Below are positions 1 to 64,000 of a stretch of DNA of 64,000 nt, piece after piece (positions within the stretch are counted from its first letter, which is position 1; each line of letters opens with the position of its first letter). Below the pieces are notes generated by a model. The model had not been told where the DNA came from. It did not search any database and worked only from the letters and a program-made list of their open reading frames with translations. Location: the IMG/VR virus record IMGVR_UViG_3300012971_000002, positions 1 to 64,000 of that record. One strand, written 5' to 3'. The position numbers and the translations under genes were made by a program. Origin of the DNA: a virus.

Positions 1-75
1 CAAAGCAATCGAAGAAATTATGGAGAAACTTCCGGAGTATCTTACCGGAACTTTTCCAGCATTGGAGATGAAGCA

Positions 76-477
76 ATGCACATACGCGAATGGTTTGTAT
101 CGCGCCACACCAGATTTGTGGAAGCTGAACTCGCCGCGCTCAAACTTGAATTGGCTCGAGTTCGATCCGAAGAACGTGAACGTCTTGATGATCTAAAAAA
201 GACTCACGCCGAAGAGTTATCTCGTGCTATATCAGATGTCGCATACCACCGGGATGAGGTAGAACGGTTGCGCCGCTTCCTTCTTCCGGGTATGGCTCCG
301 GCTTACGATGTGGTGCGTGAAGCAAGCTCTCCCAGCGCACCGGAATTGGTCCCTGACAAGTACGCCGGATTGACACCATTTCAGCGGATGCAAGCCAAGG
401 ATCTGGAAGCACAGGACGAGGAAATAAAACGGCGCAAACAAGTTCCAGCACCACCGGCAGAATCCACCGCCGCATAA
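76..477 (+). CDS. hypothetical protein, Arg/Glu-rich coiled-coil-like
   Basis: 133-aa ORF at head of + strand gene train; GGAG 8 nt upstream of ATG; no family recognised. Confidence 0.55.
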   Translation: MHIREWFVSRHTRFVEAELAALKLELARVRSEERERLDDLKKTHAEELSRAISDVAYHRDEVERLRRFLLPGMAPAYDVVREASSPSAPELVPDKYAGLTPFQRMQAKDLEAQDEEIKRRKQVPAPPAESTAA

Positions 478-492
478 GTTTGGAGGAATCAA

Positions 493-942
493 ATGGCTGT
501 CACAGCGAAAGACGGAACGCGACACCACTCCGCAAGCCGCGCCGCATTCCATGACAAGATGGCCGCGGACAAAACCGCAGCGGGTAAAGGCGATGGTGGC
601 GTCGAAACCAAGCCCAAAGGTGAAGCGGCCGATGGAGCCGAAGACGGCGAAGATGTCAGCCACATGCCGATCCATGAAGTGGTGGAAAAGCACGGACCGG
701 CGCACAAGGTGGAACTCGATCACGATCACGAAGGCGGCAAGCACACCAAGACTTCGCACCATGGCGGGAAGAAACACGTCTCCGAACACGAGAACGCACA
801 CGAAGCGCACCAGCACGGCATGATGGCCGCGGGCGTGGAAGAATCGCCGGACGAAGAACAGGAAACTCCGGATGATGCGAACCGCGAACTCGAAGGAGAG
901 AACGAAGAGAACGAAGGGGCTTCGATCCCCGGCATGGCTTAA
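493..942 (+). CDS. hypothetical His-rich acidic protein
   Basis: 149-aa ORF with GGAGGA upstream; 17 His plus many Asp/Glu/Gly, no hydrophobic core. Confidence 0.6.
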   Translation: MAVTAKDGTRHHSASRAAFHDKMAADKTAAGKGDGGVETKPKGEAADGAEDGEDVSHMPIHEVVEKHGPAHKVELDHDHEGGKHTKTSHHGGKKHVSEHENAHEAHQHGMMAAGVEESPDEEQETPDDANRELEGENEENEGASIPGMA

Positions 943-1022
943 CGGTCTCAAAGCAACAGGGGAGTGGGCGAGCGCGGTCCGGCACTCACTCCCCACTTTT
1001 TCTATCTGAGGGAGATAGGGAA

Positions 1023-1322
1023 ATGTCAGAACCGAAAGAGATCACCACGAAAGACCGGGAAGGCTTCGAGAAAGAAGCGCACAAGCAGATCGTGCGCGGC
1101 CGTCACCGGCTCATCTTGGAAATGGCCAGCAAAGGCAAGACCAAGGATGAGATCAACGGCGTGGTGATGATGATTGACTGGAAGCAAGAACAGGAGTGGG
1201 TTGCGGAAGAACTCGAGCAAACGGAGAAGTTAAAACGTGCCACGGCCGCGGCCGCGGTAGATGCGAAAACTCCCGCTCCGGTTCCGGTCCAGATCCCGAT
1301 ACCGCCTTCGCAAAGCAACTGA
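1023..1322 (+). CDS. hypothetical protein
   Basis: 99-aa ORF, purine-rich RBS upstream, Lys/Glu-rich; no family recognised. Confidence 0.55.
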   Translation: MSEPKEITTKDREGFEKEAHKQIVRGRHRLILEMASKGKTKDEINGVVMMIDWKQEQEWVAEELEQTEKLKRATAAAAVDAKTPAPVPVQIPIPPSQSN

Positions 1323-1323
1323 G

Positions 1324-1512
1324 ATGCCGTACACGCGCCAACAGGTGAAGTTCCTTTTCTCTAGCGGATCCCCGCTGTCTCCGGAACAAAAAGAAAAAAT
1401 GCACAGCGAATTGCACGCCAATCCCGCGCTTGGCCACATGAAGAAAGGCAGCGCGGAGATGAAACGTCCTTCTCGAATGGCCCATGCCTTCCAAGCAGCA
1501 CGCAGGAGATGA
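1324..1512 (+). CDS. small basic hypothetical protein (62 aa)
   Basis: Internal ATG of track ORF 1261-1512, 1 nt after stop of previous gene; C-terminus RMAHAFQAARRR resembles that of the 2360-2548 product. Confidence 0.5.
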   Translation: MPYTRQQVKFLFSSGSPLSPEQKEKMHSELHANPALGHMKKGSAEMKRPSRMAHAFQAARRR

Positions 1513-1516
1513 AGCA

Positions 1517-1681
1517 ATGATTATTTACTTTTCTTTGCTCGTGGCCATCATTGGAGTTTTGATGTACGCGCTTTGCACGAATGCCAAGTTGCAGGAGATC
1601 GGCCGGTTGCTGTTCTTCGCCGGGATCTTGGCATTCCTTCTGGGGACCGGATCTTCGTTGCAGGTATTGAAGCCGCACTGA
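1517..1681 (+). CDS. small membrane protein (54 aa, two predicted TM helices)
   Basis: ATG 4 nt after upstream stop, AGGAGA SD; hydrophobic stretches IIYFSLLVAIIGVLMYAL and LLFFAGILAFLLG. Confidence 0.6.
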   Translation: MIIYFSLLVAIIGVLMYALCTNAKLQEIGRLLFFAGILAFLLGTGSSLQVLKPH

Positions 1682-1693
1682 AAAGGGTTGGTG

Positions 1694-2128
1694 ATGGAAC
1701 GTAGAAACTTTCTGGCATCGCTCGCAAGTATCCCGCTTTGGGCAAGACCGCCGCTTCCCTCTGAACAAAAAGTGAAGCCGTACATGACTGTGCCACCGGC
1801 ACCGGCTACGAACATCACGGAGATCAATGTCGGATGTTCCGCGCTTTTCCCGAGTACCTTCCGTGCCGCTCGAGACTTCTGGGGTGAAGACTGTGAAGTG
1901 ATCGGCCATCCGGCGCAAAAGTCCGCATGGAATATAGCGCGTCAATTGATGGGGAATCCGGCATACAGCACCGAATGGAACGAAGCCCAAGACGAATACT
2001 TCATGGGCAAAGAGTTTACGGCCGATTACACCATGCCGATGGATGAGATCCACTTTCGCCGGAATGGCAAGGTTGTGGGCAAGATCCGGCAACTGGCGAT
2101 TCCAATGTCCTACATGAGCGTGCGATGA
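1694..2128 (+). CDS. hypothetical exported protein with twin-arginine-like signal
   Basis: N-terminus MERRNFLASLASIPLWA fits the Tat S/T-R-R-x-F-L pattern; ATG inside track ORF 1688-2128. Confidence 0.55.
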   Translation: MERRNFLASLASIPLWARPPLPSEQKVKPYMTVPPAPATNITEINVGCSALFPSTFRAARDFWGEDCEVIGHPAQKSAWNIARQLMGNPAYSTEWNEAQDEYFMGKEFTADYTMPMDEIHFRRNGKVVGKIRQLAIPMSYMSVR

Positions 2129-2367
2129 ATAAGCCCACCTATCCAGCCGATCACAAACCCGGAATGCGCGTACCGAAGGGTGGCTCGATGTGCGCGAACT
2201 GTCGCTACCTGAAAGACGCCGAAAAAAGAATTTGCGGCAATAGAGACTTTGTGAAGTGGAATGGTTCAGAAGTTATTCCCGCTCCGGTCAATGAATACTG
2301 TTCTGATTGGTACGAACCTAAGCATAATGTGGTGACTTCGGCACTGAAGGGAGAAAGAAATGGCTAA
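2125..2367 (+). CDS. hypothetical Cys-containing protein
   Basis: 80-aa ORF, ATGA overlap with upstream stop; CANC...C...C pattern. Confidence 0.55.
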   Translation: MNKPTYPADHKPGMRVPKGGSMCANCRYLKDAEKRICGNRDFVKWNGSEVIPAPVNEYCSDWYEPKHNVVTSALKGERNG

Positions 2368-2548
2368 CCGCTGGATGCAGGACGAAGCAGAACGCGAAAA
2401 ACACGCGGGGACCAAAGGAAGCTTTACCCGTCTTGCTCATCGTCACGGTCTTTCCGTTGGCGAAGAGATTACACGCGATGAAGACAAGCCGGGGCACGAA
2501 GGTAAAATGGCACGGATGGCGAAAGCTTTCAGATCGGCACGAAAATAA
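2360..2548 (+). CDS. small basic hypothetical protein
   Basis: 62-aa ORF overlapping upstream gene by 8 nt; KGSFTRLAHRHGLSVGEEI and C-terminal RMAKAFRSARK. Confidence 0.5.
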   Translation: MANRWMQDEAEREKHAGTKGSFTRLAHRHGLSVGEEITRDEDKPGHEGKMARMAKAFRSARK

Positions 2549-2567
2549 AACTCTGTGACGGAGGATT

Positions 2568-2840
2568 ATGTCAATGGCAATCGCGCTTACATCTAGTCCG
2601 CTGTCCATCGCCAGTATCATGCGATGGAATGGCGTAGTCACGCTCAAAGTCCTGAACCACGGCTTTACACAAGGCGTTCATGTTGGCGCTTCGCTTCGCG
2701 TCATCAATGCACCGGATCCCAGCTACAACGGAACCTTTTCCATCGCCAAAGTGGTGGACGCTGACACGATCCAATATCTGCAGCCGACACAGAACGACAT
2801 TCACACCGAACTCAGGGGTGGCGCAATTTCCGTGGGATGA
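2568..2840 (+). CDS. hypothetical protein, stand-alone copy of a beta-rich module also repeated in large virion proteins
   Basis: 90-aa ORF; motif GVHVGASLRVINAPDPSYNGTFSIAKV resembles repeats inside 13304-17911 and 37213-37899 products. Confidence 0.55.
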   Translation: MSMAIALTSSPLSIASIMRWNGVVTLKVLNHGFTQGVHVGASLRVINAPDPSYNGTFSIAKVVDADTIQYLQPTQNDIHTELRGGAISVG

Positions 2841-2877
2841 GGTTATACTCATGCCGCGGTAGGACGGAAAACGGGCA

Positions 2878-2917
2878 GGGGAAGCATCACTAGGCGCGAG
2901 TCTGGGATGGCTTCCCC
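2878..2917 (+). terminator. stem-loop between small-gene cluster and portal-like gene (terminator-like, no clear U-tract)
   Basis: GGGGAAGCATC ... GATGGCTTCCCC, about 11 bp with one bulge, 17-nt loop, followed by AATAAATT. Confidence 0.35.
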
Positions 2918-2940
2918 AATAAATTACGAAGAGGGTTTAG

Positions 2941-5532
2941 TTGGCAACCGCAGTTGCGAACTTCACCGAAGAAGAAACCAAAAAGCAAGGCGATGCCGAA
3001 ACACCGGATGAAGAAATTAAGCCCGGAGTTTTAGCTGGCGTAGATGTTTCTTTCGAACCGGATTATTGCGAAGACAGCGAAGACTATCCCCTGACATCTG
3101 AAGAAGTGGCCGCACTCAAAGAGATGTGCCGCAAAGCACAGACTCGCGACACACCGGCGCGGCTGATCGAGATCATTCAGGCGTGGGAAGCGGCGCTGTT
3201 CTACCGCGGCTATCAATTCCTCATTCCCTTGCGTGGCGGTGGCTGGAAGATCCCGAGTGAAGCGACGGGCTACGGTCCGTCTATGCAGATTGATCTCTCG
3301 CTTTTGCCCACGAACATCTACTCGTCTTACGGCCAGATGATTATCTCCGCGCTTACCCGCTCCGTGCCGAACGTCCGCTTCCAAGCGAATCAGGATTCAA
3401 GCGATGCGGCCATCACGAGCGCACAATCCGCGGACAAGTTCGTGAAGGTGATCCGGCGCAACAATGATTTGATCGTGGTCCAGACCGATGCAGCGCGTTA
3501 TCTCTGGTGTGACGGCCGCGCTCTCTATTGGTCCAGATGGGAAGTGGATGGCCAGCGCTTCGGATGGCAGGAGAAGGATCAGCCCAGCAATATCGTGCCG
3601 GAGAACGAACCGCCAACGGAAGTGGAAGAAAGTATCGTCGCGGGCGAAGAAAAGAAGGAAGTCCAAGAACAAAGCACGCCGATTGTTTCCGAAGACGAGG
3701 AAGCGCAAGACAACGTTACCGGCGAAGAAGCGGAAGAGGAACTGGAAGAAGCCACCAAGGGCCGCACGCCGAACGGGCAAGAAGTCCGCACCGCACACGG
3801 CAAACTCGAATGCAAGATGGTGCCGATGGCCGCGGCGAATCTCGCCGCTTGTGATGCGTTGCAGTTCGAACTCGAAGTGGACGAATGCCGCGCCAAGGGC
3901 ATGTTTCCGAAGAAAGCGGATGAGATCCATGGCGGGCAACAGGGCCAGAGCGAAGCCACGATTGCGCGGCTGGCTCGAGAGAACGTCAAGCTTGGAATGC
4001 AATCCACCTACGTCACCGCGGACTCTTCTTCACGCGATGTGACGATCCAGCGGACGTGGTGCCGTCCCTCTGCCTTCATGTGGGTGGACAACGAAGCCAC
4101 GCGCAATTCGCTCATCAAGAAGTTCCCCGATGGCGTCTACATCTGTTACGCCGGGGAAACCTTCATCTGGGCGCGGAACGAAAACATTGACGATTCATGG
4201 GCTGAGATCCAAGCCTACTCCGGCGACGGCCAGAACCGGAACGCGCTGGGCACTTCGATGATGCCCGCACAGAAGCGCATCAACAATTGGCTGGATCTCA
4301 TCAACGATTACTTTGTCCGCGGGATCCCCAAGATCTACATGGACAACAAAGCGTTCGATGTTCAGGCGCTCCGGCAACAGTCCAACGTTCCCGGTGACCG
4401 CGTGCCGATGAAACGCCAAGGGATCCCGGTGGAACAGCTTGTGTGGGCCGAACCGAAGGTGGAAGCACCGGCTTCGCTGTTCGAGTTCGTGAAGGAATAC
4501 ATCGGACCGCTTTGCGAATTGCTCACCGGTGGCTATCCGGCTATCTCTGGCGGCCAATCCGATACGGATACCTTCCGCGGCATGGCGCTGCAGCGGGATC
4601 AAGCATTAGGCCGGTTGGGACCAACGTGGCACAACATCCAGAACGCCGAAGCCAGAGCCACCAAGAACGAAGTGCGCTGGGGATCCAAGATGCGGAAAGG
4701 CACGATCAACGAACGGATTCCCGGTGGCGAAGTCATTCGTCTCGAAGTGAACGATCTGAAGTCCAACATTGCTTGCTATGCCGAATCGGATGAGAACTTC
4801 CCCGAGAGCTACCCGCAAAAGCAACAGCGGCTTGTGGGCTTCATGCAAGACTCTGCGAAGAATCCGATGCTGGGTGAAGTGCTCTACAATCCGGCGAATC
4901 TCGTGTTCCTGAAGTCCATGGTGGCGTTGCCGGAACTCTACATCCCGCAAGTGCTCGCATGGGAAAAGCAACTGGGCGAACTCGAGCTACTGACGAAACA
5001 GAAGCCGATCCCGAATCCGCAGATTGCCGAAGCGCAAGCCATGCTCGAGAAGTTAAAGAAGATGCCCAATGTGGATCAGACTCAACTCTTGGCGGTCCAA
5101 CAGGAAATTGACCAAATGGCCAAGACGAAGCCACTCGTTTCCTCTGTCACCGTAGATGGCCAAGTGGAAGACAACGAAACAGAAGCCATGTGTTGCTGGA
5201 AGTTTATGATGGAGCGCGAAGGCCGGAAACTAAAGCGCGTGAATCCGGAAGCCTTTGAGAACGTGCGCTTGCACTTCATGGATCACCAAGAAGCCGGACA
5301 ACAGAAAGCGGCCGCGGCTCCGGCACCTTCGAAACCGCCGTCCGAGTCCATTAATTACAAAGATGTGGCCGCAAATGATCCGGGCGCTGCAGCGCAATTG
5401 CTTGGCAAAGGTGGGATGACGCCCACCACACCAGCTTCGCCAGCGGAACCGCAATCATCGCCGGGAGTCCCATCGGCAATGCCAGCGCTTCCCGGTCCGG
5501 GGCAAGCAAGTCCCACGACACCGGCGAAATAA
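2941..5532 (+). CDS. portal-like protein (assigned by size and synteny)
   Basis: 863-aa ORF with TTG start immediately upstream of scaffold-like and capsid-like genes; acidic insert and Pro/Ala-rich C-terminus; no motif-level proof. Confidence 0.6.
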   Translation: MATAVANFTEEETKKQGDAETPDEEIKPGVLAGVDVSFEPDYCEDSEDYPLTSEEVAALKEMCRKAQTRDTPARLIEIIQAWEAALFYRGYQFLIPLRGGGWKIPSEATGYGPSMQIDLSLLPTNIYSSYGQMIISALTRSVPNVRFQANQDSSDAAITSAQSADKFVKVIRRNNDLIVVQTDAARYLWCDGRALYWSRWEVDGQRFGWQEKDQPSNIVPENEPPTEVEESIVAGEEKKEVQEQSTPIVSEDEEAQDNVTGEEAEEELEEATKGRTPNGQEVRTAHGKLECKMVPMAAANLAACDALQFELEVDECRAKGMFPKKADEIHGGQQGQSEATIARLARENVKLGMQSTYVTADSSSRDVTIQRTWCRPSAFMWVDNEATRNSLIKKFPDGVYICYAGETFIWARNENIDDSWAEIQAYSGDGQNRNALGTSMMPAQKRINNWLDLINDYFVRGIPKIYMDNKAFDVQALRQQSNVPGDRVPMKRQGIPVEQLVWAEPKVEAPASLFEFVKEYIGPLCELLTGGYPAISGGQSDTDTFRGMALQRDQALGRLGPTWHNIQNAEARATKNEVRWGSKMRKGTINERIPGGEVIRLEVNDLKSNIACYAESDENFPESYPQKQQRLVGFMQDSAKNPMLGEVLYNPANLVFLKSMVALPELYIPQVLAWEKQLGELELLTKQKPIPNPQIAEAQAMLEKLKKMPNVDQTQLLAVQQEIDQMAKTKPLVSSVTVDGQVEDNETEAMCCWKFMMEREGRKLKRVNPEAFENVRLHFMDHQEAGQQKAAAAPAPSKPPSESINYKDVAANDPGAAAQLLGKGGMTPTTPASPAEPQSSPGVPSAMPALPGPGQASPTTPAK

Positions 5533-5596
5533 AAGTTTGAAGGAATAAAATTCCTTCGAAAAGTACAAATCGGGTAACTAAATCGGGGAGGAAGTC

Positions 5597-7015
5597 ATGG
5601 ACGATCCAAATGCTATTGCTGGTGCTGGTGCGGGTGGTGGCGGCGCTGACGGTGCCGGTGATGGTGGTGCCGCTGCAGCCGTTGCGGATCCGGAAGTAGA
5701 TCCCAATGCCGGTGGTGGTGCGGCTCCGGCCGATGGCGGGGAAGCTGGCGGTGGCGACGGCGCGGCCGCGGCTGGCGGTGCGGAAGAAGAACGTTTACCG
5801 GGAGATCAAAGCACGGACGATCACCCGGAACGTGAAGAGATCTCTACCGATGGCCGCACGATTGACAAAGCCACTCGTGACGCCATTTCCAGACTCGAGA
5901 AGACGGACAAGAACCTTGCGAAGTTCGTGCGCGACACCGCTTTCCGCAATCAGGCGGTGGCCAAGGAATTTCCGGAAGCCAAGAACTTCAAGGAAGTAGT
6001 CAGCAACATCCGCACACTCAAGGCCACGCTCGAAGCCGTGGGTGGATCCGAAGGAATCGAAAGTCTGGAAACCGAAGTAGGCGACTACCGGAACGAGATC
6101 CAGCAATTCGCCAGAGGGGACCGCTCCCTGATCGAACAGCTTTACGAAGCGAATCCCGAAAATACGATGGTGGCCGCTCGCAATGCGCTTGAAGTACTGG
6201 GCGAGAAAAGCGCGAAGTTGCTCGATGAAGCCATGCTTCCCAGCGTGGTGCGCCGGTTCAATCAAGCCCAACTTCCGCAAATTCTCGCTGCAGTTATGAA
6301 GTTTTGCGAAGAAGGCAAAGGCCAAGAAGCTTGGGATCAGGCGAAACGAGTTCACGATTGGATGACCAATCTTGCAACTCAGGCCGGTGAGATCTCGAAG
6401 AATGTCAAACAAGTGGATCCGCGGGAACAAGCGCTGACGGACCGCGAAAACAAGATGAACCAACGCGAAGCCGATCACTATGACCGCACGATCAGCAACA
6501 GCGTCACCAAGCGGAATAACGATGCGCTTGGCACCGTGCTCACGGCTTCGTTCTGGAAGTCCATCGGCTACGATGGCAAAGACATGGGTGAATCCCGGCG
6601 CGACTTCACGCAAGGCGTAATGAATCGCGTGTGGGCCGCGATGAAAGCGGACAAGACGTTCCAGAAGAATGCTCACGCGGTCAAAGCCAAAGGCGATGCG
6701 GATCGTAGCGCGGAGTTCATATCGGACAAGTTCGAGGAACTTCTTCCGGATATTTTCCGGAACTACAAGAATATGCGCTTCCCCAGCCGTGGCGCGGCCA
6801 AGCCAGCCGCACCGGCCGCGAAGAATGGTGCCGCACCGGCGAACAAAGCCGCGGCTCCGGCCGCTGCAGCGGCGGTTACGCTGAAGCCGAAGCCACAGGA
6901 AATTGACTGGGACAAGACCACGGATGAGATGTTCAACATCGGCGGCAAGGTGGGCAAAGCTTACCGCAAGGACAACGGCAAGCTGGTGCAATGGAACTGG
7001 GCCGATCAGCCATAA
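5597..7015 (+). CDS. scaffolding-like protein
   Basis: 472-aa ORF between portal-like and capsid-like genes; Gly/Ala/Asp low-complexity N-terminus, helical charged middle, Ala/Pro-rich tail; GGGGAGGAAG SD. Confidence 0.55.
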   Translation: MDDPNAIAGAGAGGGGADGAGDGGAAAAVADPEVDPNAGGGAAPADGGEAGGGDGAAAAGGAEEERLPGDQSTDDHPEREEISTDGRTIDKATRDAISRLEKTDKNLAKFVRDTAFRNQAVAKEFPEAKNFKEVVSNIRTLKATLEAVGGSEGIESLETEVGDYRNEIQQFARGDRSLIEQLYEANPENTMVAARNALEVLGEKSAKLLDEAMLPSVVRRFNQAQLPQILAAVMKFCEEGKGQEAWDQAKRVHDWMTNLATQAGEISKNVKQVDPREQALTDRENKMNQREADHYDRTISNSVTKRNNDALGTVLTASFWKSIGYDGKDMGESRRDFTQGVMNRVWAAMKADKTFQKNAHAVKAKGDADRSAEFISDKFEELLPDIFRNYKNMRFPSRGAAKPAAPAAKNGAAPANKAAAPAAAAAVTLKPKPQEIDWDKTTDEMFNIGGKVGKAYRKDNGKLVQWNWADQP

Positions 7016-7022
7016 GTTTTTG

Positions 7023-7052
7023 TTGACACTTTCCGGCAAGCGGCTGTACCGT
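7023..7052 (+). promoter_or_regulatory. candidate sigma70-like promoter in 237-nt leader of capsid gene
   Basis: GTTGACA-N18-TACCGT, same geometry as the candidate promoter at 55602-55631 (GTTGACA-N18-TACAGT); weak -10. Confidence 0.25.
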
Positions 7053-7258
7053 ATCGGCATTGCTCAGAGATGTCGTGGTCACGCCCACGCTAAAAATATG
7101 AAGCCTCTCTGGCCAAACCAACACAATCGGGAAAAGCACTGAACTCGCGTGATTGACTTCACGTTGAGCGCCAACGCTGAATAGGCAGCAAAGCACAAGC
7201 TGGCAGATCTCGGGAATCTGCAGAACGTGCGCGTTGAGCCACTGCTGAGGTTGTGTCC

Positions 7259-8599
7259 ATGCCAGCGAACCCGCTCGCAGAAGCCGCTGTTGAAGCCGTA
7301 GAGCTAGAGAATTTTGCAAAGGGCATTCCGGATTACGTCTACAAGGGCCGGACTGTCTACAATCTTTTCAAAAAGGGCAGCAAGACTTATCCCACCGCCA
7401 ATATCACACAGGCCGGTGGCGTAACCCGTCCGGCATTCCGTGTGCCGATGCGGATCCAGTCCGGCGCGGCAATCTTCCAAGCCACCGGCAACGGTGACGC
7501 TCTAGGCCGTGGGACCGGTTCGCAGTGGATTGCCGGAGATCTTTCTCCGGTGGGACTCTTCGCCGGTTGCGAGATCACCTACCTTGCTCGCAAAGCCACC
7601 GAAGGGCCGAAGCGCGGACTCATCGCACTCCGGGCTGAAGAACTCAAGAACTCGTTCGAAACCTTCATGCAAGGTGTGGACGCTCAGTTCTTGACGGACG
7701 GCTCCGGCGCGGTGCTTCAAATCCCATCCACCGCGGTTATCACGACTGGCGGTTCCGGCGCTCAGACTTCGATCATCTCCGGTCTGGGCGGTCAGGCGAA
7801 CCAGTTACAGGAACAGCAAGTTGTCCAGTTCTTCGCCGCGGAAGGCGGTTCACCGCGTACCGGTGGTGTGGCAACGGCCACGGTTTCCTATGTGGACGGC
7901 GCGGCCGACATCGTGTACTTCAGCACCGCGCTCCCGAACGGCACCACGACGGGCGACTTCATTATGATTCAGGGCAGCACCGGCGCTTTGAACTCCGGCG
8001 TGCTCGGGATCTATGCGTTCCAAGTGGCATCGAACACCGGCACGATCCTGAATCTGTCGCGTTCTTCGTTCCCCGGCCAGTTGTCCACGCCGAACATCAA
8101 CAAGAACAACGCGCCGATCAACCTGACGGACGGCTACAAGGCTGAGATCTTGATCGGCCGCGGGTTGGGCCAAGAAAACAAAGCAGTGGACGAGTTCACT
8201 TGGATCTGTGGGCCGGATCAGCAACTTGCCGTTGCCCAGCTTTACACCCAAGTACTTGCCCAGTACATGCTTCCGTCCGGCGATAAGGCGCTGGATATGG
8301 CCAAGAAGAACATGTCTCCCACTTATGCCGGACGCGAATTGCACGTTGCGTATTCGGCCAAGGCGGGGCGTCTGGATGCGGTTGTACCGCCGAACTGGGG
8401 CATCGTTGAGACGGTTGAACCGTCCATCTATGACTTCGGTGATGGCGTCACCACGATGCCGATTCCGGACTTTGCCGGTCAGGGCAGCTACCTGACTTCT
8501 TCGATCTTCTTCTACAACGCCTTCTTGAACCTGTTCAATTCGAACCTGAAGGCGGGTTGCTACATCTCGAGCGCGGCTGTTCCCAGCGTCACGAGCTAG
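7259..8599 (+). CDS. major capsid-like protein (by synteny and size)
   Basis: 446 aa from ATG 7259 (GAGG 8 nt upstream; track start GTG 7253); follows scaffold-like gene, followed by hairpin. Confidence 0.6.
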   Translation: MPANPLAEAAVEAVELENFAKGIPDYVYKGRTVYNLFKKGSKTYPTANITQAGGVTRPAFRVPMRIQSGAAIFQATGNGDALGRGTGSQWIAGDLSPVGLFAGCEITYLARKATEGPKRGLIALRAEELKNSFETFMQGVDAQFLTDGSGAVLQIPSTAVITTGGSGAQTSIISGLGGQANQLQEQQVVQFFAAEGGSPRTGGVATATVSYVDGAADIVYFSTALPNGTTTGDFIMIQGSTGALNSGVLGIYAFQVASNTGTILNLSRSSFPGQLSTPNINKNNAPINLTDGYKAEILIGRGLGQENKAVDEFTWICGPDQQLAVAQLYTQVLAQYMLPSGDKALDMAKKNMSPTYAGRELHVAYSAKAGRLDAVVPPNWGIVETVEPSIYDFGDGVTTMPIPDFAGQGSYLTSSIFFYNAFLNLFNSNLKAGCYISSAAVPSVTS

Positions 8600-8623
8600 T
8601 AGCTGACAGAAGAAAAACATTCG

Positions 8624-8645
8624 GGGAGCATCGCAAGGTGCTCCC
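8624..8645 (+). terminator. stem-loop after capsid gene (attenuator/terminator-like)
   Basis: GGGAGCA-tcgcaagg-TGCTCCC 25 nt after the stop codon; no strong U-tract. Confidence 0.35.
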
Positions 8646-8672
8646 TGAAACTTCAAACAAATCGGGGAAAAT

Positions 8673-9125
8673 ATGGAAACCATCACCACTCCGGCACAGG
8701 ATACTGTTCCGGCCAGCCGTAAATTCTACGAACTCAAAGCACGCGGTAAGTGGGTACTCATCCGCATGATTGCCCAAGAGGAACGCATCTCGGAAGGCGG
8801 CATCCGGATCCGTGAAGCCCAAGCACGCACGCAACACGGTCATGTAGTGGATGTGGACACGGCCGAAGTGCGCGGTCTCGCGGTGGGCCAGATCGTGGTA
8901 TTCACGAACTTTCCGAACGCGCTCGATGATGTGGAAGAACTCACCGGCGAGCGGGATCTGTATCTGGTGCGGGAAGAAGAGATCTATGCGGCCGCGGAAG
9001 AGATCACGGATCCGCTGAAGCTTGCCGTCATCAAGGGCCGCATCGCGCTCCGTGAAGCGAAGTATGTCATCAAGGATGAAGATGAGACGATTGAACAAGC
9101 GCTCGAGAAAGCGAAGCAATCGTGA
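8673..9125 (+). CDS. GroES/Cpn10-like co-chaperonin candidate
   Basis: KWVLIRMIAQEERISEGGIRIREAQARTQHGHVVDVD...VGQIVVF...DLYLVREEEIYA follows the GroES pattern (V-x-V-K...GGI-x-L...G-x-V-x-A-V...GD-x-V-x-F...I-x-x-x-D-I-x-A) by eye. Confidence 0.5.
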   Translation: METITTPAQDTVPASRKFYELKARGKWVLIRMIAQEERISEGGIRIREAQARTQHGHVVDVDTAEVRGLAVGQIVVFTNFPNALDDVEELTGERDLYLVREEEIYAAAEEITDPLKLAVIKGRIALREAKYVIKDEDETIEQALEKAKQS

Positions 9126-9835
9126 GTGAATCGCGCCAGTGTCCCAAGGAATTTCAGGACCGCATTGACCGGATGTTCGGCAAGAACAAATTCGGTGGTC
9201 CGATCTACAAGATTGCTTGGGCGCAAAGCGAAACCCAGAAGATGGCCTTCAGTCGTTTCACGGACCGCGGCGATGTCAGCGGTTATGAACAACGGCTGAA
9301 AGGATCCAACACACCATGCTGGATGATTATGCGGTGGAAAGATCCATCGCACTACGGTTCACCGGATCTCTTCTACTCGAACACGTTCATGGACGGGATG
9401 AATCTGTACTTCATGGGTGATTACCCATGGCAGGGACGCTACGAAATTCTTTACATGATGTGCCGGAAAGAATTTGTGAACGGGAAGCTGGAAGTCAACG
9501 CGCTTCCGCTCGATCACCTGTTCATTGACAAGATCATCCCGCTGCTCATCGAATGCCAGTACATGACGCTGTTCGAACGGCAAGCCGCGGCACAGATGGA
9601 GAAGGAATATCTCCGCAAGCAAGAAGTGAACGAACTCGCGGACAGGATGATGAACGATCTGCCCGCGTGGTACGGTCCGGTTTCCTATTCGAACCAAGGC
9701 TGTAGAACGTCGCTTCTCGATACGATGATGGACAAGATCCAGAAGCGCTGGGAAAAAATGTCAGGGTACGGCCGTCCGGTCTTTGCGAAGGGTATGGCGC
9801 AAGGCAACCGGCCGTCTGTGCTTTCACGAATCTAA
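9122..9835 (+). CDS. hypothetical virion-module protein
   Basis: 237-aa ORF, GTGA overlap with upstream gene; no family recognised. Confidence 0.6.
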   Translation: MSESRQCPKEFQDRIDRMFGKNKFGGPIYKIAWAQSETQKMAFSRFTDRGDVSGYEQRLKGSNTPCWMIMRWKDPSHYGSPDLFYSNTFMDGMNLYFMGDYPWQGRYEILYMMCRKEFVNGKLEVNALPLDHLFIDKIIPLLIECQYMTLFERQAAAQMEKEYLRKQEVNELADRMMNDLPAWYGPVSYSNQGCRTSLLDTMMDKIQKRWEKMSGYGRPVFAKGMAQGNRPSVLSRI

Positions 9836-9850
9836 AATCGGGAGAACACA

Positions 9851-10789
9851 ATGCCACTTGAAGCAACACATGATCTAACGAACGATTCAGCAAATGCAGT
9901 ACGGGCATCGCAAGCGAAGATGAACGAACAGAATAGTCCCAAGGGTGCAAGGCTCGAGGCTGGCGACGATATTCCGATGCCAACCTACAAGCTTTACATC
10001 TACAACATTCTCGAACTCGAGCACGAGATCAATCAGCCACCGGCCTTCCCGCGCTTCATCATTCCGGCCAAGCCGAAAGACAAGAAGTTTTCCGTGCTCA
10101 TGTTCCCCGCTTTCATCAAAGAACGTTACGAACGGCCGGGATCCACGGAGTACTATTTCAAGCATATTGACGGCCGCAAGTATGCCGGACAATTGCTGAA
10201 TCCCGCTTCGTTCCCCGGAACGAACTGGCAAGCGCAATTGCAGAACTGGCGCTCGAACGATCAGTTCGGGAATAACTACAACTCGCTGGGATGTTTTTGG
10301 TCCCTGACTACGCCGGACGATCCGAAGCTGGACGAAGAGATCGAGAAGTTCAAAATCGTGGCACGCAAGACGCTGGAAGCTTTGGTCCGGCAAGCCGAAT
10401 TTTTCTACAACTCGAAAAAGGAAAACGAGATCACGCCATTGATGCACTTCGCGATGGATTACCTTCGCAAAACTTCGCCGTGGCACATGCGTTCGGATCT
10501 CATGGTGGATTGCCCGAATTGCGGCGAAGCGGTCAAGGAAGGTGTGGCGTATCACCGGAACAGCTTTGGCGAGCGCTGCATCATTGACGTGGCACGTTGC
10601 GCGGAGATCGGGATCTTCCCGTTTGCCGCGACATCCGCGGCCGTGCCGGTGCCGGTGGTGCCGGTTGCGCGGGAAGGCGCGGGCATGGCGTCCGGAGATC
10701 CGGAAGAAGACGAACTCGAAAACTTGGCTTCGGCCGGTGCGGCGAAAGAAGTAGCTCGCGCCACGAAGGGAGCGAAGCGCAGAAGTTAA
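9851..10789 (+). CDS. hypothetical virion-module protein
   Basis: 312-aa ORF, GGGAGAA SD; CPNCGE...C...C patch and Ala/Pro-rich acidic tail. Confidence 0.6.
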   Translation: MPLEATHDLTNDSANAVRASQAKMNEQNSPKGARLEAGDDIPMPTYKLYIYNILELEHEINQPPAFPRFIIPAKPKDKKFSVLMFPAFIKERYERPGSTEYYFKHIDGRKYAGQLLNPASFPGTNWQAQLQNWRSNDQFGNNYNSLGCFWSLTTPDDPKLDEEIEKFKIVARKTLEALVRQAEFFYNSKKENEITPLMHFAMDYLRKTSPWHMRSDLMVDCPNCGEAVKEGVAYHRNSFGERCIIDVARCAEIGIFPFAATSAAVPVPVVPVAREGAGMASGDPEEDELENLASAGAAKEVARATKGAKRRS

Positions 10790-10917
10790 CACGATCTTCG
10801 CTGGGACGGTTCCGTACCCGCGTTGCTGCCTTTACCCGCCTAGCGCGGTGACGACCCGATTTGGGTAGTCAAGGCGACCCGCAGCCGTCCCGGCGATGCA
10901 AGTTTGGAAGGGAGCGT

Positions 10918-11736
10918 ATGCCTAACACACAACAATCCGGTTTCCCTACGCTCCAATCGTGCATGGATCTCGCTCGATCCATCGTCAACGATATGTATCC
11001 CGGCACTGGTGGCACGAACGGCCGAATCCTCACGAACAGCGCACCCTTCACGATTCACTACATCAATTCCGCACAGCGCACCGTGGCACGCGAACTTCGC
11101 ATTGAAGGTGTGACGTTCCCGATCAAGGACGGCATCATCCTTCCGAATCTGACGCCGGTGTCTACACCCAGCGTTGACGTGCAAACTTTTGTGGGCTTCG
11201 AAGGTTACTTCGATGGCTACACGCTTCATCCCACACCGAAACTTCCGAGCGATGCCTTGCAAGTTTTAGTGGTCTCGGAACAGACCGCGGGATCCGGATT
11301 GGGTTACAGCGAGATGATTCAACCCGAGAATGGATTGCCTTCCACGATCCAGACACAAGTATTGGGAATGTGGGAATGGAGACAGTACCGGATTTACATG
11401 ATCGGGAGCACCGCCACGAAAAACTTGCGGATCCGCTACCAGTCCGGCGTGGTGCCATTCAATACGCCACCGGCCGATTTTGATACCACCTACCTTTCAA
11501 TTCTCGATTCCGAAGAAGCGGTAGCTTCCCAGATTGCGATGCTGTACGCCGGTGCGCGTGGCGGCGGCAACGTTGCCTTCGCCAAAGAGATGCACGAAAA
11601 AGCGATTGATGACATGTCCAACGAATGGGTGCGCCGTCAACAGCAACAGAACTTCCGGCGTCCAGCTTACGAAGGTGCCGGTTCCCAGAACGAACAAGGA
11701 ACGCCGCTCGGACCTGTGGACAACTGGGGGACATAA
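10918..11736 (+). CDS. hypothetical virion-module protein
   Basis: 272 aa from ATG 10918 (GGAAGGGAG SD); ends in TAATG overlap with tail-fibre-like gene. Confidence 0.6.
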   Translation: MPNTQQSGFPTLQSCMDLARSIVNDMYPGTGGTNGRILTNSAPFTIHYINSAQRTVARELRIEGVTFPIKDGIILPNLTPVSTPSVDVQTFVGFEGYFDGYTLHPTPKLPSDALQVLVVSEQTAGSGLGYSEMIQPENGLPSTIQTQVLGMWEWRQYRIYMIGSTATKNLRIRYQSGVVPFNTPPADFDTTYLSILDSEEAVASQIAMLYAGARGGGNVAFAKEMHEKAIDDMSNEWVRRQQQQNFRRPAYEGAGSQNEQGTPLGPVDNWGT

Positions 11737-12740
11737 TGTCTTTCTTCCGTAAAGACGGAACGGTGAACACGGCGCTGGGTGTGGGGATCTCCGGCGCGTT
11801 CGTCTACGTTTGCAATCAACCGGCGAGCACCGGCTCCATTCCACCTTCACCACTGGCCACGATCTATTCGGACGCGAGCGGCACGCCGCTGGCGAATCCG
11901 GTGATTACGGACGGACTCGGAAACTTCTTCTTCTACGCGGCTACCGGAACGTACACGCTGGTTTACTTCGATCCGCTGGGCCGGATCCAAGAACAGATCT
12001 TTGCCGATCAGCAAGTAGTTTCTCCCGGTGGTGGATCCGTCACCAGTGTCGCCATGACGGTGCCCACTGGCTTCTCCATCTCCGGCTCGCCGGTCACAGC
12101 AAGCGGCACGCTGGGGCTGGGCTATTCTTCGGATTGGAATGCGAACACGTTCATCGCCGGTCCCACCGGTGGCGGTGCCGGAGCGCCATCTCGGCGCACA
12201 CTCGTTACCGCGGATCTTCCGGCCGGTGTCGGCACGGTCTCGAGTGTAGCCGTAACACATACGACTTCCAGCGCACTCTTGAGTCTCGGAGTTTCCGGAT
12301 CTCCGATCACTACAAGCGGCACCATCGGACTCACCGTCAACTTGGTGAATCAGAACGCAAATACTTTCTGGGCCGGTCCGGTTTCCGGCGCTGCCGGTCC
12401 GATCACGGCGCGTGTGATGGTGCCCGCGGATCTGCCCGCGGCGGTGACCGTTGCTCCGGCCGCTTCGTTCGCGCTCGATGCTTCGGTGACCGGCGCGTTC
12501 TACATCACGCTGAATCAAAACATGGTGCTCACGGCTTTGAATAACGGAGTGAAGGGCCAGCGTGTTATATTCCAGTGGACGCAAGACGGAACAGGCGGGT
12601 GGACGTTCACTCTACCCGCGGCATTCAAGGGATACACGGTGATTCCGACGAATGCGAACAGCGTCACACTTCAAGAGTTCATGTCCGATGGTGCGGGAAC
12701 TTGGCGGGCAACAGGACCGGGATCCAGCACACCTTCGTAA
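11736..12740 (+). CDS. tail fibre-like protein with tandem internal repeats
   Basis: 334 aa; two copies of SGSP(V/I)T-SGT-GL...NANTF-AGP...ADLPA, a pattern common in phage fibre proteins. Confidence 0.65.
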   Translation: MSFFRKDGTVNTALGVGISGAFVYVCNQPASTGSIPPSPLATIYSDASGTPLANPVITDGLGNFFFYAATGTYTLVYFDPLGRIQEQIFADQQVVSPGGGSVTSVAMTVPTGFSISGSPVTASGTLGLGYSSDWNANTFIAGPTGGGAGAPSRRTLVTADLPAGVGTVSSVAVTHTTSSALLSLGVSGSPITTSGTIGLTVNLVNQNANTFWAGPVSGAAGPITARVMVPADLPAAVTVAPAASFALDASVTGAFYITLNQNMVLTALNNGVKGQRVIFQWTQDGTGGWTFTLPAAFKGYTVIPTNANSVTLQEFMSDGAGTWRATGPGSSTPS

Positions 12741-12755
12741 ACATGAAGTTCGCCA

Positions 12756-12771
12756 TGTGGCCGCGGCCACA
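12756..12771. repeat. perfect 16-bp GC-rich palindrome in intergenic region
   Basis: TGTGGCCGCGGCCACA 16 nt after the tail-fibre stop codon; could form a 6-bp stem with a 4-nt loop in RNA. Confidence 0.6.
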
Positions 12772-12835
12772 GTTGCAAACAACACTCCGCGGATCGGCGT
12801 TCCCGAATGCGCCGATGCACGACTGAGGAACCATC

Positions 12836-13207
12836 ATGGCCGTTCTTGTTGTAGTCCAGTCCGGGTACATCACGTCCATAGATCAACGCCGGTTGATTAT
12901 TCAGGGGCAGTTGAAAGTCACCGGCACGCCGTATATTCCGGGTGGTGTCGCGCTCGATTCGATCTTGCTCGCGCTTCCGGAAGCCACCACGAACAGCGGC
13001 GTGCGGCGTTGCATTATGACGTCACTCACCGGCACCGGTTACATGTACCAGCGTCTCTCGAATGGAAAGTTGATGATCCTGCAGGTTCCCGTCAATGGTT
13101 CGCTGACTACCGCGGCACCATTGAACGAGATCCCGGCCAGCACCAACATGCAGGGCATCAATAACGATTTGATTGACTTCGAAGCTGAGTTCATTCGTAA
13201 CGCATAA
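12836..13207 (+). CDS. hypothetical virion-module protein
   Basis: 123-aa ORF, GAGGAA SD, followed by a strong terminator. Confidence 0.55.
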   Translation: MAVLVVVQSGYITSIDQRRLIIQGQLKVTGTPYIPGGVALDSILLALPEATTNSGVRRCIMTSLTGTGYMYQRLSNGKLMILQVPVNGSLTTAAPLNEIPASTNMQGINNDLIDFEAEFIRNA

Positions 13208-13214
13208 CGGATGG

Positions 13215-13250
13215 AAGCGGAGTACTTCGAGAAGGGTGCTCCGCTTTTTT
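13215..13250 (+). terminator. rho-independent terminator
   Basis: AAGCGGAG...CTCCGCTT stem followed by TTTTTT, 8 nt after stop of 12836-13207. Confidence 0.7.
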
Positions 13251-13303
13251 CCTGAAAGGTTCCTTCTGATCGGGAGACTTCCATCGGAAACTTCGCACAA
13301 CCT

Positions 13304-16300
13304 TTGGTCTCGCAAGACCTAGATGTTTTCGGTGGTCTCTACACGGAATCCAATCCGCAAGATCTTGCTCCGGGCGCTTCCCCTGTCGCTGTCAATTGTT
13401 CGTTCATCATCGGTTCGGTAGAAATTCGGCCGGGGCTTCAATCGAATTTCTACTACACGGACTTCTTCCAAGAAAAATTGGATGGCTTCGCCGGGAACAT
13501 CAACGCAGTGAATCAGATTGCGTGGACCAACCCGATGAATGCCACGCTGAACAATGCTTCGCTGTTTGCTACCGTCGCACTGAATAACTCCGCACCGGCC
13601 GTCAACGGCATCATCTCGTTCGATCAGGTAATCACCGCAACAGATCTCACCGGCACCAGTGTTCACATCACCACGCCACCGCTCACACCTTCTTCGGCTG
13701 ACGATTGGGCATTATTCATTTCCACGATCTCGCTGTTCGGCGCTGGTGTTACGGTCTCGCCCAATGGAAGTTGGGTGCTACCGGCACCACCATTCTCCAC
13801 GATCCAAGGTGGTGCGGCTTATGAACAAGTAGCGACGGCCGCGGTTGCGGGCGATGCGAGCATCAACAATACAAACTTCTGGGCCGCTTCGCTTTTGCTG
13901 TTCAACATGGCCGGTTCACTCGAACCAACATGCGTGGGCAGTGCGGGAACGAGTGGCGGGTTTGGAATCGGAGATCACTTCGTTCCCTTTTCCAATCCGA
14001 ACATTGCCGGAAACATTCTCTTGTGCATTGTGGTATCGCAAGATGCTGGTGAGATGGGGATCGTAATCAGCGATTCCCAACTCAACGCATGGCACCGGCT
14101 CACCAAGACCGTCACCGCTCCGGGTGGCTTCGGCATCACGCAAGAAGTGTGGATGGTGGATTCCTGCAAAGCCGGTTCGAATACGGTGGATTGCAATATC
14201 GCCAGTAGTTCGATCACATCCGGCAGCATCACGATTTATGAAATGCAGAAAGGCAGCTTCGCGCCACCTTCCGGCAACACTTCACAGTTTCTTGAATTTT
14301 TGAATTTCCCTTTTTCCATTCCCACCACGCTTTCCGTGTTCGGTTTCGAGATCGAGATCAGCGGCAAGCAAGACAATCTTGCGCCGGACGCCATCCTGAC
14401 GCTGCAACTGTTGAATCCCGGTCCCACGTCGCCAACGCATACCTTCCAGCTTCCAGCATCCACCGGCACCGTCACATTCGGAAGTCCTACGGATGACTGG
14501 GGACTGACGCTGACACCGGCTTTGTTTAACGATCCCAACTTTGGGTTTAAGGTTCAGGCCACGGCGTTAAGCGGATCTGTCGTTACGTTCAGTATCAACG
14601 CTGCCTTCATCAAAGTCTTTCTGTCTCCGAATCCCGCGCCTTCGATCAATTACCTGAAGACGTTCGCGGAAACAGATGGACAGATCAACAATCTCTTCTT
14701 GGGCAGCAACGGAATCATGTATCAGGAAGATCCCAACAATGCGGAGTTCGCGCTCACCGCGGTCTACACGGCCATCGAACCGGGATCCTTCGCACAGTCT
14801 TGCACCCAATCGGATCGGGAGTTCATCGCCATCTCGGATCTCTTGCAGGGTACGGACATTCCGTACACCTACAACGATACGAACTTTGACCGTTGCTCAC
14901 AGGTTGGTCCGGGCGCACCGCCTTCTTGCTCGAGTTCGGCCGTTGGCCAGAACATTGTTTCGATCACCCAGACCGCGGCACAAAGTGATCCCGAAGCGGC
15001 GGGGCATCTTTCCGGCTTACTGTGGAGTTCCGGTCCGGGTAGCACATCACCGGGGAACGTGGTCACCGTCTACTATGCCCGCACCGCGGCGCTGGCCAAT
15101 CCGGATCCGAATTTGCAACCGGGAGTAGGCGTAGCGCTCGCCGGTCTGGGTGGCGTCAACTCAATTCCGCAACTGGCCAACGGCGTCTACACCGTCACCA
15201 GCATCGGCCAAGGGATCCCACCGGGAGCACAGTTCTCGCGTTGGTATTTCACGATCCAGCAAACTAGCACGCTGTTCCAGAATGAAGCCGATCACATCGA
15301 AGGCCATGGACCGTTCGGCACTTATCAGGTGACCACGGCCACGATGACTACGGCCGCACAAGTGCCGAATCTGCAGGTAGGCAATCAGTTCCAGATCTCC
15401 GGCACCGGTGGCGCTCCTACGGCTGGCTACGATGGCACTTGGACAGTGCTCACCACGCCGAATGCTTCCCAGTTGCAGATCACCAGCACCGTGCTTTCCG
15501 GCAACCTTGCCACCTACGGCTTCACGCTCATCACCGGCACCGCGCCAGTAGTGGGTGAGTTCGTCACCGTCACCGGCACGCTGAACGGCAACGGGATCTT
15601 CAACGTTACGAACGTGGTCATTCAGGCCGCATCGCCGGGAAACTTCACGATTCAATTGTTCGGGGCGAATGTTCCATCGGCCGCGGAGACTGGATCCGGA
15701 ATTATTGCCGGTACGATCTTCACTTTCGATCCCATGGCGATTGTGGGGAACAAAGCGGGTGGATCTATCGTCACCACCGGCATCGTAGGTGCTGGTGTTC
15801 GCAAGTGTTGCTACTCGTTTCTCACTCGCGACGGCTATCTGACGCAACCTTCACCGATCACTACCTTCGATGTGCCTTCCGGCGCGTCTACATTGGTCAT
15901 TTCCAATTTGCTTACCGGTCCACCGAACGTGGTGGCTCGAGTCATCCACTTGACCGCGGCCAATGGCGGCAACTTCTACAACATTCCGGAGCCGGTGCCG
16001 GTGCTTTCGAACGGCGTGACGATCACGAACACGTCTACATGGGTGAATGACAATACTTCCACCAGCGCCACACTGAGTTTTTCCGATGGCGTGCTTCTTG
16101 CGGCCACACAAATTGACACACAGGGCAACAATCTGTTCGAAACCGCGGAACTCGGCAGTTCTTTGGGCTTCGTTCCCTATGCCAGCCGCATTTTTGCGAT
16201 TGGCGAACAGAACAAGATCACGAATTTCCTGAATTGGTCTTTCGATGGCGGGATTTTGGGTGGATCCGGCGCTTCGGCAACCTATCCGGCCGGTTGGACG

Positions 16301-17911
16301 GTGGATTCCACAAGCGGCGGTGGTGTCAGTGTCATCAATTCGCCAATTTTCGGCTTCGCGTACTCCGTAACGAACTCTACCGGCAGCACGCAAGCAAAGT
16401 ACGGCATGATTTACCAGAACGCCTTTCAGGATGAGTTCCAAGTTCCGATCATCCAGCCGTCCACCACCTACAGCGTGCGCGTGACGGCGAGTTTGCCCAC
16501 CGGAGCGAGCACCGGACAGTTCGTGGTGGATCTTTTCAGCCCCACTATCGGCGTGGCATCGGGAACGTTCACGCTGCAGTTCACACAACTCACTAGCACG
16601 ATGCAGATCTTCACCGGCACGCTGTTGACTACCGGTCTAGCACCGGTGCCGAACGATCTCCGGCTCCGGATCTACACCACCAACATCCTGAACACCGTGC
16701 AATTCGTTGCGGATCGAGTGGAAGTCTTCCCCACGAAGCAACCGAACCTTGCCACGCAAGTTACCGGCAGCTACATCAACAATTTTGAAGCCTTCGATCA
16801 GGTGACCGGCGTAATTTCCGGTGCGGTCCAGAATCAACAGCCAATCCGATCGGCTTTTGTGCTTTTCGATGTGTTGTATCTCGTGAAGTCCAAATCTTTC
16901 TTGGCAATTCGCAATGTTGACGGTCTCGAGCCGGTATTTTGGGGAACTCCGCGAGTGGTCTCCAATTCTGTCGGCACGCCTTCGATCTACGGTGTCACTT
17001 CGGGCATTGATACGCCGAACTCCGGCGAAGAATGGAGCATCATCGCTGGGGAAGCCGGTGCATACATCTTCAACGGCGGCGAACCGGTGAAACTCTCGGA
17101 AGAGATCCAAACCTTGTGGAACCGGATTAACTGGGCTTACGGCCACACGCTCTGGGTACAGAATGACATCGAGAACCGAAGAATCTTGTTTGGTGTGCCA
17201 CTCAAAACTGTGGACGAAGATGGAAACTTCTTCCAGTGGCTACCGCAAGGATTCATTGCCGCGGATCCCGCACCCACCAAGCCGAATGTGGTGCTCGAAT
17301 TGAGCTACAAGATGCTGAACACGGCCGGGGCTTTGATGAACAGCGTTGGCGTGCGGCCAACTTACAGCGGCAAGCTGATCCACACCGATTACACACGCAA
17401 ATGGTCCGTATGGACGATGAGCATTCCAGCCGCGGCGTTTATTTCACGGAAAGCGCTCGCGGACAGTCCTACCGCGCCGATCATGCTGGGCAATTCCGCG
17501 AATAACGGCAAGATCTATCAATTAGTGGAAGGCTTCAAACAAGATGATGGCGTGGCGATTCACCAGAGCTACTTCACTTACGCTTTCCCGTCCACCGATC
17601 AGGAACAGAATCTTCGGATTGGTCCGACACGCAAAACGTTCCACATGCTCTTGGCCATCATTGACGGAACCGGATCCGTCGCGGTCACTGCTTACCCGAA
17701 CACACTAGATACGCCATTCGCCACACCGCTCGTGCCGGATCTTCCGCTCCCCGGTTCGAACAATGGCGATACGGAAATTGTGGTCAACGTTACAGCGAAC
17801 CGGTGTCTCTTCGGCTTCGATTCGAATGCAGTGGATTCCGGTTTCGAACTTTCGCGGCTCAACTTGTCCATGACGCCGGATCCGTGGGCACCGGTGCGCG
17901 GGAGTAACTAA
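13304..17911 (+). CDS. giant virion/tail protein (1535 aa)
   Basis: Uninterrupted 4.6-kb ORF with TTG start; Thr/Ser/Gly/Asn-rich beta-type composition; three internal copies of the G-x-V-x-(I/V)-x-G...(Y/F)(N/D)G-x-(F/W/Y)-x-V module. Confidence 0.7.
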   Translation: MVSQDLDVFGGLYTESNPQDLAPGASPVAVNCSFIIGSVEIRPGLQSNFYYTDFFQEKLDGFAGNINAVNQIAWTNPMNATLNNASLFATVALNNSAPAVNGIISFDQVITATDLTGTSVHITTPPLTPSSADDWALFISTISLFGAGVTVSPNGSWVLPAPPFSTIQGGAAYEQVATAAVAGDASINNTNFWAASLLLFNMAGSLEPTCVGSAGTSGGFGIGDHFVPFSNPNIAGNILLCIVVSQDAGEMGIVISDSQLNAWHRLTKTVTAPGGFGITQEVWMVDSCKAGSNTVDCNIASSSITSGSITIYEMQKGSFAPPSGNTSQFLEFLNFPFSIPTTLSVFGFEIEISGKQDNLAPDAILTLQLLNPGPTSPTHTFQLPASTGTVTFGSPTDDWGLTLTPALFNDPNFGFKVQATALSGSVVTFSINAAFIKVFLSPNPAPSINYLKTFAETDGQINNLFLGSNGIMYQEDPNNAEFALTAVYTAIEPGSFAQSCTQSDREFIAISDLLQGTDIPYTYNDTNFDRCSQVGPGAPPSCSSSAVGQNIVSITQTAAQSDPEAAGHLSGLLWSSGPGSTSPGNVVTVYYARTAALANPDPNLQPGVGVALAGLGGVNSIPQLANGVYTVTSIGQGIPPGAQFSRWYFTIQQTSTLFQNEADHIEGHGPFGTYQVTTATMTTAAQVPNLQVGNQFQISGTGGAPTAGYDGTWTVLTTPNASQLQITSTVLSGNLATYGFTLITGTAPVVGEFVTVTGTLNGNGIFNVTNVVIQAASPGNFTIQLFGANVPSAAETGSGIIAGTIFTFDPMAIVGNKAGGSIVTTGIVGAGVRKCCYSFLTRDGYLTQPSPITTFDVPSGASTLVISNLLTGPPNVVARVIHLTAANGGNFYNIPEPVPVLSNGVTITNTSTWVNDNTSTSATLSFSDGVLLAATQIDTQGNNLFETAELGSSLGFVPYASRIFAIGEQNKITNFLNWSFDGGILGGSGASATYPAGWTVDSTSGGGVSVINSPIFGFAYSVTNSTGSTQAKYGMIYQNAFQDEFQVPIIQPSTTYSVRVTASLPTGASTGQFVVDLFSPTIGVASGTFTLQFTQLTSTMQIFTGTLLTTGLAPVPNDLRLRIYTTNILNTVQFVADRVEVFPTKQPNLATQVTGSYINNFEAFDQVTGVISGAVQNQQPIRSAFVLFDVLYLVKSKSFLAIRNVDGLEPVFWGTPRVVSNSVGTPSIYGVTSGIDTPNSGEEWSIIAGEAGAYIFNGGEPVKLSEEIQTLWNRINWAYGHTLWVQNDIENRRILFGVPLKTVDEDGNFFQWLPQGFIAADPAPTKPNVVLELSYKMLNTAGALMNSVGVRPTYSGKLIHTDYTRKWSVWTMSIPAAAFISRKALADSPTAPIMLGNSANNGKIYQLVEGFKQDDGVAIHQSYFTYAFPSTDQEQNLRIGPTRKTFHMLLAIIDGTGSVAVTAYPNTLDTPFATPLVPDLPLPGSNNGDTEIVVNVTANRCLFGFDSNAVDSGFELSRLNLSMTPDPWAPVRGSN

Positions 17912-18516
17912 TGGCACTGGACATCCAGCGACAGATTGACGAATTGCGCCAGCATCCGGAACTGGGCAGAGCATTCTCTACAATCTTTCAGCGCATCGAA
18001 GATGCCATCAATCATCTCGCCGTCAACGCCGGTGTGGATGCCAATGGCGCGAAACTCCCACCGCCGCGGCCGTTGCAAGCGTTCAATGTGCAATCCGATG
18101 GCAATGGAACATTCCATGCTTCGATCTCGCACGATGCTCAATTGAACCGCGGCATTGCTTACTTCGCGGAATACGACACAGATCCCAGCTTCGCGAAGCC
18201 GCATGTGGTGCCGATGCACACCAGCCGCACGATGATCCCGCAAACGTTGCCGCACAAAGACGGAAACGGAAACGTCATCAATTACTACTGGCGGGCTTAC
18301 GCGCAATATCCCGGCAGTGATCCCGGCGTGAAGATGAACTTCGGCGGCACTACGCCTACGCCGCTCAATGCCGGTGGTGGCGCACAGATGGATCTCTTTG
18401 CCAGTACGGGAAGCGGCACCGCACAGAACTCCGGCGAAGAAGGTGGATCGGGTTTCGGAAAAGTGTTGTATCGTCAGGCCAGCGGAGTGAAGCGCACCAG
18501 CGCACAGAACCAATGA
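17911..18516 (+). CDS. hypothetical virion-module protein
   Basis: 201-aa ORF, TAATG overlap with the giant gene. Confidence 0.6.
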   Translation: MALDIQRQIDELRQHPELGRAFSTIFQRIEDAINHLAVNAGVDANGAKLPPPRPLQAFNVQSDGNGTFHASISHDAQLNRGIAYFAEYDTDPSFAKPHVVPMHTSRTMIPQTLPHKDGNGNVINYYWRAYAQYPGSDPGVKMNFGGTTPTPLNAGGGAQMDLFASTGSGTAQNSGEEGGSGFGKVLYRQASGVKRTSAQNQ

Positions 18517-18902
18517 TCCGTTCCTACGAACCGAAAGACGAAGTTGCGATTCACGAGATCTATCTGGCCAACCAACTTCCCGCGGAATGTTTTCCGGACT
18601 TCACCGATCCTTTGATGCTGCATACCGGCGTAGTGGAAATTGAAAACAAAGTGGTGATGTCGTGCTCGATCCGCGGCACTTCGGAACTGTATCTGTTCGT
18701 GGATCACGCGGCGGGCACGCCGGAAGAACGCTGGCAATGGATGCAGGAATTGCGCGAATACATCGTGCGCGAAGCATGGCGACTGGGTTTGGATCAGATG
18801 TCTTGCTGGATCCCACCGGAAATTGAACTAAGTTTCAAAGACCGGCTCGAGCAAATGGGATTCCAGAAGTCACCATGGTCTTGCTACACGTTGAAGTTAT
18901 GA
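18513..18902 (+). CDS. GNAT-like N-acetyltransferase candidate
   Basis: 129 aa, ATGA overlap; IRSYEPKDEVAIHEIY start and length fit a minimal GNAT fold; weak by-eye call. Confidence 0.45.
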   Translation: MIRSYEPKDEVAIHEIYLANQLPAECFPDFTDPLMLHTGVVEIENKVVMSCSIRGTSELYLFVDHAAGTPEERWQWMQELREYIVREAWRLGLDQMSCWIPPEIELSFKDRLEQMGFQKSPWSCYTLKL

Positions 18903-18963
18903 TATGCTCTCTTCACAATCGGGTTGAAAGTACGATGGTTTTTCTTTAGAGGGGATTCCGCGT

Positions 18964-19632
18964 ATGGCAACCCGCGCCCATTCATTCACTGAATGCGCCC
19001 TAGCTGAACATCGAACTGAATCACTCCGCGGACTGTTCCATGTGGAACGTCACCCAGTCTACTTTGATCGTTCCATCCAAAGCCGTGCAAAGGGACAAGC
19101 CGATACATCTACGAATGTAGGAGCCGGTTACGGAGCTACAGCCGGACAGATCGGATCTTCGATTATCCCCGGACTCGAGCGGCAAGCACAAGGTGGCGTA
19201 GGACTCACTCCCACACAGAAGAACAATGCACTCGTGGCTGGTGCGGAAGCGGTAGGCGGTGCCGGAGCCGGTACACGCGGCGCGGCCACGCTCGAAGCGA
19301 TGCGAACACGGAATCCGGGTGGCTTCAGTGCGGCGCTCGATGAAGCGGCACGGCAACGCGGCCGTCAGACTTCAGCCAACGCGCTGGGTGTGGAGAATCT
19401 GGACACACAGATTGCGAACCAGAAACAGCGGGAAGCGCAACAGATGCTTGCCGGTCTCTACGGCACGGATACATCGCGCCAGTTGCAAGCGATGGGCTTG
19501 GCGAATGAAGATCTCAACACCGCGCTGAATGCCGGAAAAACAGGTTGGTTGCAGAACACCGAAGGTGTGCTGGACACGATCAGCGGTATGGGTAGTTCCG
19601 CGGCGGGTGTAAAGAAAGCGTTCTTCCCATAA
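18964..19632 (+). CDS. hypothetical internal-virion-type protein (Gly/Ala/Gln-rich)
   Basis: 222-aa ORF preceding two large coiled-coil/ejection-type proteins. Confidence 0.55.
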   Translation: MATRAHSFTECALAEHRTESLRGLFHVERHPVYFDRSIQSRAKGQADTSTNVGAGYGATAGQIGSSIIPGLERQAQGGVGLTPTQKNNALVAGAEAVGGAGAGTRGAATLEAMRTRNPGGFSAALDEAARQRGRQTSANALGVENLDTQIANQKQREAQQMLAGLYGTDTSRQLQAMGLANEDLNTALNAGKTGWLQNTEGVLDTISGMGSSAAGVKKAFFP

Positions 19633-19636
19633 GACG

Positions 19637-21229
19637 ATGGCACCGACACTTGAAGAAATTATGAAGTTGCCGGACACGGTAAGTGATGACCACCTTGCCG
19701 CGCTGGGAATTTTGAAGAAGCCCGCACAACCGGCACCGCCTACGCCAATCAAACCGATGGCACCGGCCAGCGCTCGCGATATAGATCTGGCGGTGACCGG
19801 CGCACATGTTGGTCATCCCACGAATATCTCAGAACACAACAAAGAAATTTTGATGAGCGGCGCGGATCCCGGTCTCACGCCAACGGTTGGCGACAAAGGC
19901 GTGCTCACGGCGCTCGCACCGCAACCGCCGAATCTTTCGTTCAAGGAAAAGATGGCATTGCCACAAATGTCCGCGGCCGTGCCGATGGGATCTTCGAACT
20001 ACTACGAAGGCCAGCTACAGCGGGAAGCACTTGCAAAAGAGAATCCATGGGGAAGCGCGGAGAATCATCCGGGCGTACTGGGCAAGATCGGGCATGTGCT
20101 CGGACGTGTCGGCAACATCGCATTCACCGCGGCCGCGCCGGGATTGGCTACGCTCACAGAAGGTACAGATCTCAACAAACTGGCCGTAGCTTCACAGAAC
20201 CGGGAAGCGCTCGAGCGAGCCAAAACTCAGGAACTCGCGGAAGAATCCGAAAAGACACGCGCCAAGCATGAAGAGAACGTTTCGAATATCAACCAAGAAA
20301 AATTGGAAGAAACCGAACGCACCAACCGCGCCAAAGATGAAGTAAATCTCGCGAACCATGGCTTGAAGCGTGATGCGGAAGGGAACATTGTCGCGGATAC
20401 AGAATCGCCGGTCTATCAACAGAATCAGGAGAAGATGAAGAACGCGGCCGCGCTTCGCGACAGCGCCGTTGCCTTGCGGAAGTCCCAAGAGAATTTGAAC
20501 GTGGCGAAGGAAGAGTTCGAGAAGTCCAAGAACGATCCCAATTCGCCACAATATCAGCTTGCGCTGAAGAAACTGGCCGCGGCGAATCTGGCGCATGAAG
20601 TTGCCCAGAAGAATCTCGAATTGCACGAACGCGAGTACGAAAACAAAATAAAGGAACAGGAATTTGTTAAGCCTAGCGGTCAGAGTCAGAGCCGTGGTAG
20701 CGCCGCGCAAGCGGTTCTTGATTTGATCCCAGATCTAAAGAATTTGGTCAACGAACACCGTGCGGACATGGGACCAATTATGGGACGAATCAACCGCGGC
20801 GAACTCGAGATCGGAAACGTGGATCCGGAAATTGCGAAGCTGTATTCCGCGATGAAGTCTTTCTATGCGTTGCAACCGGCCGTGCATGGATTCAAAAACG
20901 CGGAGTTCGTCAAAGACTTCGAGCACGCGCTGGGTACACTCGAGCGGAATCCGGATGCGTTCATCTCCGGTATGGAAGGCTTGAGACCAACACTCGAATC
21001 TGTGGCCAAGGAAGGCAAGACGTTCCACCGGAGAATTGTGGAAGGCCAGCCGACTACTCCGGCCGGTGGCGCTACTCCACCCGCTGGGGGGGGACAACCG
21101 CCACAAGGAAAGTCTTGGGTTTACGATACAAAGGGTGACCGGCACGCGGTCTTCACGAACAAGCTTGATGACTTCCTGAAGGATCCCCAGTATAAGGGCT
21201 GGACCAAGAATGCCCCCACAGTCCACTAG
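19637..21229 (+). CDS. internal-virion-type coiled-coil protein
   Basis: 530 aa; long Lys/Glu/Asn/Ala heptad-like central region; position typical of ejection or core proteins. Confidence 0.6.
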   Translation: MAPTLEEIMKLPDTVSDDHLAALGILKKPAQPAPPTPIKPMAPASARDIDLAVTGAHVGHPTNISEHNKEILMSGADPGLTPTVGDKGVLTALAPQPPNLSFKEKMALPQMSAAVPMGSSNYYEGQLQREALAKENPWGSAENHPGVLGKIGHVLGRVGNIAFTAAAPGLATLTEGTDLNKLAVASQNREALERAKTQELAEESEKTRAKHEENVSNINQEKLEETERTNRAKDEVNLANHGLKRDAEGNIVADTESPVYQQNQEKMKNAAALRDSAVALRKSQENLNVAKEEFEKSKNDPNSPQYQLALKKLAAANLAHEVAQKNLELHEREYENKIKEQEFVKPSGQSQSRGSAAQAVLDLIPDLKNLVNEHRADMGPIMGRINRGELEIGNVDPEIAKLYSAMKSFYALQPAVHGFKNAEFVKDFEHALGTLERNPDAFISGMEGLRPTLESVAKEGKTFHRRIVEGQPTTPAGGATPPAGGGQPPQGKSWVYDTKGDRHAVFTNKLDDFLKDPQYKGWTKNAPTVH

Positions 21230-24017
21230 TGATGATTACGGTCTCGAGAAAGCGCCCATCCCGGCCGTTCTCGATGATAAGTATGGGCTAGAAAAGTCCA
21301 CCGCTACAGCCGCGCCACCCAAGACACAGGCAGAGAAGAACGCCGAAGCACTGAAGACCGTTGGCCGCGTCACGGAGTTCGAAAAGAATCCGGAAGCCCA
21401 ACAGCCCAGCATCTTCCAGACGGCGAAACGAGTTCACGAAGCCGGACAACAGGAAGCGGAAAAATATCTACCGGAATCACTGAAACAGCCTTATCGGGAA
21501 TCACAGGATCTCACGCATCTCGCGATGGGACCGCTCGGAATGGTCTCACCGTATATTCACACCGGACTGGGTAAAGCGGGTGACGTCGCGGCTGAAGAAG
21601 CGGAACGGCAAAAGACTTTGCAGCAACAGGCCGCGGCTCAAGGCAAGCCGATAGATCCGCGTGCTTTCACTGGTGTCGGCGCACTTGGCGCACTCGCTGA
21701 TACCGCACATCTGGGATCTGAGATGTTCACGCCGAAAGGTATCGCCACCACGGCCGGTGCGGTGCTTGCCAATACGAATCCGGTGACCGCTGTTCCAGTA
21801 GATCTTGCTTTCATGGCTCACGGCGCTAAAGGTTTGAGCGAAGCGGCTCCCGAAGCTTTGAAGGGAGATCCGCAAGCGATTCAGAACGCTTTGCTGTCCA
21901 CTTCGGAAATGACCGGAGCCGCGGCCGGACTTCCTGAGAACGTACCGAAGTTTATCCCGGCAGCGAAAACAGCCATCGCCAAAGTTGGCGAACCGTTCCA
22001 CATCGGGATGACCGGCGAAGAACTCCTGAAGAAAGGCGTCTCGCCACGCGCACAAGCCACCGGCTGGGATGAAGCGGTAGCGCGTCCGGGTGTTCAGCGT
22101 GCGCTCGTGGAGCACAACAAAGCCACGCCGATCAACAGCGCCGCGGATCTCGATGAAGCCATCCCGGTGATGAAAGACAAGATCTGGACAGAGAAAGTTG
22201 AACCGGCACTCGAGCGGCAAGGCCAGCGGCCGGTAGACATGAAGCCGGTAGCGGATGCCATCCGTTCGGAAAAAGTAATATCGAAAGAGATGCAACGCTT
22301 TGAACCAGAAGAAGCCGCGAAGCTTAACAAGTTGGCCGATGATCTGAGTCACGCCGAAACCGTGGAAAGCGCAAATGGTCTCTTGAAGTATGTGAACGGA
22401 AAACTCGAAACCTACTTCCAGAAGTATCCCAGCGCACGCCGCGCCAACTTGATGAACAACCCGGAAACAGCCGGATGGGAAGCAGCACGCCAAACCATTC
22501 GTCAGCAATTTCTGAAGACGCTCGAAGATGCCGGGGAAACTCAGGTGCGCGATGCGCGTGGCGATTACGGTGCGCTCGAGACGATGGGCAAAGAAGTGGA
22601 GCGCCGCGTCAATGTGGCCGAACGTCAGAAGCCATGGAGTCTACCGCGGATCTTGGGTGTGACCGGTGCATTGCCTACGGCTGGGACAAGTCTTGCGCTG
22701 GGCGAACTGATTCATCACTTAAACAAGCCGGATGTGCTTATCCGTCGCGGTGTCGGACGGCTTGAGCCACCACCGGAAGCGCCGTTCACGGCACCGCCGA
22801 AGTTCACACCGGCCGCGCCACCGCCACCGGCCGCAACCCAGATCCCGATGAATCTCCCACCGGAGAACGCACCGCTGTTCAACATTCAGCAAACGCCGCG
22901 GCTCCGGCCGGACATGGAAGCGCCGCGGCTTGGTCCGATCACCGGCGAACAGACTCCGCTTCACCTTCCGGAATCGCCGGAGCAAGCGCCACTCTTCAGT
23001 ATTCCGCAAACTCGCGGCAACGTACCCGAGACGCCGAAGATCGGTGGAGAAGGTTTGAAGCTTGGTCCACCGCACAACGTGGAAGCGGAAACGGCCGGAC
23101 TTCCGAAGGTAAAGACCGGCGAAGGCACCGTCACCCGCGGCACAACAGCGAATTTCCAACCGGCGAAAGGCGCGGGCAGACAAGCCACCACGGCCGAAAC
23201 CGCGGAACTTCCCAATCTTCCTAATCCGAAGCCCGCGGATCTCAAGCCGGGAGAAACCGTTCAGGACCGCTTCTTCGATGAGAAGACGAAGCAATGGGCA
23301 CCAGAGCGGCAAGCGAACCACGCGGCTTATGTAGAACACAACCTGAAGGGCAAGGTAGCTCCTACGGATCGGCCACCGGAAGCCACGATCACGATTGGCG
23401 GCACCGGCGCTGGCAAGAGTACGTTCACGCGGAAATATCTCGATGAGAATCCGAACGCCGTGAACGTGGATCCGGATCGAGCGAAGCTATCGGTGCCGGA
23501 ATACGAAGGCTTGAAGAAGACAGATCCGGCGAAGGCGGCGTTCCGAGTACACGAAGAAGCTTCGTCCATGTCCAAGCAACTCCTGAAAGCGGCCGCGGAA
23601 AAGAAGATGGACTTCTTGTATGACACCACTACCGGTGGAAGTGATGCCGCGCTTTACCAGCGCTTAAAGGATGCCGGATACCACGTCCGGATCGTCTATG
23701 TGGATCTCCCGGTGGAAGAAGCCATCAATCGAGCGAAGCTTCGTGCGGAATCAAGTCCAGATCCGGCGAGCCGCGGCCGTGTCGTACCGGAAAACATCAT
23801 CCGGCAGAAACATCAAGAAGCGGCGAATACCTTTATGAAGTTCAAGAACGATCCATCCGTGGATGAGATCCAAGCCTACGATAACAGCGGCAAGAATCTG
23901 GAACCGTTCTATAATCGGAAAGGCACCACGGAAAAGACGTACAACCCGGAAACATTCGAACGTGTTCGCGCCAAGGCAGGAGCCAATGAACCCAAGCCAG
24001 CCGGAAAAGTCCACTAA
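21210..24017 (+). CDS. large virion-module protein with C-terminal zeta-toxin-like P-loop kinase domain
   Basis: 935 aa. C-terminal ITIGGTGAGKSTF...NVDPDRAKLSVPEYEGL...FLYDTTTGG...GYHVRIVYVDLPVEEAI...R...IQAYDNSGK parallels the zeta/PezT layout. Pro-rich linker upstream. Confidence 0.7.
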   Translation: MPPQSTSDDYGLEKAPIPAVLDDKYGLEKSTATAAPPKTQAEKNAEALKTVGRVTEFEKNPEAQQPSIFQTAKRVHEAGQQEAEKYLPESLKQPYRESQDLTHLAMGPLGMVSPYIHTGLGKAGDVAAEEAERQKTLQQQAAAQGKPIDPRAFTGVGALGALADTAHLGSEMFTPKGIATTAGAVLANTNPVTAVPVDLAFMAHGAKGLSEAAPEALKGDPQAIQNALLSTSEMTGAAAGLPENVPKFIPAAKTAIAKVGEPFHIGMTGEELLKKGVSPRAQATGWDEAVARPGVQRALVEHNKATPINSAADLDEAIPVMKDKIWTEKVEPALERQGQRPVDMKPVADAIRSEKVISKEMQRFEPEEAAKLNKLADDLSHAETVESANGLLKYVNGKLETYFQKYPSARRANLMNNPETAGWEAARQTIRQQFLKTLEDAGETQVRDARGDYGALETMGKEVERRVNVAERQKPWSLPRILGVTGALPTAGTSLALGELIHHLNKPDVLIRRGVGRLEPPPEAPFTAPPKFTPAAPPPPAATQIPMNLPPENAPLFNIQQTPRLRPDMEAPRLGPITGEQTPLHLPESPEQAPLFSIPQTRGNVPETPKIGGEGLKLGPPHNVEAETAGLPKVKTGEGTVTRGTTANFQPAKGAGRQATTAETAELPNLPNPKPADLKPGETVQDRFFDEKTKQWAPERQANHAAYVEHNLKGKVAPTDRPPEATITIGGTGAGKSTFTRKYLDENPNAVNVDPDRAKLSVPEYEGLKKTDPAKAAFRVHEEASSMSKQLLKAAAEKKMDFLYDTTTGGSDAALYQRLKDAGYHVRIVYVDLPVEEAINRAKLRAESSPDPASRGRVVPENIIRQKHQEAANTFMKFKNDPSVDEIQAYDNSGKNLEPFYNRKGTTEKTYNPETFERVRAKAGANEPKPAGKVH

Positions 24018-24100
24018 GAAGATGGATCCGGCCTTGAAAGAAGGCCACTACATTGACGAACAGTTGCCGGTGAACTGGACCGATGAAGATCTCGCCGGAA

Positions 24101-24583
24101 TTAAGTCCAATCACCAGAAATCACAACCGGCCGAGAAAAATCAGGATGAGCCGAAAGATAACCGATAACGTCCCACATATTTGACCAATCCATACTCGGA
24201 CTGAAGTGAACCAGCGCACCTTCGAATTTGTCCGCATTTGCTTTGTTCGGCCGGTCATCAATCAAGACGTCACCTTTCAAGATGCTCTTGTCACCAACCA
24301 TGACGATCTTTTCTTTTAGCTCCGGCAACCATCGCAGGATCCACAGAACTTTATCAGAGTAAGCATGAGCCACACCGGTTGGCGGTTTGGTGGCAATCCA
24401 CACATCATGGCCAAGTTCGATCAACCGATAAACTCCGGCGATGGCTCCGCGGATCGGCTCCATCTTTGCATACGCGCCTTCGATCTCCTGAAGCTGTTCG
24501 CCTGTGACTCGCCAGAGATCTTTTAAGGCATCGAAGTCAGCGAGTACACCGTCCATGTCAACGTAGATCCGCATCGTTTTCAC
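24101..24583 (-). CDS. 5'(3')-deoxyribonucleotidase (HAD superfamily, NT5C-like)
   Basis: 160 aa, GTG start; DMDGVLADF HAD motif I, ATKPP, VMVGDK...LIDD. Confidence 0.8.
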   Translation of the reverse strand: MKTMRIYVDMDGVLADFDALKDLWRVTGEQLQEIEGAYAKMEPIRGAIAGVYRLIELGHDVWIATKPPTGVAHAYSDKVLWILRWLPELKEKIVMVGDKSILKGDVLIDDRPNKANADKFEGALVHFSPSMDWSNMWDVIGYLSAHPDFSRPVVISGDWT

Positions 24584-24586
24584 CTT

Positions 24587-24760
24587 TTATTCCTGTGTGA
24601 AGTATGTGACGTTCGCCAGAGATAATGTCACAAGCTTTTTCTCTGTACGAAGAACCACTGTTCCGTTATCTGGCACCACGATCTCTAAGACTTCAGAGAA
24701 CACGGTATCCTGTTCTGGGTTTGTGAAGTGAACCACCACTTTTTTGTAGAAAGTATCCAT
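24587..24760 (-). CDS. small hypothetical protein (57 aa, below track cutoff)
   Basis: Hand-translated MDTFYKKVVVHFTNPEQDTVFSEVLEIVVPDNGTVVLRTEKKLVTLSLANVTYFTQE; AAGGAGAAAAAATG RBS; stop 3 nt before nucleotidase start. Confidence 0.45.
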   Translation of the reverse strand: MDTFYKKVVVHFTNPEQDTVFSEVLEIVVPDNGTVVLRTEKKLVTLSLANVTYFTQE

Positions 24761-24786
24761 TTTTTCTCCTTCTTTTCTTGAAACCC

Positions 24787-24815
24787 ATTATCGCGTATTA
24801 AACACCTGTGTTGAA
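24787..24815 (-). promoter_or_regulatory. candidate sigma70-like promoter for 24760<-24101 genes
   Basis: Minus strand TTCAAC-N17-GATAAT, then a leader with SD; abuts the AGTACTTCCGTACT element. Confidence 0.4.
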
Positions 24816-24829
24816 TAGTACGGAAGTAC
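24814..24829. promoter_or_regulatory. operator-like 16-mer AATAGTACGGAAGTAC (copy 1 of 2)
   Basis: Identical 16-mer at 55571-55586; 21 of 22 nt identical with flanks; both in promoter regions. Confidence 0.45.
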
Positions 24830-24835
24830 TTATTT

Positions 24836-25045
24836 TCAGCCAACTTCTTGCGGTTCGTAAGCGCCGGGAAGGATCCGGATAGGCTCTAAACCCTTGGCTA
24901 TTCGCTTGGGATTGGCCCACAGCACGCAAGCTTTGCAAATTGGCTCTTTGATACCATTCACCCGCACAGAAGGCACCAGATCGGGGTTAAAGCTGAATAA
25001 TTGCTTACAGTGGACGCACGGTGCGGTTGCCAGCATGTATCCCAT
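24836..25045 (-). CDS. small zinc-ribbon-like hypothetical protein
   Basis: 69 aa; CVHC...CKAC; TAATG overlap with upstream gene. Confidence 0.55.
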   Translation of the reverse strand: MGYMLATAPCVHCKQLFSFNPDLVPSVRVNGIKEPICKACVLWANPKRIAKGLEPIRILPGAYEPQEVG

Positions 25046-25818
25046 TAGTTTGCCCCTTTCTCGAGTAGATCCTTCACTTCGGCCGGAAGGCTTTCCTCTT
25101 TACCGGCCCAGCTTCCCTGTCCCCAGTAGAAGCCAGCGGCTTTGAGCGCGTTGAGAATGCTCCGATCCGGCTTCTCCGCGAAGGTAATCCGGCAGTAGCC
25201 ACTCTGGCATTTGGTGAACGTTACGCCGTTCGGAGCGGCTTCCGCGGCTTCCCGGCGAGTGTTCTGCATCTTCACCTGTTCGAGCCGCTTTTTGTCGCCG
25301 GAGATCCGCTGTCCCAAGTTCGATAGTTCATAAGGCAGGTGCGGAGCCTTGCCCCAGTAGCCACCAGCCGCGGCCAGCTTCTCTTTCAGCTTTTCGAGAT
25401 CAATTCCCAGCGCCGCAAGACCGGCCGCGTCTTGCTTCTTGTAGAGTTTATTTACCAGCTTCATCCGCTCGCGCTTGGCTTCGTTCTCCGCGATGCGTGC
25501 TTCCAACGCTTCCACCGCGTTGCTGTCATCCGAGAAGATGGAATTTTCTAGCTGATTCTCGATTCCACCAGCTTTCGCTTCGTGGTGTTCTGCAAGGTGG
25601 GCGAACTCAACACCTTTGTCCAAGTGGCCAGCGGCGCGGCCGCGGTAGTTCCTATCTCGCTTCTCGCTGTGATGGCCCACAAGGATCGGCTGTCCCATCG
25701 GGATCACGCTGAACATATCGTGGCCAGTCTTGAAGTGTCGTTCGGACTTCACTTCGGCTTTATCGGCCCACTCTCTACGCTTTTCCAGTTTCCGCTCGAG
25801 ACGTTCTCTCCGTGTCAT
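25045..25818 (-). CDS. DUF3560-like protein
   Basis: 257 aa; GQPILVGHHSEKRDR core and Arg/Glu/Lys-rich helices typical of DUF3560 as remembered. Confidence 0.65.
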   Translation of the reverse strand: MTRRERLERKLEKRREWADKAEVKSERHFKTGHDMFSVIPMGQPILVGHHSEKRDRNYRGRAAGHLDKGVEFAHLAEHHEAKAGGIENQLENSIFSDDSNAVEALEARIAENEAKRERMKLVNKLYKKQDAAGLAALGIDLEKLKEKLAAAGGYWGKAPHLPYELSNLGQRISGDKKRLEQVKMQNTRREAAEAAPNGVTFTKCQSGYCRITFAEKPDRSILNALKAAGFYWGQGSWAGKEESLPAEVKDLLEKGAN

Positions 25819-25820
25819 GT

Positions 25821-26078
25821 TTATGCTCCTAAGATTCGATCAGCGGCCCAGTTTTCAAAGCGAAGCGCGGGCTGGCCGTTCAGTTCTCCGCGCATTGCCC
25901 AAGTGAAGTTCGTGGCGTTGCGGTAAGGATCCAAATCCGGAAAGTCTTTCTTGGCTTCGGCTAGATCCGGGTATTCGTGGACATCCCAGCTATTTTCGTT
26001 TTTGATGACGATCTGGACTGGGATTGCGTTGATGTCTACTGAATCGAGCCAAGTGGGGTAGTGCTTGGGTTTGTCCAT
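25821..26078 (-). CDS. hypothetical protein
   Basis: 85-aa ORF, 2-nt spacing to flanking genes. Confidence 0.55.
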   Translation of the reverse strand: MDKPKHYPTWLDSVDINAIPVQIVIKNENSWDVHEYPDLAEAKKDFPDLDPYRNATNFTWAMRGELNGQPALRFENWAADRILGA

Positions 26079-26079
26079 T

Positions 26080-26289
26080 TTATGCTTTCTCCTGAAGTGC
26101 TTTTTCCCATGTCTCGCGGTGCGCCCAGCGTTTCATGTACTCTTTGCCGGGAACAGCGCAACGAAGCCAAACGATGCTTTTTCCTTCTTGGATCGGCGTG
26201 GCGAAGTAGGGGACGGTGTGGCCGTTATATCCGTCCGGCAGGTTGATGATTCTGTCTTGGGGATTCTTGGCTTTTTGTTGGTGTCTCAT
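26080..26289 (-). CDS. hypothetical protein, predicted leaderless
   Basis: 69-aa ORF; ATG lies 5 nt after the -10 of the promoter cassette at 26295-26336. Confidence 0.55.
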   Translation of the reverse strand: MRHQQKAKNPQDRIINLPDGYNGHTVPYFATPIQEGKSIVWLRCAVPGKEYMKRWAHRETWEKALQEKA

Positions 26290-26294
26290 GTTGT

Positions 26295-26336
26295 AGATTA
26301 CGCCTTAACCGGTACGTTGTCAACCTATTTGTTTAA
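26295..26336 (-). promoter_or_regulatory. promoter cassette P4: TTAAACA-N6-TTGACA-N17-TAATCT-N5-ATG
   Basis: Read on minus strand; TAA stop of upstream gene is embedded in TTAAACA; one of four aligned copies. Confidence 0.6.
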
Positions 26337-26701
26337 CTTTCTTTTGGGGTGAAGTCGCTCCGGACGGTGGCCAGTTGGGATCCCAGATCCAAGATGTAGA
26401 TCTCCGCGACACCGTTGGAATAGTGTCCACGGATGCCGTAGAAGCCCCATGGCGCGAGATCCGGGCTGGTGGCTACATGGGAGACTTTGGGGATCTTGTA
26501 GTCCCTGATAGCGGTCTCTATGGCCATTGCTTCAGCAATCCCCATCTCTAGGCCATGGTTGGGGACTTCTTGCCATTCCAAGTTCTCGATGGCTTTCACT
26601 ACCATGTCGCGGGATGTGATGACTCCCGGCCATTCGGCCGGATCTACCGGCTTGCCGATGAACTCTTCGCCGGTCTTGGTCCAGTTCTGTTGGGTGGCCA
26701 T
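26333..26701 (-). CDS. hypothetical protein
   Basis: 122 aa from internal ATG (MATQQNW...) that forms a TAATG overlap with the upstream gene; longer track ORF start rejected. Confidence 0.55.
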   Translation of the reverse strand: MATQQNWTKTGEEFIGKPVDPAEWPGVITSRDMVVKAIENLEWQEVPNHGLEMGIAEAMAIETAIRDYKIPKVSHVATSPDLAPWGFYGIRGHYSNGVAEIYILDLGSQLATVRSDFTPKES

Positions 26702-26907
26702 TACCGCACCGCCTTCACGAAGTTGCGTAGCGTGGCCACACCGGCTGTCCCATACTGTCCACCCATGTTCAATACCCAACCAGCCGGACCGCGCATGATG
26801 GCTCTGCCAGTCTTCTCTTTCCACTCCTGTCCATTCCGGCCGAAGCCATTGGGAACTAGGATCGTTACTTTGTCACCGTGCTTGATCTGATCGAATTGGA
26901 TCTGCAT
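26701..26907 (-). CDS. hypothetical protein
   Basis: 68 aa from ATG 26907 preceded by AGGAAGGGGAAAAGA. Confidence 0.5.
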   Translation of the reverse strand: MQIQFDQIKHGDKVTILVPNGFGRNGQEWKEKTGRAIMRGPAGWVLNMGGQYGTAGVATLRNFVKAVR

Positions 26908-27061
26908 TCTTTTCCCCTTCCTCATTGAATTTGATTCCGTGCTTTTTCAAGATCTCCCGCGCTTCGGCTTTGGTCATGCCACCCATGATTCGAGCGCCAA
27001 TGTCGGAAAGCTTCAGCGTGTCTTTAGCGATGCGGATCTGGTGTTTAGCGAAGATGTCCAT
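26873..27061 (-). CDS. hypothetical protein
   Basis: 62-aa ORF with GGAGAAAAC RBS. Confidence 0.5.
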   Translation of the reverse strand: MDIFAKHQIRIAKDTLKLSDIGARIMGGMTKAEAREILKKHGIKFNEEGEKNADPIRSDQAR

Positions 27062-27069
27062 GTTTTCTC

Positions 27070-27348
27070 CTACAAGAGCCGATAGTGTGCTGCTACTTCA
27101 CCGCGTTCGTCGCGGATGATGACTTCCGTGTATCCGTTCCCAGCCGGTGAGATCCCTTCGATCAAGCCACCTTTGATCCAGTCCATTCGGGAGACTTTGC
27201 CATCCGGCTTTAGCATGTCGAAACCATAGGATCTGTGCTCTTTGACCGTGCGCGGTTGCGGTTCCTTCATTGGTACATAGCATCCGATGAGTTCCAGTTG
27301 ACGGCCGATGTAGAAGAGAGTTTTCAGTTCGTTTCGTGTGAGTTCCAT
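27070..27348 (-). CDS. hypothetical protein
   Basis: 92 aa from ATG 27348 preceded by AGGAGAAAAACA. Confidence 0.5.
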   Translation of the reverse strand: MELTRNELKTLFYIGRQLELIGCYVPMKEPQPRTVKEHRSYGFDMLKPDGKVSRMDWIKGGLIEGISPAGNGYTEVIIRDERGEVAAHYRLL

Positions 27349-27358
27349 TGTTTTTCTC

Positions 27359-27796
27359 CTAGTCAATTCGGCTTTGCGCGTAGATTTTGATTCCCATGAT
27401 CTCGTGGACTACTTTGGCGAAACCGTGCGCCCATGCTTCGTTGCGCGTCATGGACTGTGTTCTCAGTGGGGACCAGATGTGGACACCGCCACCGTACCAG
27501 CTTCCCTTGCGTCCACCGCTTCGGCCGCGGCCGGTTTTTACCAGCCACTTGGCGAAGGCACAGTTGCCGGGATGAACTTCCACCCAGCCGAACCCGCAAA
27601 CGCCGTCCGCGACGTACCATTGTTTTTCGATGGGGGAATTATCATCGGCCATGTTCTGGTGCTGGGAGACAACCATCGGAACACAGACCGCTTCGCGTGC
27701 TGCCTTATTGCCCGCTTCCATGGCAGCGTTGAAGATGTCTAAATAGAGCGCTTCTTTCTTTTCTTGCTTGGTTTGGTATTTCGGTTGGTGTGTCAT
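27359..27796 (-). CDS. hypothetical protein, predicted leaderless
   Basis: 145 aa; conserved-looking core DGVCGFGWVEVHPGNCAFAKWL...QSMTRNEAWAHGFAKV; ATG 5 nt after the -10 of cassette P3. Confidence 0.6.
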   Translation of the reverse strand: MTHQPKYQTKQEKKEALYLDIFNAAMEAGNKAAREAVCVPMVVSQHQNMADDNSPIEKQWYVADGVCGFGWVEVHPGNCAFAKWLVKTGRGRSGGRKGSWYGGGVHIWSPLRTQSMTRNEAWAHGFAKVVHEIMGIKIYAQSRID

Positions 27797-27801
27797 GTTC
27801 T

Positions 27802-27842
27802 AGTTTACATGAAACCAGAACGTTGTCAACCCCTATGTTTAA
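27802..27842 (-). promoter_or_regulatory. promoter cassette P3: TTAAACA-N6-TTGACA-N16-TAAACT-N5-ATG
   Basis: Minus strand; TAA stop of upstream gene embedded in TTAAACA. Confidence 0.6.
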
Positions 27843-28099
27843 TAGCGGGTTGCCTTCGTATAATCTTCGCTTGGCACCAGCCACGCTTCGGATCCGTCAT
27901 CATGGCGCACGGAAAGCGCCGGAACCTTGAGGGATCCTTCCACCATGCCGGTCTGGAATACCGTTCCCAGTTGGCCGGTCTTGCGGTGGCGCACGCGGTC
28001 ATTCACTTTGATCTTCTCCGAGAGCGTGCGCTTGAAGTCATTCTCGAGACGGGCTTGATTCCCGCCGAAGATCTTCTGAAAGAACATAGATGCGGTCAT
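27839..28099 (-). CDS. hypothetical protein
   Basis: 86 aa from ATG forming an ATGA overlap with the NlpC/P60-like gene stop. Confidence 0.5.
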   Translation of the reverse strand: MTASMFFQKIFGGNQARLENDFKRTLSEKIKVNDRVRHRKTGQLGTVFQTGMVEGSLKVPALSVRHDDGSEAWLVPSEDYTKATRY

Positions 28100-28626
28100 T
28101 CGACACCTTCCTTGAACCTGCGAATTGTGACCGGACCGGTGAACCATGGATCCGTTTCCGGTTTGTCTGAAAGTTGAAACTTGGCGATATTGCCGCGCCG
28201 GTAGTCCGCATCAATCCAGCGGCCGGATCCGAGATAGACCGCCACATGCTGGCCATTGAAGTTGGCCACATCTCCCGGCTTTAACAGGTATTCTTTGAGA
28301 TCCGCACGCTGGGCAAAGACGCGGATCACATTCGTCTTGGTCTTCCAGTAGACGAAAGTGAGTTCGTCGCCGTGGGCATTGGCGATAAACTTGGCGCAAT
28401 CCAATTCTTCGGTGTTGGAACGGTAGCCTTCCAGCCACTCGAGACGGGTGAGATAGTTCGAAGGATATGGAAGGTAAGCGCGGTTGTCCCAGAGCCGGAA
28501 CAGCAAGACGGCCGCGGCCAAAAGGATCACAACGGCGAGCGCCGCGACGATCCGGCGCTTGGCATACTGGGAGACAAAATATATTAGAGATCCTAATGAG
28601 ATTCCTAATAGGATTGCCGTTTGCAT
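28096..28626 (-). CDS. membrane-anchored NlpC/P60-like cysteine peptidase
   Basis: LDCAKFIANAH (Cys), KPGDVANFNGQHVAVYLGSGRWIDA (His) fit C40 layout; two N-terminal hydrophobic helices; start 28626 has AAAGGGGAA SD, alternative ATG at 28665. Confidence 0.55.
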   Translation of the reverse strand: MQTAILLGISLGSLIYFVSQYAKRRIVAALAVVILLAAAVLLFRLWDNRAYLPYPSNYLTRLEWLEGYRSNTEELDCAKFIANAHGDELTFVYWKTKTNVIRVFAQRADLKEYLLKPGDVANFNGQHVAVYLGSGRWIDADYRRGNIAKFQLSDKPETDPWFTGPVTIRRFKEGVE

Positions 28627-28747
28627 GTTTCCCCTTTCAGGTATAAAGTATGCCAACTTCGCCATGCAAGGTTAATAGTACCTTTGCTCTAAAAGTGCTT
28701 AAAAAGTAGGTACGTTCGATTCGCCGGACTTTCGCCAAGGGAGAACC

Positions 28748-30610
28748 ATGAAGATCGGAATTGTGACGAATATCAGCGCGGGGATCGGCTTGGCCACCGA
28801 ATATGGGCTTCTTCGCGATTACCTTGAAAAGCTTGGCCACCAAGTAACCGGCTTCCAGTTCGATGAAGAAGCGCCGGAGAAGCTGGAACCGATAGATCTA
28901 ATGATCTCGCTGGAAACCGTGTGCCGTCATCTGGTGGACATCGCGCCGGTCAATTGGCTGATCCCGAATCCGGAATGGACCAAGCCGCACGATCTGGATC
29001 TGATCGGCAGAGCCTACAATAAGATCCTGTGCAAGACGCGGGAAGGCGAGCGGATCTTCAAGTGTTACTTTCCGGACCGGACGCATTATGTAGGCTTTCT
29101 GGCGCGTGACGTCTTCAATCCACAGATCATCCGGAAACAGCGCTTCCTTCACATTGGCGGCAATTCCTCTTTCCGCGGTACTCAAGAAGTGCTCGATGCG
29201 TGGAAGTGGCGCAAGGATGGCTTCCCGATTGGCGCAGAACTCCTGATCGTCAGCAAGGCATTGCGGGAGCGGCCGGAGATCCCGAACGTGAAGTACTTCG
29301 ATTGGCTACCGGAGAACGAACTCCGTACGCTGCAGAATGAATGCCTGTTCCATATCTACCCGTCCGGAACCGAAGGTTTCGGCCACGCTATCCGTGAAGC
29401 GATGAGCACGAACGCCATGGTGCTGACCACGGCCGCACCGCCGATGGATGAGATCCATAGCGCCAGTAAAGTCCAAGCCCACGGTTGGTCCACCTATAAC
29501 CTTGCGAAAGTCTACGAAGTTTCCGCGCTGGATATTCATGTGGCGTGCAAGGAATTTCTTGCGAATAGTTCGCTGTTCGGTTATGGAATCTTCGGGGATT
29601 CACGCGAAGAGTTTTTGCGCGGCAATGAGTTCTTCCGGACCGCTTTCGCGGAACATCTCGAAGACTTCGTGCCGCGCTCCATGCGGATGGCTATCGCTTC
29701 CCGGCAAGGAAAGATGCGGATCTCATTCTTGGGGAATTTCCTTGCGGCCGAAAGCACGGAGAACATGATCCGTTGGGCGCTCGAGCAAGCGCTCGATCAC
29801 AGCGTGGATCTCCTGCAGGAGAACGAAGCCACACTCCGGAAGATAGATCTATCGTGTCGGAACTCGGATCTCTTTCTCTGGGTACGAACTCCCGGCTGGC
29901 TCAAAGTAGAAGACCGGGAAATGTTGGCGTGGCTTGCGGATCGTGGCTACCGGACCGCGAGCATCCATCTGGACAAGTTCTGGGGAATCCCTGAACGGGA
30001 AGCGCTGATCGGCAAGATCCCATTCTGGAAGACGAACTTTGTCTTTACCGCGGACGGTTCACGCGACGAAGACTTCGAAAAAGCCGGTGTCAATCATCAT
30101 TGGATGCAACCGGCTGTCAGCGAAGTCTACGTCCATCCCGGCACACCGCGAGATCACTACCGGTGCGATGTGGGATTCGTAGGCGCAAAGGATTACCACA
30201 GCGAGTATCCCTTCCGGCGTCAGATGGTGGAATTTCTCGAACGGACGTATGGCAACCGCTTCAAGCACATCACCGGGATCCGCGGCCACGAACTGAACGA
30301 TGTCTATGCGAGCATGAAGATCGTGGTGGGTGATTGCATTTTTGCCGGAACGCCGCGGTATTGGTCAGACCGCGTGCCGGAAACAATCGGCCGTCACGGC
30401 TTTCTTCTTCACCCGGAAGTACAGGGCTTGGATCTCCCGGTAGCCACTTACCAGCCGCAAGATCTCAAGTCACTCAAGGAACAGATTGATCTGTGGCTGT
30501 TCAATGAGGGACCGCGGAAAGAAGTGATAAAACAAGGTGTGGAACAGATCCGGCGCGATGATACTTGGACCGTGCGAATGCGCCAGATCTTGGAGATTGT
30601 CACGGCATGA
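28748..30610 (+). CDS. two-domain glycosyltransferase (GT4-like plus CgeB-like C-terminal domain)
   Basis: 620 aa; FHIYPSGTEGFGHAIREAMSTNAMVLTT matches the GT1/GT4 E-x-F-G...EAM motif; C-terminal half resembles Glyco_trans_1_2/CgeB-type; AAGGGAGAA SD. Confidence 0.75.
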   Translation: MKIGIVTNISAGIGLATEYGLLRDYLEKLGHQVTGFQFDEEAPEKLEPIDLMISLETVCRHLVDIAPVNWLIPNPEWTKPHDLDLIGRAYNKILCKTREGERIFKCYFPDRTHYVGFLARDVFNPQIIRKQRFLHIGGNSSFRGTQEVLDAWKWRKDGFPIGAELLIVSKALRERPEIPNVKYFDWLPENELRTLQNECLFHIYPSGTEGFGHAIREAMSTNAMVLTTAAPPMDEIHSASKVQAHGWSTYNLAKVYEVSALDIHVACKEFLANSSLFGYGIFGDSREEFLRGNEFFRTAFAEHLEDFVPRSMRMAIASRQGKMRISFLGNFLAAESTENMIRWALEQALDHSVDLLQENEATLRKIDLSCRNSDLFLWVRTPGWLKVEDREMLAWLADRGYRTASIHLDKFWGIPEREALIGKIPFWKTNFVFTADGSRDEDFEKAGVNHHWMQPAVSEVYVHPGTPRDHYRCDVGFVGAKDYHSEYPFRRQMVEFLERTYGNRFKHITGIRGHELNDVYASMKIVVGDCIFAGTPRYWSDRVPETIGRHGFLLHPEVQGLDLPVATYQPQDLKSLKEQIDLWLFNEGPRKEVIKQGVEQIRRDDTWTVRMRQILEIVTA

Positions 30611-31479
30611 TTCCTGTTCTCTGGCACCACGCGGATAGTTTTTGGGATTGTGCAATGCCGCGGTACATTCTGGATTACGCGACGGAATGTGACCATCAAA
30701 TCCTCAAGCCGGAAGGCTACAACCCGATTGGCCGGATCGGCGTGATCGTGATTCCCGGCCGTCATTCATGTGGCGACTATGAAGTGCTGAACCGTGTGGC
30801 CAGTCTTTACAGCAAAGTAGTCTGGATTATCATTGGCGACGAAGAAGGGATCTTCCACTCCGATCAGTTGCAACATCCGAACCAGCGGCTCTGGTGGTTC
30901 ATGCCACCGATCAATCCCAAGCAAAAAGTGGATGTTCCGGCCATCAACGGCTGGACCACGAAAGCGCTCGATCTGATCTATGAACAGAAGAAGCGGCACC
31001 TTCCGCGTAAGTGGGATTGGTCTTTCTACGGACAGGTGACACACAGCCGTCGCGTGCAATGCGTAGATGCGCTGCAGAGTATTCCGAACGGGGACATCGT
31101 TGTGACGCCGGGATTCTCGCAAGGCGTGCCGCAAGAACAGTACTTTGAAACCATGGTGCAATCGAAGTTTGTTCCTTGTCCGGCCGGTCCGTGTACGGTG
31201 GATTCGTTCCGGTTCGCGGAAGCGCTTGAAGCCGGTTGTATTCCCATCGCAGACAACCGCACCCAGCACGAAAGCTATCCACCGGGATACTGGGAATATG
31301 TTCTCGGAAACAAGTTCTTTCCGTTCTGGGTAATCAACGATTGGGCCAAGTTGCCGGACGTGATCGAGACGTTGCTTCCGAAGTGGAAGGATGTCTCGGA
31401 AGAGTGTATGCACTTCTGGAAGTCCTACAAGAAGTCACTCGTGAGGCAAATGCGAAAGGATCTCGAATGCGAGATATAA
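30607..31479 (+). CDS. exostosin/GT47-like glycosyltransferase
   Basis: 290 aa, ATGA overlap; FVPCPAGPCTVDSFRFAEALEAGCIPI matches the exostosin-family C-terminal motif. Confidence 0.6.
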   Translation: MIPVLWHHADSFWDCAMPRYILDYATECDHQILKPEGYNPIGRIGVIVIPGRHSCGDYEVLNRVASLYSKVVWIIIGDEEGIFHSDQLQHPNQRLWWFMPPINPKQKVDVPAINGWTTKALDLIYEQKKRHLPRKWDWSFYGQVTHSRRVQCVDALQSIPNGDIVVTPGFSQGVPQEQYFETMVQSKFVPCPAGPCTVDSFRFAEALEAGCIPIADNRTQHESYPPGYWEYVLGNKFFPFWVINDWAKLPDVIETLLPKWKDVSEECMHFWKSYKKSLVRQMRKDLECEI

Positions 31480-32183
31480 CCGTGGTGATTCCCACTTCAC
31501 CGATCCCGGCGCATCCTTCCACGGAGATTATCGAGCGCACGATCCAATCCATCCGGAAACATTTACCGGATTCTGAGATCGTCATCATGTGTGATGGCGT
31601 GCGGCCGGAAGTGGAACATCGCAGCAAGCAATACCGGGAATACCTTGTCTACCTGATCGAACAGGTGAATTTCAGGTATGCCAACGTTTTAATCTGTCCC
31701 TTTGCGAAGCACCTACAGCAAGCCGGAATGATGAAGGCAACTATGGCGTGGTGCCACACGCCGCTTGTTCTTTTCTGTGAGCACGACGCCACGATTGATG
31801 ACAAGCCGATTGATTGGCTGGGAATCCGCTGGATGCTGGCTTCCGAAAAAGCCAATACAGTTCGCTTCTACTGGCACGAAACCTTGCACCCGGAGCACCA
31901 GCATCTCTTCGGGGAACGCGAAGGGGACTTCGTTAAAACGATCCAGTGGTCTTCGTGGCCGCACGTCTCCCGCACGGACTTCTATCGGCGCATTCTGGAC
32001 GAATACTTTTCCGGCGATGATTGCAAGATGATCGAAACCGTGATGTACTCGCCGGTCTTGGAATTGCCGTGGGAAAAGTTCAAGACATGGATTTACGCTC
32101 CCGAGCCGGACGCTATCCGCTTCCACCATCTGGATGCACGGCGAGATCCGGTAACAGGCGAAAAAGATCCGGGGAGTTGGTAA
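31467..32183 (+). CDS. GT-A fold glycosyltransferase (GT2-like)
   Basis: 238 aa; ITVVIPTSPIPAHPS...VIMCDG N-terminus; 13-nt overlap with upstream gene. Confidence 0.55.
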   Translation: MRDITVVIPTSPIPAHPSTEIIERTIQSIRKHLPDSEIVIMCDGVRPEVEHRSKQYREYLVYLIEQVNFRYANVLICPFAKHLQQAGMMKATMAWCHTPLVLFCEHDATIDDKPIDWLGIRWMLASEKANTVRFYWHETLHPEHQHLFGEREGDFVKTIQWSSWPHVSRTDFYRRILDEYFSGDDCKMIETVMYSPVLELPWEKFKTWIYAPEPDAIRFHHLDARRDPVTGEKDPGSW

Positions 32184-32938
32184 TGGCTGAATCGCAAGAA
32201 GATGTGATCGGCAAGATGCAAGTCTGGGCATGGAACGAGATTGCTCGAGTTCATCCGGAGATCAAACCGCACTTTTTCAGTTTCGATGATCCGTACATGA
32301 TAAGTGAGATCGTAGCGCGTGACACTTACCGCTTCCGTGCCAAGCCCGGAGATCGTGTCATGGACATCGGCGCGAACGTAGGAGTCTTCACAACGTTGTG
32401 TGCGGTGAACGGCGCACAAGTAACCGCCTACGAACCACACCCGGAAGCTTATCTCATCTTGCTGGACACGATTCAGCGGAGCGGCATCCAAGACCGCGTG
32501 ATCCCGAAACAAATGGCTGTGTGGACGCATTCCGGCCAGTGTGCATACCATCCGGGCAAGACTCCGGCGCATAGCCATCCCGGCCAGACATGGGATTCCT
32601 ACAATGGCGCTGTGGTGTGGCCGGACAATTCCGGACCGGCGAACATGGCATGTGTTTCCTTCGAAGACGCCATCGGACTCGAAGACTGGGATTGCGTAAA
32701 GATGGACATCGAAGGCGCGGAGTTTGAACTTCTCCTGACCGCACCGCTTGAAGCGTTACTACGGATCAAATACCTGACACTGGAACTCCACAACGGCTGG
32801 GCTGAGAAACCGGCTTATGATGCGCTGATCGAACTATTGGGCAAGTTCTTCAAGCTTGAAGGAACTCCGGACGGGGATCCCCGCTTCGCCGGAGAAGACC
32901 GTTTCATTTCCGTCTATGCAACACGAAAGGCACTTTGA
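32183..32938 (+). CDS. FkbM-family SAM-dependent methyltransferase
   Basis: 251 aa, TAATG overlap; VMDIGANVGVFT...AYEPHPEAY...KMDIEGAEFELL. Confidence 0.75.
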   Translation: MAESQEDVIGKMQVWAWNEIARVHPEIKPHFFSFDDPYMISEIVARDTYRFRAKPGDRVMDIGANVGVFTTLCAVNGAQVTAYEPHPEAYLILLDTIQRSGIQDRVIPKQMAVWTHSGQCAYHPGKTPAHSHPGQTWDSYNGAVVWPDNSGPANMACVSFEDAIGLEDWDCVKMDIEGAEFELLLTAPLEALLRIKYLTLELHNGWAEKPAYDALIELLGKFFKLEGTPDGDPRFAGEDRFISVYATRKAL

Positions 32939-33774
32939 TGACTACCTTGTTGATGACCGGCGCAACCGGCTTTGCTGGCCGCGCTGTAGTGAATGAAGTT
33001 CTCACTCGAACCGATTGGAATATCGCCTCATTTCAAAGAGAGTGTGGAAAATTCGAATCGGAAAGAGTGGTGGAAATTCCTTGGGACTTCAAACATCCGA
33101 TGCTGGAAGCGTATATGCGTGTTCCTGTTGATGCTGATATGTTTTTCCTTCATCTTGGTGCCGATGTCCATGCTCTGCGTTCCTTGAAGGATCCGGCTTC
33201 TTTTGTAGAAACCAACGTAATGGGGACCGCCAACGTGCTCGATCTTGCTCGCCGGATGGATGTGGATCTCTTTGCTTACGTTTCCACCGGCGAAGTCTTT
33301 GGTGGCCGCGACGATGGCTACAGCAACGAAGAGGATCCGCACCGGCCGTCCAATCCTTACGCTGCAACCAAAGCCGCGGGCGAACTCCTGACGTACAGCT
33401 ATCACCGCGCTTTTGATCTACCGGCAATCATCGTGCGGACACTAAACATCTTCAGTATGGATCAAAAGGATCCGTCCAAGTTCGTGCCGATTGTCCGCAA
33501 AGCGCTCGAGACCGGCGAGACGATGAAGCTTCATGCGAAAGATGGAAGACCGGGAGTCCGTCAGTGGCTCCATGTCACCGCTTTCGCCAATCAACTAGTG
33601 GATCTCCTGAAAACTGCAACCATCGGCAAGTCATACCATCTCTACGGGGAAGAACTGAACAACCTGCAGATGGCCCAGCGTGTGGCCACGGAACTGGGCA
33701 AGGAACTGAAGTACGAATTTATCCGGATGCCGAAGACGCACGAATACCGTTATGCGATGGCGAGAAACCGATGA
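32935..33774 (+). CDS. NAD-dependent sugar epimerase/reductase (extended SDR)
   Basis: 279 aa, ATGA overlap; MTGATGFAGRAV Rossmann motif and YAATKAAGE (YxxxK). Confidence 0.8.
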   Translation: MMTTLLMTGATGFAGRAVVNEVLTRTDWNIASFQRECGKFESERVVEIPWDFKHPMLEAYMRVPVDADMFFLHLGADVHALRSLKDPASFVETNVMGTANVLDLARRMDVDLFAYVSTGEVFGGRDDGYSNEEDPHRPSNPYAATKAAGELLTYSYHRAFDLPAIIVRTLNIFSMDQKDPSKFVPIVRKALETGETMKLHAKDGRPGVRQWLHVTAFANQLVDLLKTATIGKSYHLYGEELNNLQMAQRVATELGKELKYEFIRMPKTHEYRYAMARNR

Positions 33775-34724
33775 CAACTTGCCTTGTGACCGGTGGGGCT
33801 GGATTCCTTGGCTCGCACCTTGTGAAGCATCTTCTCGAGCACACGGATTGGAACATCAAGGTGTGGGACAGCTTCACCTATGCCGCGATGGGTGGCGAAC
33901 GGCTGAAAGGCTTGGCGAAAAATAGCCGCTTCGACCTGACTGTGATAGACGTGAACCATGCGGATTATCAGGAGCTGGATCCGTCCATCAAATACATCGC
34001 GCATCTTGCCGCGGAAACTCACGTCACGCGAAGTATCGAGAAGGCTAGACCGTTTCTCTATTCCAATATCTTTGGAACTTATTCCATGCTCGAGTTCGCC
34101 CGTCAGTTGCCGAACCTGAAAAAGTTCCTGTACTTCTCCACTGATGAAGTTTTTGGCTCGTCAGATCTAACCGAAGAGTATTTCGGGGAATGGTCTCGTT
34201 ACCGGAGCGGGAATCCCTATGCGGCCACCAAAGCGGCCGGGGAAGAACTCGCATTGGCATGGTGCAATACTTTCGGTGTGCCGGTAGTGATCTCGCACTG
34301 TTCGAACCTGTTCGGGGAAGGCCAGCATCCAGAGAAGTTCATTCCACGGATAATCTACGAGATCTCTCGAGATCGGGAAGTGGTCATTCACGCCAAACCA
34401 AACGGCGAGCCGGGGCGACGGATGTACGTCTACGTTGGCGACGTCGCGGCCGCAATTAAGTTACTTCTCGAGCAAGCGGAGATCCATTGCAAGTACAACA
34501 TCCCCGGCGTTACTTTTTCCAATCTTGAAATTGCGGAGAAGATCAGCGGGATGATTGGGAAAAAATTAAAGTACTCACTGGCTTATCCGCACAAAGAACG
34601 GCCGGGATGGGACTTCTCCTATAACATTTCCGGTGATGCCATCAAAGAATATGGCTGGGAGCGCGGGGACTTCGATACACAGCTTCAGCAAACGATCCAG
34701 AGTGAGTTTGTATGCCGCGGGTAA
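33771..34724 (+). CDS. NDP-sugar 4,6-dehydratase-like SDR (RfbB-like)
   Basis: 317 aa, ATGA overlap; VTGGAGFLGSHL, STDEVFG, YAATKAAGE, NLFGEGQHPEKFIPR. Confidence 0.75.
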   Translation: MTTCLVTGGAGFLGSHLVKHLLEHTDWNIKVWDSFTYAAMGGERLKGLAKNSRFDLTVIDVNHADYQELDPSIKYIAHLAAETHVTRSIEKARPFLYSNIFGTYSMLEFARQLPNLKKFLYFSTDEVFGSSDLTEEYFGEWSRYRSGNPYAATKAAGEELALAWCNTFGVPVVISHCSNLFGEGQHPEKFIPRIIYEISRDREVVIHAKPNGEPGRRMYVYVGDVAAAIKLLLEQAEIHCKYNIPGVTFSNLEIAEKISGMIGKKLKYSLAYPHKERPGWDFSYNISGDAIKEYGWERGDFDTQLQQTIQSEFVCRG

Positions 34725-35359
34725 ACACGAAGAGTGATTCCTACGAAGCACTATGCTGGGACGTCATCACCAACGTACACCGCTACATTCCGAAGCCAAG
34801 AGATCGTGTACTGGATCTCGGCGCTCACTTCGGCGTGTTCTCGCTGTACTGTGCGGCACGCGGTTGCTATGTCAAAGCTGTGGAACCGAATCCCGAAGTG
34901 CTGGTGGAACTTGTTCACTCCGCGGCCGTGGCGAACGACATCGGAAATGGAAAGATCGAGATCGTCAACGCGGCCGTTGCGGATAAATACAGAAAGGGTT
35001 TCCTTTGGCACTTTCCGGAAACCAGTGCAATCAATACCATCATGGGACGTTCCGGATCCGATGGCTGTATAGAAGTCCAATGCTTCTCGCTGGCCGATCT
35101 CTTGGGTGAAAGCTATTGGGATTGTGTCAAGGTGGACATTGAAGGTGCGGAATACGAAACATTTATGGCCGCGTCAGAAGCAACCTTGGAGCGGATCGGC
35201 TACCTGACCATGGAAATTCACACAGATCTCATTCCGCAAGGCCAATGCCAAGAACTCGTGAAGAAGCTGGAACAAAACTTCGATTCAACTTCCAAGCTTT
35301 ACCTGAAATGGAATGGCGAACAGACTGACATCGTGACAGCCATCTACTGTTGGAGATGA
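34712..35359 (+). CDS. FkbM-family SAM-dependent methyltransferase
   Basis: 215 aa; VLDLGAHFGVFSLYCAARG...AVEPNPEV...KVDIEGAEYE. Confidence 0.75.
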   Translation: MPRVNTKSDSYEALCWDVITNVHRYIPKPRDRVLDLGAHFGVFSLYCAARGCYVKAVEPNPEVLVELVHSAAVANDIGNGKIEIVNAAVADKYRKGFLWHFPETSAINTIMGRSGSDGCIEVQCFSLADLLGESYWDCVKVDIEGAEYETFMAASEATLERIGYLTMEIHTDLIPQGQCQELVKKLEQNFDSTSKLYLKWNGEQTDIVTAIYCWR

Positions 35360-35363
35360 ATTT

Positions 35364-35687
35364 TTGTCTTTCTTTATACATGGCCATGCCACTGATAATG
35401 GAAGAACCGCCGAGTACGATGCTTGGCATAACATGCTTCAACGTTGCACAAATCCCAATCGTCCGGGCTATAGAGATTATGGTGCTCGCGGGATAAAGGT
35501 GTGTGTCCGATGGCGTGTTTTTGTAAATTTTTTGATGGATATGGGAAGAAAGCCTTCTGAAAAACACAGCATAGATCGAATCAACAATAACGGGAACTAT
35601 GAACCAGAAAATTGCCGTTGGGCCACCCGATCTCAGCAACAATCTAATCAACGAAAGCGCCGAAAGAAAGGATCTATTCATGCGTGA
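35364..35687 (+). CDS. small HNH/AP2-like DNA-binding protein (family often annotated HNH endonuclease)
   Basis: 107 aa, TTG start; EYDAWHNMLQRCTNP...YGARGIKVC..W..F..FL.DMG.KP....IDRINNNGNYEPENCRWAT; visibly A/T-richer than flanks. Confidence 0.6.
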   Translation: MSFFIHGHATDNGRTAEYDAWHNMLQRCTNPNRPGYRDYGARGIKVCVRWRVFVNFLMDMGRKPSEKHSIDRINNNGNYEPENCRWATRSQQQSNQRKRRKKGSIHA

Positions 35688-36624
35688 ATTGGTATTGGTT
35701 ACAACCTATAAAAGAAGATTCTTGTTGTTTTCCTGCCTTGAGCGAATCCGTACTTATGGGAAGGATATTCCTATCTGTGTTTTTTCAGATCGTGGAGCCA
35801 TGGAAGGCATGGATGTAGCGGAGATGTTTAAGGCTAAATGGATCCAGATGCCGGATCACGATTATTACGGAAACAGCTACAACACCATGGAAGCATACCG
35901 CTTCGCTTATAACTCCGGCGCGGATCTAACGTATCTGATTGAAGACGATGTGATGATCCACCCGGACTTCTTCGACTGGCACCGCAAGATGCACGAAGAA
36001 TGGACGGATATTTTTGCGGCTTTAGGGTGGGTATTTAATCAACACGCTCCTATAGATCACGGTGATATGTTTCAGCCGTGGATCTATTCAATTGGTCTAA
36101 GCCTGACGCGGGAGAAATTGCGGTTAGTTTCGGAGCACGCATCGCCGCGGTACTACGCCGACATGCCGGGATATATCCGTGACACCTTTCCGGCGAGTAG
36201 CTTCAATGTGCCATTCCAGATGGCCCACGTCGAACAGGACGGACTGATCCAAAGGATCTTGGAGAAGGATCGAAGCCAAACGGTTTCATCCGGCATCGCG
36301 CACTGTAGTCACATCGGCATGGGTGGCTATAACCGCGGATGGTCCAGCTATGCGAAGTTTTTCCACGGCATAGATCACTACGAAGACGCGGCCAAGAAAG
36401 TGGATGCGCTACTTGCGGATCCGTACTGGCGCATCTCGCTGTTCGGCCGGGGAATTGTAGAGCGCGAAGTGGGACAGGAGATCCCGGCACGTCAGTTGGA
36501 TTACCGGATCCGGTTCGATGGCTGGGAATCCGAGTTCACGAGCGAGATGAGCCGGGATCACCTTCCGAAGCGGATCAACAGCGCAGAAATTCCGGAGCAC
36601 GCGGAAATTGTGCTAATATCCTGA
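35680..36624 (+). CDS. GT-A-like glycosyltransferase candidate
   Basis: 314 aa from ATG 35680; LVLVTTYKRRFLL...LIEDDV (DxD-like); weak by-eye call. Confidence 0.5.
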   Translation: MRELVLVTTYKRRFLLFSCLERIRTYGKDIPICVFSDRGAMEGMDVAEMFKAKWIQMPDHDYYGNSYNTMEAYRFAYNSGADLTYLIEDDVMIHPDFFDWHRKMHEEWTDIFAALGWVFNQHAPIDHGDMFQPWIYSIGLSLTREKLRLVSEHASPRYYADMPGYIRDTFPASSFNVPFQMAHVEQDGLIQRILEKDRSQTVSSGIAHCSHIGMGGYNRGWSSYAKFFHGIDHYEDAAKKVDALLADPYWRISLFGRGIVEREVGQEIPARQLDYRIRFDGWESEFTSEMSRDHLPKRINSAEIPEHAEIVLIS

Positions 36625-36673
36625 CCATCGCCAGAATCGGGCTGGCCTATTTCTCTTTTTTCAAAGAGAGGAT

Positions 36674-37195
36674 ATGTCATCCTATGGTTTTAGATTTGGA
36701 TTCGGATTTTCTGGTGGCGGTGCGGGCGTGACACCCCCCGGTGGCACGAGTGGCGAAGTCCAATTCAATGACTCCGGAGTATTCGGCGGGATTGCCACTT
36801 CCGTCTTCGATAAGAGCACCCAATCGCTGAGTTTCGCTTTTTCTGGCGCAAGTTCCGGATTTGAAATAAATCCGGATGATGGCGGCGCGAACTCCACAAA
36901 TTCAATTTTCAGCGGCGCTTCTATAGCTCTTTCTTCGAGTGGTGGAACTTCCCTTACTTTAGACAATTCCGGAGTAAGTACGGTTCTTGGAAGCATCACA
37001 TCTGTTTTCTCCGTGAAAGATTCAGGATCGAGTCCGATCATTCAAGCGACACACGATACCAAGCTGGGATTCTTTGCAGCACCGCCAATTGCCAAGCCAA
37101 CTGTTACCGGTGCGAAGCTTCCATCCGATGTGGTGATGGCCAGTTTGCTTACCGCTTTGAAAAATTTGGGACTGATTACGGATTCCACAACTTGA
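36674..37195 (+). CDS. tail fibre-like protein
   Basis: 173 aa; GTSGEVQFNDSGVFGG N-terminal motif and C-terminal ASLLTALKNLGLITDST, both common in phage fibre proteins. Confidence 0.6.
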   Translation: MSSYGFRFGFGFSGGGAGVTPPGGTSGEVQFNDSGVFGGIATSVFDKSTQSLSFAFSGASSGFEINPDDGGANSTNSIFSGASIALSSSGGTSLTLDNSGVSTVLGSITSVFSVKDSGSSPIIQATHDTKLGFFAAPPIAKPTVTGAKLPSDVVMASLLTALKNLGLITDSTT

Positions 37196-37212
37196 GATTG
37201 GGAGAATAATCT

Positions 37213-37899
37213 ATGCCACCTTACAACAGCAATCCGGGTAAAAACACCGCGATGCAATGCCTTACTCCCGGCGTTCCGGCATACGCTTTCGGTTCGAAGC
37301 CACTGAACCAACCCACCACGCTTCTTCAGGTGACGAACGTGGCGCTCACAAGCAACGTTGCCACGGTCACAGTTCAGGTGCGTGAAGGAAGCATCCCGGC
37401 CGTTGGTTCGCTTATTTCGATCACTGGAACTTCGAACACCGCTGGCCTGTTCAATGTCACCGGAAAAGCAATCACCGGCGTTTCCATCAATTCCTCAACT
37501 GGAATCGGCACGATTACTTTCGCACTTACTCATGCCGATGTGGTTTCCGCGGCCGATTCTGGACAAGGCTATGTTCCGGTTCCGGAGACGGCCGAAGCCG
37601 CTGTCGCTGCCACCAAGAGTCAGGCGTTCGCTATTCAAAACACGATTGGCCGTGGCTATGGGATAACTTGGGCATTCACCTATCCATCGGCACCGGCTTC
37701 CGCTTCGATCCAACTGGAAGGTGCGGTCAACGATGTGGATGGCGAATACACGATCATTGGCAGCGCTCAAACCGGCGTGAGCGGTTATGTGGAAATTCCT
37801 GCAACGCTTCCTACACTGGTGAATTTCGTTCGCTTGAATCTGACGGCTTTGAGCGGTGGCGCGAGTCCTACAGTAGTAGGCAAGATCTTAGTTTCGTAA
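37213..37899 (+). CDS. hypothetical tail-associated protein
   Basis: 228 aa; contains a copy of the beta-rich module (VGSLISITGTSNTAGLFNVTGKAI). Confidence 0.55.
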   Translation: MPPYNSNPGKNTAMQCLTPGVPAYAFGSKPLNQPTTLLQVTNVALTSNVATVTVQVREGSIPAVGSLISITGTSNTAGLFNVTGKAITGVSINSSTGIGTITFALTHADVVSAADSGQGYVPVPETAEAAVAATKSQAFAIQNTIGRGYGITWAFTYPSAPASASIQLEGAVNDVDGEYTIIGSAQTGVSGYVEIPATLPTLVNFVRLNLTALSGGASPTVVGKILVS

Positions 37900-37920
37900 T
37901 CGGATAGGAGTTCCGGCGAT

Positions 37921-39483
37921 ATGTCGAATCCTGTAGTGGTGTCATTTGGCGATTCCATGACACAAGGCGCGTCCGCAGCCGCGAATAATCTGTACGCGCC
38001 TTACCCGTATTTACTCGCCATGCCCGGACTTTGGAACACCTTTGACAAAGGTGTGAACGGAAACACCGTTGCCAACATGCTGACAACGTACACAACTCAA
38101 GTGAGTCCGTTGTTCGATGCCACGGCTCCGGCTAATGTCTGCATTGTTTTTGCTGGCACAAATGATTTTGCGATAAACGGTGCCACTGTCGCCACAACTT
38201 ACGCGAATCTTGTCACGCTTTGTCAGGCGATTCGAGCGGTTGGCTTCAAAGTGGTGGTGGTTCAGATGCCAAGCCGGACAGGGAACAATGCAATTGGTGG
38301 CGAATCACTGGACACCGATAAGACAGCATACAATGCGCTGATTGATGCCAACTGGACAACCTTCGCGGATGCGGAATTTGTTCTTCCTTCCACGATCACC
38401 GCGAACGGTTCCTTCTCCAACACCACTTATTTCCAGACCGATGGAGTTCATCCGAATCAGTTCACGCACAACACGATTTTTGGACCGGGGTTGACCACGA
38501 TCATCACTCCATACGGTCCTGCTGGAACTACCAACACGAACCTTCCGCTGGCAACGGATTCTTTTGTCCGCGCCGATGAAAACCCGCTGAATGCCAGCAC
38601 TTGGGGAATCCCCACCGGCGCTTCGGCTTTGAAATTAGTGAGCAATACAGTTCAGGCCAGCGCTGGTGGTGTGTTCGCTACGGAATATACGAAGCAAGGG
38701 CCAGCATCGTGGCCGGTAGACAATTATTCACAAGCTGTAGCGGTGTCATCTGCAAATAGCCAATTCCCCAGTGTTGCCACTCGCATTCAAACAGGGATTC
38801 GGACGTGGTACATCGCACAACTAACTTGCGGTGCTGGTGCGACGATTCCAACTGGGACTGGAACTACTCTAGGGAATACAACGCCTATAAATATCGTCAA
38901 AAACATAAACACCGTACAAACAACACTCGCCACCGGACAAGGAACAGCGTGGCAACCCGGAGATATTTTAGAAATTGAAACTGTAGGAACGACCATCAAC
39001 GCTTATCAATTGTGCGCTGGTGGTGTCACGAAGATTCTGCGAGCAACTGCCACTGATGCCGTAATCGCTTCAGGACTTCCCGGCATAAGCATCGTAAATC
39101 TTGTTGCTTCGTTTGGCGCGTGGACTGGTGGAGCGGTCAATGCCACCAGTGCCATTTCCGCTGGATCACCGCAAGCGGCAAAACTGAACACGACTTTCGC
39201 AACGAATCTAGCGGTGATCGTGCGCGATTCAAAAGGAAATGCAATTCAAGGCATCACGGTGACATTCACCGCACCGGGGAGCGGCCCAAGTGGAACGTTC
39301 GCCGGTGGCGTCAATACGGCTGTCACCAATGCGAGCGGCATTGCCACCGCACCGGCTTTCACGTCCAATGGTTTTGGTGGAAGCTATGCCGTTGTGGCGT
39401 CCGTACCGGGACTAGCCAATCTTTCTTTCAATCTAGTCAACGGTGGTGGCGACTTAGCGTTCGACTTCAGATTCAGGTTTTAG
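37921..39483 (+). CDS. SGNH/GDSL hydrolase with C-terminal Ig-like domain (tail-associated esterase candidate)
   Basis: 520 aa; VVSFGDSMTQG (block I), VFAGTNDF (block III), DGVHPN (block V); C-terminus ITVTFTAPGSGPSGTF...NASGIATAP resembles a bacterial Ig-like domain. Confidence 0.75.
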   Translation: MSNPVVVSFGDSMTQGASAAANNLYAPYPYLLAMPGLWNTFDKGVNGNTVANMLTTYTTQVSPLFDATAPANVCIVFAGTNDFAINGATVATTYANLVTLCQAIRAVGFKVVVVQMPSRTGNNAIGGESLDTDKTAYNALIDANWTTFADAEFVLPSTITANGSFSNTTYFQTDGVHPNQFTHNTIFGPGLTTIITPYGPAGTTNTNLPLATDSFVRADENPLNASTWGIPTGASALKLVSNTVQASAGGVFATEYTKQGPASWPVDNYSQAVAVSSANSQFPSVATRIQTGIRTWYIAQLTCGAGATIPTGTGTTLGNTTPINIVKNINTVQTTLATGQGTAWQPGDILEIETVGTTINAYQLCAGGVTKILRATATDAVIASGLPGISIVNLVASFGAWTGGAVNATSAISAGSPQAAKLNTTFATNLAVIVRDSKGNAIQGITVTFTAPGSGPSGTFAGGVNTAVTNASGIATAPAFTSNGFGGSYAVVASVPGLANLSFNLVNGGGDLAFDFRFRF

Positions 39484-39492
39484 GGAGAAGCC

Positions 39493-39765
39493 ATGTCCAG
39501 ATGGTTTAATAACCTGAAAGATGGGGATCGTGTCGCTTTGATCCTGATCGGTATCGGTTTAACGTTCGTGCTGATCGGATCCATGGCCACATTTGGCGCA
39601 ATTCTGTTCGTGAAAGAAGACGCACGCATTGACCGTTCCATCGTGGCGCTCGCCGTTCTGGGATCTCAAGGCGGTGGGCTTATCACGGCTGGCATGGGTG
39701 TTCTAAAATTAAGAGATAACGGTACGTCTCAAACTACTCCACCTGCAGGAGACGGGAAGGGATGA
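39493..39765 (+). CDS. holin-like membrane protein candidate
   Basis: 90 aa, two hydrophobic helices, AGGGAGAAGCC RBS, adjacent to peptidase gene. Confidence 0.45.
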   Translation: MSRWFNNLKDGDRVALILIGIGLTFVLIGSMATFGAILFVKEDARIDRSIVALAVLGSQGGGLITAGMGVLKLRDNGTSQTTPPAGDGKG

Positions 39766-40010
39766 TGGACACTGGCGGCAAGCATGTAATTCAGATACAG
39801 ACGATCCATGTAATCATGGGCGTGTTGGTCTGGGTTGCAACGATTATTTTTTTCATTGCGAATCTTCAGGCACAAGCAAACGACACGGCTCGCCGCGTGA
39901 AAGAACTGGAAGACCGGCAACCGGTCACCTATCAACAGATGCACGATGCCTTGCAACCCATCGAGCAACGTGCGGATCGAATCGAACGCAAGCTGGACAA
40001 CCTGAAGTAG
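39762..40010 (+). CDS. single-pass membrane protein with coiled-coil tail (lysis accessory candidate)
   Basis: 82 aa, ATGA overlap; IMGVLVWVATIIFFIANL helix then charged helix. Confidence 0.45.
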   Translation: MMDTGGKHVIQIQTIHVIMGVLVWVATIIFFIANLQAQANDTARRVKELEDRQPVTYQQMHDALQPIEQRADRIERKLDNLK

Positions 40011-40463
40011 TCAGACCGCAAAGGCAACGTGGTCAACCGGCGTGTACTTCTCCGCGTTGTGTGTCGCGCCTTCGAGCACGCTCCGGACTCCGGGCATGGC
40101 CACATTCATCGAGATGTGAAGGATCGAGAATCCGTTCGCATCATGCTCCAAGATCAATTGGTGAAACGGAAGCTTGGGATTCTCGCGGATCCAATCGAAG
40201 ACCGGCCGTGATTGCTGGTGGGGAACATAGCCATCCACGGCGCAATGTTCCGCGGTGTAAAGGTGTTCGCTGTTCGGCTGGCCGTGCGCTTCCGTGTTGG
40301 CTTCTTCGGTGCGGCGAGCGGAAGTGATCTTGAAGGCTCCGAACTGTTCGCGGATCGGCTCGAGCACGCTTAAACAAAAGCGCCTTACCACAGGGATACA
40401 TTCTTCCGGAAGCGGTCCATCCTGTTCGAACTCACTCTGATCGAAGTGCGGGCTGAGTAACAT
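40011..40463 (-). CDS. peptidase M15-like (D-Ala-D-Ala carboxypeptidase fold) endolysin candidate
   Basis: 150 aa from ATG 40463 (AGGGAGAA SD); FDQSEF...LEPIREQFG...ITSARRT...H...AVD pattern; longer track ORF would overlap the csp gene. Confidence 0.65.
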   Translation of the reverse strand: MLLSPHFDQSEFEQDGPLPEECIPVVRRFCLSVLEPIREQFGAFKITSARRTEEANTEAHGQPNSEHLYTAEHCAVDGYVPHQQSRPVFDWIRENPKLPFHQLILEHDANGFSILHISMNVAMPGVRSVLEGATHNAEKYTPVDHVAFAV

Positions 40464-40474
40464 TCGGTTCTCCC

Positions 40475-40504
40475 TTGACTGAAACCATGGCGAAGTTATA
40501 TATA
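40475..40504 (+). promoter_or_regulatory. sigma70-like promoter of the cold-shock gene
   Basis: TTGACT followed at 16-18 nt by a TATATATA run; about 35-nt leader with AAGGGAGAA SD. Confidence 0.55.
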
Positions 40505-40538
40505 CAGGATACCTGATAGGCAAGGGAGAACGTCCGCG

Positions 40539-40745
40539 GTGGGCAAAGAACAAGGTACAGTGAAGTGGTTTAACAGTTCCAAAGGGTACGGCTTCATTCA
40601 GCGCAAAGGCAACGCCGATATTTTCGTGCATTACTCCGGTATCATCACCGAAGGCTATAAGACGTTGAATGAAGGGGATCACGTTCTCTTCGAAGTGAAA
40701 GACACGCCAAAGGGTTTGCAAGCAATCAACGTAGAACCGGCTTAA
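40539..40745 (+). CDS. csp: cold-shock protein (CspA family)
   Basis: 68 aa, GTG start; GTVKWFNSSKGYGFI (RNP1) and DIFVHYS (RNP2). Confidence 0.9.
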   Translation: MGKEQGTVKWFNSSKGYGFIQRKGNADIFVHYSGIITEGYKTLNEGDHVLFEVKDTPKGLQAINVEPA

Positions 40746-40759
40746 CTTAGGAGACTTCC

Positions 40760-41137
40760 ATGCCGCATCGCATCTTCGCTGTGCTGACAATCCTCTGTCT
40801 TCTTTCTGGCGGTTGTCTGAAGGCTCCGATCCATCCCGGCGCGGTGGACAAGATTGATTCGCTCGCCTACGATGCGAATCTTCTTTACGATTCCGCTATC
40901 AAAGATGCGAAGGCAGATCTCGCGGCCGGTACGCTTCCTCAGACAGTGATCCCGTTTCTGAATAAAATGATTGCCGCTTACGATGTACTGAACGCCGCGA
41001 CGAAGGCTTACCACGCGGCTGGTGTTCCCGGTGGCACACCGGACATGCTCGCAAAACTGAATGAAGCGGAAGCTGCAGCGGCCGCGGCCTTTGCTGAATT
41101 TGTGAAGGTTTATCCGAAAGCAGGTACAAAGAAATGA
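40760..41137 (+). CDS. lipoprotein
   Basis: 125 aa; signal peptide with lipobox LLSGGC; Ala-rich helical body. Confidence 0.65.
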   Translation: MPHRIFAVLTILCLLSGGCLKAPIHPGAVDKIDSLAYDANLLYDSAIKDAKADLAAGTLPQTVIPFLNKMIAAYDVLNAATKAYHAAGVPGGTPDMLAKLNEAEAAAAAAFAEFVKVYPKAGTKK

Positions 41138-41391
41138 GCACAACACCGACACCGCCACCCAAGGGATCTCTACTGGATCGGCTTCTGTCCATTGCGGATT
41201 TGGCCGCTTCCGGTATTTCCGCGGTAACGACTGGCACACCGATTGGTGCCGGTGCATCCATGGCCGATATTCTTATTAAGATGGGCCAGCACGCCGCGGC
41301 CGCGTATGAAGCAGAAACTGGCCAGCCTTACGATCTGAGCAAGATCCCGCAAGAAGATCTGGTGCCGGATCCGAACGCGCCGAAGTCTTAG
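41134..41391 (+). CDS. hypothetical protein
   Basis: 85-aa ORF, ATGA overlap with lipoprotein gene. Confidence 0.5.
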   Translation: MSTTPTPPPKGSLLDRLLSIADLAASGISAVTTGTPIGAGASMADILIKMGQHAAAAYEAETGQPYDLSKIPQEDLVPDPNAPKS

Positions 41392-41496
41392 CGATACTCC
41401 ACCTACAATGCGAGCACGAAAGGGGAGCGTATAGCCAAAGATCTCACAGTCCAGTAACAGGAAGTTGCACCGCGTCCGCAAACGGCCGGATATCCT

Positions 41497-42036
41497 GTGA
41501 AGGAAAAGTGGACCAAGAGATCAGCGGCTTGTTTTTACGCTCCCTTAATTTTTGTCTGTGCTACCATCCGAGCCATGTTCGACCATCACGACACCGTGAA
41601 GGCGCTGAATCGTATTGCCGACGAACTAGCCCAGACGAATAGGATTCTCCGGCGCATCTATCGGTTGGAACTTCTCGAGAACCAGATCTACGACTTCACG
41701 CTCTCGCAACTTGGAGGAAATGACATGGCAATCAACGGAATTTTGGTTGGTGGAAGTGGATCGTTCCAGATCGGCTTTGTTCCACCGAACGGTGTTCCTC
41801 TACAAACCGGCCCATCGGTCTCTGTAGATGATCCGAAGGTGACACTGAGTCCGGTAGATCCCAACACGAATCAGTTCACCGCGGCCGTCGCATCCGATGA
41901 TACGGCAACATCTTTCAATGTGACGCTCTCCGGCGTCAATGGCGCGGGTACGGCTTTGAGCCATACCTTCAACGTCCCAATCTTGGCACCGCCACCGCCA
42001 CAGATCACGGACTTCACACTCGATCAGATCAGTTAA
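41497..42036 (+). CDS. hypothetical protein (possible Ig-like C-terminus)
   Basis: 179-aa ORF with GTG start (alternative ATG 41575); no SD at either; converges on 42033-42593. Confidence 0.45.
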   Translation: MKEKWTKRSAACFYAPLIFVCATIRAMFDHHDTVKALNRIADELAQTNRILRRIYRLELLENQIYDFTLSQLGGNDMAINGILVGGSGSFQIGFVPPNGVPLQTGPSVSVDDPKVTLSPVDPNTNQFTAAVASDDTATSFNVTLSGVNGAGTALSHTFNVPILAPPPPQITDFTLDQIS

Positions 42037-42593
42037 CTAGCTTGTGGTGGTTCCGGGGAGTTCCGGATTGGTTTCTGGAACTCCCTCAATTTTTCCTTCA
42101 CGACTTGAGCGATGTTGGCATGATTGCGGCGTAGTGTGTTCGCAAGCTTGTCACGCCGGACTTCCACGGAATACTTCAGCCCGAGACAGTACAGACAATT
42201 GTGAAGCGCTTCATCCACCGGCCGATCTGTAGCGCCACAGCCATCGCACCGATAGAGTCCTGCAGGAACCAAACGAAGCACCGGCACATAGTTGAAGATC
42301 GGCTTGCCATTCGAATCGGTGTGGCACGGTCCGGCCGGGGAACGCTGAAGGCGTAGCGAGATCTCTGCGAGCAAGGCTTCTTCCTTCGTTCCCATCTTTG
42401 AAGTGAGAATACGGGTGGCCAATTTGCCAACTTGCCGGTCCGTGTAGTGCTCGAAGGCATCGGACCACATGATGCTCTTGAAGAAGCTTTCCGCGAACTC
42501 TTCTTCTTTCTCTGGTGGATCGAACCACTTCGCAAAGCGCGTAATGAACAAGCCAGATCTACGAATTAGGTGGGCTATCTTCGCAGACTTCAT
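42033..42593 (-). CDS. hypothetical protein with CxxC...CxxC patch
   Basis: 186-aa ORF 6 nt downstream of the ATPase gene; YRCDGCGA...HNCLYCLG. Confidence 0.55.
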   Translation of the reverse strand: MKSAKIAHLIRRSGLFITRFAKWFDPPEKEEEFAESFFKSIMWSDAFEHYTDRQVGKLATRILTSKMGTKEEALLAEISLRLQRSPAGPCHTDSNGKPIFNYVPVLRLVPAGLYRCDGCGATDRPVDEALHNCLYCLGLKYSVEVRRDKLANTLRRNHANIAQVVKEKLREFQKPIRNSPEPPQAS

Positions 42594-42599
42594 GGATCC

Positions 42600-44330
42600 T
42601 CACAGTTCCAGAAACCAAGCGGCAATTTTGACGTGGCCTTGCCGCGGGTATGTCACAAGTCCTTTGGTCTTCAGAGCGCCAAGCGGATTCTTGAACGCGC
42701 TGCTAGTTTCGGAATAGCCCGAAGCCAGCGCCAGTTCTCTCCGTGCCAATTCCACACCACCGGTCAACGGTTCAAGGATCTTCCATTCTGGACCGCTGCA
42801 AATATGCTGGATCCGGCGCTCGATCTCTGTGCGGTCTACTGCGTTGACGTGTGGCGCTACCCGTTCGCCTTCATCCGTCAGATTGACATGGCCGGGATGC
42901 GGATAACCTACGAAGCCTTTGGTGTTGAGCGCTCCCAGCGGATTCTTGAATGCGCTACTCGTGGGCGAATAGGTAGACCATGCCGCAACCATGTCACGCG
43001 GCGGCGCTTCCTGTCCGATCTGCCGGAGTTCGGCCAGAGCCTTGAGAATCCGCGCTTCCGGTCCGGAGAGATCTCCGTTTACTTCCGTTGTGTGGACATG
43101 GCCAAAAGGCGTCTCTTTTACTTTGTGAGTGAAGGTACGCACCGATGATTCGATGGATTGCTTTATCACCTTTGGATCTATCTCGATCTTCGGGTAATCG
43201 GCCAGTGGTTCTTCCACATACTTCGTGGCCATCCGGATGATGGAAGTGAGCATATTCCGCGTTTCTACCAGTTGACGCCTGAAATGCTGGGCGCTAACGC
43301 GCCACGGCTCGATGTGCTGCGATAAAGCGGCTTGGATGGTGGAAGATGCCACGGTCAAACGTTCGGCCTTCTGGGGCACCGGCTGGGGCTTTCTGGCCAG
43401 TTCTAGGCGCAACCGGCTGATCTCGGCCTTCAATTTGACCGGATCGTTGGCTTCGGCTTCCTTCACAACGTGCTCGAGTTTGGTCTTCAGATCGGCCAGA
43501 TCCACACCGGCCCAGCCGTGCAACTTGGCGGTATCGGCCGGGGACTGTGGCCGGAAGGAATCGTAGGTCTTGAACATTGGGAAGTGGATCTGCTTTGGCC
43601 CAAAGTCAATCTCCGGGGACCAAGCCCACGCATCACCGCGCTTCATTTGAGCAAGCGAGTTCAGTACTTCCTTCCCCTTCTCGGAATCGCCACAGCCTTC
43701 GATCCAATCGCGCACAGCATCTCTGTCCCACTTAGTAGTGACGCGCATGGCGATAAGCGTTTCACATGAAGTCAAAAAATCATTGTGAACCTTCGAAGCG
43801 CGTTGACTGGCACCGATCAGCGTGATCCCGATCCCGCGGGCTTCCGCGGCCAGCTTATTGGACCAATGGAGCATCATCCCGGCTTTGTTATCCAGAACCT
43901 TACCCTTCGGCGCGAAGTTGTGGACTTCATCGATCACGAGATAGATCTTTCCCTGAAGCACGCGGAACAAGTTCGAAGCGAAGTCGATCCAAAAGGTAGT
44001 GCGCTCTCCCGGCATGAAGTCACGCATTTGAAGGATTGCGGATCGATTGCCGGTGCCTAGCAATTCGGCCATCACTTTGCCGGAGAGATGCGAAAGCGGA
44101 AGATCTTGGTGCTGGCCACCGAAGACCGGAACAGGGTAACCGGCTCGCTTGCCGTCTTTGTCCAGCTTCAGTCCCCACCAGTCCGCTTTCGGCGTGATTA
44201 CGATCACGCGCTTGTCGTGGTCCAAGAGATATTCCACAAGATCCCGCACGGCCGAAGACTTGCCCGCGCCGGTCTTGCCCAGTGTGATGATATGTTGCTC
44301 GAGCGCTTCAACTGGGATCGGTAGACTCAT
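42600..44330 (-). CDS. HerA/FtsK-superfamily P-loop ATPase with two tandem C-terminal winged-helix repeats
   Basis: 576 aa; Walker A LGKTGAGKSS, Walker B YLVIDEVHNF, GASQRAS; repeats SGPE-x-(R/K)IL...S-x-YS-x-TSSAFKNPLGAL-x-TKG-x-V-x-YP...GHV at aa 422-485 and 512-570. Confidence 0.7.
   Translation of the reverse strand: MSLPIPVEALEQHIITLGKTGAGKSSAVRDLVEYLLDHDKRVIVITPKADWWGLKLDKDGKRAGYPVPVFGGQHQDLPLSHLSGKVMAELLGTGNRSAILQMRDFMPGERTTFWIDFASNLFRVLQGKIYLVIDEVHNFAPKGKVLDNKAGMMLHWSNKLAAEARGIGITLIGASQRASKVHNDFLTSCETLIAMRVTTKWDRDAVRDWIEGCGDSEKGKEVLNSLAQMKRGDAWAWSPEIDFGPKQIHFPMFKTYDSFRPQSPADTAKLHGWAGVDLADLKTKLEHVVKEAEANDPVKLKAEISRLRLELARKPQPVPQKAERLTVASSTIQAALSQHIEPWRVSAQHFRRQLVETRNMLTSIIRMATKYVEEPLADYPKIEIDPKVIKQSIESSVRTFTHKVKETPFGHVHTTEVNGDLSGPEARILKALAELRQIGQEAPPRDMVAAWSTYSPTSSAFKNPLGALNTKGFVGYPHPGHVNLTDEGERVAPHVNAVDRTEIERRIQHICSGPEWKILEPLTGGVELARRELALASGYSETSSAFKNPLGALKTKGLVTYPRQGHVKIAAWFLEL
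42621..43067 (-). repeat. tandem duplication encoding the two winged-helix-like modules
   Basis: Protein-level repeat with 16 consecutive near-identical residues (TSSAFKNPLGAL.TKG); coordinates derived from aa positions. Confidence 0.65.
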
Positions 44331-44620
44331 TCCGTACTTCTCCGTGTGTATTCATCACAAACTTCTACTTCATAGGATTGAGTAATTGGAACTTTGCCAC
44401 CAAGCAACGTGGTGCTAGTCCGTGCTTCTTTGTGGCTTTTGGTACAAGACCATTCAGACTTTTTCAACGTGAACGAAGGTTGTTTTGAATCCCAATACAC
44501 AGCGGGGATGATGAAAAGAGACAAGAAGAATATGATCGAGCACACAACCTTGAAAAGAGAAATGATCGTGGATTCGTCACCCATTGCCCATCGTTCCCAA
44601 GCCATTATGAATTTACGCAT
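44327..44620 (-). CDS. small membrane protein
   Basis: 97-aa ORF, hydrophobic VVCSIIFFLSLFIIPAVYW; ATGA overlap with ATPase gene start. Confidence 0.45.
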   Translation of the reverse strand: MRKFIMAWERWAMGDESTIISLFKVVCSIIFFLSLFIIPAVYWDSKQPSFTLKKSEWSCTKSHKEARTSTTLLGGKVPITQSYEVEVCDEYTRRSTE

Positions 44621-45618
44621 CTGTTATCCGGAAATTCCCGATATTCCTTTCCATCGAGTTTGTGACCGGCTTCTTTCTTGCCCACGTGCTCGAGATAGTT
44701 CCCGTCTTTCGAATGCTGAATACATGCGCCGAGATCCCGCGTAAAGACCGGCTTGCCGTCCACCGCGATGCAATGCCGTTTCTCTACATGGACAAGTTCG
44801 CGTTGTCCCCATTCTCCCCATTGCTTGAAGAAGAACGGGATCTGATAGTCTTTGCAAAATTGCCGCGTGGATCTTGCCCAGTCCGGAGCCATCGGACGTG
44901 CATTGGTGCCGGATTCCCCACCGGCCACGATCCAGTTGAGCGCACACAGCCACTCTTGTTTCGGGAGCGCTTCTTTCCAGTCGATTGGCCCAAGCGCCGG
45001 TTCATAGCTCACCCAGCGCACGGCCGCGGGAGTTTGTACCAGGAGCGGAAGCCGTTCGTTCGCGGTCTTCTGATCTTCCACACTCACGCCAAGCCACACG
45101 TTTGGTAGCGGCCAAGCCCTAGTCATGTCACAGGTGGGATGTGCGCCAACTTCATCGAATAGCATAGAGATCCCGCTGTAAGCCGCGGCCGGATCGACGC
45201 CATGAAGTATGGACAGCATCCGCGCCGGACGCTTAGTTAGGATCTGGAAGGTATGACGCTGGGAGAGCGCCATCACGCCAAAGATCTTCCAGATCCACGC
45301 TTCTTCCACCGCGGCATGGAAAAGATCACTCATCGAGTTCACGAAGATCCGGCTGGGCTTCTGCCAGCGAAGCGGATCCTGAAGGTGTTCTTTCACGAAT
45401 GCGACTTTGCCCGTCCAGCGGGCTTCTTGGCGCTCTTTGGCTGTGCCTTGGCCGATGGTGACGAACTCCGCTAGGCCATGGTAGGGTTGGCCGGGATCAC
45501 TGAAGCGAGCCGCTACACTTTCGGCGTAGCAATTCCTACAACCTTCGCTCACTCTCGAGCACCCGCGGATCGGATTCCACGTTGCGTCTGTCCATTCGAT
45601 CTTTGTTTTCTTTCCCAT
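44605..45618 (-). CDS. phage Gp37/Gp68 family protein (DUF5131)
   Basis: 337 aa; canonical N-terminus KIEWTDATWNPIRGCSRVSEGCRNCYAE. Confidence 0.85.
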   Translation of the reverse strand: MGKKTKIEWTDATWNPIRGCSRVSEGCRNCYAESVAARFSDPGQPYHGLAEFVTIGQGTAKERQEARWTGKVAFVKEHLQDPLRWQKPSRIFVNSMSDLFHAAVEEAWIWKIFGVMALSQRHTFQILTKRPARMLSILHGVDPAAAYSGISMLFDEVGAHPTCDMTRAWPLPNVWLGVSVEDQKTANERLPLLVQTPAAVRWVSYEPALGPIDWKEALPKQEWLCALNWIVAGGESGTNARPMAPDWARSTRQFCKDYQIPFFFKQWGEWGQRELVHVEKRHCIAVDGKPVFTRDLGACIQHSKDGNYLEHVGKKEAGHKLDGKEYREFPDNRCVNS

Positions 45619-45937
45619 TGCTCACCTTCAAGTAATCGCGGCATCGGTCATACCACAATATCCAGAGATATACCGTTTCAGCGTTCGCATAATTCGCAAG
45701 ACAAGGCAAACGGTGATGCGTCCATCGAGCATAGATCCCGAACATACTCTTTCGCTGCAATCGCATCGAACAGTGACGGCAAAACCCTGAGTTCTTCCAC
45801 TTCGCGGATCCACACACTGGACATTTGTAGCTTTTCCATTCTTTCTGGAATTGCTCGAACACTGGAAGAAGAACTGGCGCTAGAACGACAAATCCAGCGC
45901 CAGCCGTTGGAGCGCTATTCTTCACCTTCATCATCAA
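45536..45937 (-). CDS. hypothetical Cys-rich protein
   Basis: 133-aa ORF; CPVCGS...CRHC; 3' end overlaps DUF5131 start by 83 nt, so its extent is uncertain. Confidence 0.35.
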   Translation of the reverse strand: MMMKVKNSAPTAGAGFVVLAPVLLPVFEQFQKEWKSYKCPVCGSAKWKNSGFCRHCSMRLQRKSMFGIYARWTHHRLPCLANYANAETVYLWILWYDRCRDYLKVSNGKENKDRMDRRNVESDPRVLESERRL

Positions 45938-46544
45938 AAAGCTTTTCTTGCGTGTTCTTCATCTCGAGCCACATGTGAACGTTGTAGTTTGCATCCGCGA
46001 ACTTTGCCATTTCCCGGCTCCATGGCACCTGAAGTCTGAACTGGTAGCGAATCACTTTCAGCGCCGTGCCTTCGCCTTTCTTCTGGATCACGGCGATGTT
46101 CGCATGGGTTACTTTCGCGGCCGGTAGGCGCATCTCTTCTTCTTTGACATCGTGCGCCAAGAAAAAAGCGACAGTCTGACCGGGGACTTCAAAAGAGACT
46201 TTCGGCCGGTGCGGCCGTTTCACCCACTTCCAATTTTCTTCTACGATCTTCGAGAAGAGACCGGCGTGGGCATCGGTGAGCGCCAGCGACACGCGAAAGG
46301 AAATGATCTTGTCACTAGTCTTCGGTGCGTTGGCGAAGACTGGCGGCATGATGAACGCTTCGAACCGATCCTTGACTACCACCAGTCTTTTTTCTTTCGG
46401 CGTCTCGAGAAGTTCCGCTTGTTCACCGGCCGCGGCTGACTTGCCGTCCGATGGTGAATCTTCTTTTGGACCAATCCCACGGCTCCCAGTTTTCTTTGGC
46501 GCATTCTTCTTCGAAGGAAGAAGGTGCGGCTTGTTCTTTGCCAT
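45915..46544 (-). CDS. hypothetical protein with acidic C-terminal tail
   Basis: 209 aa; basic disordered N-terminus, ends LFDDEGEE (SSB-like tail, speculative). Confidence 0.55.
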   Translation of the reverse strand: MAKNKPHLLPSKKNAPKKTGSRGIGPKEDSPSDGKSAAAGEQAELLETPKEKRLVVVKDRFEAFIMPPVFANAPKTSDKIISFRVSLALTDAHAGLFSKIVEENWKWVKRPHRPKVSFEVPGQTVAFFLAHDVKEEEMRLPAAKVTHANIAVIQKKGEGTALKVIRYQFRLQVPWSREMAKFADANYNVHMWLEMKNTQEKLFDDEGEE

Positions 46545-46570
46545 AAACGCTCCTGAATTGTGTTTTGATA

Positions 46571-46620
46571 CAGCGGGGAATGCAGCGGGGACTATACCCT
46601 TGTTCGCTATGCAAGGTCAA
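46571..46620 (-). promoter_or_regulatory. candidate promoter TTGACC-N18-TATAGT followed by two 9-nt direct repeats
   Basis: Minus strand; TGA stop of upstream gene lies inside TTGACC; TCCCCGCTG-CAT-TCCCCGCTG starts right after the -10. Confidence 0.45.
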
Positions 46621-46994
46621 TTAGGGATTAGCTGTGCGAGCACAAGGCAATTATCCTTCCGGTTGACATCTCCGGCCCAACCGTGAGGAAGCGGTTTGAC
46701 AGATGTACCATTCCAGCCGGTGAAGCCGAACAGTTGCGCGATAGTGAATGCGATGTACGGATTCGGAAGAAGCTTGCTTGGTACGGAGATGCTGAGATGT
46801 CGCCACAACCCGCCATCTTTCGTCTTCGAGATCGTGAAGACACAGCGGAACGTATCCAAGTGACAGACATAGCGTGGATCGTCGCCGGGAATAAAATTAG
46901 ATCCTACGATGAAGTGGTTCTCCGCTCTCTCTGCGAAGTCTCGCACTTCTTTCACCTTTGGCTTTGCGGCTTCTTCATCGAGTACGCGGATCAT
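46617..46994 (-). CDS. hypothetical protein
   Basis: 125-aa ORF in minus gene train. Confidence 0.55.
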   Translation of the reverse strand: MIRVLDEEAAKPKVKEVRDFAERAENHFIVGSNFIPGDDPRYVCHLDTFRCVFTISKTKDGGLWRHLSISVPSKLLPNPYIAFTIAQLFGFTGWNGTSVKPLPHGWAGDVNRKDNCLVLAQLIPN

Positions 46995-47412
46995 TTTTCA
47001 CCTTCGCTGATTCATTCAACGCTGTGAGAGCCTTGTTTATCATTTCTTGAGTGAAACCGATTCGAATGAGTTCGCCACAGTAACCGATATAGTCCCCACC
47101 GTAGATCTTTCGTTCCATCGGTGTTTTCATTGCGTGAATCCGCATTGACACACAGTATAAATTCTCGAGAATATGGGGATCCGCTTTCGGTATGAACCGG
47201 CGCACGAAACGTTCTGGTAACAAATGGTCCACCGCACGCTTCCAAAGCCATTTCTTCCGGCCGTCCGGATTGACCACGACATAAAGCCCAAGGCAATCGC
47301 CGGAGATCTCACACTTTTTACCGGCTCGCTTGAAGACTTTATCCCGCTGTTCGATCCAGTGCTTGCGCCGCGGATACTTCCGTCCCTGAGTGCGTGTTTT
47401 CGATCTGAGCAT
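46975..47412 (-). CDS. HNH endonuclease-like protein
   Basis: 145 aa; KKCEISGD...AVDHLLPERF...NLYCVSMRIHAMKT fits a C-x-x-C/D-H...N...H-x-x-K HNH layout. Confidence 0.5.
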   Translation of the reverse strand: MLRSKTRTQGRKYPRRKHWIEQRDKVFKRAGKKCEISGDCLGLYVVVNPDGRKKWLWKRAVDHLLPERFVRRFIPKADPHILENLYCVSMRIHAMKTPMERKIYGGDYIGYCGELIRIGFTQEMINKALTALNESAKVKNDPRTR

Positions 47413-47770
47413 GTCGTTTCACCAAGTGAATTATCGTAGTGTGGTGCTTATTCAAGAGCGCTCCAATACGCGGATAGGTATATCCGAACTGTCGCGCCAT
47501 GACAGAAACTTTTTGCCGCGCTTCCACTAGTCGCGGCGTATTGCCACCGCCGATGATCTGCGCGGTAGAGATCTTCATCTCTTCGGCTACACTTTCAAGG
47601 ATGTTCCACAAGCGCCGGTCCTGATCTTTCCGGATGTCAATGGCGTTGATAGATAGTTCGCGCCGGATTGCTGACATACAATCCGAACAGACATTCGAGA
47701 ACAGCTTCATTACCACCGACATCGGCACTACAATGTGATCTAATTCGTTTTTTCCACTCATATTCACCAA
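47339..47770 (-). CDS. DnaA domain IV-like helix-turn-helix protein
   Basis: 143 aa; RLVEARQKVSVMARQFGYTYPRIGALLNKHHTTIIH parallels DnaA C-terminal R...aRq.amyl...s...IG..f..dHsTV. Confidence 0.6.
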   Translation of the reverse strand: MVNMSGKNELDHIVVPMSVVMKLFSNVCSDCMSAIRRELSINAIDIRKDQDRRLWNILESVAEEMKISTAQIIGGGNTPRLVEARQKVSVMARQFGYTYPRIGALLNKHHTTIIHLVKRHAQIENTHSGTEVSAAQALDRTAG

Positions 47771-47926
47771 CTTTCCACATTTCTATCCACAACCTAAACG
47801 AAAGAGATTAAAACCACTTACCTTGAAACCGCTTAAATTTTCCACAGCACCACCACTTGACTTATGGTTTACGCTATCCTTGGGTTTCAAGAAAAAGCCA
47901 CAGAAAGAGTCATCACAACCGCAAGA

Positions 47927-48178
47927 TCAACCATACTTTCTTGTAATTTCTTCGCCCTGTCGCAAGAGCATTTGTCTTCGAGTCTCGAGATCCTTGGCGC
48001 TCATCTGTGCCGGAAAGATATTCATGCGTCTGGCCAGATCCTTGACACTTCGCGCCACCGGTCCAGTGAAGAACCACCGGCCTTCGCCGGTCTCTAGGTT
48101 TTTGAAGTGTCGCCAGTGTCCAACACGAACAACGCGCTCACCGTTCAATACTTCAGCTTCCACTTCGATGAACGTCAT
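47927..48178 (-). CDS. hypothetical protein
   Basis: 83 aa from internal ATG forming an ATGA overlap with the micro-ORF upstream. Confidence 0.5.
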   Translation of the reverse strand: MTFIEVEAEVLNGERVVRVGHWRHFKNLETGEGRWFFTGPVARSVKDLARRMNIFPAQMSAKDLETRRQMLLRQGEEITRKYG

Positions 48179-48273
48179 TTGATTCCCTTGTGGCCACAGC
48201 CACACGGACAGCCTTTCTTGAAACAATCATCGTGACGGCCGGTCTTGCACGGATAACTGATCTTCACTTTCAT
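48175..48273 (-). CDS. Cys-rich micro-protein (32 aa, below track cutoff)
   Basis: Hand-translated MKVKISYPCKTGRHDDCFKKGCPCGCGHKGIK; ATGA overlaps at both ends link it into the gene chain. Confidence 0.4.
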   Translation of the reverse strand: MKVKISYPCKTGRHDDCFKKGCPCGCGHKGIK

Positions 48274-48785
48274 ACCGTTATTCCTTTCTTTCTATCGAAT
48301 AGTCCGGCCCAGTTTTGGAGCGTGGCATCGTCCACGTCCGCATAGGTGGACAGGATGAACTCCCATAATTCTTCATGGGTGCGGATCTTGAGCACGCGCA
48401 TCAAGCGCGACTGTAAGGATTCCGTGTCTTCATACTTTTCCGGATCCGGTTTGACGGCCGCGGCGAGATCCATGGAGACACGCCACGAGATCACACACTT
48501 ATTCTCCGGTGCCGGTGCATCCTTCTTGCGGATCCGGCTCGATGCGGCCATGGTGCCATTTTGGCCAGTTTTGATGATCTGATCTTTGGTATGGCCAACA
48601 TTGCGACAGATGAGAATTGCTTCCACTTTGCGCTTCAGGTTCGCAACCGGCGCTTCGATCCGCTTGGCTAGTCGCTGGATCTCATCTTCGCGCTGATCCG
48701 GTGGACAAAGAAAGGCGAACTCCACAAGCGAGCGCCATGCTTGCTGGGAATGATTTACGAAACGATCTCGCGTGGTGGGTGTCAT
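48270..48785 (-). CDS. hypothetical protein
   Basis: 171-aa ORF, ATGA-coupled on both sides. Confidence 0.55.
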   Translation of the reverse strand: MTPTTRDRFVNHSQQAWRSLVEFAFLCPPDQREDEIQRLAKRIEAPVANLKRKVEAILICRNVGHTKDQIIKTGQNGTMAASSRIRKKDAPAPENKCVISWRVSMDLAAAVKPDPEKYEDTESLQSRLMRVLKIRTHEELWEFILSTYADVDDATLQNWAGLFDRKKGITV

Positions 48786-49087
48786 TTCACATCATAGAAA
48801 TTACCGGGAGAGATTTTTGCTTCCGGCCCAAGTTCTTCGAGCATAAGCTTCGCGCAATCTTGACAGAGGATGATGGTTTTGAACTTCAATACGTTCGGCA
48901 AGTTCATATCGTGAACCGCCACCATGGCCTTGCAACAAAGACAACTGATTTTCCGCTTGGAGATGTTTGCATTCCTTCCCGGCCAGATCGGGCAGATCAA
49001 TATGTGTTGCTCTGTCCCTTCCGGTGCATCCGGGTAGGTGGCAATCAGGTGGCGCACTAACTTCAGGCGTTCTTCGAGGTCCATCAT
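48782..49087 (-). CDS. hypothetical zinc-binding-like protein
   Basis: 101 aa with seven Cys, including CLCC and CQDC pairs; ATGA overlap with recT stop. Confidence 0.55.
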   Translation of the reverse strand: MMDLEERLKLVRHLIATYPDAPEGTEQHILICPIWPGRNANISKRKISCLCCKAMVAVHDMNLPNVLKFKTIILCQDCAKLMLEELGPEAKISPGNFYDVK

Positions 49088-50598
49088 TCGAACTTCAATC
49101 CTTCTTGGCCTTCACCAGCGGCGGGTTTCTTCGTCTTGATCGGCGTCTTACCGTCTTCCATGAACTCGATCCCGCCGATGTTCTTGAGTCCCACGATCTG
49201 TGGACCATACTTCTCGTCATCATGGACGAAGAACGCACAATCCACGCCGTGCTCTTTTGCTTTCACCAGCCAATCGAAAAAGTTATGATCCCAAGTGTTC
49301 ATCCAGACCGCTCGAGCGCCGGTTTTCACCATCAAACTCATGTACGGAACTTTCCTCTTCGTGCTAGTCTTCAGTTCGGTTAGCTTGATGACAGCGCCAG
49401 AAACTAACCGCTGAGTGGAAGAAGACGGCGAGCGGAACTCTCCAGAACCACCAGCCTTCCCCTTTCCACTCTCCGCGGTCTTCGTGTTCCGGTCTCCTTT
49501 CGCATTACCAGAATCTTGTTTCTTCGGCGGTTGCTTGGTGGGCAACGTCTCGATGTATTCGTAATTGTTTTCATCGCAGACTGTTCGAAGGATCCCCAGA
49601 TCCTTGCCGGTAGCGACGTGCCAGAACTCATCCTTGCCCCAGACAAGTATTGCCTTTGCTTGGATCTTCTCGAGCGCTTCCGTGCTGCAATGCACCGATG
49701 GCCGTCTTTGATCGTCAGCGCGGGAATAATCCACTTCCACTTCGCCGGAGTATGTTCGCTTGGTGTGTGAAGCTTCCTCTTTCTGCCGGTCCACTTCCGT
49801 ATTGATCTTGTGCTGGGCTTTGGCCGCGCCGGTGACTGGTACGCCATTCGCATCGAAACCCTTGCTGTCCACGATCTGACGGCCACCATCGGTTTCGAGT
49901 TCGCGGCGCTGGGCCATCTCTTGGATGAGGAACACATTGCCTTGGCCGGGGAAGTTGCGCCGGTACGCTTTCGCTTGAGCGCACTTCTCGAGTTGATTCG
50001 TAGGCATTCGGTTCCAGAAGTCCGCTTTCTTCTCCGTGAGATCCTTTGGCGCGAACTCTTCCCAGTACACAGAGATCTCTACCGGCTCGCCACCCTTGCG
50101 CTTGACGGTGACCGTTGCGGTCTCGGGAATCCGGCGCTTTGCTGGTGTGCGCCGATCCGGTTCGAACCAAGTGAACTTCGCGTCACCGATCCCGCCGAAG
50201 TCTTTGTGATCTCGAGCGGCCATCATGGCGAAGCCATCAATCCCGGTGATCTGAACCATATCTTTGGGACCGGTGCCTTTGCGGCTTTCATCGTTATTGA
50301 AGAAGATGGCGTAGACTTGCTTGCGAAAAGGATCGAGACCGTTCGCTTCACAGCAATGCAGAAACAGCGCCAGTTGCATATCGTCCGCTTCTTTACAGAC
50401 CGTGCGCTTGATGAGATCCACTTTCGCCCGCGGCATCACGCGGCCCTGATACATCGGCTGGACTGGTGCCAGCGGTGCCGGTGCGGCCGGAACTATTGCG
50501 GTGACAGGATTAGCCTTCGCCTTCTTTCGGCGCGTCTTCCGGATCCGGCCAGCCTTCGGCCGGTTTCGTTTGATCGTCTTCTTCTTTGCGTGTGGCAT
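49084..50598 (-). CDS. recT: RecT-family single-strand annealing protein with about 250-aa C-terminal extension
   Basis: LALFLHCCEANGLDPFRKQVYAIFF...ITGIDGFAMMAARD...NQLEKCAQAKAYRRNFP is RecT-like; start set at ATG 50598 (GGGAGAGA SD), track start 50613. Confidence 0.8.
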   Translation of the reverse strand: MPHAKKKTIKRNRPKAGRIRKTRRKKAKANPVTAIVPAAPAPLAPVQPMYQGRVMPRAKVDLIKRTVCKEADDMQLALFLHCCEANGLDPFRKQVYAIFFNNDESRKGTGPKDMVQITGIDGFAMMAARDHKDFGGIGDAKFTWFEPDRRTPAKRRIPETATVTVKRKGGEPVEISVYWEEFAPKDLTEKKADFWNRMPTNQLEKCAQAKAYRRNFPGQGNVFLIQEMAQRRELETDGGRQIVDSKGFDANGVPVTGAAKAQHKINTEVDRQKEEASHTKRTYSGEVEVDYSRADDQRRPSVHCSTEALEKIQAKAILVWGKDEFWHVATGKDLGILRTVCDENNYEYIETLPTKQPPKKQDSGNAKGDRNTKTAESGKGKAGGSGEFRSPSSSTQRLVSGAVIKLTELKTSTKRKVPYMSLMVKTGARAVWMNTWDHNFFDWLVKAKEHGVDCAFFVHDDEKYGPQIVGLKNIGGIEFMEDGKTPIKTKKPAAGEGQEGLKFE

Positions 50599-50821
50599 CA
50601 CTGTCTCTCCCATCCATGCGCTTGCAAGTAAACGCCGGTTTGATCTCGTGAAGGAAATGGCTCCCGATGGACTTTGCTTCCATCAATGCGGAATAGTTTT
50701 CCGGTTCCACGCCGCTGTATTGGTAGATCGAGCCGCGCTTGAACTCTACTTCCAGCACTTTGGTTGCCGGATCGTAGCCAATACTGGCTAAGAGTGATGA
50801 CTTGATAGCAATTCGTTCCAT
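50510..50821 (-). CDS. KTSC domain protein
   Basis: 103 aa from ATG 50821; SSLLASIGYDPATKVLEVEFKRGSIYQYSGVEPENYSALMEAKSIGSHF fits the KTSC pattern; acidic tail overlaps recT start. Confidence 0.6.
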   Translation of the reverse strand: MERIAIKSSLLASIGYDPATKVLEVEFKRGSIYQYSGVEPENYSALMEAKSIGSHFLHEIKPAFTCKRMDGRDSDATRKEEDDQTKPAEGWPDPEDAPKEGEG

Positions 50822-51051
50822 AGTTGCTCCGTTTTTTCCTGAAGACATTGTTCCAGTAAGATCATGCAATCTTCGTCTGACTTTTCTTCGTGTTGGTTCA
50901 ACTTCAGGCTGAACTCTGATAACTGAAGCGCGGCAATACCAAACTCAATGGGAAGGTTTTTTTTCTTGGCATACTCAAGTCCGGCTTTCAGCATCACTTT
51001 TGAGAGTTCACCAAGTTCAGTCTTAACCCATGCTTTGCTGATCGGATCCAT
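50788..51051 (-). CDS. hypothetical protein
   Basis: 87 aa from ATG forming a TAATG overlap with upstream gene. Confidence 0.45.
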   Translation of the reverse strand: MDPISKAWVKTELGELSKVMLKAGLEYAKKKNLPIEFGIAALQLSEFSLKLNQHEEKSDEDCMILLEQCLQEKTEQLWNELLSSHHS

Positions 51052-51920
51052 TAGATTGAATCTTCCCAAGTGACCGTGATTCCGGGGCACTTTGCTTCCG
51101 CGGCCGCTTTTACTTGCTCGAGTGTGGCATCCTTCGGCATCTGTCCCCGCATTCCGCGTACCATCTGGCCGATCAGAACTTCGTTGGCCATAAGATACTC
51201 TCGCGGGATGGCATTGGCCGCGGTGATCGTAAACTTGAAGTTGACGCGGCGTTGTAATCCAGCAACGGCCGGAACATTCGTGAGCACTGTCATCTTTTCC
51301 ACCGGCGCATTCTTGGCCGCTTCGGCATCGGCTTCCGCTTGTGCTTTCTCCGCTTCTGCGATGTCGCCGGTCTCTCTCAAGAGCCGCGCACCTTCACGCT
51401 TGCCGATCTTCCCGGCTTTCATGTCGCGCTTGATCTCCGCAATCTTTTCCTTGCGACGTTCTTCCGCTTCCGCGAGATCCGCTTTGCGCTTGGCTTCGGC
51501 TTGTTCGCGCTGTTCTTTCGCCTTGGCATCGTTCAGCCGCTTCTCTTCGAGTTCTTTCGCCAGTCGTTCTTCGCGCTGGTAGTTCGTCATCTTTTTCTCG
51601 AGCATGTCTTCGGTGGGAGTGACCAATGTTTCATACGCGGTGATCTTGTTTTTGATGTAGTCCTGTCCGCGCTTCAGTAGTTCCTTCCACTTCTCCATAC
51701 TCTTACCACCAATCTTTTTGGTGGCGCGGATCTCTTTCAAAAGGTTTCCGGCATCCAAGAACGATGCGGGAGAGTTCACGAAGATCTTTTCCGCTTTCGG
51801 TTTAAGTTCCATCGTGAAGTGATGTTCTGCATTGGCAATCTCTACCAGTGAGTTCTCGATCCCATCCAGTTTGGTAGATGGAATGATCTCTACGACTGGC
51901 TTCGCCGTTTTACTTGCCAT
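51051..51920 (-). CDS. hypothetical coiled-coil protein
   Basis: 289 aa; long Lys/Glu/Ala/Arg helical centre; no family recognised. Confidence 0.6.
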   Translation of the reverse strand: MASKTAKPVVEIIPSTKLDGIENSLVEIANAEHHFTMELKPKAEKIFVNSPASFLDAGNLLKEIRATKKIGGKSMEKWKELLKRGQDYIKNKITAYETLVTPTEDMLEKKMTNYQREERLAKELEEKRLNDAKAKEQREQAEAKRKADLAEAEERRKEKIAEIKRDMKAGKIGKREGARLLRETGDIAEAEKAQAEADAEAAKNAPVEKMTVLTNVPAVAGLQRRVNFKFTITAANAIPREYLMANEVLIGQMVRGMRGQMPKDATLEQVKAAAEAKCPGITVTWEDSI

Positions 51921-51953
51921 GATGGTTGGTTTCCTTTCGTTTCGTGCGGAGAG

Positions 51954-52454
51954 TTACTTTATACCGCGTCTGACTTTGCTATGCAAGGGCTTTGTTTTAT
52001 TGGGTAACTTTACTTGGCGCATGTAGCCTTTGGCGATAATCTCCGCGATTGCTTCGCGGAGTTCGGTGCTCTTTTCTACTGTCAGTTTTGGCAGGATCCG
52101 CATGAAGTGAAGTTCGGTTAGGATGTCAATCGCCATGTGCGTGGCGTTGCGCTGAGTCTTCTTCTCGCGGACGGTCTTCGCATTCTTCCAGCCGTGAAGG
52201 ATCACGGTGCCACCGGCTTCGTACCATTGCTGGTATGTCGGAAGTGACTTGATCTTCGCTTCGTGCGCGGCCATGTTCGAAGCATTGGTGGTTTGAACCA
52301 GTGCAATCTCTCCCGGCCGCATCGCTAGAATGTCACCGAAGCCAAAAGCGTCAATCCGGCGTCTGGCGAATTGGTTGTACTTCTCCACGATGTGGCACGT
52401 CCAGCCTTCGGCGCGGAGTTTCTTGAGAGACCATTGCGTTGGTTTAGTGGCCAC
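51954..52454 (-). CDS. hypothetical protein, possible PD-(D/E)XK-like nuclease/resolvase
   Basis: 166 aa, GTG start; RRRIDAFGFGDILAMRPGEIALVQTT loosely resembles a D...(E/Q)xK core; position next to recT module; functional call weak. Confidence 0.4.
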   Translation of the reverse strand: MATKPTQWSLKKLRAEGWTCHIVEKYNQFARRRIDAFGFGDILAMRPGEIALVQTTNASNMAAHEAKIKSLPTYQQWYEAGGTVILHGWKNAKTVREKKTQRNATHMAIDILTELHFMRILPKLTVEKSTELREAIAEIIAKGYMRQVKLPNKTKPLHSKVRRGIK

Positions 52455-52620
52455 GGATCAATTCCTTTTCCAACTTGTTCAACGCTTCCAAGCCTTTTTC
52501 AATTTCATCTAACGTGGCCTTTGTAATTGGATGTTCGCTTTCTTCATCCGCGGCGAGCACTGTATTGAATGCTCTGTTCAGCGCTTTGCGGATTATCAAT
52601 AGTTCCGGTTTAGTGGCCAT
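52444..52620 (-). CDS. small helical hypothetical protein (58 aa, below track cutoff)
   Basis: Hand-translated MATKPELLIIRKALNRAFNTVLAADEESEHPITKATLDEIEKGLEALNKLEKELIRGH; GGTGAAAAATG RBS; overlaps downstream start by 11 nt. Confidence 0.4.
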   Translation of the reverse strand: MATKPELLIIRKALNRAFNTVLAADEESEHPITKATLDEIEKGLEALNKLEKELIRGH

Positions 52621-52740
52621 TTTTCACCTTGAAGCGCCAAACCAGATGATAAGTACCGGCGAAGTTGGCGAAGACATTGAAGTAAGTTCTTCCCCGCCAC
52701 GTTCGCCGGTACGGTCTCACCGAGAATGGAGCCTTGATCT

Positions 52741-53427
52741 TCACGCTGCCTTATCGTTTGTCTCGTCTTCGTCTTCTTCTGGTTTGTCGTAGACAGAGCC
52801 GCGGTGATCCTTGTCATCATCCGGCACGAAGACCGGCGTGATTCCCTTCTCGATCAGATCCTTCACTTCTTCGCTGTCACGCTGGGACTCGAGCACTAGC
52901 TTTTCGATTCGCTGTGGACGCCACACCTTGAAGATCCCCGGCTTAAAGACGATCTTCTCATCCAGTCCGGGGACAAGCCCGCGCTGTTCGTCTTCCTTTT
53001 CGGCCGGAACATAAGTCCGGATCGTCTTGGGATGTGCCAGAAGGATCCAAGTAATCCCAACCTTGAAACCGCGTGGGATTGCTTTGATGCGCCGGGAGAT
53101 CCCCATCTCCGCGCCTTCCTGATCGAAGTCCGCTGGTGTCTTGTAGAACTTTTCCCCGATCCAGAGAAGACCGGCTTTGCCCATCTCCGAAGTAGCCATG
53201 CAAAGCGGGCAAGCGAAGTCATCTTTGCAATCCGGGTGAACGCCACCAACCAAGAGCGCGACATCAACCCAAGTCCAGCCGCGGGATTGCTTGATCCCTT
53301 GTGAACAGCACGGACAGACTTCGAGCGGGATCGGGAGCCGGTCACACTCCACGCCACCGCCACCGCTCACCAAGTACAGACCGCCAACTTTCCGGAAACC
53401 ACAACCGCGACGTTTTTCTATTGCCAT
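52741..53427 (-). CDS. hypothetical Cys-rich protein
   Basis: 228 aa from ATG 53427 (AGGGAGAAAAAC SD); RGCGFRKVGGLYLV...CPCC...CPLC. Confidence 0.6.
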   Translation of the reverse strand: MAIEKRRGCGFRKVGGLYLVSGGGGVECDRLPIPLEVCPCCSQGIKQSRGWTWVDVALLVGGVHPDCKDDFACPLCMATSEMGKAGLLWIGEKFYKTPADFDQEGAEMGISRRIKAIPRGFKVGITWILLAHPKTIRTYVPAEKEDEQRGLVPGLDEKIVFKPGIFKVWRPQRIEKLVLESQRDSEEVKDLIEKGITPVFVPDDDKDHRGSVYDKPEEDEDETNDKAA

Positions 53428-53441
53428 GTTTTTCTCCCTTT

Positions 53442-53795
53442 TCAAAAACTGAAATCGTAGTATTCATCACGCTGGCCCAATGCGAGACCGGTTCCATTCT
53501 TTGTTGAACTACCGGCTTCCACCCAACGGCCGTTTTTGCGGAGAGTGAAGATAAACTTCACGCCTTCGGGATTCGGTTCGAAGGTATAAGACTGGCATTC
53601 GCTCTGACCATTCTTATCGGTGCGAATTGCTTTGTCTTGCTGAACCACGATGCGCTTCTTATTTTCTGAGATCTCAATTACCGTCGCCGCATGTCTATCC
53701 GAGTGAAAACAAAGCGTTGCTCCCATTCCTACGGCCGGATCCGGCATCTTGGAACTTTCGGCAATCCGATTCATTAAACCGCCGTACAGTCTCAT
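53442..53795 (-). CDS. hypothetical protein
   Basis: 117 aa from internal ATG forming an ATGA overlap with upstream gene. Confidence 0.5.
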   Translation of the reverse strand: MRLYGGLMNRIAESSKMPDPAVGMGATLCFHSDRHAATVIEISENKKRIVVQQDKAIRTDKNGQSECQSYTFEPNPEGVKFIFTLRKNGRWVEAGSSTKNGTGLALGQRDEYYDFSF

Positions 53796-54031
53796 TGCTC
53801 CCTCTCTTTTCTCACGTTGTAGCGTGGTCCAACTCCCAAATAAGGCTGAGGAACGAACTCGAACTCTTTCGGCGTAACCCAAACCGTTTCGCAGAGCACG
53901 CCAAGTTCCGCTTTCTTCGTATCGTAGGATCCCGGCGCATCGCCGCATTTCCGGTCTGGGAAGTGTTCAGTCAGGAAGGCATCGCGTTCTTCGATGGTGG
54001 CGAAAGTGATCTTGATCGTCATTCGTGACAC
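53792..54031 (-). CDS. hypothetical protein
   Basis: 79 aa, GTG start directly after upstream stop, GGGAGA 6 nt upstream. Confidence 0.5.
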   Translation of the reverse strand: MSRMTIKITFATIEERDAFLTEHFPDRKCGDAPGSYDTKKAELGVLCETVWVTPKEFEFVPQPYLGVGPRYNVRKEREQ

Positions 54032-54214
54032 TCACAGTCTCCCTATCAGTTCGTTGTTTTCAAAGATCTCGATGAAGGAATAGCCGGTGCCTTTGGGATC
54101 GTGGTTTGGCCGGTATTCCCAGCCATCATTCCCGGCGTTCAGTTCGGCCGCTAGGGCTTCAGCCTTTTCCCTTGTCAGGAGTCTTGCCGGTTCGTTGATG
54201 ATCTTCTTTATCAC
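54032..54214 (-). CDS. hypothetical protein, predicted leaderless (GTG start)
   Basis: 60-aa ORF; GTG lies 5 nt after the -10 of cassette P2. Confidence 0.5.
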   Translation of the reverse strand: MIKKIINEPARLLTREKAEALAAELNAGNDGWEYRPNHDPKGTGYSFIEIFENNELIGRL

Positions 54215-54219
54215 AAGAA

Positions 54220-54261
54220 AGAATACTCCTAAACTTGGCGCTTGTCAACACCTATGTTTAA
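54220..54261 (-). promoter_or_regulatory. promoter cassette P2: TTAAACA-N6-TTGACA-N17-TATTCT-N5-GTG
   Basis: Minus strand; TAA stop of upstream gene embedded in TTAAACA in the same register as P3 and P4. Confidence 0.6.
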
Positions 54262-55292
54262 CCCCAAGCCACTGTGGCCAGTAGCTTTTTCTCTTGTGCC
54301 GCTTGTTTCTTCGCCAGTTTCGCTTTCGCTATTTCTTCTTCGGTCTGAGCCAGTGTGGCGCGTTTGAAGAAGCCGAACTTGGGATCATCCTTGCTCGCCG
54401 TAATCGTTGCGGTGAAGAAGACTTTATCGCCGCGGTCCACGTTGGCGAACCGGTTGCCGTAGATCTTGCTGCCATTCTCGAGTTTGATGAGAGCCTTGGT
54501 GTCAACTCCATCATCGTGGTAGTGGTAGGCTGGCCGATCCACTTCTTTGAGCGCCAGCACTTCGCCGGTCACTGTCACGCGGCCGGTAGGGACTGGGCCA
54601 GCCGCATCGGCTTCCGCTTTGCGCTGGGCTTCGATGATCGGCCGGTCTTGGATCTTTTGCAGAAGCTTGGCTACGAACTCCGCTTGTTTATCGCTGACGT
54701 TGCCATACTTCACTAGCTTGCCTACGATGTCGCGGATCGTGCGTTCTTCGAACCGGTCCCAATCGTGGAAGGCTTCAGCCTGTCCGCAATCGCATGTTCC
54801 CGGCATATAACCGGTGTAATCGTTGTAGACCGCTTTGCATCCTTCCGCGTGCTTCGGATATTCGGCCGTGTAGAGTTCCCAAGCGCCGATCAATCCCTTG
54901 TCAGCGAGAAGCGCGATGGCTTTCCGCTTGCCAGCTACCGCTTCGCGGGCATCGGCCACTTGCTTCCGGAACAGGTTCATTCCGTCCGCATCGTAGGAGA
55001 TCCCCATCTTCTGGGCGCAATTGACGCCCACCACGATGTATTCGTTGCTTTTCGCGTGATGGTAGAGAACCAAGTAGATGGCTTGGACGTTGCCACAGAT
55101 CCCGCAAGATCCGTTGCTGTAGTGACGAAGCTGGCCACCGGTGCGAGCCATGTGGGCTTTGGCTAGTTCGCGCTGGTGGAGCATGAAGTGGCAATCCCCG
55201 ATCCCGGTGATGTTCATCGTCCAGATGGCCACTTCCTGATAGTCTTCAGGGATGATGGCGCTGGGGCGGTGGATGTCGGTGCGTTCGTTCAC
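54258..55292 (-). CDS. hypothetical protein with Cys cluster
   Basis: 344 aa from GTG 55292 (GTGA overlap with upstream stop); NGSCGICGN...C...CDCG; no family recognised. Confidence 0.6.
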   Translation of the reverse strand: MNERTDIHRPSAIIPEDYQEVAIWTMNITGIGDCHFMLHQRELAKAHMARTGGQLRHYSNGSCGICGNVQAIYLVLYHHAKSNEYIVVGVNCAQKMGISYDADGMNLFRKQVADAREAVAGKRKAIALLADKGLIGAWELYTAEYPKHAEGCKAVYNDYTGYMPGTCDCGQAEAFHDWDRFEERTIRDIVGKLVKYGNVSDKQAEFVAKLLQKIQDRPIIEAQRKAEADAAGPVPTGRVTVTGEVLALKEVDRPAYHYHDDGVDTKALIKLENGSKIYGNRFANVDRGDKVFFTATITASKDDPKFGFFKRATLAQTEEEIAKAKLAKKQAAQEKKLLATVAWG

Positions 55293-55507
55293 AGTGCCAC
55301 TCCCAGAACGTATGTCTCCATACTGTAGAAGCCTTGGGGATTGTCGAAGTACTGACGGATGACTTGCTTGCCGAAGACTTCCTCTACCAGCCACTCACCC
55401 TTCCAGACTTCATTCAGGTTGGCCAGCGGTTTGACGGTTCCCAGAAAGTTATGGACGGCGTTGAATCCCTTGGCGGCGGCTACTTTCTTTGCATTCTCAA
55501 GAGTCAT
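55289..55507 (-). CDS. hypothetical protein, first gene of leftward operon
   Basis: 72-aa ORF with AGGAGA SD downstream of cassette P1. Confidence 0.55.
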   Translation of the reverse strand: MTLENAKKVAAAKGFNAVHNFLGTVKPLANLNEVWKGEWLVEEVFGKQVIRQYFDNPQGFYSMETYVLGVAL

Positions 55508-55530
55508 TTGGTATCTCCTGATTACATTTC

Positions 55531-55572
55531 ATTATGGGCTTAAAGCCGTCCGTTGTCAACATATATGTTTAA
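55531..55572 (-). promoter_or_regulatory. promoter cassette P1: TTAAACA-N6-TTGACA-N17-CATAAT
   Basis: Minus strand, in the divergent control region; the N6 plus flanks form the perfect palindrome AACATATATGTT. Confidence 0.6.
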
Positions 55573-55586
55573 TAGTACGGAAGTAC
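55571..55586. promoter_or_regulatory. operator-like 16-mer AATAGTACGGAAGTAC (copy 2 of 2)
   Basis: Lies between the divergent -35 elements; identical to 24814-24829. Confidence 0.45.
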
Positions 55587-55588
55587 CA

Positions 55589-55631
55589 GTCAACCGGCAG
55601 GTTGACAACTGGCATAGCAAAGGCGTACAGT
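55589..55631 (+). promoter_or_regulatory. candidate rightward promoter with overlapping inverted repeat
   Basis: TTGACA (55602-55607)-N18-TACAGT, ATG 7 nt later; GTCAACC-GGCA-GGTTGAC inverted repeat covers the -35. Confidence 0.5.
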
Positions 55632-55638
55632 CCGGACC

Positions 55639-55812
55639 ATGAAACCTATCACTCTGGAAGAAGCTGTAAAGAAGGCCGGTGGCGCTCGCAAGGTAGCGGA
55701 AGCCATCGGTGTATCCGTGCAAGCCGTTTACCGCGTCATCAAAGGGGACTTCCATCCCAGCGATGAACTACTGAAGTACGTCAAACTCAAGCGCGTCTAC
55801 GTTTGGCGATGA
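55639..55812 (+). CDS. Cro/YdaS-like HTH protein (57 aa, below track cutoff)
   Basis: Hand-translated MKPITLEEAVKKAGGARKVAEAIGVSVQAVYRVIKGDFHPSDELLKYVKLKRVYVWR; HTH AEAIGVSVQAVYRV; divergent from leftward operon. Confidence 0.6.
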   Translation: MKPITLEEAVKKAGGARKVAEAIGVSVQAVYRVIKGDFHPSDELLKYVKLKRVYVWR

Positions 55813-55904
55813 GAACTCACTCGCAAGAAGTTGTGTTGCGTGGCTTCAAGATCCTTGCGTGGCTTGTGGGGATCATTCTTTTGATGGCGTGGGCGAACCG
55901 ATGA
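55809..55904 (+). CDS. possible 31-aa membrane micro-protein
   Basis: MRTHSQEVVLRGFKILAWLVGIILLMAWANR; ATGA overlaps at both ends; could be coincidental. Confidence 0.3.
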   Translation: MRTHSQEVVLRGFKILAWLVGIILLMAWANR

Positions 55905-56128
55905 AAACTTTTCGGATCTTACGCGAAGGCAAAGAAGTTGCTCGAGTGACCGCGGAGAATTTGGAGTTCTCCAAAGTGAGCAAGCTGAACAGCAAGACCA
56001 TGGAAACGGAACGGGTGGATGACCGGTTCCTGTTCAAGATGGTGGATCCGGAAGACAAAGATGCGGTCTTCGTGGTGGCGCTGTCGCACAAGAAAGATCT
56101 AATGGTGGTGGAAGATGAGTCCGCTTAA
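55901..56128 (+). CDS. hypothetical protein
   Basis: 75 aa from ATG 55901 inside track ORF 55859-56128. Confidence 0.5.
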   Translation: MKTFRILREGKEVARVTAENLEFSKVSKLNSKTMETERVDDRFLFKMVDPEDKDAVFVVALSHKKDLMVVEDESA

Positions 56129-56291
56129 AAAAGTTCTTCGGTATATCCGCACACCACTTCCCAAGAAGTGGTCATTCGGCCATCCGCACGCGAGTAGCGT
56201 GGAACTGATCTTGGAATGCGGACATAGTAAGTTTCAAAAAGGTGCGGTGAAGATTCCGATCAAAGCACGGTGCCGGGATTGTCTTATTTAG
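56115..56291 (+). CDS. small hypothetical His/Cys protein (58 aa, below track cutoff)
   Basis: Hand-translated MSPLKKVLRYIRTPLPKKWSFGHPHASSVELILECGHSKFQKGAVKIPIKARCRDCLI; overlaps upstream stop by 14 nt. Confidence 0.4.
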   Translation: MSPLKKVLRYIRTPLPKKWSFGHPHASSVELILECGHSKFQKGAVKIPIKARCRDCLI

Positions 56292-56481
56292 GATTCTTCA
56301 AGCGCCAGTACGCCGCTTGCCTAGAGATCCCGAGTTTCTTGGCCAGCACGTTGGCTTCGCTGACGTGACCAGCCCACCGGCTCTTGGCACCGGCGCGGCC
56401 GTTGCGTTGGTTCTTTCGGCGAGCCAGTTCCCGGCATTGCTTGCATCGCGTTCTCTTGTGGCGTAGACACTTGCGAACCAT
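56284..56481 (-). CDS. small basic HTH protein in antisense orientation to its block
   Basis: 65 aa from internal ATG; C-terminal EANVLAKKLGISRQAAYWRLKN is HTH-like; TTGAAG-N18-TAGATT-N8-ATG upstream. Confidence 0.45.
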   Translation of the reverse strand: MVRKCLRHKRTRCKQCRELARRKNQRNGRAGAKSRWAGHVSEANVLAKKLGISRQAAYWRLKNPK

Positions 56482-56499
56482 GGAAAGGTAATCTAGCAA

Positions 56500-56919
56500 A
56501 TGGGACTCTATAACTTCAAGCAACGCTTCGCGCCATTCATTCTGGACGGCCGGAAACAACACACGATCCGGAAGGATCGGCTCGATGGCCATGTGGACAC
56601 TCCGGGCTTAGATATTTGCCATTGCTTCGTGGGACTCCGCACGAAGAAGTCTATCCTTCTGGGCCGATGGCCATGTCACAAGGTGGACCGGATCATCGTC
56701 CTGAATATGGATCCCAATTCTCCGCTCGTTCCGCGCAACACCGTGATCCGCGTGAACGATGAGAAGCTGACGGAAGACGAATGCGAACGGCTTGCTCGAG
56801 CCGATGGCTTCAAAGACTTCACGGAGTTCGTTTCTTTCTGGCGGGCAGAGCACAAGTTTCCGTTCTCCGGCCACATCATTCACTGGAAGTTTGAGAAAGG
56901 AAAAAATGAGCGAAGCTGA
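56500..56919 (+). CDS. ASCH domain-like protein
   Basis: 139 aa; FKQRFAPFILDGRKQHTIRK N-terminus and size fit the ASCH/PUA-like pattern. Confidence 0.6.
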   Translation: MGLYNFKQRFAPFILDGRKQHTIRKDRLDGHVDTPGLDICHCFVGLRTKKSILLGRWPCHKVDRIIVLNMDPNSPLVPRNTVIRVNDEKLTEDECERLARADGFKDFTEFVSFWRAEHKFPFSGHIIHWKFEKGKNERS

Positions 56920-57373
56920 TCTGGATAAAAGCATCGAGGAATTACCAATCTCTGTCCGAACCTACAATTGCCTGAAAGCTGCAAACTTATTGACGATCCG
57001 AAGCGTTGTGCTGAAGACTCGGAAAGAACTCCGTGAATACAGAAACTTCGGGAGAAAAAGCGTATTGGAATTAGAAGAAGAACTGGCGCGGATCGGCTTG
57101 TGTCTCTCTAAAAAACCAATGCACCGTTTCCATGTCACTACAAACCGCGAAGTTGGGGAACCAATTCTTGAACTGAGAGACAGAGAACAAGAAGCTGGCC
57201 ACACACTTATTGCAGAGTTCTATCCATCGGAAGCGTGGAATGCTCACCACGAGATCTTGAAGTTGGCCGCATCTTTGAATGGCATGGTGATGCCAAATGT
57301 AAGCGTCGCGAACGGAATGCGCTTGGAAGAACTCGAGCGCCGTGTTCATAAATTGGAGAAAATGATTCGATGA
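56906..57373 (+). CDS. RNA polymerase alpha subunit C-terminal domain (alpha-CTD) homologue fused to an unknown helical domain
   Basis: 155 aa; IEELPISVRTYNCLKAANLLTIRSVVLKTRKELREYRNFGRKSVLELEEELARIGLCL aligns by eye with E. coli [57 protein letters not shown]. Confidence 0.8.
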   Translation: MSEADLDKSIEELPISVRTYNCLKAANLLTIRSVVLKTRKELREYRNFGRKSVLELEEELARIGLCLSKKPMHRFHVTTNREVGEPILELRDREQEAGHTLIAEFYPSEAWNAHHEILKLAASLNGMVMPNVSVANGMRLEELERRVHKLEKMIR

Positions 57374-57864
57374 AACTTCATCCCGCACGGATCTTTGTTG
57401 GCGCGGCCGGTAGAGTCACGGAATGTCTACTGGAACTCGAGCCTTCGGATCCACCAGATGTCAAAGGATCCCTTGCCTCTTGGTTCTGTCAGTGTCCGGG
57501 CCAATCCGTAGCATGGCAGCACTACTCACTTACCATGATCCATCTTCGGCCGATTGAAGGCGTCAAGCCACCGATCATTAGACGGCAAGGCGCAACGCAT
57601 GAAGTCATGCTGTACGCGCTCGATCCCAAGCCGAATCCGGTTCCCGAAGATCTCAACACTTGGCACTTCTTGCGGCCGGTGAACTATGTGGGACAGATGA
57701 CACTTCCATCCGATCAAGCCGCGGTAGATTGTCTCTATCATCTTGCCCGCGGTGTTGCAGATGGATTGATCTGGGCTGAACCACCGCTATCCGGCCGAAC
57801 TCAAGAATGGGATCACCAGCTTCGCCAACTCGAAGACCATGCGGCTGGAAAGCACGCGAACTGA
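57370..57864 (+). CDS. hypothetical protein
   Basis: 164-aa ORF, ATGA overlap with upstream gene. Confidence 0.55.
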   Translation: MKLHPARIFVGAAGRVTECLLELEPSDPPDVKGSLASWFCQCPGQSVAWQHYSLTMIHLRPIEGVKPPIIRRQGATHEVMLYALDPKPNPVPEDLNTWHFLRPVNYVGQMTLPSDQAAVDCLYHLARGVADGLIWAEPPLSGRTQEWDHQLRQLEDHAAGKHAN

Positions 57865-57867
57865 ACC

Positions 57868-58140
57868 ATGGCATATTGCGTAAAAGTGGATCTTGGCGAC
57901 GGCACTACGGCATTCGTGCGGATGAGCGGATCCCGGCCGAAACGACAGAAGTGCGCGTGGTGCGATAAAGACGGAACCAAGCTTTGTGACTACCGGCTTT
58001 CACCAAACGCACGCAGATCTCAAACTTGCGATGCGCCCATGTGTGACGATCACGCGAAGAACATAGGACCAAACCGGGATCTCTGTCCGAATCACGCGAA
58101 CCGGCCGGAACAAAAAAGCTTAGGTCTAGTACCTGAATAA
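57868..58140 (+). CDS. hypothetical Cys-rich protein
   Basis: 90 aa; CAWCDK...C...CDAPMCDDH...CPNH. Confidence 0.55.
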   Translation: MAYCVKVDLGDGTTAFVRMSGSRPKRQKCAWCDKDGTKLCDYRLSPNARRSQTCDAPMCDDHAKNIGPNRDLCPNHANRPEQKSLGLVPE

Positions 58141-58178
58141 CACCGTTCACAATCCTGAAGGAAAAAGAGGCAGAACCA

Positions 58179-58424
58179 ATGTGTAGACACTGCGAGAGAT
58201 TGGTAGAAGACGCTGAACACAAGCAAGTTGTGCATGACTTCATGGCCATTCTCACGGCCGGGATCAATCGCAAACTCGGAGAACTCCATGCCGGTTTCAC
58301 TGTCACCGTGGATGAAGTGGAGTTCAATGCGACGATGCCGAACAAGAACGCACCAATTCCTCAAGCAACCCATCCGGCCGTGCTGCGTTTGCTTTACCGG
58401 GATTTACTTGATTCCGTGAAGTGA
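58179..58424 (+). CDS. hypothetical protein
   Basis: 81-aa ORF in + gene train. Confidence 0.5.
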   Translation: MCRHCERLVEDAEHKQVVHDFMAILTAGINRKLGELHAGFTVTVDEVEFNATMPNKNAPIPQATHPAVLRLLYRDLLDSVK

Positions 58425-58454
58425 TGTAATCTCTTCCCATCGGGTATCGTCACT

Positions 58455-58970
58455 GTGGCTAAAAAGAAGAAGCTTGCACCGCGAGCGCGGAAATTCGTCA
58501 AAGCTTTAGCTAAAGGCATGTCACAAAAGGATGCTGCTATCGCGGCCGGTTATCCCCCCAAAAATGCCCGCCAATCTGCCTACCAAGTCATGCAAGCTGT
58601 TCAATCCAAGATGCCGGATATTATGAACCGGTACGGTCTCACCGATGAAATTCTGATAGACAAGTATTTACTCCCTTTGATGAATGCCAAGGAAACGAAG
58701 TTTTTCCCGTTTCGCAAAGAAGAAACAAAGACCATCAAGATCGGCAAGAAAGAAAAATTGGTCACAGAAACGGTTCAAGTGATCGAGAAGCGTGAAGTCA
58801 CCGCATGGGGCGCACGCCGGGATGGACTGGATTTGGCCTTCCGCGTCAAGGGATCCTTCTCACCGAAGACGGAAGAAGAAGCGCGTGTCACTCAGCAATT
58901 CACTGGGCCAACCGTAATCGTGCTCGATCTCCCGCGGCCGAAGCGGCCGGTGCAAAGTGAAAGCGCGTAA
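58455..58970 (+). CDS. terS: terminase small subunit-like protein
   Basis: 171 aa, GTG start; RKFVKALAKGMSQKDAAIAAGYPPKNARQSAYQVMQ matches the Terminase_2-type N-terminal HTH; later RRDGLDLAFRVKGSF. Confidence 0.65.
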   Translation: MAKKKKLAPRARKFVKALAKGMSQKDAAIAAGYPPKNARQSAYQVMQAVQSKMPDIMNRYGLTDEILIDKYLLPLMNAKETKFFPFRKEETKTIKIGKKEKLVTETVQVIEKREVTAWGARRDGLDLAFRVKGSFSPKTEEEARVTQQFTGPTVIVLDLPRPKRPVQSESA

Positions 58971-58984
58971 CGCATACAATTGAG

Positions 58985-59030
58985 TTGACAGACGTAAAGA
59001 CAGCGAATACATTAACAACTGTAAAGACAG
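58985..59030 (+). promoter_or_regulatory. candidate promoter TTGACA-N17-TACATT with two GTAAAGACAG direct repeats
   Basis: Repeats at 58994-59003 (in spacer) and 59021-59030 (abutting the ATG of the RHH gene). Confidence 0.5.
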
Positions 59031-59501
59031 ATGAGCACAACTCTGATAAACCTTCGCGTGCCGGATACGGACGTGAGCGGATGGCGCAAAGAAGCGGATC
59101 TATCAGGTCTAACTCTGTCGGAATGGATCCGTCGCAAGTGTAACGATTCGAAGATTCCGGTTGCCAGCCCGGAAAGTGTAAATGGAAATGGGACGCAAAC
59201 TGATTCGACATCCTTACGGGTACGAAGAGATCCTGATCGTGGATCTCGCGGTGGTACGTCCACACGATCTTCCGCACGAAACAAAAATGCTGCCGGGGAT
59301 TCTGAAGTGGAACGAAATGATGCGCCGAATGGTGGAAATCGAAACGCGAGTCCTTCGGGAAGAGATGGAACGACTAAGACAGTCGCGCCTGAACTGGATC
59401 GGCAGCGGCATGTTCAGGATTCCAATGCGAATCGTGGCCGAGCCTGTCCGCACGGCATAAAGAAAGGCTATCGCTGTACGTTGTGTGGAGGGATTGTTTG
59501 A
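59031..59501 (+). CDS. ribbon-helix-helix (CopG/Arc-like) protein with low-complexity middle and C-terminal Cys knuckle
   Basis: 156 aa; INLRVPDTDVSGWRKEADLSGLTLSEWIRRK fits RHH; ends CPHGIKKGYRCTLCGG; next gene starts 1 nt after its stop; competing ORF 59182-59460 in another frame. Confidence 0.5.
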   Translation: MSTTLINLRVPDTDVSGWRKEADLSGLTLSEWIRRKCNDSKIPVASPESVNGNGTQTDSTSLRVRRDPDRGSRGGTSTRSSARNKNAAGDSEVERNDAPNGGNRNASPSGRDGTTKTVAPELDRQRHVQDSNANRGRACPHGIKKGYRCTLCGGIV

Positions 59502-59502
59502 A

Positions 59503-59691
59503 ATGATTCCTGTCTCAAATGCCGATAAACTTCGAATTGGTTTTGCTTTCGAATTGATCCGACAAGGAAATACGGTCACTGTTCTCAGTCTTTCGGAAAT
59601 GGAAGGAATAGTTCTCCGTGCTCTTGAGGGTGAATTTGACAGAGATATTTTGATTGGCCCATCAAGAACACCACTATCGGACATCAAATAA
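59503..59691 (+). CDS. hypothetical protein
   Basis: 62 aa from ATG 59503, GGAGGGA 9 nt upstream. Confidence 0.5.
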   Translation: MIPVSNADKLRIGFAFELIRQGNTVTVLSLSEMEGIVLRALEGEFDRDILIGPSRTPLSDIK

Positions 59692-60002
59692 TGCCCACAC
59701 TCTGGCACCAATCCGGAGTAAATAAAGATGGCGAACCATTTGTCCATCTGTTTATGGATGACAAGCCACTAGGTCAGTTCACGCCGGAAGAAGCGCGAGA
59801 TCACGCGAAGAATATGCTCGAAGCAACCGAAGCGGCCGAACAGGATGCGTTCCTGTTCCACTTCTTTATGAAGGAACTAAAAGCGCCGGTTGAGCACGCG
59901 ATGGGCATCATCGTAGAGTTCCGGAAGTTCCGCGAAGCGCGTGGGAAGAAGGGACCGCCTTCGGATCGAAGTGAGTTCATGGATCCGAACAAGATGAAGT
60001 AG
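59691..60002 (+). CDS. hypothetical protein
   Basis: 103-aa ORF, TAATG overlap. Confidence 0.55.
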   Translation: MPTLWHQSGVNKDGEPFVHLFMDDKPLGQFTPEEARDHAKNMLEATEAAEQDAFLFHFFMKELKAPVEHAMGIIVEFRKFREARGKKGPPSDRSEFMDPNKMK

Positions 60003-60100
60003 TCTCCGAACGAATTTCCGTGTACTTACACCCCACACGGAATTGGAAGAGTGAGCAACTGGGTGAGACCGCTGTTCACTCTTTCAAGTTTAGGAACGTG

Positions 60101-60232
60101 ATGCGACATAAGGGACATAGAGATCTATCCATGGACATGGGTTGTCTTGCCATGTTTTTGCTGTTCTCCGTGGTAGGTTTCGTGTGCCTTGTCGCGCTGG
60201 TACATCACATCTTGAAGGATGGTGGCTTATGA
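60101..60232 (+). CDS. possible small membrane protein (43 aa)
   Basis: ATG after AGGAACG; hydrophobic LAMFLLFSVVGFVCLVALV; track ORF begins earlier at GTG 60020. Confidence 0.35.
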   Translation: MRHKGHRDLSMDMGCLAMFLLFSVVGFVCLVALVHHILKDGGL

Positions 60233-60609
60233 AAGTTCGCAGACTCGCAACGCTCGCGGAAGCCTACCAATGGTTCAAGAACGGAGATCATCCGGATGAC
60301 TTCTTGAAAGATACTCAAGGCTTCGAGAATGGAGAATTGCGAGTGTTCACCGGCGCGGAACGTAAAGCCCGCGACTGGGAAGGATCTGTCGTTCGTTATT
60401 TCCGGCGTCCGGATATAGACGGCGAATCACTTCACGGCGAAATGGGTATGAACAACGGTTGCGGTTGCAAGATGAACGATCACGGATGGATAGATGATGG
60501 TGGCAATGGCCAAATGGTTTGTCCCGGCGATTGGATCGTGAAAGAGCACGGCCGGTACTTGGTTTTGCATCCATTTGAGATGACTTCCAGTTTCGAAACG
60601 GTGAACTGA
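60229..60609 (+). CDS. hypothetical protein
   Basis: 126 aa from ATG forming an ATGA overlap with upstream stop. Confidence 0.55.
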   Translation: MKVRRLATLAEAYQWFKNGDHPDDFLKDTQGFENGELRVFTGAERKARDWEGSVVRYFRRPDIDGESLHGEMGMNNGCGCKMNDHGWIDDGGNGQMVCPGDWIVKEHGRYLVLHPFEMTSSFETVN

Positions 60610-60610
60610 A

Positions 60611-60982
60611 GTGACGCAAGGTGATCTCTTCCCGAAGCCGAAGCTGGATCCTAAGTGGAAAGTTCGGGATGACTTTCCAAAGCGGAATGACTTCAAAGAC
60701 ATCACAGCCAATCGGCATGGCGGTAATCCGGAAAGCCAAGAGGCGAACGTCTCCATCGCCAAGAACAAAGAAGCGGTTCGCATGGAAGTCTTTGAGTGGG
60801 CCAAGAAGCAAGGATCCAAAGGAATAACCGCGGATGAAACCGCGGCACACTTCAATTGCACCCACAATCACGTTGCGCCACGCATCGCTGAACTGAAGGC
60901 GATGAAAGTCTTGGTGAGATCTGGCGAACGAAGAAAAACGCGCACCGGCCGAATGGCCGCGGTCTTAGTGGTGAAGCAATGA
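60611..60982 (+). CDS. winged-helix DNA-binding protein candidate
   Basis: 123 aa, GTG start; GITADETAAHFNCTHNHVAPRIAELKAMKVLVRSGERRKT fits HTH plus wing. Confidence 0.5.
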   Translation: MTQGDLFPKPKLDPKWKVRDDFPKRNDFKDITANRHGGNPESQEANVSIAKNKEAVRMEVFEWAKKQGSKGITADETAAHFNCTHNHVAPRIAELKAMKVLVRSGERRKTRTGRMAAVLVVKQ

Positions 60983-61203
60983 AGCGGCCGAAGTTCAAAG
61001 TTGGACAGGTTGTGAGTTATCGCGGAGACCGGCGCACACGTCGCACAATCACGGCCAGATATTGGGATCCCAGCTACCCAGCTTGGCGCTATCGTTTCAC
61101 GGAACCGGGAATGAGCCGTCAATTCCAAGCGGTGTGGGCTGTTGTGGAATCTGAACTTCGCGCTGTAAGTAGCAAGGGAAGGAGAGTAGCGAATGAAGAT
61201 TAG
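60979..61203 (+). CDS. hypothetical protein
   Basis: 74-aa ORF, ATGA overlap. Confidence 0.5.
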   Translation: MKRPKFKVGQVVSYRGDRRTRRTITARYWDPSYPAWRYRFTEPGMSRQFQAVWAVVESELRAVSSKGRRVANED

Positions 61204-61360
61204 CTACAAGCTATATGGCCACTGCACGATGATTGTCGAAGGCACGAATATGCGTTGTCCTTTGTGCAACACATTGGTTCTCTCTGGCCAGCGACATGAG
61301 TGTGAACGCAAAGAACCGAAGAAATTGGAACGCAAAGCGGGAAGGAGAGTAAAGGAGTAA
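61193..61360 (+). CDS. small Cys-containing hypothetical protein (55 aa, below track cutoff)
   Basis: Hand-translated MKISYKLYGHCTMIVEGTNMRCPLCNTLVLSGQRHECERKEPKKLERKAGRRVKE; TAATG overlap with downstream gene. Confidence 0.4.
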   Translation: MKISYKLYGHCTMIVEGTNMRCPLCNTLVLSGQRHECERKEPKKLERKAGRRVKE

Positions 61361-61860
61361 TGAGCGAGCGAGTTGAATACTATCGCGGAGCAAAGGAAGC
61401 GTTCCAGCGCGTGGTGAAGGAATGGAACGTTGATCTAACGCGCGACAAAGTTCAGAACTGGGCAAATAATTGCGATGTCTACGAGGAACAGCATCGTCAG
61501 GAAGCGGCCAACGCCCCTGCTGTTCCCGCCGACAGGAAGGATTGCCCGTATTGCAACGATGGCAAGAACGAGGATGGATGTCCTACGCATGGGCCTTTCT
61601 ATCTCAACCCTGTTCCCGTAGAGGCAAGCGGGGACTTGTCCCAACAGATTTGCCGAGCTACCAGCGCCGTACCGATTGACCATCGCAAGGGTGAGAATTG
61701 TCCGCGCTGCGATGCAATTCAGAACGTACTTGCCGCACAGCCTAGCGGGATCCGCGAAAAGCTGTGGGCCGCAATAAAGCAATGCAGAGACGAACGTGGG
61801 AATGAGAACGTGTACGACTTCCTGAACGAATACCTTCCGAATGAACTTAGGAAACCATGA
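61360..61860 (+). CDS. hypothetical protein with CxxC pairs
   Basis: 166 aa; CPYCNDG...CPTHG and CPRCD. Confidence 0.55.
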   Translation: MSERVEYYRGAKEAFQRVVKEWNVDLTRDKVQNWANNCDVYEEQHRQEAANAPAVPADRKDCPYCNDGKNEDGCPTHGPFYLNPVPVEASGDLSQQICRATSAVPIDHRKGENCPRCDAIQNVLAAQPSGIREKLWAAIKQCRDERGNENVYDFLNEYLPNELRKP

Positions 61861-62129
61861 GAGTGGAATGGATCGAGTTCTGTTCGATTGACGTGGACAT
61901 GCTTGAAGCCCATGGCTGGACAGGCGAGCCGCTTCCACACGCGAAGTACAGCGGCGAAGTCATCAATGCCATTCGCGCCTTCGGGGAAACGCGCTTGGTG
62001 GTCATGCTGGATTCAGGCGAAGTCAAAGAAGTGGAAATTTCCAAGGTGAAGCGTTCAGAACCACTTCGTTACTTGGATCCAGCACTTCTTGAACCACCGG
62101 ATATAGACAAAACTGGCAAAGCGAAGTAG
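61857..62129 (+). CDS. hypothetical protein
   Basis: 90-aa ORF, ATGA overlap. Confidence 0.5.
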   Translation: MRVEWIEFCSIDVDMLEAHGWTGEPLPHAKYSGEVINAIRAFGETRLVVMLDSGEVKEVEISKVKRSEPLRYLDPALLEPPDIDKTGKAK

Positions 62130-62152
62130 ATTGCTTCCCTGAGAGGGGAACA

Positions 62153-62560
62153 ATGAAAACACTTCGCCTAGCCTTGCCGCTGTTACTCTGCATTCTGTTC
62201 GGATCCGTTGCTTCAGCCCATCCGTTTGCTTTGCGTGTGCCGCTTCCGGCACCCACCGCCACTTACTACTACGTTGTGACCGGCGTGGATGCGAACGGAC
62301 TCGAGAGCGCGAACTCGAGCGAAGCAAAAGCTACGCTTGTCCAAGGCATGACCAAAGGTGTCACGCTGACTTGGGTGAATCCTTCACCGGCCGCGGGCAG
62401 CAATCAATCGGCTATCGTTTCGAACAACGTTTACCGTGGCACCATACAGGGCGGTCCGTACACGAAGATCAACACCGCGCCGGTGACGGGAGGGACGACC
62501 TATCTGGACCCTTTCGTAGCACCGCCTGTGCCTACTGGTACAACGGCAGCGGTAAACTAA
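62153..62560 (+). CDS. secreted fibronectin type III-like protein
   Basis: 135 aa; signal peptide MKTLRLALPLLLCILFGSVASA; YYYVVTGVDANGLESANSSEA and YRGT...GPY are FN3-like. Confidence 0.6.
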   Translation: MKTLRLALPLLLCILFGSVASAHPFALRVPLPAPTATYYYVVTGVDANGLESANSSEAKATLVQGMTKGVTLTWVNPSPAAGSNQSAIVSNNVYRGTIQGGPYTKINTAPVTGGTTYLDPFVAPPVPTGTTAAVN

Positions 62561-62582
62561 CAAACTTCAACTGTACCCAGCC

Positions 62583-62831
62583 GTGAAGATCCCAGCCACG
62601 CATCGCATGACGCCGGATGAGATCCGCTTGCTTCATGCCCTGCAAACATATACGGTGACGCCCTATGTCATGGAACAAAAGGCGTGGCGCAAGCTAGTTG
62701 AAAAAAAAGACAAAGACCGCGAACGAAAGAAGAGACAACGTGAAAACCGAAAAAACGCTGAACGCCGATGGAAGGAAGTGGGGAGCGCGGATCCGCTTAA
62801 AGCGCGGCTTCCGCATGTCATTACCGGCTAA
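62583..62831 (+). CDS. hypothetical basic protein
   Basis: 82-aa ORF, GTG start; Lys/Arg-rich centre. Confidence 0.45.
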   Translation: MKIPATHRMTPDEIRLLHALQTYTVTPYVMEQKAWRKLVEKKDKDRERKKRQRENRKNAERRWKEVGSADPLKARLPHVITG

Positions 62832-63069
62832 GGATCCGGCCGATCTGGCCAGCCGTCAGATCCAACGGGCTGATGTTCGCCGGTCCGCATGGCACAAGTG
62901 GCGGTGCTTTCGCGGTCCGATGGGAGAGATTGACCAAGCGCCGCGAGATGACCATGGCGTGATCCCGCGACGTGTGCGCCGGTCAATTGCTCGAGCCGTA
63001 GCCAAGCAAGCGTATAAGATCATGGGACGGAAAGGCTCTACCACGAATGTCGGATCAGCAAGAACCTGA
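62815..63069 (+). CDS. possible hypothetical basic protein
   Basis: 84 aa from ATG inside track ORF 62698-63069; fills an otherwise 215-nt gap; overlaps both neighbours. Confidence 0.3.
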   Translation: MSLPAKDPADLASRQIQRADVRRSAWHKWRCFRGPMGEIDQAPRDDHGVIPRRVRRSIARAVAKQAYKIMGRKGSTTNVGSART

Positions 63070-63412
63070 ATCGCATCTGGGCCACTATCGCACGCTGGAC
63101 GGCAAGACACTGTTCGTTTATGCCCGGACCAACCAACAAAAGGTGCTGATCGTTTCGGCCGATTGCATCGGCTTACTGAAGAAGGGCTGTGTGTTGATGA
63201 CGCCGGATGAAGAGTTTATTCTGGCGTTCTCTTACGACATCGAAGAGACCAACTCGCAAGCCGTGTCCATGATGGAATGTACCGGCAACAGTATTGATGG
63301 CGAGCTAATGAAGTTCATCATCAAAGACGGCGCGAAGCCAAGACGGAAGAAGAAGGCAAAGAATGAAAAAGCTGGGACCGAACGAACCGATAGATCCACG
63401 TCTGGCGCTTGA
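63047..63412 (+). CDS. hypothetical protein
   Basis: 121-aa ORF with Lys-rich tail. Confidence 0.5.
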   Translation: MSDQQEPESHLGHYRTLDGKTLFVYARTNQQKVLIVSADCIGLLKKGCVLMTPDEEFILAFSYDIEETNSQAVSMMECTGNSIDGELMKFIIKDGAKPRRKKKAKNEKAGTERTDRSTSGA

Positions 63413-63518
63413 TGTCTTCATTGTGTTTTTCCTGTTTTGGTATGTGATCCGGCAATATGGAGTTCCGTTTCTGGCCTATGTCTTGCATGGCCGCTTCAGT
63501 TTCGAATAGACTTCCGGT

Positions 63519-63618
63519 GGGCCGCTGGTGGAACTGGCAGACACATTCGCCTCAAAAGCGAACGGCGCAAAGGTTCATAGCCTCAGCTTTGTGAGTTCGA
63601 GTCTCACGCGGCCTACCA
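63519..63618 (+). tRNA. tRNA-Leu(CAA), type II, with unusually long (28-nt) variable region and encoded CCA
   Basis: Hand-folded: acceptor GGGCCGC/GCGGCCT (G-U first pair), 3-bp D stem GTG/CAC with AACTGGCAGA loop, anticodon stem TTCGC/GCGAA, loop CTCAAAA, T arm GTGAG-TTCGAGT-CTCAC, ACCA end. Confidence 0.7.
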
Positions 63619-63637
63619 AATCAAATTGGAGGATTCC

Positions 63638-63952
63638 ATGGCAGATCTTGAAAAGCATTACGATACTCGCCGCGCTGTTCCAGTTGGTGGCGCTACCAGT
63701 ATTACGCGAGAAGAACCAAAGTTCGGACTTGTAGAAATGGGCACGCAGAATGTGAGTTCGTTGATTGATCTGCGAAGCCGTTTAGTCGCCATCCTGAATA
63801 CGATGCGAAGTCCGGATGCCGGTGGTGCTCCCGGTCAAGATGCGCCTTACCCGAAGAACATCACGCTCGAGGATTCTTCGCGAATCATCGGAGAACTTAT
63901 TCAGAATTGCCACGATCTAACCGGCGTCATCAATAAAACGCTCGGGATCTAA
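63638..63952 (+). CDS. hypothetical protein
   Basis: 104 aa from ATG 63638 (GGAGGA 6 nt upstream), inside track ORF 63626-63952. Confidence 0.5.
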   Translation: MADLEKHYDTRRAVPVGGATSITREEPKFGLVEMGTQNVSSLIDLRSRLVAILNTMRSPDAGGAPGQDAPYPKNITLEDSSRIIGELIQNCHDLTGVINKTLGI

Positions 63953-64000
63953 GTTCGATGACACAAGCGGCCGTTGCGGAAGCGCCACAGTTCCGGATCT

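Follow-up and report, generated by a model that had tools for sequence, protein, structure and literature searches.

Zeta-like kinases fused to phage MuF proteins were noted among the polyvalent proteins by Iyer et al. in 2017 (PMC5512222), and the idea of a delivered zeta-type kinase on a phage protein is already known in principle (Iyer et al., PMC5512222). RelA-SpoT-type and APK toxin domains are found among the MuF toxins (PMC12226406). The ejection protein T7 gp16 carries an enzymatic domain, a transglycosylase, and serves as a precedent (PMC8954989; bioRxiv 10.64898/2026.09.03.749273). P22 gp16 has weakly hydrophobic Gly/Ala segments and no strong transmembrane helices (bioRxiv 10.64898/2026.09.03.749273). 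The P22 gene order is gp10, gp26, gp14 (151 aa), gp7 (229 aa), gp20 (471 aa) and gp16 (609 aa), followed by a strand switch. Ejection proteins are customarily matched by size and synteny in the field (PMC8954989). Cyanophage P-SS2 ORF030 was detected in purified virions by mass spectrometry, with 96.5 peptides, which the published table does not allow to be placed in the kinase segment (PMC2784084). Binding of UDP-GlcNAc (UNAG) by zeta and PezT depends on a GTXR motif and on Glu99/100 (PMC6362051). AvrRxo1 is an NAD 3'-kinase and does not phosphorylate UNAG (PMC5491322).

The gene described here lies in a window of 64,000 nucleotides, the whole stretch of DNA that was analysed, and belongs to an uncultured phage of about 67 kb, which is probably short-tailed. 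The open reading frame claimed in the preliminary description is present exactly as given, and the gene calls of three public assemblies include an identical 935-aa product. The protein has the following layout:

21210..24017, plus strand: whole gene with ATG start, carrier-linker-kinase protein of 935 aa
21210..21944, plus strand: variable, low-confidence N-terminal region, aa 1-245
21945..22829, plus strand: conserved all-helical carrier core, aa 246-540, pLDDT about 85-96
22830..23249, plus strand: Pro-rich linker, predicted to be disordered, aa 541-680, 17% Pro
22854..22895, plus strand: linker repeat 1, LPPENAPLFNIQQT, aa 549-562
22965..23012, plus strand: linker repeat 2, LPESPEQAPLFSIPQT, aa 586-601
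23010..23048, plus strand: cargo junction, aa 601-613, where similarity to the other-cargo relatives P0136, P0009 and P0131 stops
23250..23987, plus strand: zeta-family P-loop kinase domain, aa 681-926

The Pro-rich linker and both of its repeats had been recognised correctly, but the linker is nearer 140 aa than the roughly 170 aa first proposed. A Gly/Ala-rich, moderately hydrophobic segment at aa 184-202 also occurs in the otherwise unrelated protein P0029, and the carrier core has a further segment, of weak hydrophobicity, at aa 481-499.

The neighbouring genes comprise the following:

13304..17911, plus strand: 1,535-aa Thr/Gly/Ser/Asn-rich, fibre/spike-like protein, upstream of the operon
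18513..18902, plus strand: 129-aa gene, positional counterpart of P22 gp14, conserved in phage L003
18964..19632, plus strand: 222-aa Gly/Ala-rich gene, positional counterpart of P22 gp7
19637..21229, plus strand: 530-aa gene with a coiled-coil-like stretch, positional counterpart of P22 gp20
23986..24168, plus strand: 60-aa ORF called by one annotation, overlapping the kinase gene and the convergent NT5C gene

The 530-aa and 935-aa genes overlap by 20 nt. A large terminase gene sits upstream, and a HAD-family NT5C phosphatase gene lies directly downstream on the opposite strand. The neighbour genes have no matches in Pfam, PHROG or NCBIfam, and a search of the phage for portal and capsid genes identified none. 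No tape-measure candidate was found in the phage; the 1,535-aa, fibre/spike-like protein is not one. L003 keeps the order 1535-201-129-222-530-935 and the strand switch after it, and L006 also has the last two genes of the run. A fourth phage, L004, has a run of 76, 115, 256, 501 and 732 aa after a P22-gp10-type gene (PF11134) and a 406-aa gene; the gene sizes are similar, and sequence similarity to the window is confined to the 732-aa carrier. The carrier is the last gene of the structural operon in these four divergent phages.

The 222-, 530- and 935-aa trio parallels P22 gp7, gp20 and gp16 by order and size. As with the gp16-type pilot proteins of P22 and T7, the largest gene closes a trio that runs from small through medium to large, after the tail-hub genes and ahead of a strand switch. 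Members of the carrier family have a median length of 599 aa, against 609 aa for P22 gp16, and the carrier likewise has weakly hydrophobic Gly/Ala segments and no strong transmembrane helices. In contrast, no sequence or profile similarity to the gp16 type is detectable: in hhalign profile-profile alignments, the window proteins reached probabilities of 0.1-1.1% against P22 gp14, gp7, gp20 and gp16 and against a gp16 family of 7 members. Nor was homology, in sequence or in structure, seen to any other characterised ejection protein. In place of an N-terminal periplasmic muralytic domain, the 935-aa protein has a C-terminal, ATP-dependent kinase on a disordered linker, which would be directed to the cytoplasm. 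The label of internal-virion or ejection-type protein, as first proposed, agrees with position, size and composition and finds no counterpart in homology.

The carrier, comprising the first 610 aa or so, represents an all-helical, unannotated family of 621 representative clusters. It has no matching model in Pfam, PHROG or NCBIfam, its core has no significant PDB match, and 73 diverse carriers gave 0 matches to a PHROG with a virion role. Relatives retain the carrier and change the cargo downstream of a duplicated LPPxxAPLF motif. The cargos include zeta, zeta with GNAT (P0002), zeta with ParB (P0180), RelA/SpoT-like, 2H and histidine phosphatase domains, and at least six unrelated tail classes occur on one carrier core. 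A Pfam search of 44 long members detected Zeta in 6 of them, ddrB-ParB in 4, DUF7178 in 3, and His_Phos_1, 2H, RelA_SpoT and GNAT in one each. P0136 has its RelA/SpoT-like cargo on the same carrier and repeats. Similarity between the 935-aa protein and its other-cargo relatives breaks at aa 601-613. The carrier family has several cargos that can replace one another, and the kinase is among them.

This arrangement resembles the polyvalent proteins (PMC5512222) in its virion-gene setting and in joining a delivery or structural module to enzymatic effector domains; the zeta-like kinase, ddrB-ParB, GNAT, RelA/SpoT and 2H domains of the carrier family overlap with their repertoire. P0180 and P0002 are polyvalent in the strict sense, whereas the 935-aa protein has one enzymatic domain only. 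The carrier also differs from MuF, portal, relaxase and the other listed anchors; it is helical and stands in the gp16 position. The polymorphic MuF toxins of temperate phages (Jamet et al. 2017, PMC5576092; PMC12226406) likewise have a conserved N-terminal virion-associated module and a hypervariable C-terminal toxin-like domain, and the close cousin P0136 shares with them a RelA/SpoT-like cargo. Unlike these toxins, the 935-aa protein has neither a MuF domain nor a convincing downstream immunity ORF. The genes examined in the window include no integrase, and there is no sign of a temperate lifestyle.

The explanation that we favour, with somewhat more confidence than doubt, is a modular ejection-type carrier in the gp16 position with a tethered zeta-family kinase that is delivered with the DNA. 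The comparative evidence of the P22-like trio position and the swapping of cargos best supports a delivered effector over a toxin-antitoxin module, in line with the preliminary description, and the kinase probably enters the host together with the DNA. Another explanation, which we consider doubtful, is that the protein is expressed late, is not delivered and works inside the producer cell, for example in assembly or on pools of nucleotides or sugar-nucleotides, with its position beside structural genes being incidental. The phage's own glycosyltransferase and epimerase genes are what this explanation ties to such pools. It is in keeping with the sugar-nucleotide enzymes encoded by the phage and by two relatives of the kinase, and with a carrier for which no homology to known virion proteins is detectable. 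It does not account for the last-gene position in the structural operon, which is fixed across four divergent phages, nor for the long disordered tether and swappable toxin-like cargos, which are typical of delivered polyvalent and polymorphic effectors (PMC5512222, PMC5576092). The same kinase subfamily also occurs inside the MS-confirmed virion protein P-SS2 ORF030 (PMC2784084). This 1,500-aa protein shares the signature motifs of the subfamily at 171.8 bits. It differs in its carrier, which the core HMM does not hit, in the internal position of its kinase (aa 370-650), in a Walker A that reads GKG, and in belonging to a siphovirus.

The C-terminal domain, aa 681-926, is a P-loop kinase of the zeta/PezT/AvrRxo1 family. 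PF06414 (Zeta_toxin) spans aa 717-896 with E=1.7e-31 and 109.7 bits, far above chance and above the Pfam cut-off of 22.3 bits. Profile comparison with the PDB gives zeta at 5.3e-25, PezT at 8.5e-21, AvrRxo1 at 3.8e-15, Pnkp1 at 7.9e-15 and T4 PNK at 2.3e-07. The AF2 model of the domain has a pLDDT of 92.2 and a pTM of 0.89. Its best 12 PDB fold matches in Foldseek are all PezT, zeta or AvrRxo1 (9e-11 to 7e-09; TM up to 0.68). The kinase had been placed at the C-terminus correctly, but its fold begins at about aa 681, earlier than first given, because a conserved N-terminal helix, W696-x-P-E-R-x-x-x-H704, is part of it. The domain contains the following motifs:

23295..23321, plus strand: helix motif W-A-P-E-R-Q-A-N-H, aa 696-704; WHPERRKLH in AvrRxo1
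23391..23423, plus strand: Walker A (P-loop) TIGGTGAGKST, aa 728-738, with Lys736
23466..23477, plus strand: V-D-P-D, aa 753-756; Asp756 corresponds in the alignment to the catalytic base (zeta Asp67, PezT Asp66, AvrRxo1 Asp193)
23547..23564, plus strand: subfamily signature V-H-E-E-A-S, aa 780-785; VHSESS in AvrRxo1, not in zeta/PezT
23619..23639, plus strand: Y-D-T-T-T-G-G, aa 804-810, where zeta/PezT have the UNAG-binding E-G-T-x-R
23742..23780, plus strand: lid arginines Arg845 and Arg857, aligning with PezT Arg157/Arg170 and zeta Arg158/Arg171

All motifs quoted earlier were located: Walker A, VNVDPDR...PEY (which includes V-D-P-D), FLYDTTTGG, GYHVRIVYVDLP (aa 823-834) and YDNSGK (aa 890-895). 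The last of these is followed by 40 residues and is not terminal as had been thought. Lys736, Asp756, Arg845 and Arg857 are kept in 60-64 of the 65 subfamily members, and their counterparts are needed for zeta, PezT and AvrRxo1 activity (PMC3062530, PMC6362051, PMC5491322). Judged by these aligned residues, the kinase domain is catalytically intact.

The domain resembles the UDP-GlcNAc 3'-kinases of epsilon/zeta and PezAT in fold, Walker A, catalytic Asp and lid arginines, and these are its best overall sequence matches. It differs in lacking GTXR, Glu99/100 and an antitoxin gene, and in having a 610-aa carrier. Alignment to zeta/PezT finds no GTXR motif in the domain: Y-D-T-T-T-G-G has no Arg and has Asp in place of Glu. 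The UNAG-binding Glu is likewise missing, its position being occupied by Lys/Gln. AvrRxo1, a Xanthomonas type III effector and NAD/NAAD 3'-kinase, is also of the zeta family, and a secretion or injection device carries it into its target cell, as is proposed for the phage kinase. The two have W-x-P-E-R-x-x-x-H, V-H-x-E-x-S and an Asp instead of Glu ahead of the GTXR position in common, and AvrRxo1 has the highest query TM-score, 0.68. In contrast, its profile score is 59 bits against 92 for zeta and 78 for PezT, and no Arc1-type antitoxin stands beside the 935-aa gene.

Canonical zeta chemistry is unlikely as the role of the kinase. It would phosphorylate the 3'-OH of UDP-GlcNAc, inhibit MurA and locally weaken peptidoglycan, aiding DNA entry or later lysis. 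Zeta and PezT as best overall sequence and fold matches, together with the conserved catalytic Asp and both Arg, speak for this role; a Thr at aa 806/807 could replace zeta Thr118, and Iyer et al. suggested just this function for the zeta-like kinases of phages and plasmids (PMC5512222). The degenerate GTXR and Glu99/100 positions (PMC6362051) and the invariant VHEEAS and WxPER, absent from zeta/PezT and found in the non-UNAG enzyme AvrRxo1 (PMC5491322), speak against it, and the benefit of a few injected molecules is doubtful against the UNAG pool in the first minutes of infection. The UDP-GlcNAc kinase activity implied at the outset is thus not borne out by the alignment, and this classic cell-wall precursor is an unlikely substrate. 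GTXR and Glu are missing and WxPERxxxH and VHxExS are common to AvrRxo1; an NAD-like dinucleotide, another nucleotide or a sugar-nucleotide is a candidate substrate.

A polynucleotide 5'-kinase of the T4 Pnk/Pnkp type, mending the ends of tRNA or DNA that defence nucleases of the host have cut, is improbable. Compatible with it are two secondary matches (AAA_33 and the PHROG 'polynucleotide kinase'), the Pnkp1 match with the deep profile, a D-T-T motif similar to PNK D-x-T-N, and the downstream NT5C gene on the other strand. However, AAA_33 reaches only 40 bits on the same domain, and in Foldseek zeta-family structures are ahead of all PNKs by some 5 orders of magnitude (PezT 9e-11, best PNK 8.5e-06), covering the whole domain where PNKs cover the P-loop core only. 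Neither a ligase nor a 3'-phosphatase is fused to the kinase or co-oriented with it. The initial assignment to the zeta/PezT type was correct.

As had been stated, no epsilon/PezA-like antitoxin gene adjoins the kinase gene. The 60-aa ORF is hydrophilic and of low complexity, has no PADLOC hit, and is unlikely to be an immunity or antitoxin gene, because it overlaps two genes and is not conserved beside a zeta-bearing relative. A toxin of the toxin-antitoxin or abortive-infection type, with a cis-acting antitoxin like that of EzeT or with an unrecognised small antitoxin, is highly improbable here, even though the domain is of the zeta family, the 60-aa ORF lies just downstream, and small downstream immunity ORFs are usual for MuF toxins (PMC5576092). 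The gene before it encodes a 530-aa protein of the structural operon, and the 610-aa carrier to which the kinase is joined also bears non-toxin cargos.

Under the favoured explanation of a modular delivered virion protein, a few copies of the 935-aa protein would be packaged in the phage head and expelled before the DNA with the 222- and 530-aa partners. The carrier would engage the cytoplasmic membrane like P22 gp16, and the long disordered tether would allow the kinase to reach the cytoplasm. A folded kinase of about 28 kDa must unfold for the tail channel and then refold, which is a counterpoint to ejection. With host ATP, the kinase may transfer phosphate to a hydroxyl group on some abundant metabolite of the nucleotide type ahead of phage gene expression. 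The benefit of such delivery is speculative. Its interchangeable cargo places the 935-aa protein in the class of polyvalent or polymorphic injected effectors.

The open reading frame at window 21210-24017 (+) encodes a protein of 935 aa, and an identical product is called in the JGI, ENA, and Logan assemblies. All motifs quoted in the preliminary description are found at the checked coordinates, including the two repeats of the Pro-rich linker. Three details differ from that description: the YDNSGK motif, called terminal there, does not reach the end of the protein, the linker measures about 140 aa rather than 170 aa, and the kinase fold has another start, near aa 681.

Features of the 935-aa protein (gene on the + strand)
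aa 184-202 and aa 481-499: weakly hydrophobic, Gly/Ala-rich segments of the carrier
aa 541-680: Pro-rich linker (17% Pro), predicted to be disordered
aa 549-562: linker repeat 1, LPPENAPLFNIQQT
aa 586-601 (window 22965-23012): linker repeat 2, LPESPEQAPLFSIPQT, which reads Q-A-P-L-F
aa 696-704: W-x-P-E-R-x-x-x-H motif, near-invariant in the kinase subfamily
aa 730-738: Walker A motif GGTGAGKST, with Lys736 as the Walker A lysine
aa 780-785: V-H-E-E-A-S motif, near-invariant in the kinase subfamily
aa 890-895: YDNSGK

The protein is modular, with an N-terminal carrier and a C-terminal cargo that meet at a defined junction. Behind one conserved core, its close relatives carry C-terminal tails of at least six unrelated classes. 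Among 44 long carriers, Pfam identifies Zeta_toxin in six, ddrB-ParB in four, and DUF7178 in three, as well as His_Phos_1, 2H phosphoesterase, RelA_SpoT, and GNAT in one each. The relative P0002 (L003:10001-14074) consists of core, zeta, and GNAT domains, P0180 of core, zeta, and ddrB-ParB, and P0191 and P0222 of core and ParB. In P0136, the carrier and the double APLFNI linker are as in the 935-aa protein, and a RelA/SpoT-like domain comes next (26.4 bits, slightly under the 27-bit cut-off). The similarity of the 935-aa protein to P0136, P0009, and P0131, cousins with other cargos, ends at its aa 601-613, right behind repeat 2. Six carriers have the double APLF motif; three of these have zeta and the other three do not, so the motif is part of the carrier and a marker of the junction. 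By analogy, it may correspond to the pre-toxin demarcation motifs of polymorphic toxins. Repeat 2 also has what we take, as pure speculation, to be a likeness to the bacterial β-sliding-clamp-binding motif Q-x-x-[LM]-F; it may just as well serve for cleavage or docking, or mark recombination. GNAT stands beside the kinase subfamily twice and in opposite orders, zeta then GNAT in P0002 and GNAT then zeta in P0030, which suggests that the two enzymes may have a common target.

The carrier represents a large family. Amino acids 1-680 have no match in Pfam, PHROG, NCBIfam, or PADLOC, and Pfam scans, run on the full protein and on aa 1-547, find no MuF domain (PF04233) in the N-terminal 680 aa. PHROG searches with the protein, its neighbours, and 73 diverse carriers, together with NCBIfam and PADLOC, identify neither the carrier nor its operon partners. 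Homology searches find 28 close relatives with aa ~246-540 in common, and an exhaustive profile search with this core finds 621 representative clusters at E≤1e-3, and 100 of these pass E≤1e-30. The core is predicted to be all-helical (pLDDT ~85-96). Foldseek with the full-length model gives no significant PDB match for it, only weak resemblances to helical bundles or α-pore-forming toxins (probability ≤0.12), and its BFVD matches are exclusively uncharacterised proteins of uncultured tailed phages. The members (n=161) have a median length of 599 aa; 45 exceed 700 aa, some reach 2,015 aa, and the surplus length of the long ones is nearly all C-terminal to the core. A weakly hydrophobic, Gly/Ala-rich stretch at aa ~170-240 (window 21720-21930) has 42% identity with P0029, an otherwise unrelated protein of 635 aa, and the carrier N-terminus is thus itself mosaic.

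The window is from a phage. On the 67,105-bp ENA contig, a large terminase gene immediately precedes the start of the window, and its product has only about 24% identity to the terminases of diverse phages. The window also encodes RecT, DUF5131, a HerA-like ATPase, an M15 peptidase, and a GDSL esterase-Ig protein. The last of these (520 aa, window 37921-39483, +) comprises an N-terminal GDSL esterase and a C-terminal Ig-like domain, with Big_1 under the Pfam cut-off, and is plausibly a virion-associated polysaccharide deacetylase. A 150-aa head-module protein (window 8673-9125, +) is a borderline GroES/Cpn10 match (21.0 bits, cut-off 21.1) and matches the PHROG co-chaperonin GroES at 1.2e-05. 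An 863-aa putative portal has no tblastn match, and contig look-ups with the proteins of window 42600-44327 and 54258-55391 gave no match either. No tape-measure candidate is present; the 1,535-aa protein was rejected for this role, as its composition is rich in Thr, Gly, Ser, and Asn and fibre-like. By the coordinates of contig L002, the window and ENA contig k141_6555433 (67,105 bp) would be rotations of one 67-kb sequence, and the genome appears to be complete and either circular or terminally redundant. Most relatives are from contigs of 41-47 kb. Window 28748-36624 (+) holds a sugar-nucleotide/glycosylation cluster with a 620-aa GT1 glycosyltransferase, RXYLT1_C-like and Methyltransf_21 proteins, and two NAD-dependent epimerase/dehydratases. 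Kinase relatives have comparable genes nearby, namely GT1 in L003 and NTP_transferase, an epimerase, and GT2 in L009. This proximity may reflect a nucleotide-sugar link for the kinase, or coincidence.

The structural block on the + strand ends with genes for 1535, 201, 129, 222, 530, and 935 aa, followed by a strand switch. This order is kept with sequence similarity in L003, a relative's contig, and the last two genes are kept in L006. In the more distant L004, a PF11134 P22-gp10-type gene and a 406-aa gene are followed by genes for 76, 115, 256, 501, and 732 aa, the last being the carrier; the trio there lies five genes downstream of the gp10-type gene. The order in P22 is gp10 (472 aa), gp26 (233), gp14 (151), gp7 (229), gp20 (471), and gp16 (609), then a strand switch. 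The 935-aa protein resembles gp16 in being the last and largest of its trio (222/530/935 aa versus 229/471/609 aa), with a strand switch after both. P22 gp16 alone forms the segment that spans the cytoplasmic membrane, has no strongly predicted TM helix, and is present in ~6-12 copies (bioRxiv 10.64898/2026.09.03.749273). The hydrophobic segments of the carrier are likewise weak and Gly/Ala-rich. The core shows no detectable homology to P22 gp14, gp7, gp20, gp16, gp26, or gp10 by hhalign (probability ≤0.3%), and a profile of 127 carriers shows none to a seven-member gp16 family from cultured phages (1.1%). The run of ejection-type proteins proposed in the preliminary description therefore holds for operon position and size, but not for homology to gp16 at the sequence or profile level. 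Judged by size and synteny, as is usual for ejection proteins (PMC8954989), the 935-aa protein is a gp16-position protein. The 129-aa protein at the gp14 position (window 18513-18902, +) looks GNAT-like by eye; this identity was dropped, with no Pfam match and an hhalign probability of 0.3% against the GNAT modules of P0002 and P0030.

The cargo list of the carrier family matches the repertoire of the polyvalent proteins (Iyer et al. 2017). Their genomic context is found here as well, with a terminase, a structural block, and an operon position kept in four phage contigs. The 935-aa protein has one enzymatic domain on its carrier, and the relatives P0002 (zeta and GNAT) and P0180 (zeta and ddrB-ParB) have two. 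A related concept is that of the MuF polymorphic toxins (PMC5576092), from which the 935-aa protein differs in lacking an N-terminal MuF domain.

The best cultured-phage match of the kinase is ORF030 of cyanophage P-SS2 (1,500 aa, L017:2801-7300), which belongs to phrog_16619. Against the subfamily HMM, its aa 370-650 reach 171.8 bits, and they have the same motifs; its Walker A reads G-K-G and not G-K-[ST], and the carrier core was not found in it. ORF030 was detected in purified virions by mass spectrometry with 96.5 peptides on average, in a table without peptide positions in the 1,500-aa protein (PMC2784084). GenBank labels it a minor head protein and the paper a major capsid protein. The kinase subfamily thus occurs on two or more distinct virion-associated carriers, and proteomic data support one of these.

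The reading favoured here, at slightly better than an even chance, is that the 935-aa protein is packaged and ejected from the gp16 position, and that, as infection begins, the disordered tether exposes an active kinase of the zeta family to the host cytoplasm. In this reading the domain identity with its catalytic residues, the carrier/cargo architecture with its junction, the kept operon position, and the lack of an antitoxin are shown, and packaging, ejection, topology, and substrate are inferred. It is unlikely that the protein is instead a late enzyme that is not delivered. Such an enzyme would agree with the undetected homology of the carrier to known virion proteins, and it is less consistent with the operon position, the disordered tether with swappable cargos, and the occurrence of the kinase subfamily in a virion protein of P-SS2.

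The kinase domain is a genuine member of the zeta family. Amino acids 717-896 match Zeta_toxin (PF06414) in a Pfam scan with E=1.7e-31 and 109.7 bits (cut-off 22.3); the AAA_33 score is much smaller, 40 bits. Gly730, Gly735, and Lys736 are each kept in 64 of 65 relatives. Asp756 aligns with zeta D67, PezT D66, and AvrRxo1 D193 in three independent alignments and is also kept in 64 of 65. The known enzymes lose activity and toxicity when this catalytic base is mutated (PMC3062530, PMC5491322). The two lid arginines of the family, PezT R157/R170 (zeta R158/R171), have Arg845 and Arg857 as their counterparts, which are kept in 64/65 and 60/65 relatives. The domain looks catalytically competent because four catalytic residues are kept in 60-64 of the 65 subfamily members, and it is probably active, judging from these residues.

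A classical UDP-GlcNAc (UNAG) kinase would fit the family assignment, yet it is quite unlikely for this domain. The GTXR motif, which zeta and PezT need for UDP-GlcNAc binding (PMC6362051), was not found in the protein, where the aligned segment is Y-D-T-T-T-G-G and has no Arg. The substrate-site Glu (zeta E100, PezT E99) was not found either, the aligned place being Lys790/Gln791. Canonical UNAG recognition is thus unlikely. The motifs V-H-E-E-A-S and W-x-P-E-R-x-x-x-H are absent from zeta and PezT and present in AvrRxo1 (VHSESS and WHPERRKLH). The protein and AvrRxo1 have WxPERxxxH, VHxExS, and an Asp before the GTXR site in common, features whose link to NAD specificity is putative, and the overall score of the protein is lower for AvrRxo1 than for zeta. 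An NAD-like or other nucleotide is a possible substrate. In a neighbour-joining tree without bootstrap, all six carrier-borne kinases group with P0030 (GNAT-zeta) and with P0051 and P0052, which are on phage-like contigs, and this clade lies apart from a bacterial stand-alone group of ~290 aa. The stand-alone relative P0059 (L010:5001-5864, on a 759-kb bacterial contig), a kinase of ~290 aa, is not flanked by any antitoxin-like gene. Its position is two genes downstream of one for NAD(P)HX repair (YjeF_N/Carb_kinase); the intervening gene is nitroreductase-like, and this proximity may be due to chance.

A polynucleotide kinase is very improbable. This identity was raised by a single-sequence phmmer search of the PDB, in which the kinase had weak matches to T4 Pnk only. 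A five-sequence profile matches PezT (1.3e-12) and zeta (1.9e-12) before Pnk (1e-08), and a 65-sequence profile matches zeta (5.3e-25), PezT (8.5e-21), and AvrRxo1 (3.8e-15) before Pnkp1 (7.9e-15). The AlphaFold2 model of aa 660-935, built from the 65-sequence alignment, is confident (pLDDT 92.2, pTM 0.89). Its 12 best PDB matches in Foldseek are PezT, zeta, or AvrRxo1 (9e-11 to 7e-09), the top query TM-score is that of AvrRxo1 (0.68), and the best polynucleotide kinase follows at 8.5e-06. Polynucleotide kinases of the T4 Pnk type thus stand below all zeta-family structures in the profile and fold rankings, and the identity was dropped. The zeta-type kinase of the preliminary description is upheld by Pfam, the PDB profile searches, and Foldseek, and these structures outrank the unrelated P-loop family that it had named as a possible refutation.

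A toxin of the toxin-antitoxin type would share the zeta fold, but it is extremely improbable. The protein differs from epsilon/zeta and PezAT in lacking an adjacent epsilon/PezA antitoxin gene as well as the GTXR motif and the substrate-site Glu. As the preliminary description had noted, no antitoxin is adjacent: the upstream gene is the 530-aa operon partner, and the only downstream candidate, a hydrophilic ORF of 60 aa (23986-24168) overlapping the kinase gene and the convergent NT5C gene, is unfit. This ORF has no family match, including in PADLOC, is not kept beside a zeta-bearing relative, and was rejected as an antitoxin or immunity gene. The NT5C/HAD-type 5'(3')-deoxyribonucleotidase gene (window 24101-24583, -; Pfam 7.8e-14) converges on the kinase gene. 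HAD phosphatases pair with kinases in T4 Pnkp; here, in contrast, the two genes occupy opposite strands.

That a phage structural protein may carry an injected zeta-like kinase is a published idea. Among the papers searched, none mentions both a zeta toxin and an ejection protein. New are the large unannotated carrier family, its gp16 position, and the defined cargo junction, as is the recognition that the kinase subfamily lacks the UNAG motif and has AvrRxo1 motifs. Proteins injected with phage DNA act before any phage gene expression and are therefore prime candidates for first-strike counter-defence. Effectors of this sort are known to travel on MuF, portal-associated proteins, T4 Alt/IP-type head proteins, and the N4 vRNAP. 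A bolder and decidedly doubtful extension is that the membrane-spanning component of podovirus-type ejection channels is also a plug-and-play delivery platform, whose recombination junction, marked by the duplicated LPPxxAPLF, would let phages swap enzymes directed to the cytoplasm. The kinase would then act like AvrRxo1 on NAD, or on an immune-signal nucleotide. Within seconds of adsorption and before phage transcription, it would rewire the NAD-derived pool of the host or protect it against NAD-dependent anti-phage systems.

If the carrier family is truly a gp16-type ejection protein of widespread uncultured phages, the ejection channel would be a modular delivery vehicle. Its C-terminal cargos, which comprise zeta/AvrRxo1-like kinase, RelA/SpoT-like, 2H, ParB, GNAT, histidine phosphatase, and several unknown domains, would then represent a catalogue of early-acting effectors. 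The kinase subfamily without the UNAG motif, which is common to this protein and the virion protein of P-SS2 confirmed by mass spectrometry, would also offer a tractable route to a new zeta-family substrate.

Follow-up and report, generated by a model that had tools for sequence, protein, structure and literature searches.

What do the tight junctions within the leftward operons of this phage do, and why does the same heptamer, TTAAACA, stand at the head of several of them? The window analysed here is a 64,000-nucleotide stretch of viral DNA (positions 1 to 64,000 of IMG/VR record IMGVR_UViG_3300012971_000002). A preliminary description had pointed to two minus-strand junctions (c1 and c2 in Table 1) in which T-TAA-ACA, AATAGG or TAGGGG, TTGACA, a -10 hexamer, 5 nt and ATG follow one another, and the letters agree with it. 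The TAA inside TTAAACA had been taken for the stop codon of the upstream gene, and this is the case at both: 27841-27839 closes ORF 27839-28147 and 26335-26333 closes ORF 26333-26701 (gene F, frame 26333..26824 of the ORF list), and the stop-to-start gaps measure 42 and 43 nt at the two left junctions. Two further copies had been listed and both are present (54261-54243 and 55572-55554), but the 5-nt spacing recurs only at the first of these, c3 (TATTCT-TTCTT-GTG at 54214), where TAA 54260-54258 is the stop codon of a 344/378-aa ORF. The other, c4, which is the head of the leftward operon of the right arm, is not built for a leaderless start, since 23 nt that include an AGGAG-N7-ATG arrangement follow its -10; no ORF lies upstream of c4 for its TAA to close. 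The TAA in TTAAACA simply serves as a stop wherever a gene reaches the site.

Table 1. Predicted promoters, symmetric sites and genes considered in the text (window coordinates).
Feature	Position	Strand	Description
Cassette c1	26287..26336	-	TTAAACA 26336-26330; dyad 26335-26320; -35 26323-26318; N17; -10 TAATCT 26300-26295; ACAAC; ATG 26289-26287
Cassette c2	27794..27842	-	TTAAACA 27842-27836; dyad 27841-27826; -35 TTGACA 27829-27824; N16; -10 TAAACT 27807-27802; AGAAC; ATG 27796-27794
Cassette c3	54212..54261	-	TTAAACA 54261-54255; dyad 54260-54245; -35 54248-54243; N17 with AGGAG 54230-54226; -10 TATTCT 54225-54220; TTCTT; GTG 54214-54212
Cassette c4	55505..55572	-	TTAAACA 55572-55566; dyad 55571-55556; -35 55559-55554; N17; -10 CATAAT 55536-55531; 23 nt with AGGAG-N7; ATG 55507; leadered
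Site c5	24787..24829	-	GTACTTCCGTAC 24829-24818; TA; dyad TCAACA-CAGG-TGTTTA 24814-24799; weaker promoter TCAACA-N16-GATAAT 24814-24787; leadered gene, AGGAG, ATG at 24760
Promoter c6, rightward	55590..55641	+	perfect dyad TCAACC-GGCA-GGTTGA 55590-55605; -35 55602-55607; N18; -10 TACAGT 55626-55631; CCGGACC; ATG 55639; leaderless-type
GTAC-N4-GTAC element	55575..55586		middle of divergent c4/c6 region; sole other exact copy at c5
Gene B	27359..27796	-	145 aa; widespread phage family; first gene behind c2
Gene G	26080..26289	-	69 aa; first gene behind c1; N-terminus MRHQQ also in gene-B homologue P0007
c3 gene	54032..54214	-	60 aa; full-length homologues of 59-60 aa
Cro/YdaS-like HTH protein	55639..55812	+	57 aa; behind c6; adjoins the site cluster
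Alpha-CTD-like protein	56906..57373	+	155 aa; N-terminal domain resembles the RNA polymerase alpha C-terminal domain (alpha-CTD)

The pattern TTAAACA-N6-TTGACA has four exact matches, all on the minus strand and each with a -10 hexamer 16-17 nt beyond it; when up to two mismatches are allowed there are six matches against a shuffle mean of 0.96, and none of 100 shuffles reaches six. The pattern TTGACA-N15-19-TANNNT-N3-9-ATG was found three times where 0.08 is expected, and a relaxed scan (-35 with no more than one mismatch, N16-18, TANNNT, N4-8, and an ATG or GTG opening an ORF of at least 40 aa) returned exactly four matches, namely c1, c2, c3 and the plus-strand site at 55602, while shuffles gave 0.8 on average and 3 at most. 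TTGACA is perfect at c1-c4 and c6, with spacers of 17, 16, 17, 17 and 18 nt, respectively, before the -10 hexamers given in Table 1, all as expected of sigma70/sigmaA-type promoters; c5 has only TCAACA, and its promoter is weak (9 of 12 hexamer matches). From this geometry we infer that the junctions are probably host sigma70/sigmaA-type early promoters, set in or against the ends of upstream genes. On the best explanation the phage is tailed and uncultured, and they belong to its two leftward operons of non-structural genes.

The heptamer itself, previously called an upstream element, is indeed present at all four copies, but it is better described as one half of a 16-bp dyad that has six. 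The dyad T[AC]AAC[AC]-N4-[GT]GTT[GT]A occurs exactly six times against 0.04 expected, every time at a promoter; TTAAACA is its outer half, and its half-site centres are 10 bp apart, as in operator-type symmetry. It covers TTGA of the -35 at five of the promoters and at c5 spans the -35 and the spacer. Within c1-c4, TTAAACA (7/7) and GTTGACAA (8/8) are invariant and the intervening 5 nt and the spacer vary. The symmetry is imperfect at c1 and c2 (GGTTGA), and the inner half of the dyad is confounded with the -35 itself. At c5, however, the half-sites are swapped and TTGACA is absent, and c6 is a perfect palindrome without TTAAACA, so that symmetry and not A-richness is common to the sites. Judged by these features of the sequence, there is a reasonable probability that the dyad is an operator-like site on the early promoters, its cognate protein being a candidate only.

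A dimeric phage regulator bound to the dyad would occlude sigma region 4 and silence these promoters together. The best candidate for such a regulator would be the 57-aa Cro/YdaS-like protein predicted to be made from c6. Among the ORFs scanned, to which a further Pfam scan added 20 early ones, there was no other clear HTH protein, and the ORFs scanned contained no CI-like repressor or integrase. The divergent region between c4 and c6 contains three symmetric sites whose centres, at 55563.5, 55580.5 and 55597.5, are 17 bp apart.

Another reading of TTAAACA, which we think possible although unlikely, is that it is a UP-like or extended -35 element touched by an alpha-CTD (the host's or that of the phage 155-aa protein) and makes the promoter stronger instead of serving as an operator; the appearance of a dyad would then be a chance likeness of TAAACA to the complement of TGTTGA. 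The element lies at about -48 to -42, which is the position of the proximal subsite known from the UP elements of E. coli rrnB P1, and like these it is A-rich and placed just above a consensus -35; relatives that share the promoter design have an A/T-rich zone 5-10 nt upstream of the -35 followed by G-rich bases (AAAGGTG-TTGACA). In addition, the 155-aa phage protein has an alpha-CTD-like domain (PF03118, E=3.3e-18; 3ihq_B, E=7.9e-13), a paralogue foreign to the classical UP-element system, and its alignment contains SVRTYNCLK and NFGRKSV, which we take to match the E. coli alpha-CTD DNA-contact residues R265, N268, C269, G296, K298 and S299. This protein is, speculatively, a candidate alternative reader of TTAAACA. 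On the other hand, c6 has a perfect dyad yet no A-rich element, and c5 retains the dyad in spite of its swapped halves and lack of TTGACA. The element differs from a UP element in being only 7 nt long, part of a dyad and exactly conserved, 7/7 in four copies being tighter than UP-element degeneracy; and, whereas TTAAACA together with W-A spans about -48 to -40, the sequence farther upstream is not A/T-rich, so that the distal A/T tract of a UP element is missing.

As to whether the genes behind these promoters are translated from leaderless mRNAs, we classed a start as leaderless-type when the -10 lies about 5-8 nt before the start codon and +1 would be the first base of that codon. The distances are 5, 5, 5 and 7 nt at c1, c2, c3 and c6, respectively, and c4 and c5 are outside the leaderless range. 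Because the -10 is so close, RNA polymerase should begin directly with the start codon, ATG or GTG, at c1, c2, c3 and c6. Several mRNAs thus probably begin at their start codon; those from the four promoters would be leaderless, and ribosomes would load at the 5' AUG or GUG. No SD sequence was seen on inspection at c1 and c2, in agreement with the preliminary description, and c6 is likewise without one. At c3 an AGGAG is present 11 nt upstream of the GTG, in the promoter spacer, and since this is upstream of the -10, RNA initiated at c3 would not contain it. The accompanying statement that most other genes have strong GGAG-type SDs is only roughly correct, as 53 of 109 crude ORF calls have an SD core of at least 4 nt; in the left operon our own reading gives about 7 of the 10 other genes. 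For the c1 and c2 genes, the initial 45 nt have a predicted minimum free energy of 0 kcal/mol, which ties them for a place among the three least structured of 91 ORFs (median -6.0), and their 5' coding ends have an A+C fraction of 0.78-0.82; such structure-free, A/C-rich first codons would fit leaderless loading.

The start codons themselves are secure. Use of downstream starts with leaders would have undone the leaderless interpretation, but the annotated starts are upheld by homologue N-termini, and there are no alternative in-frame starts. In gene B conservation sets in with a block from codon 10, and beyond the annotated start there is no in-frame start before codon 26; the homologues P0002 and P0007 begin MTH and MRHQQ, respectively. 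The c3 ORF aligns end to end with its homologues, which confirms the GTG start.

A search of related phages, which had been suggested, yielded 83 unique leaderless-type sites in 857,581 nt of related loci. Their -10-to-start distance peaks at 6 nt (41 sites, compared to 1-3 per bin in shuffles), a pyrimidine is found at -1 in 60 of the 83, and an SD-like motif accompanies 6. Distant relatives carry dense arrays of similar cassettes, with 16 units in 12.4 kb in locus L198. In locus L237 (~80% nucleotide identity), TTGACA-N17-TAATCT-ACAAC-ATGAGACACCAAC precedes the gene-B homologue; indels flank this core on both sides, and inside it the spacer alone differs in length, with N17 in place of N16. 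The -35/-10/ATG geometry is thus kept in L237, while TTAAACA is absent and a 21-nt hairpin-plus-T-run stands in its place. The dyad is also absent at this orthologous junction (the locus is 2.96 kb long and the regulator gene is not within it), and a search for the dyad in related loci L120-L242 gave one match only, in L138.

These relatives bear on a second alternative, that promoters do exist here but translation is not leaderless, either because transcription starts a few nt away, for instance on the G of ATG or upstream, or because most protein arises by SD-independent initiation on read-through polycistronic RNA. For E. coli RNA polymerase, a start 5 nt past the -10 (the A of ATG being position 6) is at the short edge of the range, and the 5-nt discriminator is 1 nt under the 6-nt mode of the relatives; were transcription to begin on the G of ATG instead (position 8, with T at -1 and G at +1), the start codon would be lost. 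We found no intrinsic terminators at the junctions, and since none lies between the genes, read-through RNA must exist; from upstream promoters it would carry these genes without an SD, except at c3, whose AGGAG is usable on such RNA only. The related locus L124 was discarded as clean support for a leaderless gene B, as just 4 nt separate its -10 from the first ATG and another ATG, with a GGGA, follows downstream, both of which fit this alternative. It nonetheless seems to us improbable. E. coli RNA polymerase prefers a pyrimidine at -1 and a purine at +1, and these positions are C/A at c1, c2 and c6 and T/G at c3, a pyrimidine/purine pair in all four; c1 and c2 combine the lack of an SD-like sequence with exceptionally unstructured, A/C-rich 5' coding ends; and the same geometry is repeated in the related loci, very few of the sites having an SD-like motif.

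It is less probable still that TTAAACA is a private upstream element of this phage, with the alpha-CTD-like protein acting as a free-standing UP reader or decoy and almost every early gene forming its own leaderless unit across a large uncultured group; if true, host RNA polymerase would be redirected to the phage's leaderless early promoters. Least probable of all is that the shared sequence is a leftover of recent duplication or gene conversion of one cassette and TTAAACA is functionless: c1-c4 do form one 34-nt repeat family (71-79% identity) and, as its similarity includes parts of the spacer, some of their resemblance could be recent paralogy, c4 and c5 have a 36-nt repeat in common, and genes G and B (the latter in P0007 and L237), though unrelated, both begin with the codons MRHQQ, but two invariant blocks with variable sequence between them are not uniform decay, and c6 carries the dyad though it is outside the repeat family.

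Closer relatives were sought in several ways. The closest relative is the contig that encodes P0002 (JGI sample 3300047160, 13,128 bp, gene table only), in which the genes stand in the same order and one gap is again 42 nt, with a further junction of 47 nt; the 80 loci listed from the metagenome scan did not include it, and the IMG/VR scan found no relative. Neither megablast of the 24-30 kb region nor tblastn of the capsid-like ORF and gene B gave a match in 50,697 phage records, and none of the proteins encoded in the window was on record in public assemblies when looked up by exact match. In IMG/VR, TTAAACA-N5-GTTGACAA gave single chance matches and two copies in one AT-rich phage that is unrelated. 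With CG added to the motif there were 32 matches, most of them near-identical versions of a small set of recurring sequences on contigs of lower GC; none had a -10 hexamer or start codon in the following 45 nt, and a scan of IMG/VR with the TAANCTANAACATGANACACCA motif gave 0 matches. As to the host, no tRNAs were found in a search for a host clue and no Rfam families are present in the window. Gene-B homologues are spread over MAGs and genomes of many phyla, and the best DUF5131 matches are from actinophages at about 43% identity, which may be database bias alone.

This locus serves as a clean example and draws attention to the dense arrays of cassettes in related phages from metagenomes. If confirmed, it would supply compact, well-defined promoter plus leaderless-start modules from an uncultured phage lineage, a hint that the host translates 5'-AUG and 5'-GUG mRNAs efficiently, and a concrete, testable regulon of six dyad sites and one small Cro-like protein; it would also mean that annotation pipelines that require an SD could mis-call starts in such phages.

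Three further known systems invite comparison. Stoperators often touch stop or start codons. Those of Cluster A mycobacteriophages (L5/D29) lie in tight intergenic operon junctions and block elongation; they are asymmetric, 13 bp long and aligned with the direction of transcription, number in the dozens and are mostly promoterless, and one of them overlaps the -35 of an early promoter (PMC9283540, PMC6550527). The sites here are likewise short repeats in tight operon junctions that overlap the -35, but we rejected a stoperator interpretation because they are symmetric, only six in number and each on a full promoter.

Cluster O mycobacteriophages (Corndog and its relatives) have 8-9 strongly predicted sigma70/SigA-type promoters along their leftward operons, predicted to yield leaderless mRNAs, as well as 17-bp dyads in more than 30 copies that lie mostly away from promoters (PMC4351075). 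Both systems thus combine sigma70-type promoters in leftward operons with repeated dyad sites, and leaderless mRNAs are a prediction in both; here, in contrast, all six dyads overlap promoters, the host range differs (Mycobacterium, high GC), and we found no sequence relationship. The cassettes had also been considered unusually economical, a view that we do not maintain, since relatives of this phage are still more compact and Cluster O has its predicted leaderless SigA-like promoters (PMC4351075).

Phage lambda, which is named among the classic leaderless cases (PMC4633059), resembles the c4/c6 region in its PRM-cI and OR/OL arrangement, with divergent promoters, several dyad operators over promoter elements, a small Cro-like HTH gene adjoining them and a regulator gene on a leaderless mRNA (here predicted). 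It differs in operator sequence and spacing (the putative operators here being three sites 17 bp apart, one of them of another type), and here dyad promoters are also scattered 1.3-31 kb away within operons. Sigma70-type phage promoters that give leaderless mRNAs, and operators placed over the -35, are already known, and the system is a neat instance of a plan known from other phages and not a new kind.

Both junctions of the short leftward operon read as the preliminary description gave them, namely TTAAACA-TAGGGG-TTGACA-N16-TAAACT-AGAAC-ATG (27796) at cassette c2, which precedes the 145-aa gene B, and TTAAACA-AATAGG-TTGACA-N17-TAATCT-ACAAC-ATG (26289) at cassette c1, which precedes the 69-aa gene G; the ORF list likewise bears out that the TAA within TTAAACA is the stop codon of the preceding ORF at both, with stop-to-start gaps of 42 and 43 nt, respectively. 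TTAAACA-N6-TTGACA has four exact copies in the window (c1 to c4), on the minus strand only, and six matches with up to two mismatches, a number attained in 0 of 100 shuffles; the complete -35/-10/ATG pattern has three matches in the window versus 0.08 expected. Since TTGACA alone is not enriched there overall (31 copies versus ~26 expected), the signal is the composite pattern. A relaxed scan of the window (-35 with at most one mismatch, TANNNT, and 4–8 nt to an ATG or GTG that opens an ORF of at least 40 aa) returned exactly c1, c2, c3 and the plus-strand promoter c6, and nothing else; at each of these four leaderless-type sites (-10 only a few nt from the start codon) a purine at +1 follows a pyrimidine at -1. 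Folding prediction gives no structure (0 kcal/mol) for the first 45 nt of the mRNAs from c1 and c2, which ties them within the top three of 91 ORFs (median -6.0 kcal/mol), and the A+C fraction of these 5' ends is 0.78–0.82.

Two further copies had been described as built on the same plan, and this held for c3 but not for c4. Cassette c3 reads TTGACA-N17-TATTCT-TTCTT-GTG (54214), with a 5-nt spacing equal to that of c1 and c2, whereas c4 is a normal leadered promoter whose -10, CATAAT, is followed by 23 nt with AGGAG-N7-ATG; no ORF lies upstream of c4, so the TAA in its TTAAACA is not a stop codon. The 60-aa ORF opened by c3 is real: two homologues of 59–60 aa align over 98% and 85% of its length (52–54% identity), and it has no alternative in-frame start; an AGGAG within the c3 spacer, 11 nt before the GTG, can serve only read-through transcripts from c4. 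An ATG-TAA start-stop pair is present at 55521–55530 (-), 3 nt past the c4 -10 and before the ATG of the 72-aa gene. The rightward promoter c6, TTGACA-N18-TACAGT-CCGGACC-ATG (55639), diverges from the adjacent c4 and opens a 57-aa Cro/YdaS-like HTH gene.

Homologue alignment upholds the claim that gene B uses the start codon at c2 and no downstream one. Gene B belongs to a family with 44 detectable proteins; its conserved block, beginning KQEKKEALY, opens with codon 10 and no other in-frame start occurs before codon 26, so ATG 27796 is the start. Its closest homologue, P0002 (68%), has the N-terminus MTH and lies on a contig that, as regards gene order and gap, shows the order of the window and a 42-nt gap. 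A second homologue, P0007 (63%), begins MRHQQ, like gene G, and is carried by L237, a locus ~80% identical to the window in DNA. Before gene B this locus reads TTGACA-N17-TAATCT-ACAAC-ATGAGACACCAACAAAA, its -10-to-+16 block is identical to c1, and the -35/-10/ATG distances are kept except for one nt in the spacer, although indels lie on both sides, one of 21 nt upstream of the -35 and one of 6 nt downstream of codon 6. More distant homologues of gene B, gene G and the c3 gene usually have a consensus promoter, a leader and a Shine-Dalgarno sequence (SD); the leaderless state is therefore lineage-specific. The promoter of one c3-gene homologue (L242, ~140–170) carries a lac-operator-like symmetric palindrome, TTGTGAGCGCTCACA, between -35 and -10.

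Coordinates of features in the window and in related loci
Feature	Position	Strand	Remarks
Capsid-like, tape-measure-like and tail-like ORFs	1–24 kb	+	block
Short leftward operon	24.1–28.7 kb	-
c5 dyad	24799–24814	-	TCAACA-CAGG-TGTTTA; half-sites swapped; without TTGACA
Glycosyltransferase and GDSL lipase gene block	28.7–40 kb	+
Long leftward operon	40–55.5 kb	-	RecT, exonuclease-like ORF, DUF5131, HerA-like ATPase
Rightward block	from 55.6 kb	+
155-aa protein	56906–57373	+	N-terminal 70 residues: RNA polymerase alpha C-terminal domain (alpha-CTD)
L198 (Ga0315289_10009512)	135–11635		16 leaderless-type units in 12.4 kb
L207 (IMGVR_UViG_3300037264_001118)	2874, 3630, 4234, 5915		four repeated TTGACT-TTATGCCATAA...(-10)-N5/6-ATG cassettes
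L240 (SRR29078101_96654)	~2470, 4590, 5255		three promoters with common GCTTGACA

TTAAACA is one half of a 16-bp dyad, T[AC]AAC[AC]-N4-[GT]GTT[GT]A, whose inner half is confounded with the -35 itself and which has exactly six copies in the window (c1 to c4, c6 and a sixth site, c5) versus 0.04 expected. Cassettes c1 to c4 agree at every position of the blocks TTAAACA (7/7) and GTTGACAA (8/8) but differ in the spacer and in the 5 nt separating the two blocks. The c6 dyad is a perfect palindrome, TCAACC-GGCA-GGTTGA, and that of c5 overlies TCAACA-N16-GATAAT, a weaker promoter preceding a gene with an SD; c4 and c5 have an exact GTACTTCCGTAC-TA in common immediately upstream. The c4/c6 divergent region (55554–55607) is symmetric about a GTAC-N4-GTAC element, GTACGGAAGTAC, flanked on either side by the two dyads, with site centres 17 bp apart. 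At c5 the GTAC element (24818–24829) is again accompanied by a dyad, and the related locus L124 has four GTAC-N4-GTAC-YA-TTTAC(A/G) copies (8747, 9484, 15033 and 19178). At the head of the left operon (28640–28700, -), GGTAC-TA-TTAACC-N17-CATACT and a leader with AAAGGGG precede ATG 28627, an arrangement that resembles, in degenerate form, the architecture found upstream at c4 and c5. A consensus promoter at 46591–46620 (-), TTGACC-N18-TATAGT, whose -35 abuts the TAA stop of the preceding gene (CTAATTGACC), is leadered (~40 nt, AGGAG) and has neither TTAAACA nor the dyad.

Judged from their sequence, the cassettes are most likely early promoters for host RNA polymerase. Four of them (c1, c2, c3 and c6) would give mRNAs starting at the start codon; with a 5-nt discriminator the A of ATG falls at the lower limit of the distances at which transcription usually starts, so that part of the initiation could conceivably fall on the G. 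With 6-bp half-sites whose centres are 10 bp apart over a perfect -35, the dyad resembles the site of a dimeric HTH repressor, and all six promoters could be switched off jointly by one phage regulator. Among the scanned ORFs, only the 57-aa Cro-like protein, encoded next to c4/c6, is clearly of the HTH type, and it is a candidate dyad binder. Against an operator stands L237, where a hairpin and T-run replace TTAAACA and the dyad is thus not conserved. The main rival is that TTAAACA is an UP-like element, a reading made more interesting by the phage-encoded alpha-CTD-like protein of 155 aa (PF03118, E = 3.3e-18; B. subtilis alpha-CTD 3ihq_B, E = 7.9e-13). Its SVRTYNCLK and NFGRKSV match DNA-contact residues of E. 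coli alpha-CTD; no match was found for its C-terminal half, and its few matches in deposited phage records (21 records) are mostly unannotated.

The window covers 64 of the ~67 kb of a phage-like contig (GC ~53%) and has no tRNAs or Rfam families. Among 50,697 deposited phage genomes it has no DNA-level relative, and its capsid-like ORF and gene B have no protein-level relative. Window-encoded proteins are listed on contigs of 67,105 and 67,087 nt, a sign that two almost identical assemblies of the phage exist. Two 90-nt direct repeats in the HerA-like ATPase ORF (42628–42717 and 42883–42972; 72% identity, 255 nt apart) suggest an internal duplication. A putative 102-aa ORF (56284–56592, -), preceded by a GGAG SD and weakly HTH-like in a C-terminal stretch, lies amid plus-strand genes and overlaps an equally putative 139-aa plus-strand ORF that matches ASCH weakly.

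The junction design had been called unusually economical, a view that its frequency in related loci does not sustain. A motif scan of 857,581 nt (loci L120–L242, obtained through homologues of window proteins) gave 83 unique leaderless-type promoter-start sites, with a sharp peak of the -10-to-start distance at 6 nt (41 sites versus 1–3 per bin when shuffled), a pyrimidine at -1 in 60 and, in only six, an SD-like motif in the preceding 20 nt. Promoters in L198 often lie inside the 3' end of the gene before. Dense arrays of TTGACA-N16/17-TAnnnT-N5/6-ATG occur in L198 and likewise in L194, L200, L152, L153 and L169, where almost all small early genes seem to lack an SD and to be transcribed each from a promoter of its own. 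The near-palindrome of L207, TTATGCCATAA, directly adjoins the -35, making this locus an independent case of promoter, dyad and leaderless start; in L240 the promoters at ~4590 and 5255 have a palindrome, GTACCTGTCAGGTA, in the spacer/-10 region, and each of the three has a leader and an SD. The 83 sites and the L198 and L207 arrays make the window design a mild, regular instance of an arrangement common within a loosely related set of uncultured phages.

Cluster O mycobacteriophages have 8–9 SigA-like promoters, among them two that diverge and a third that is predicted to be leaderless, and also repeated dyads (PMC4351075); in E. coli the classic examples of leaderless genes come from lambda, P2 and Tn1721 (PMC4633059). 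Cluster A stoperators are unlike the window sites in being asymmetric, mostly without promoters and present in dozens of copies. Given the Cluster O, lambda, P2 and Tn1721 precedents, the window cassettes are best regarded as a further example of an already known design.
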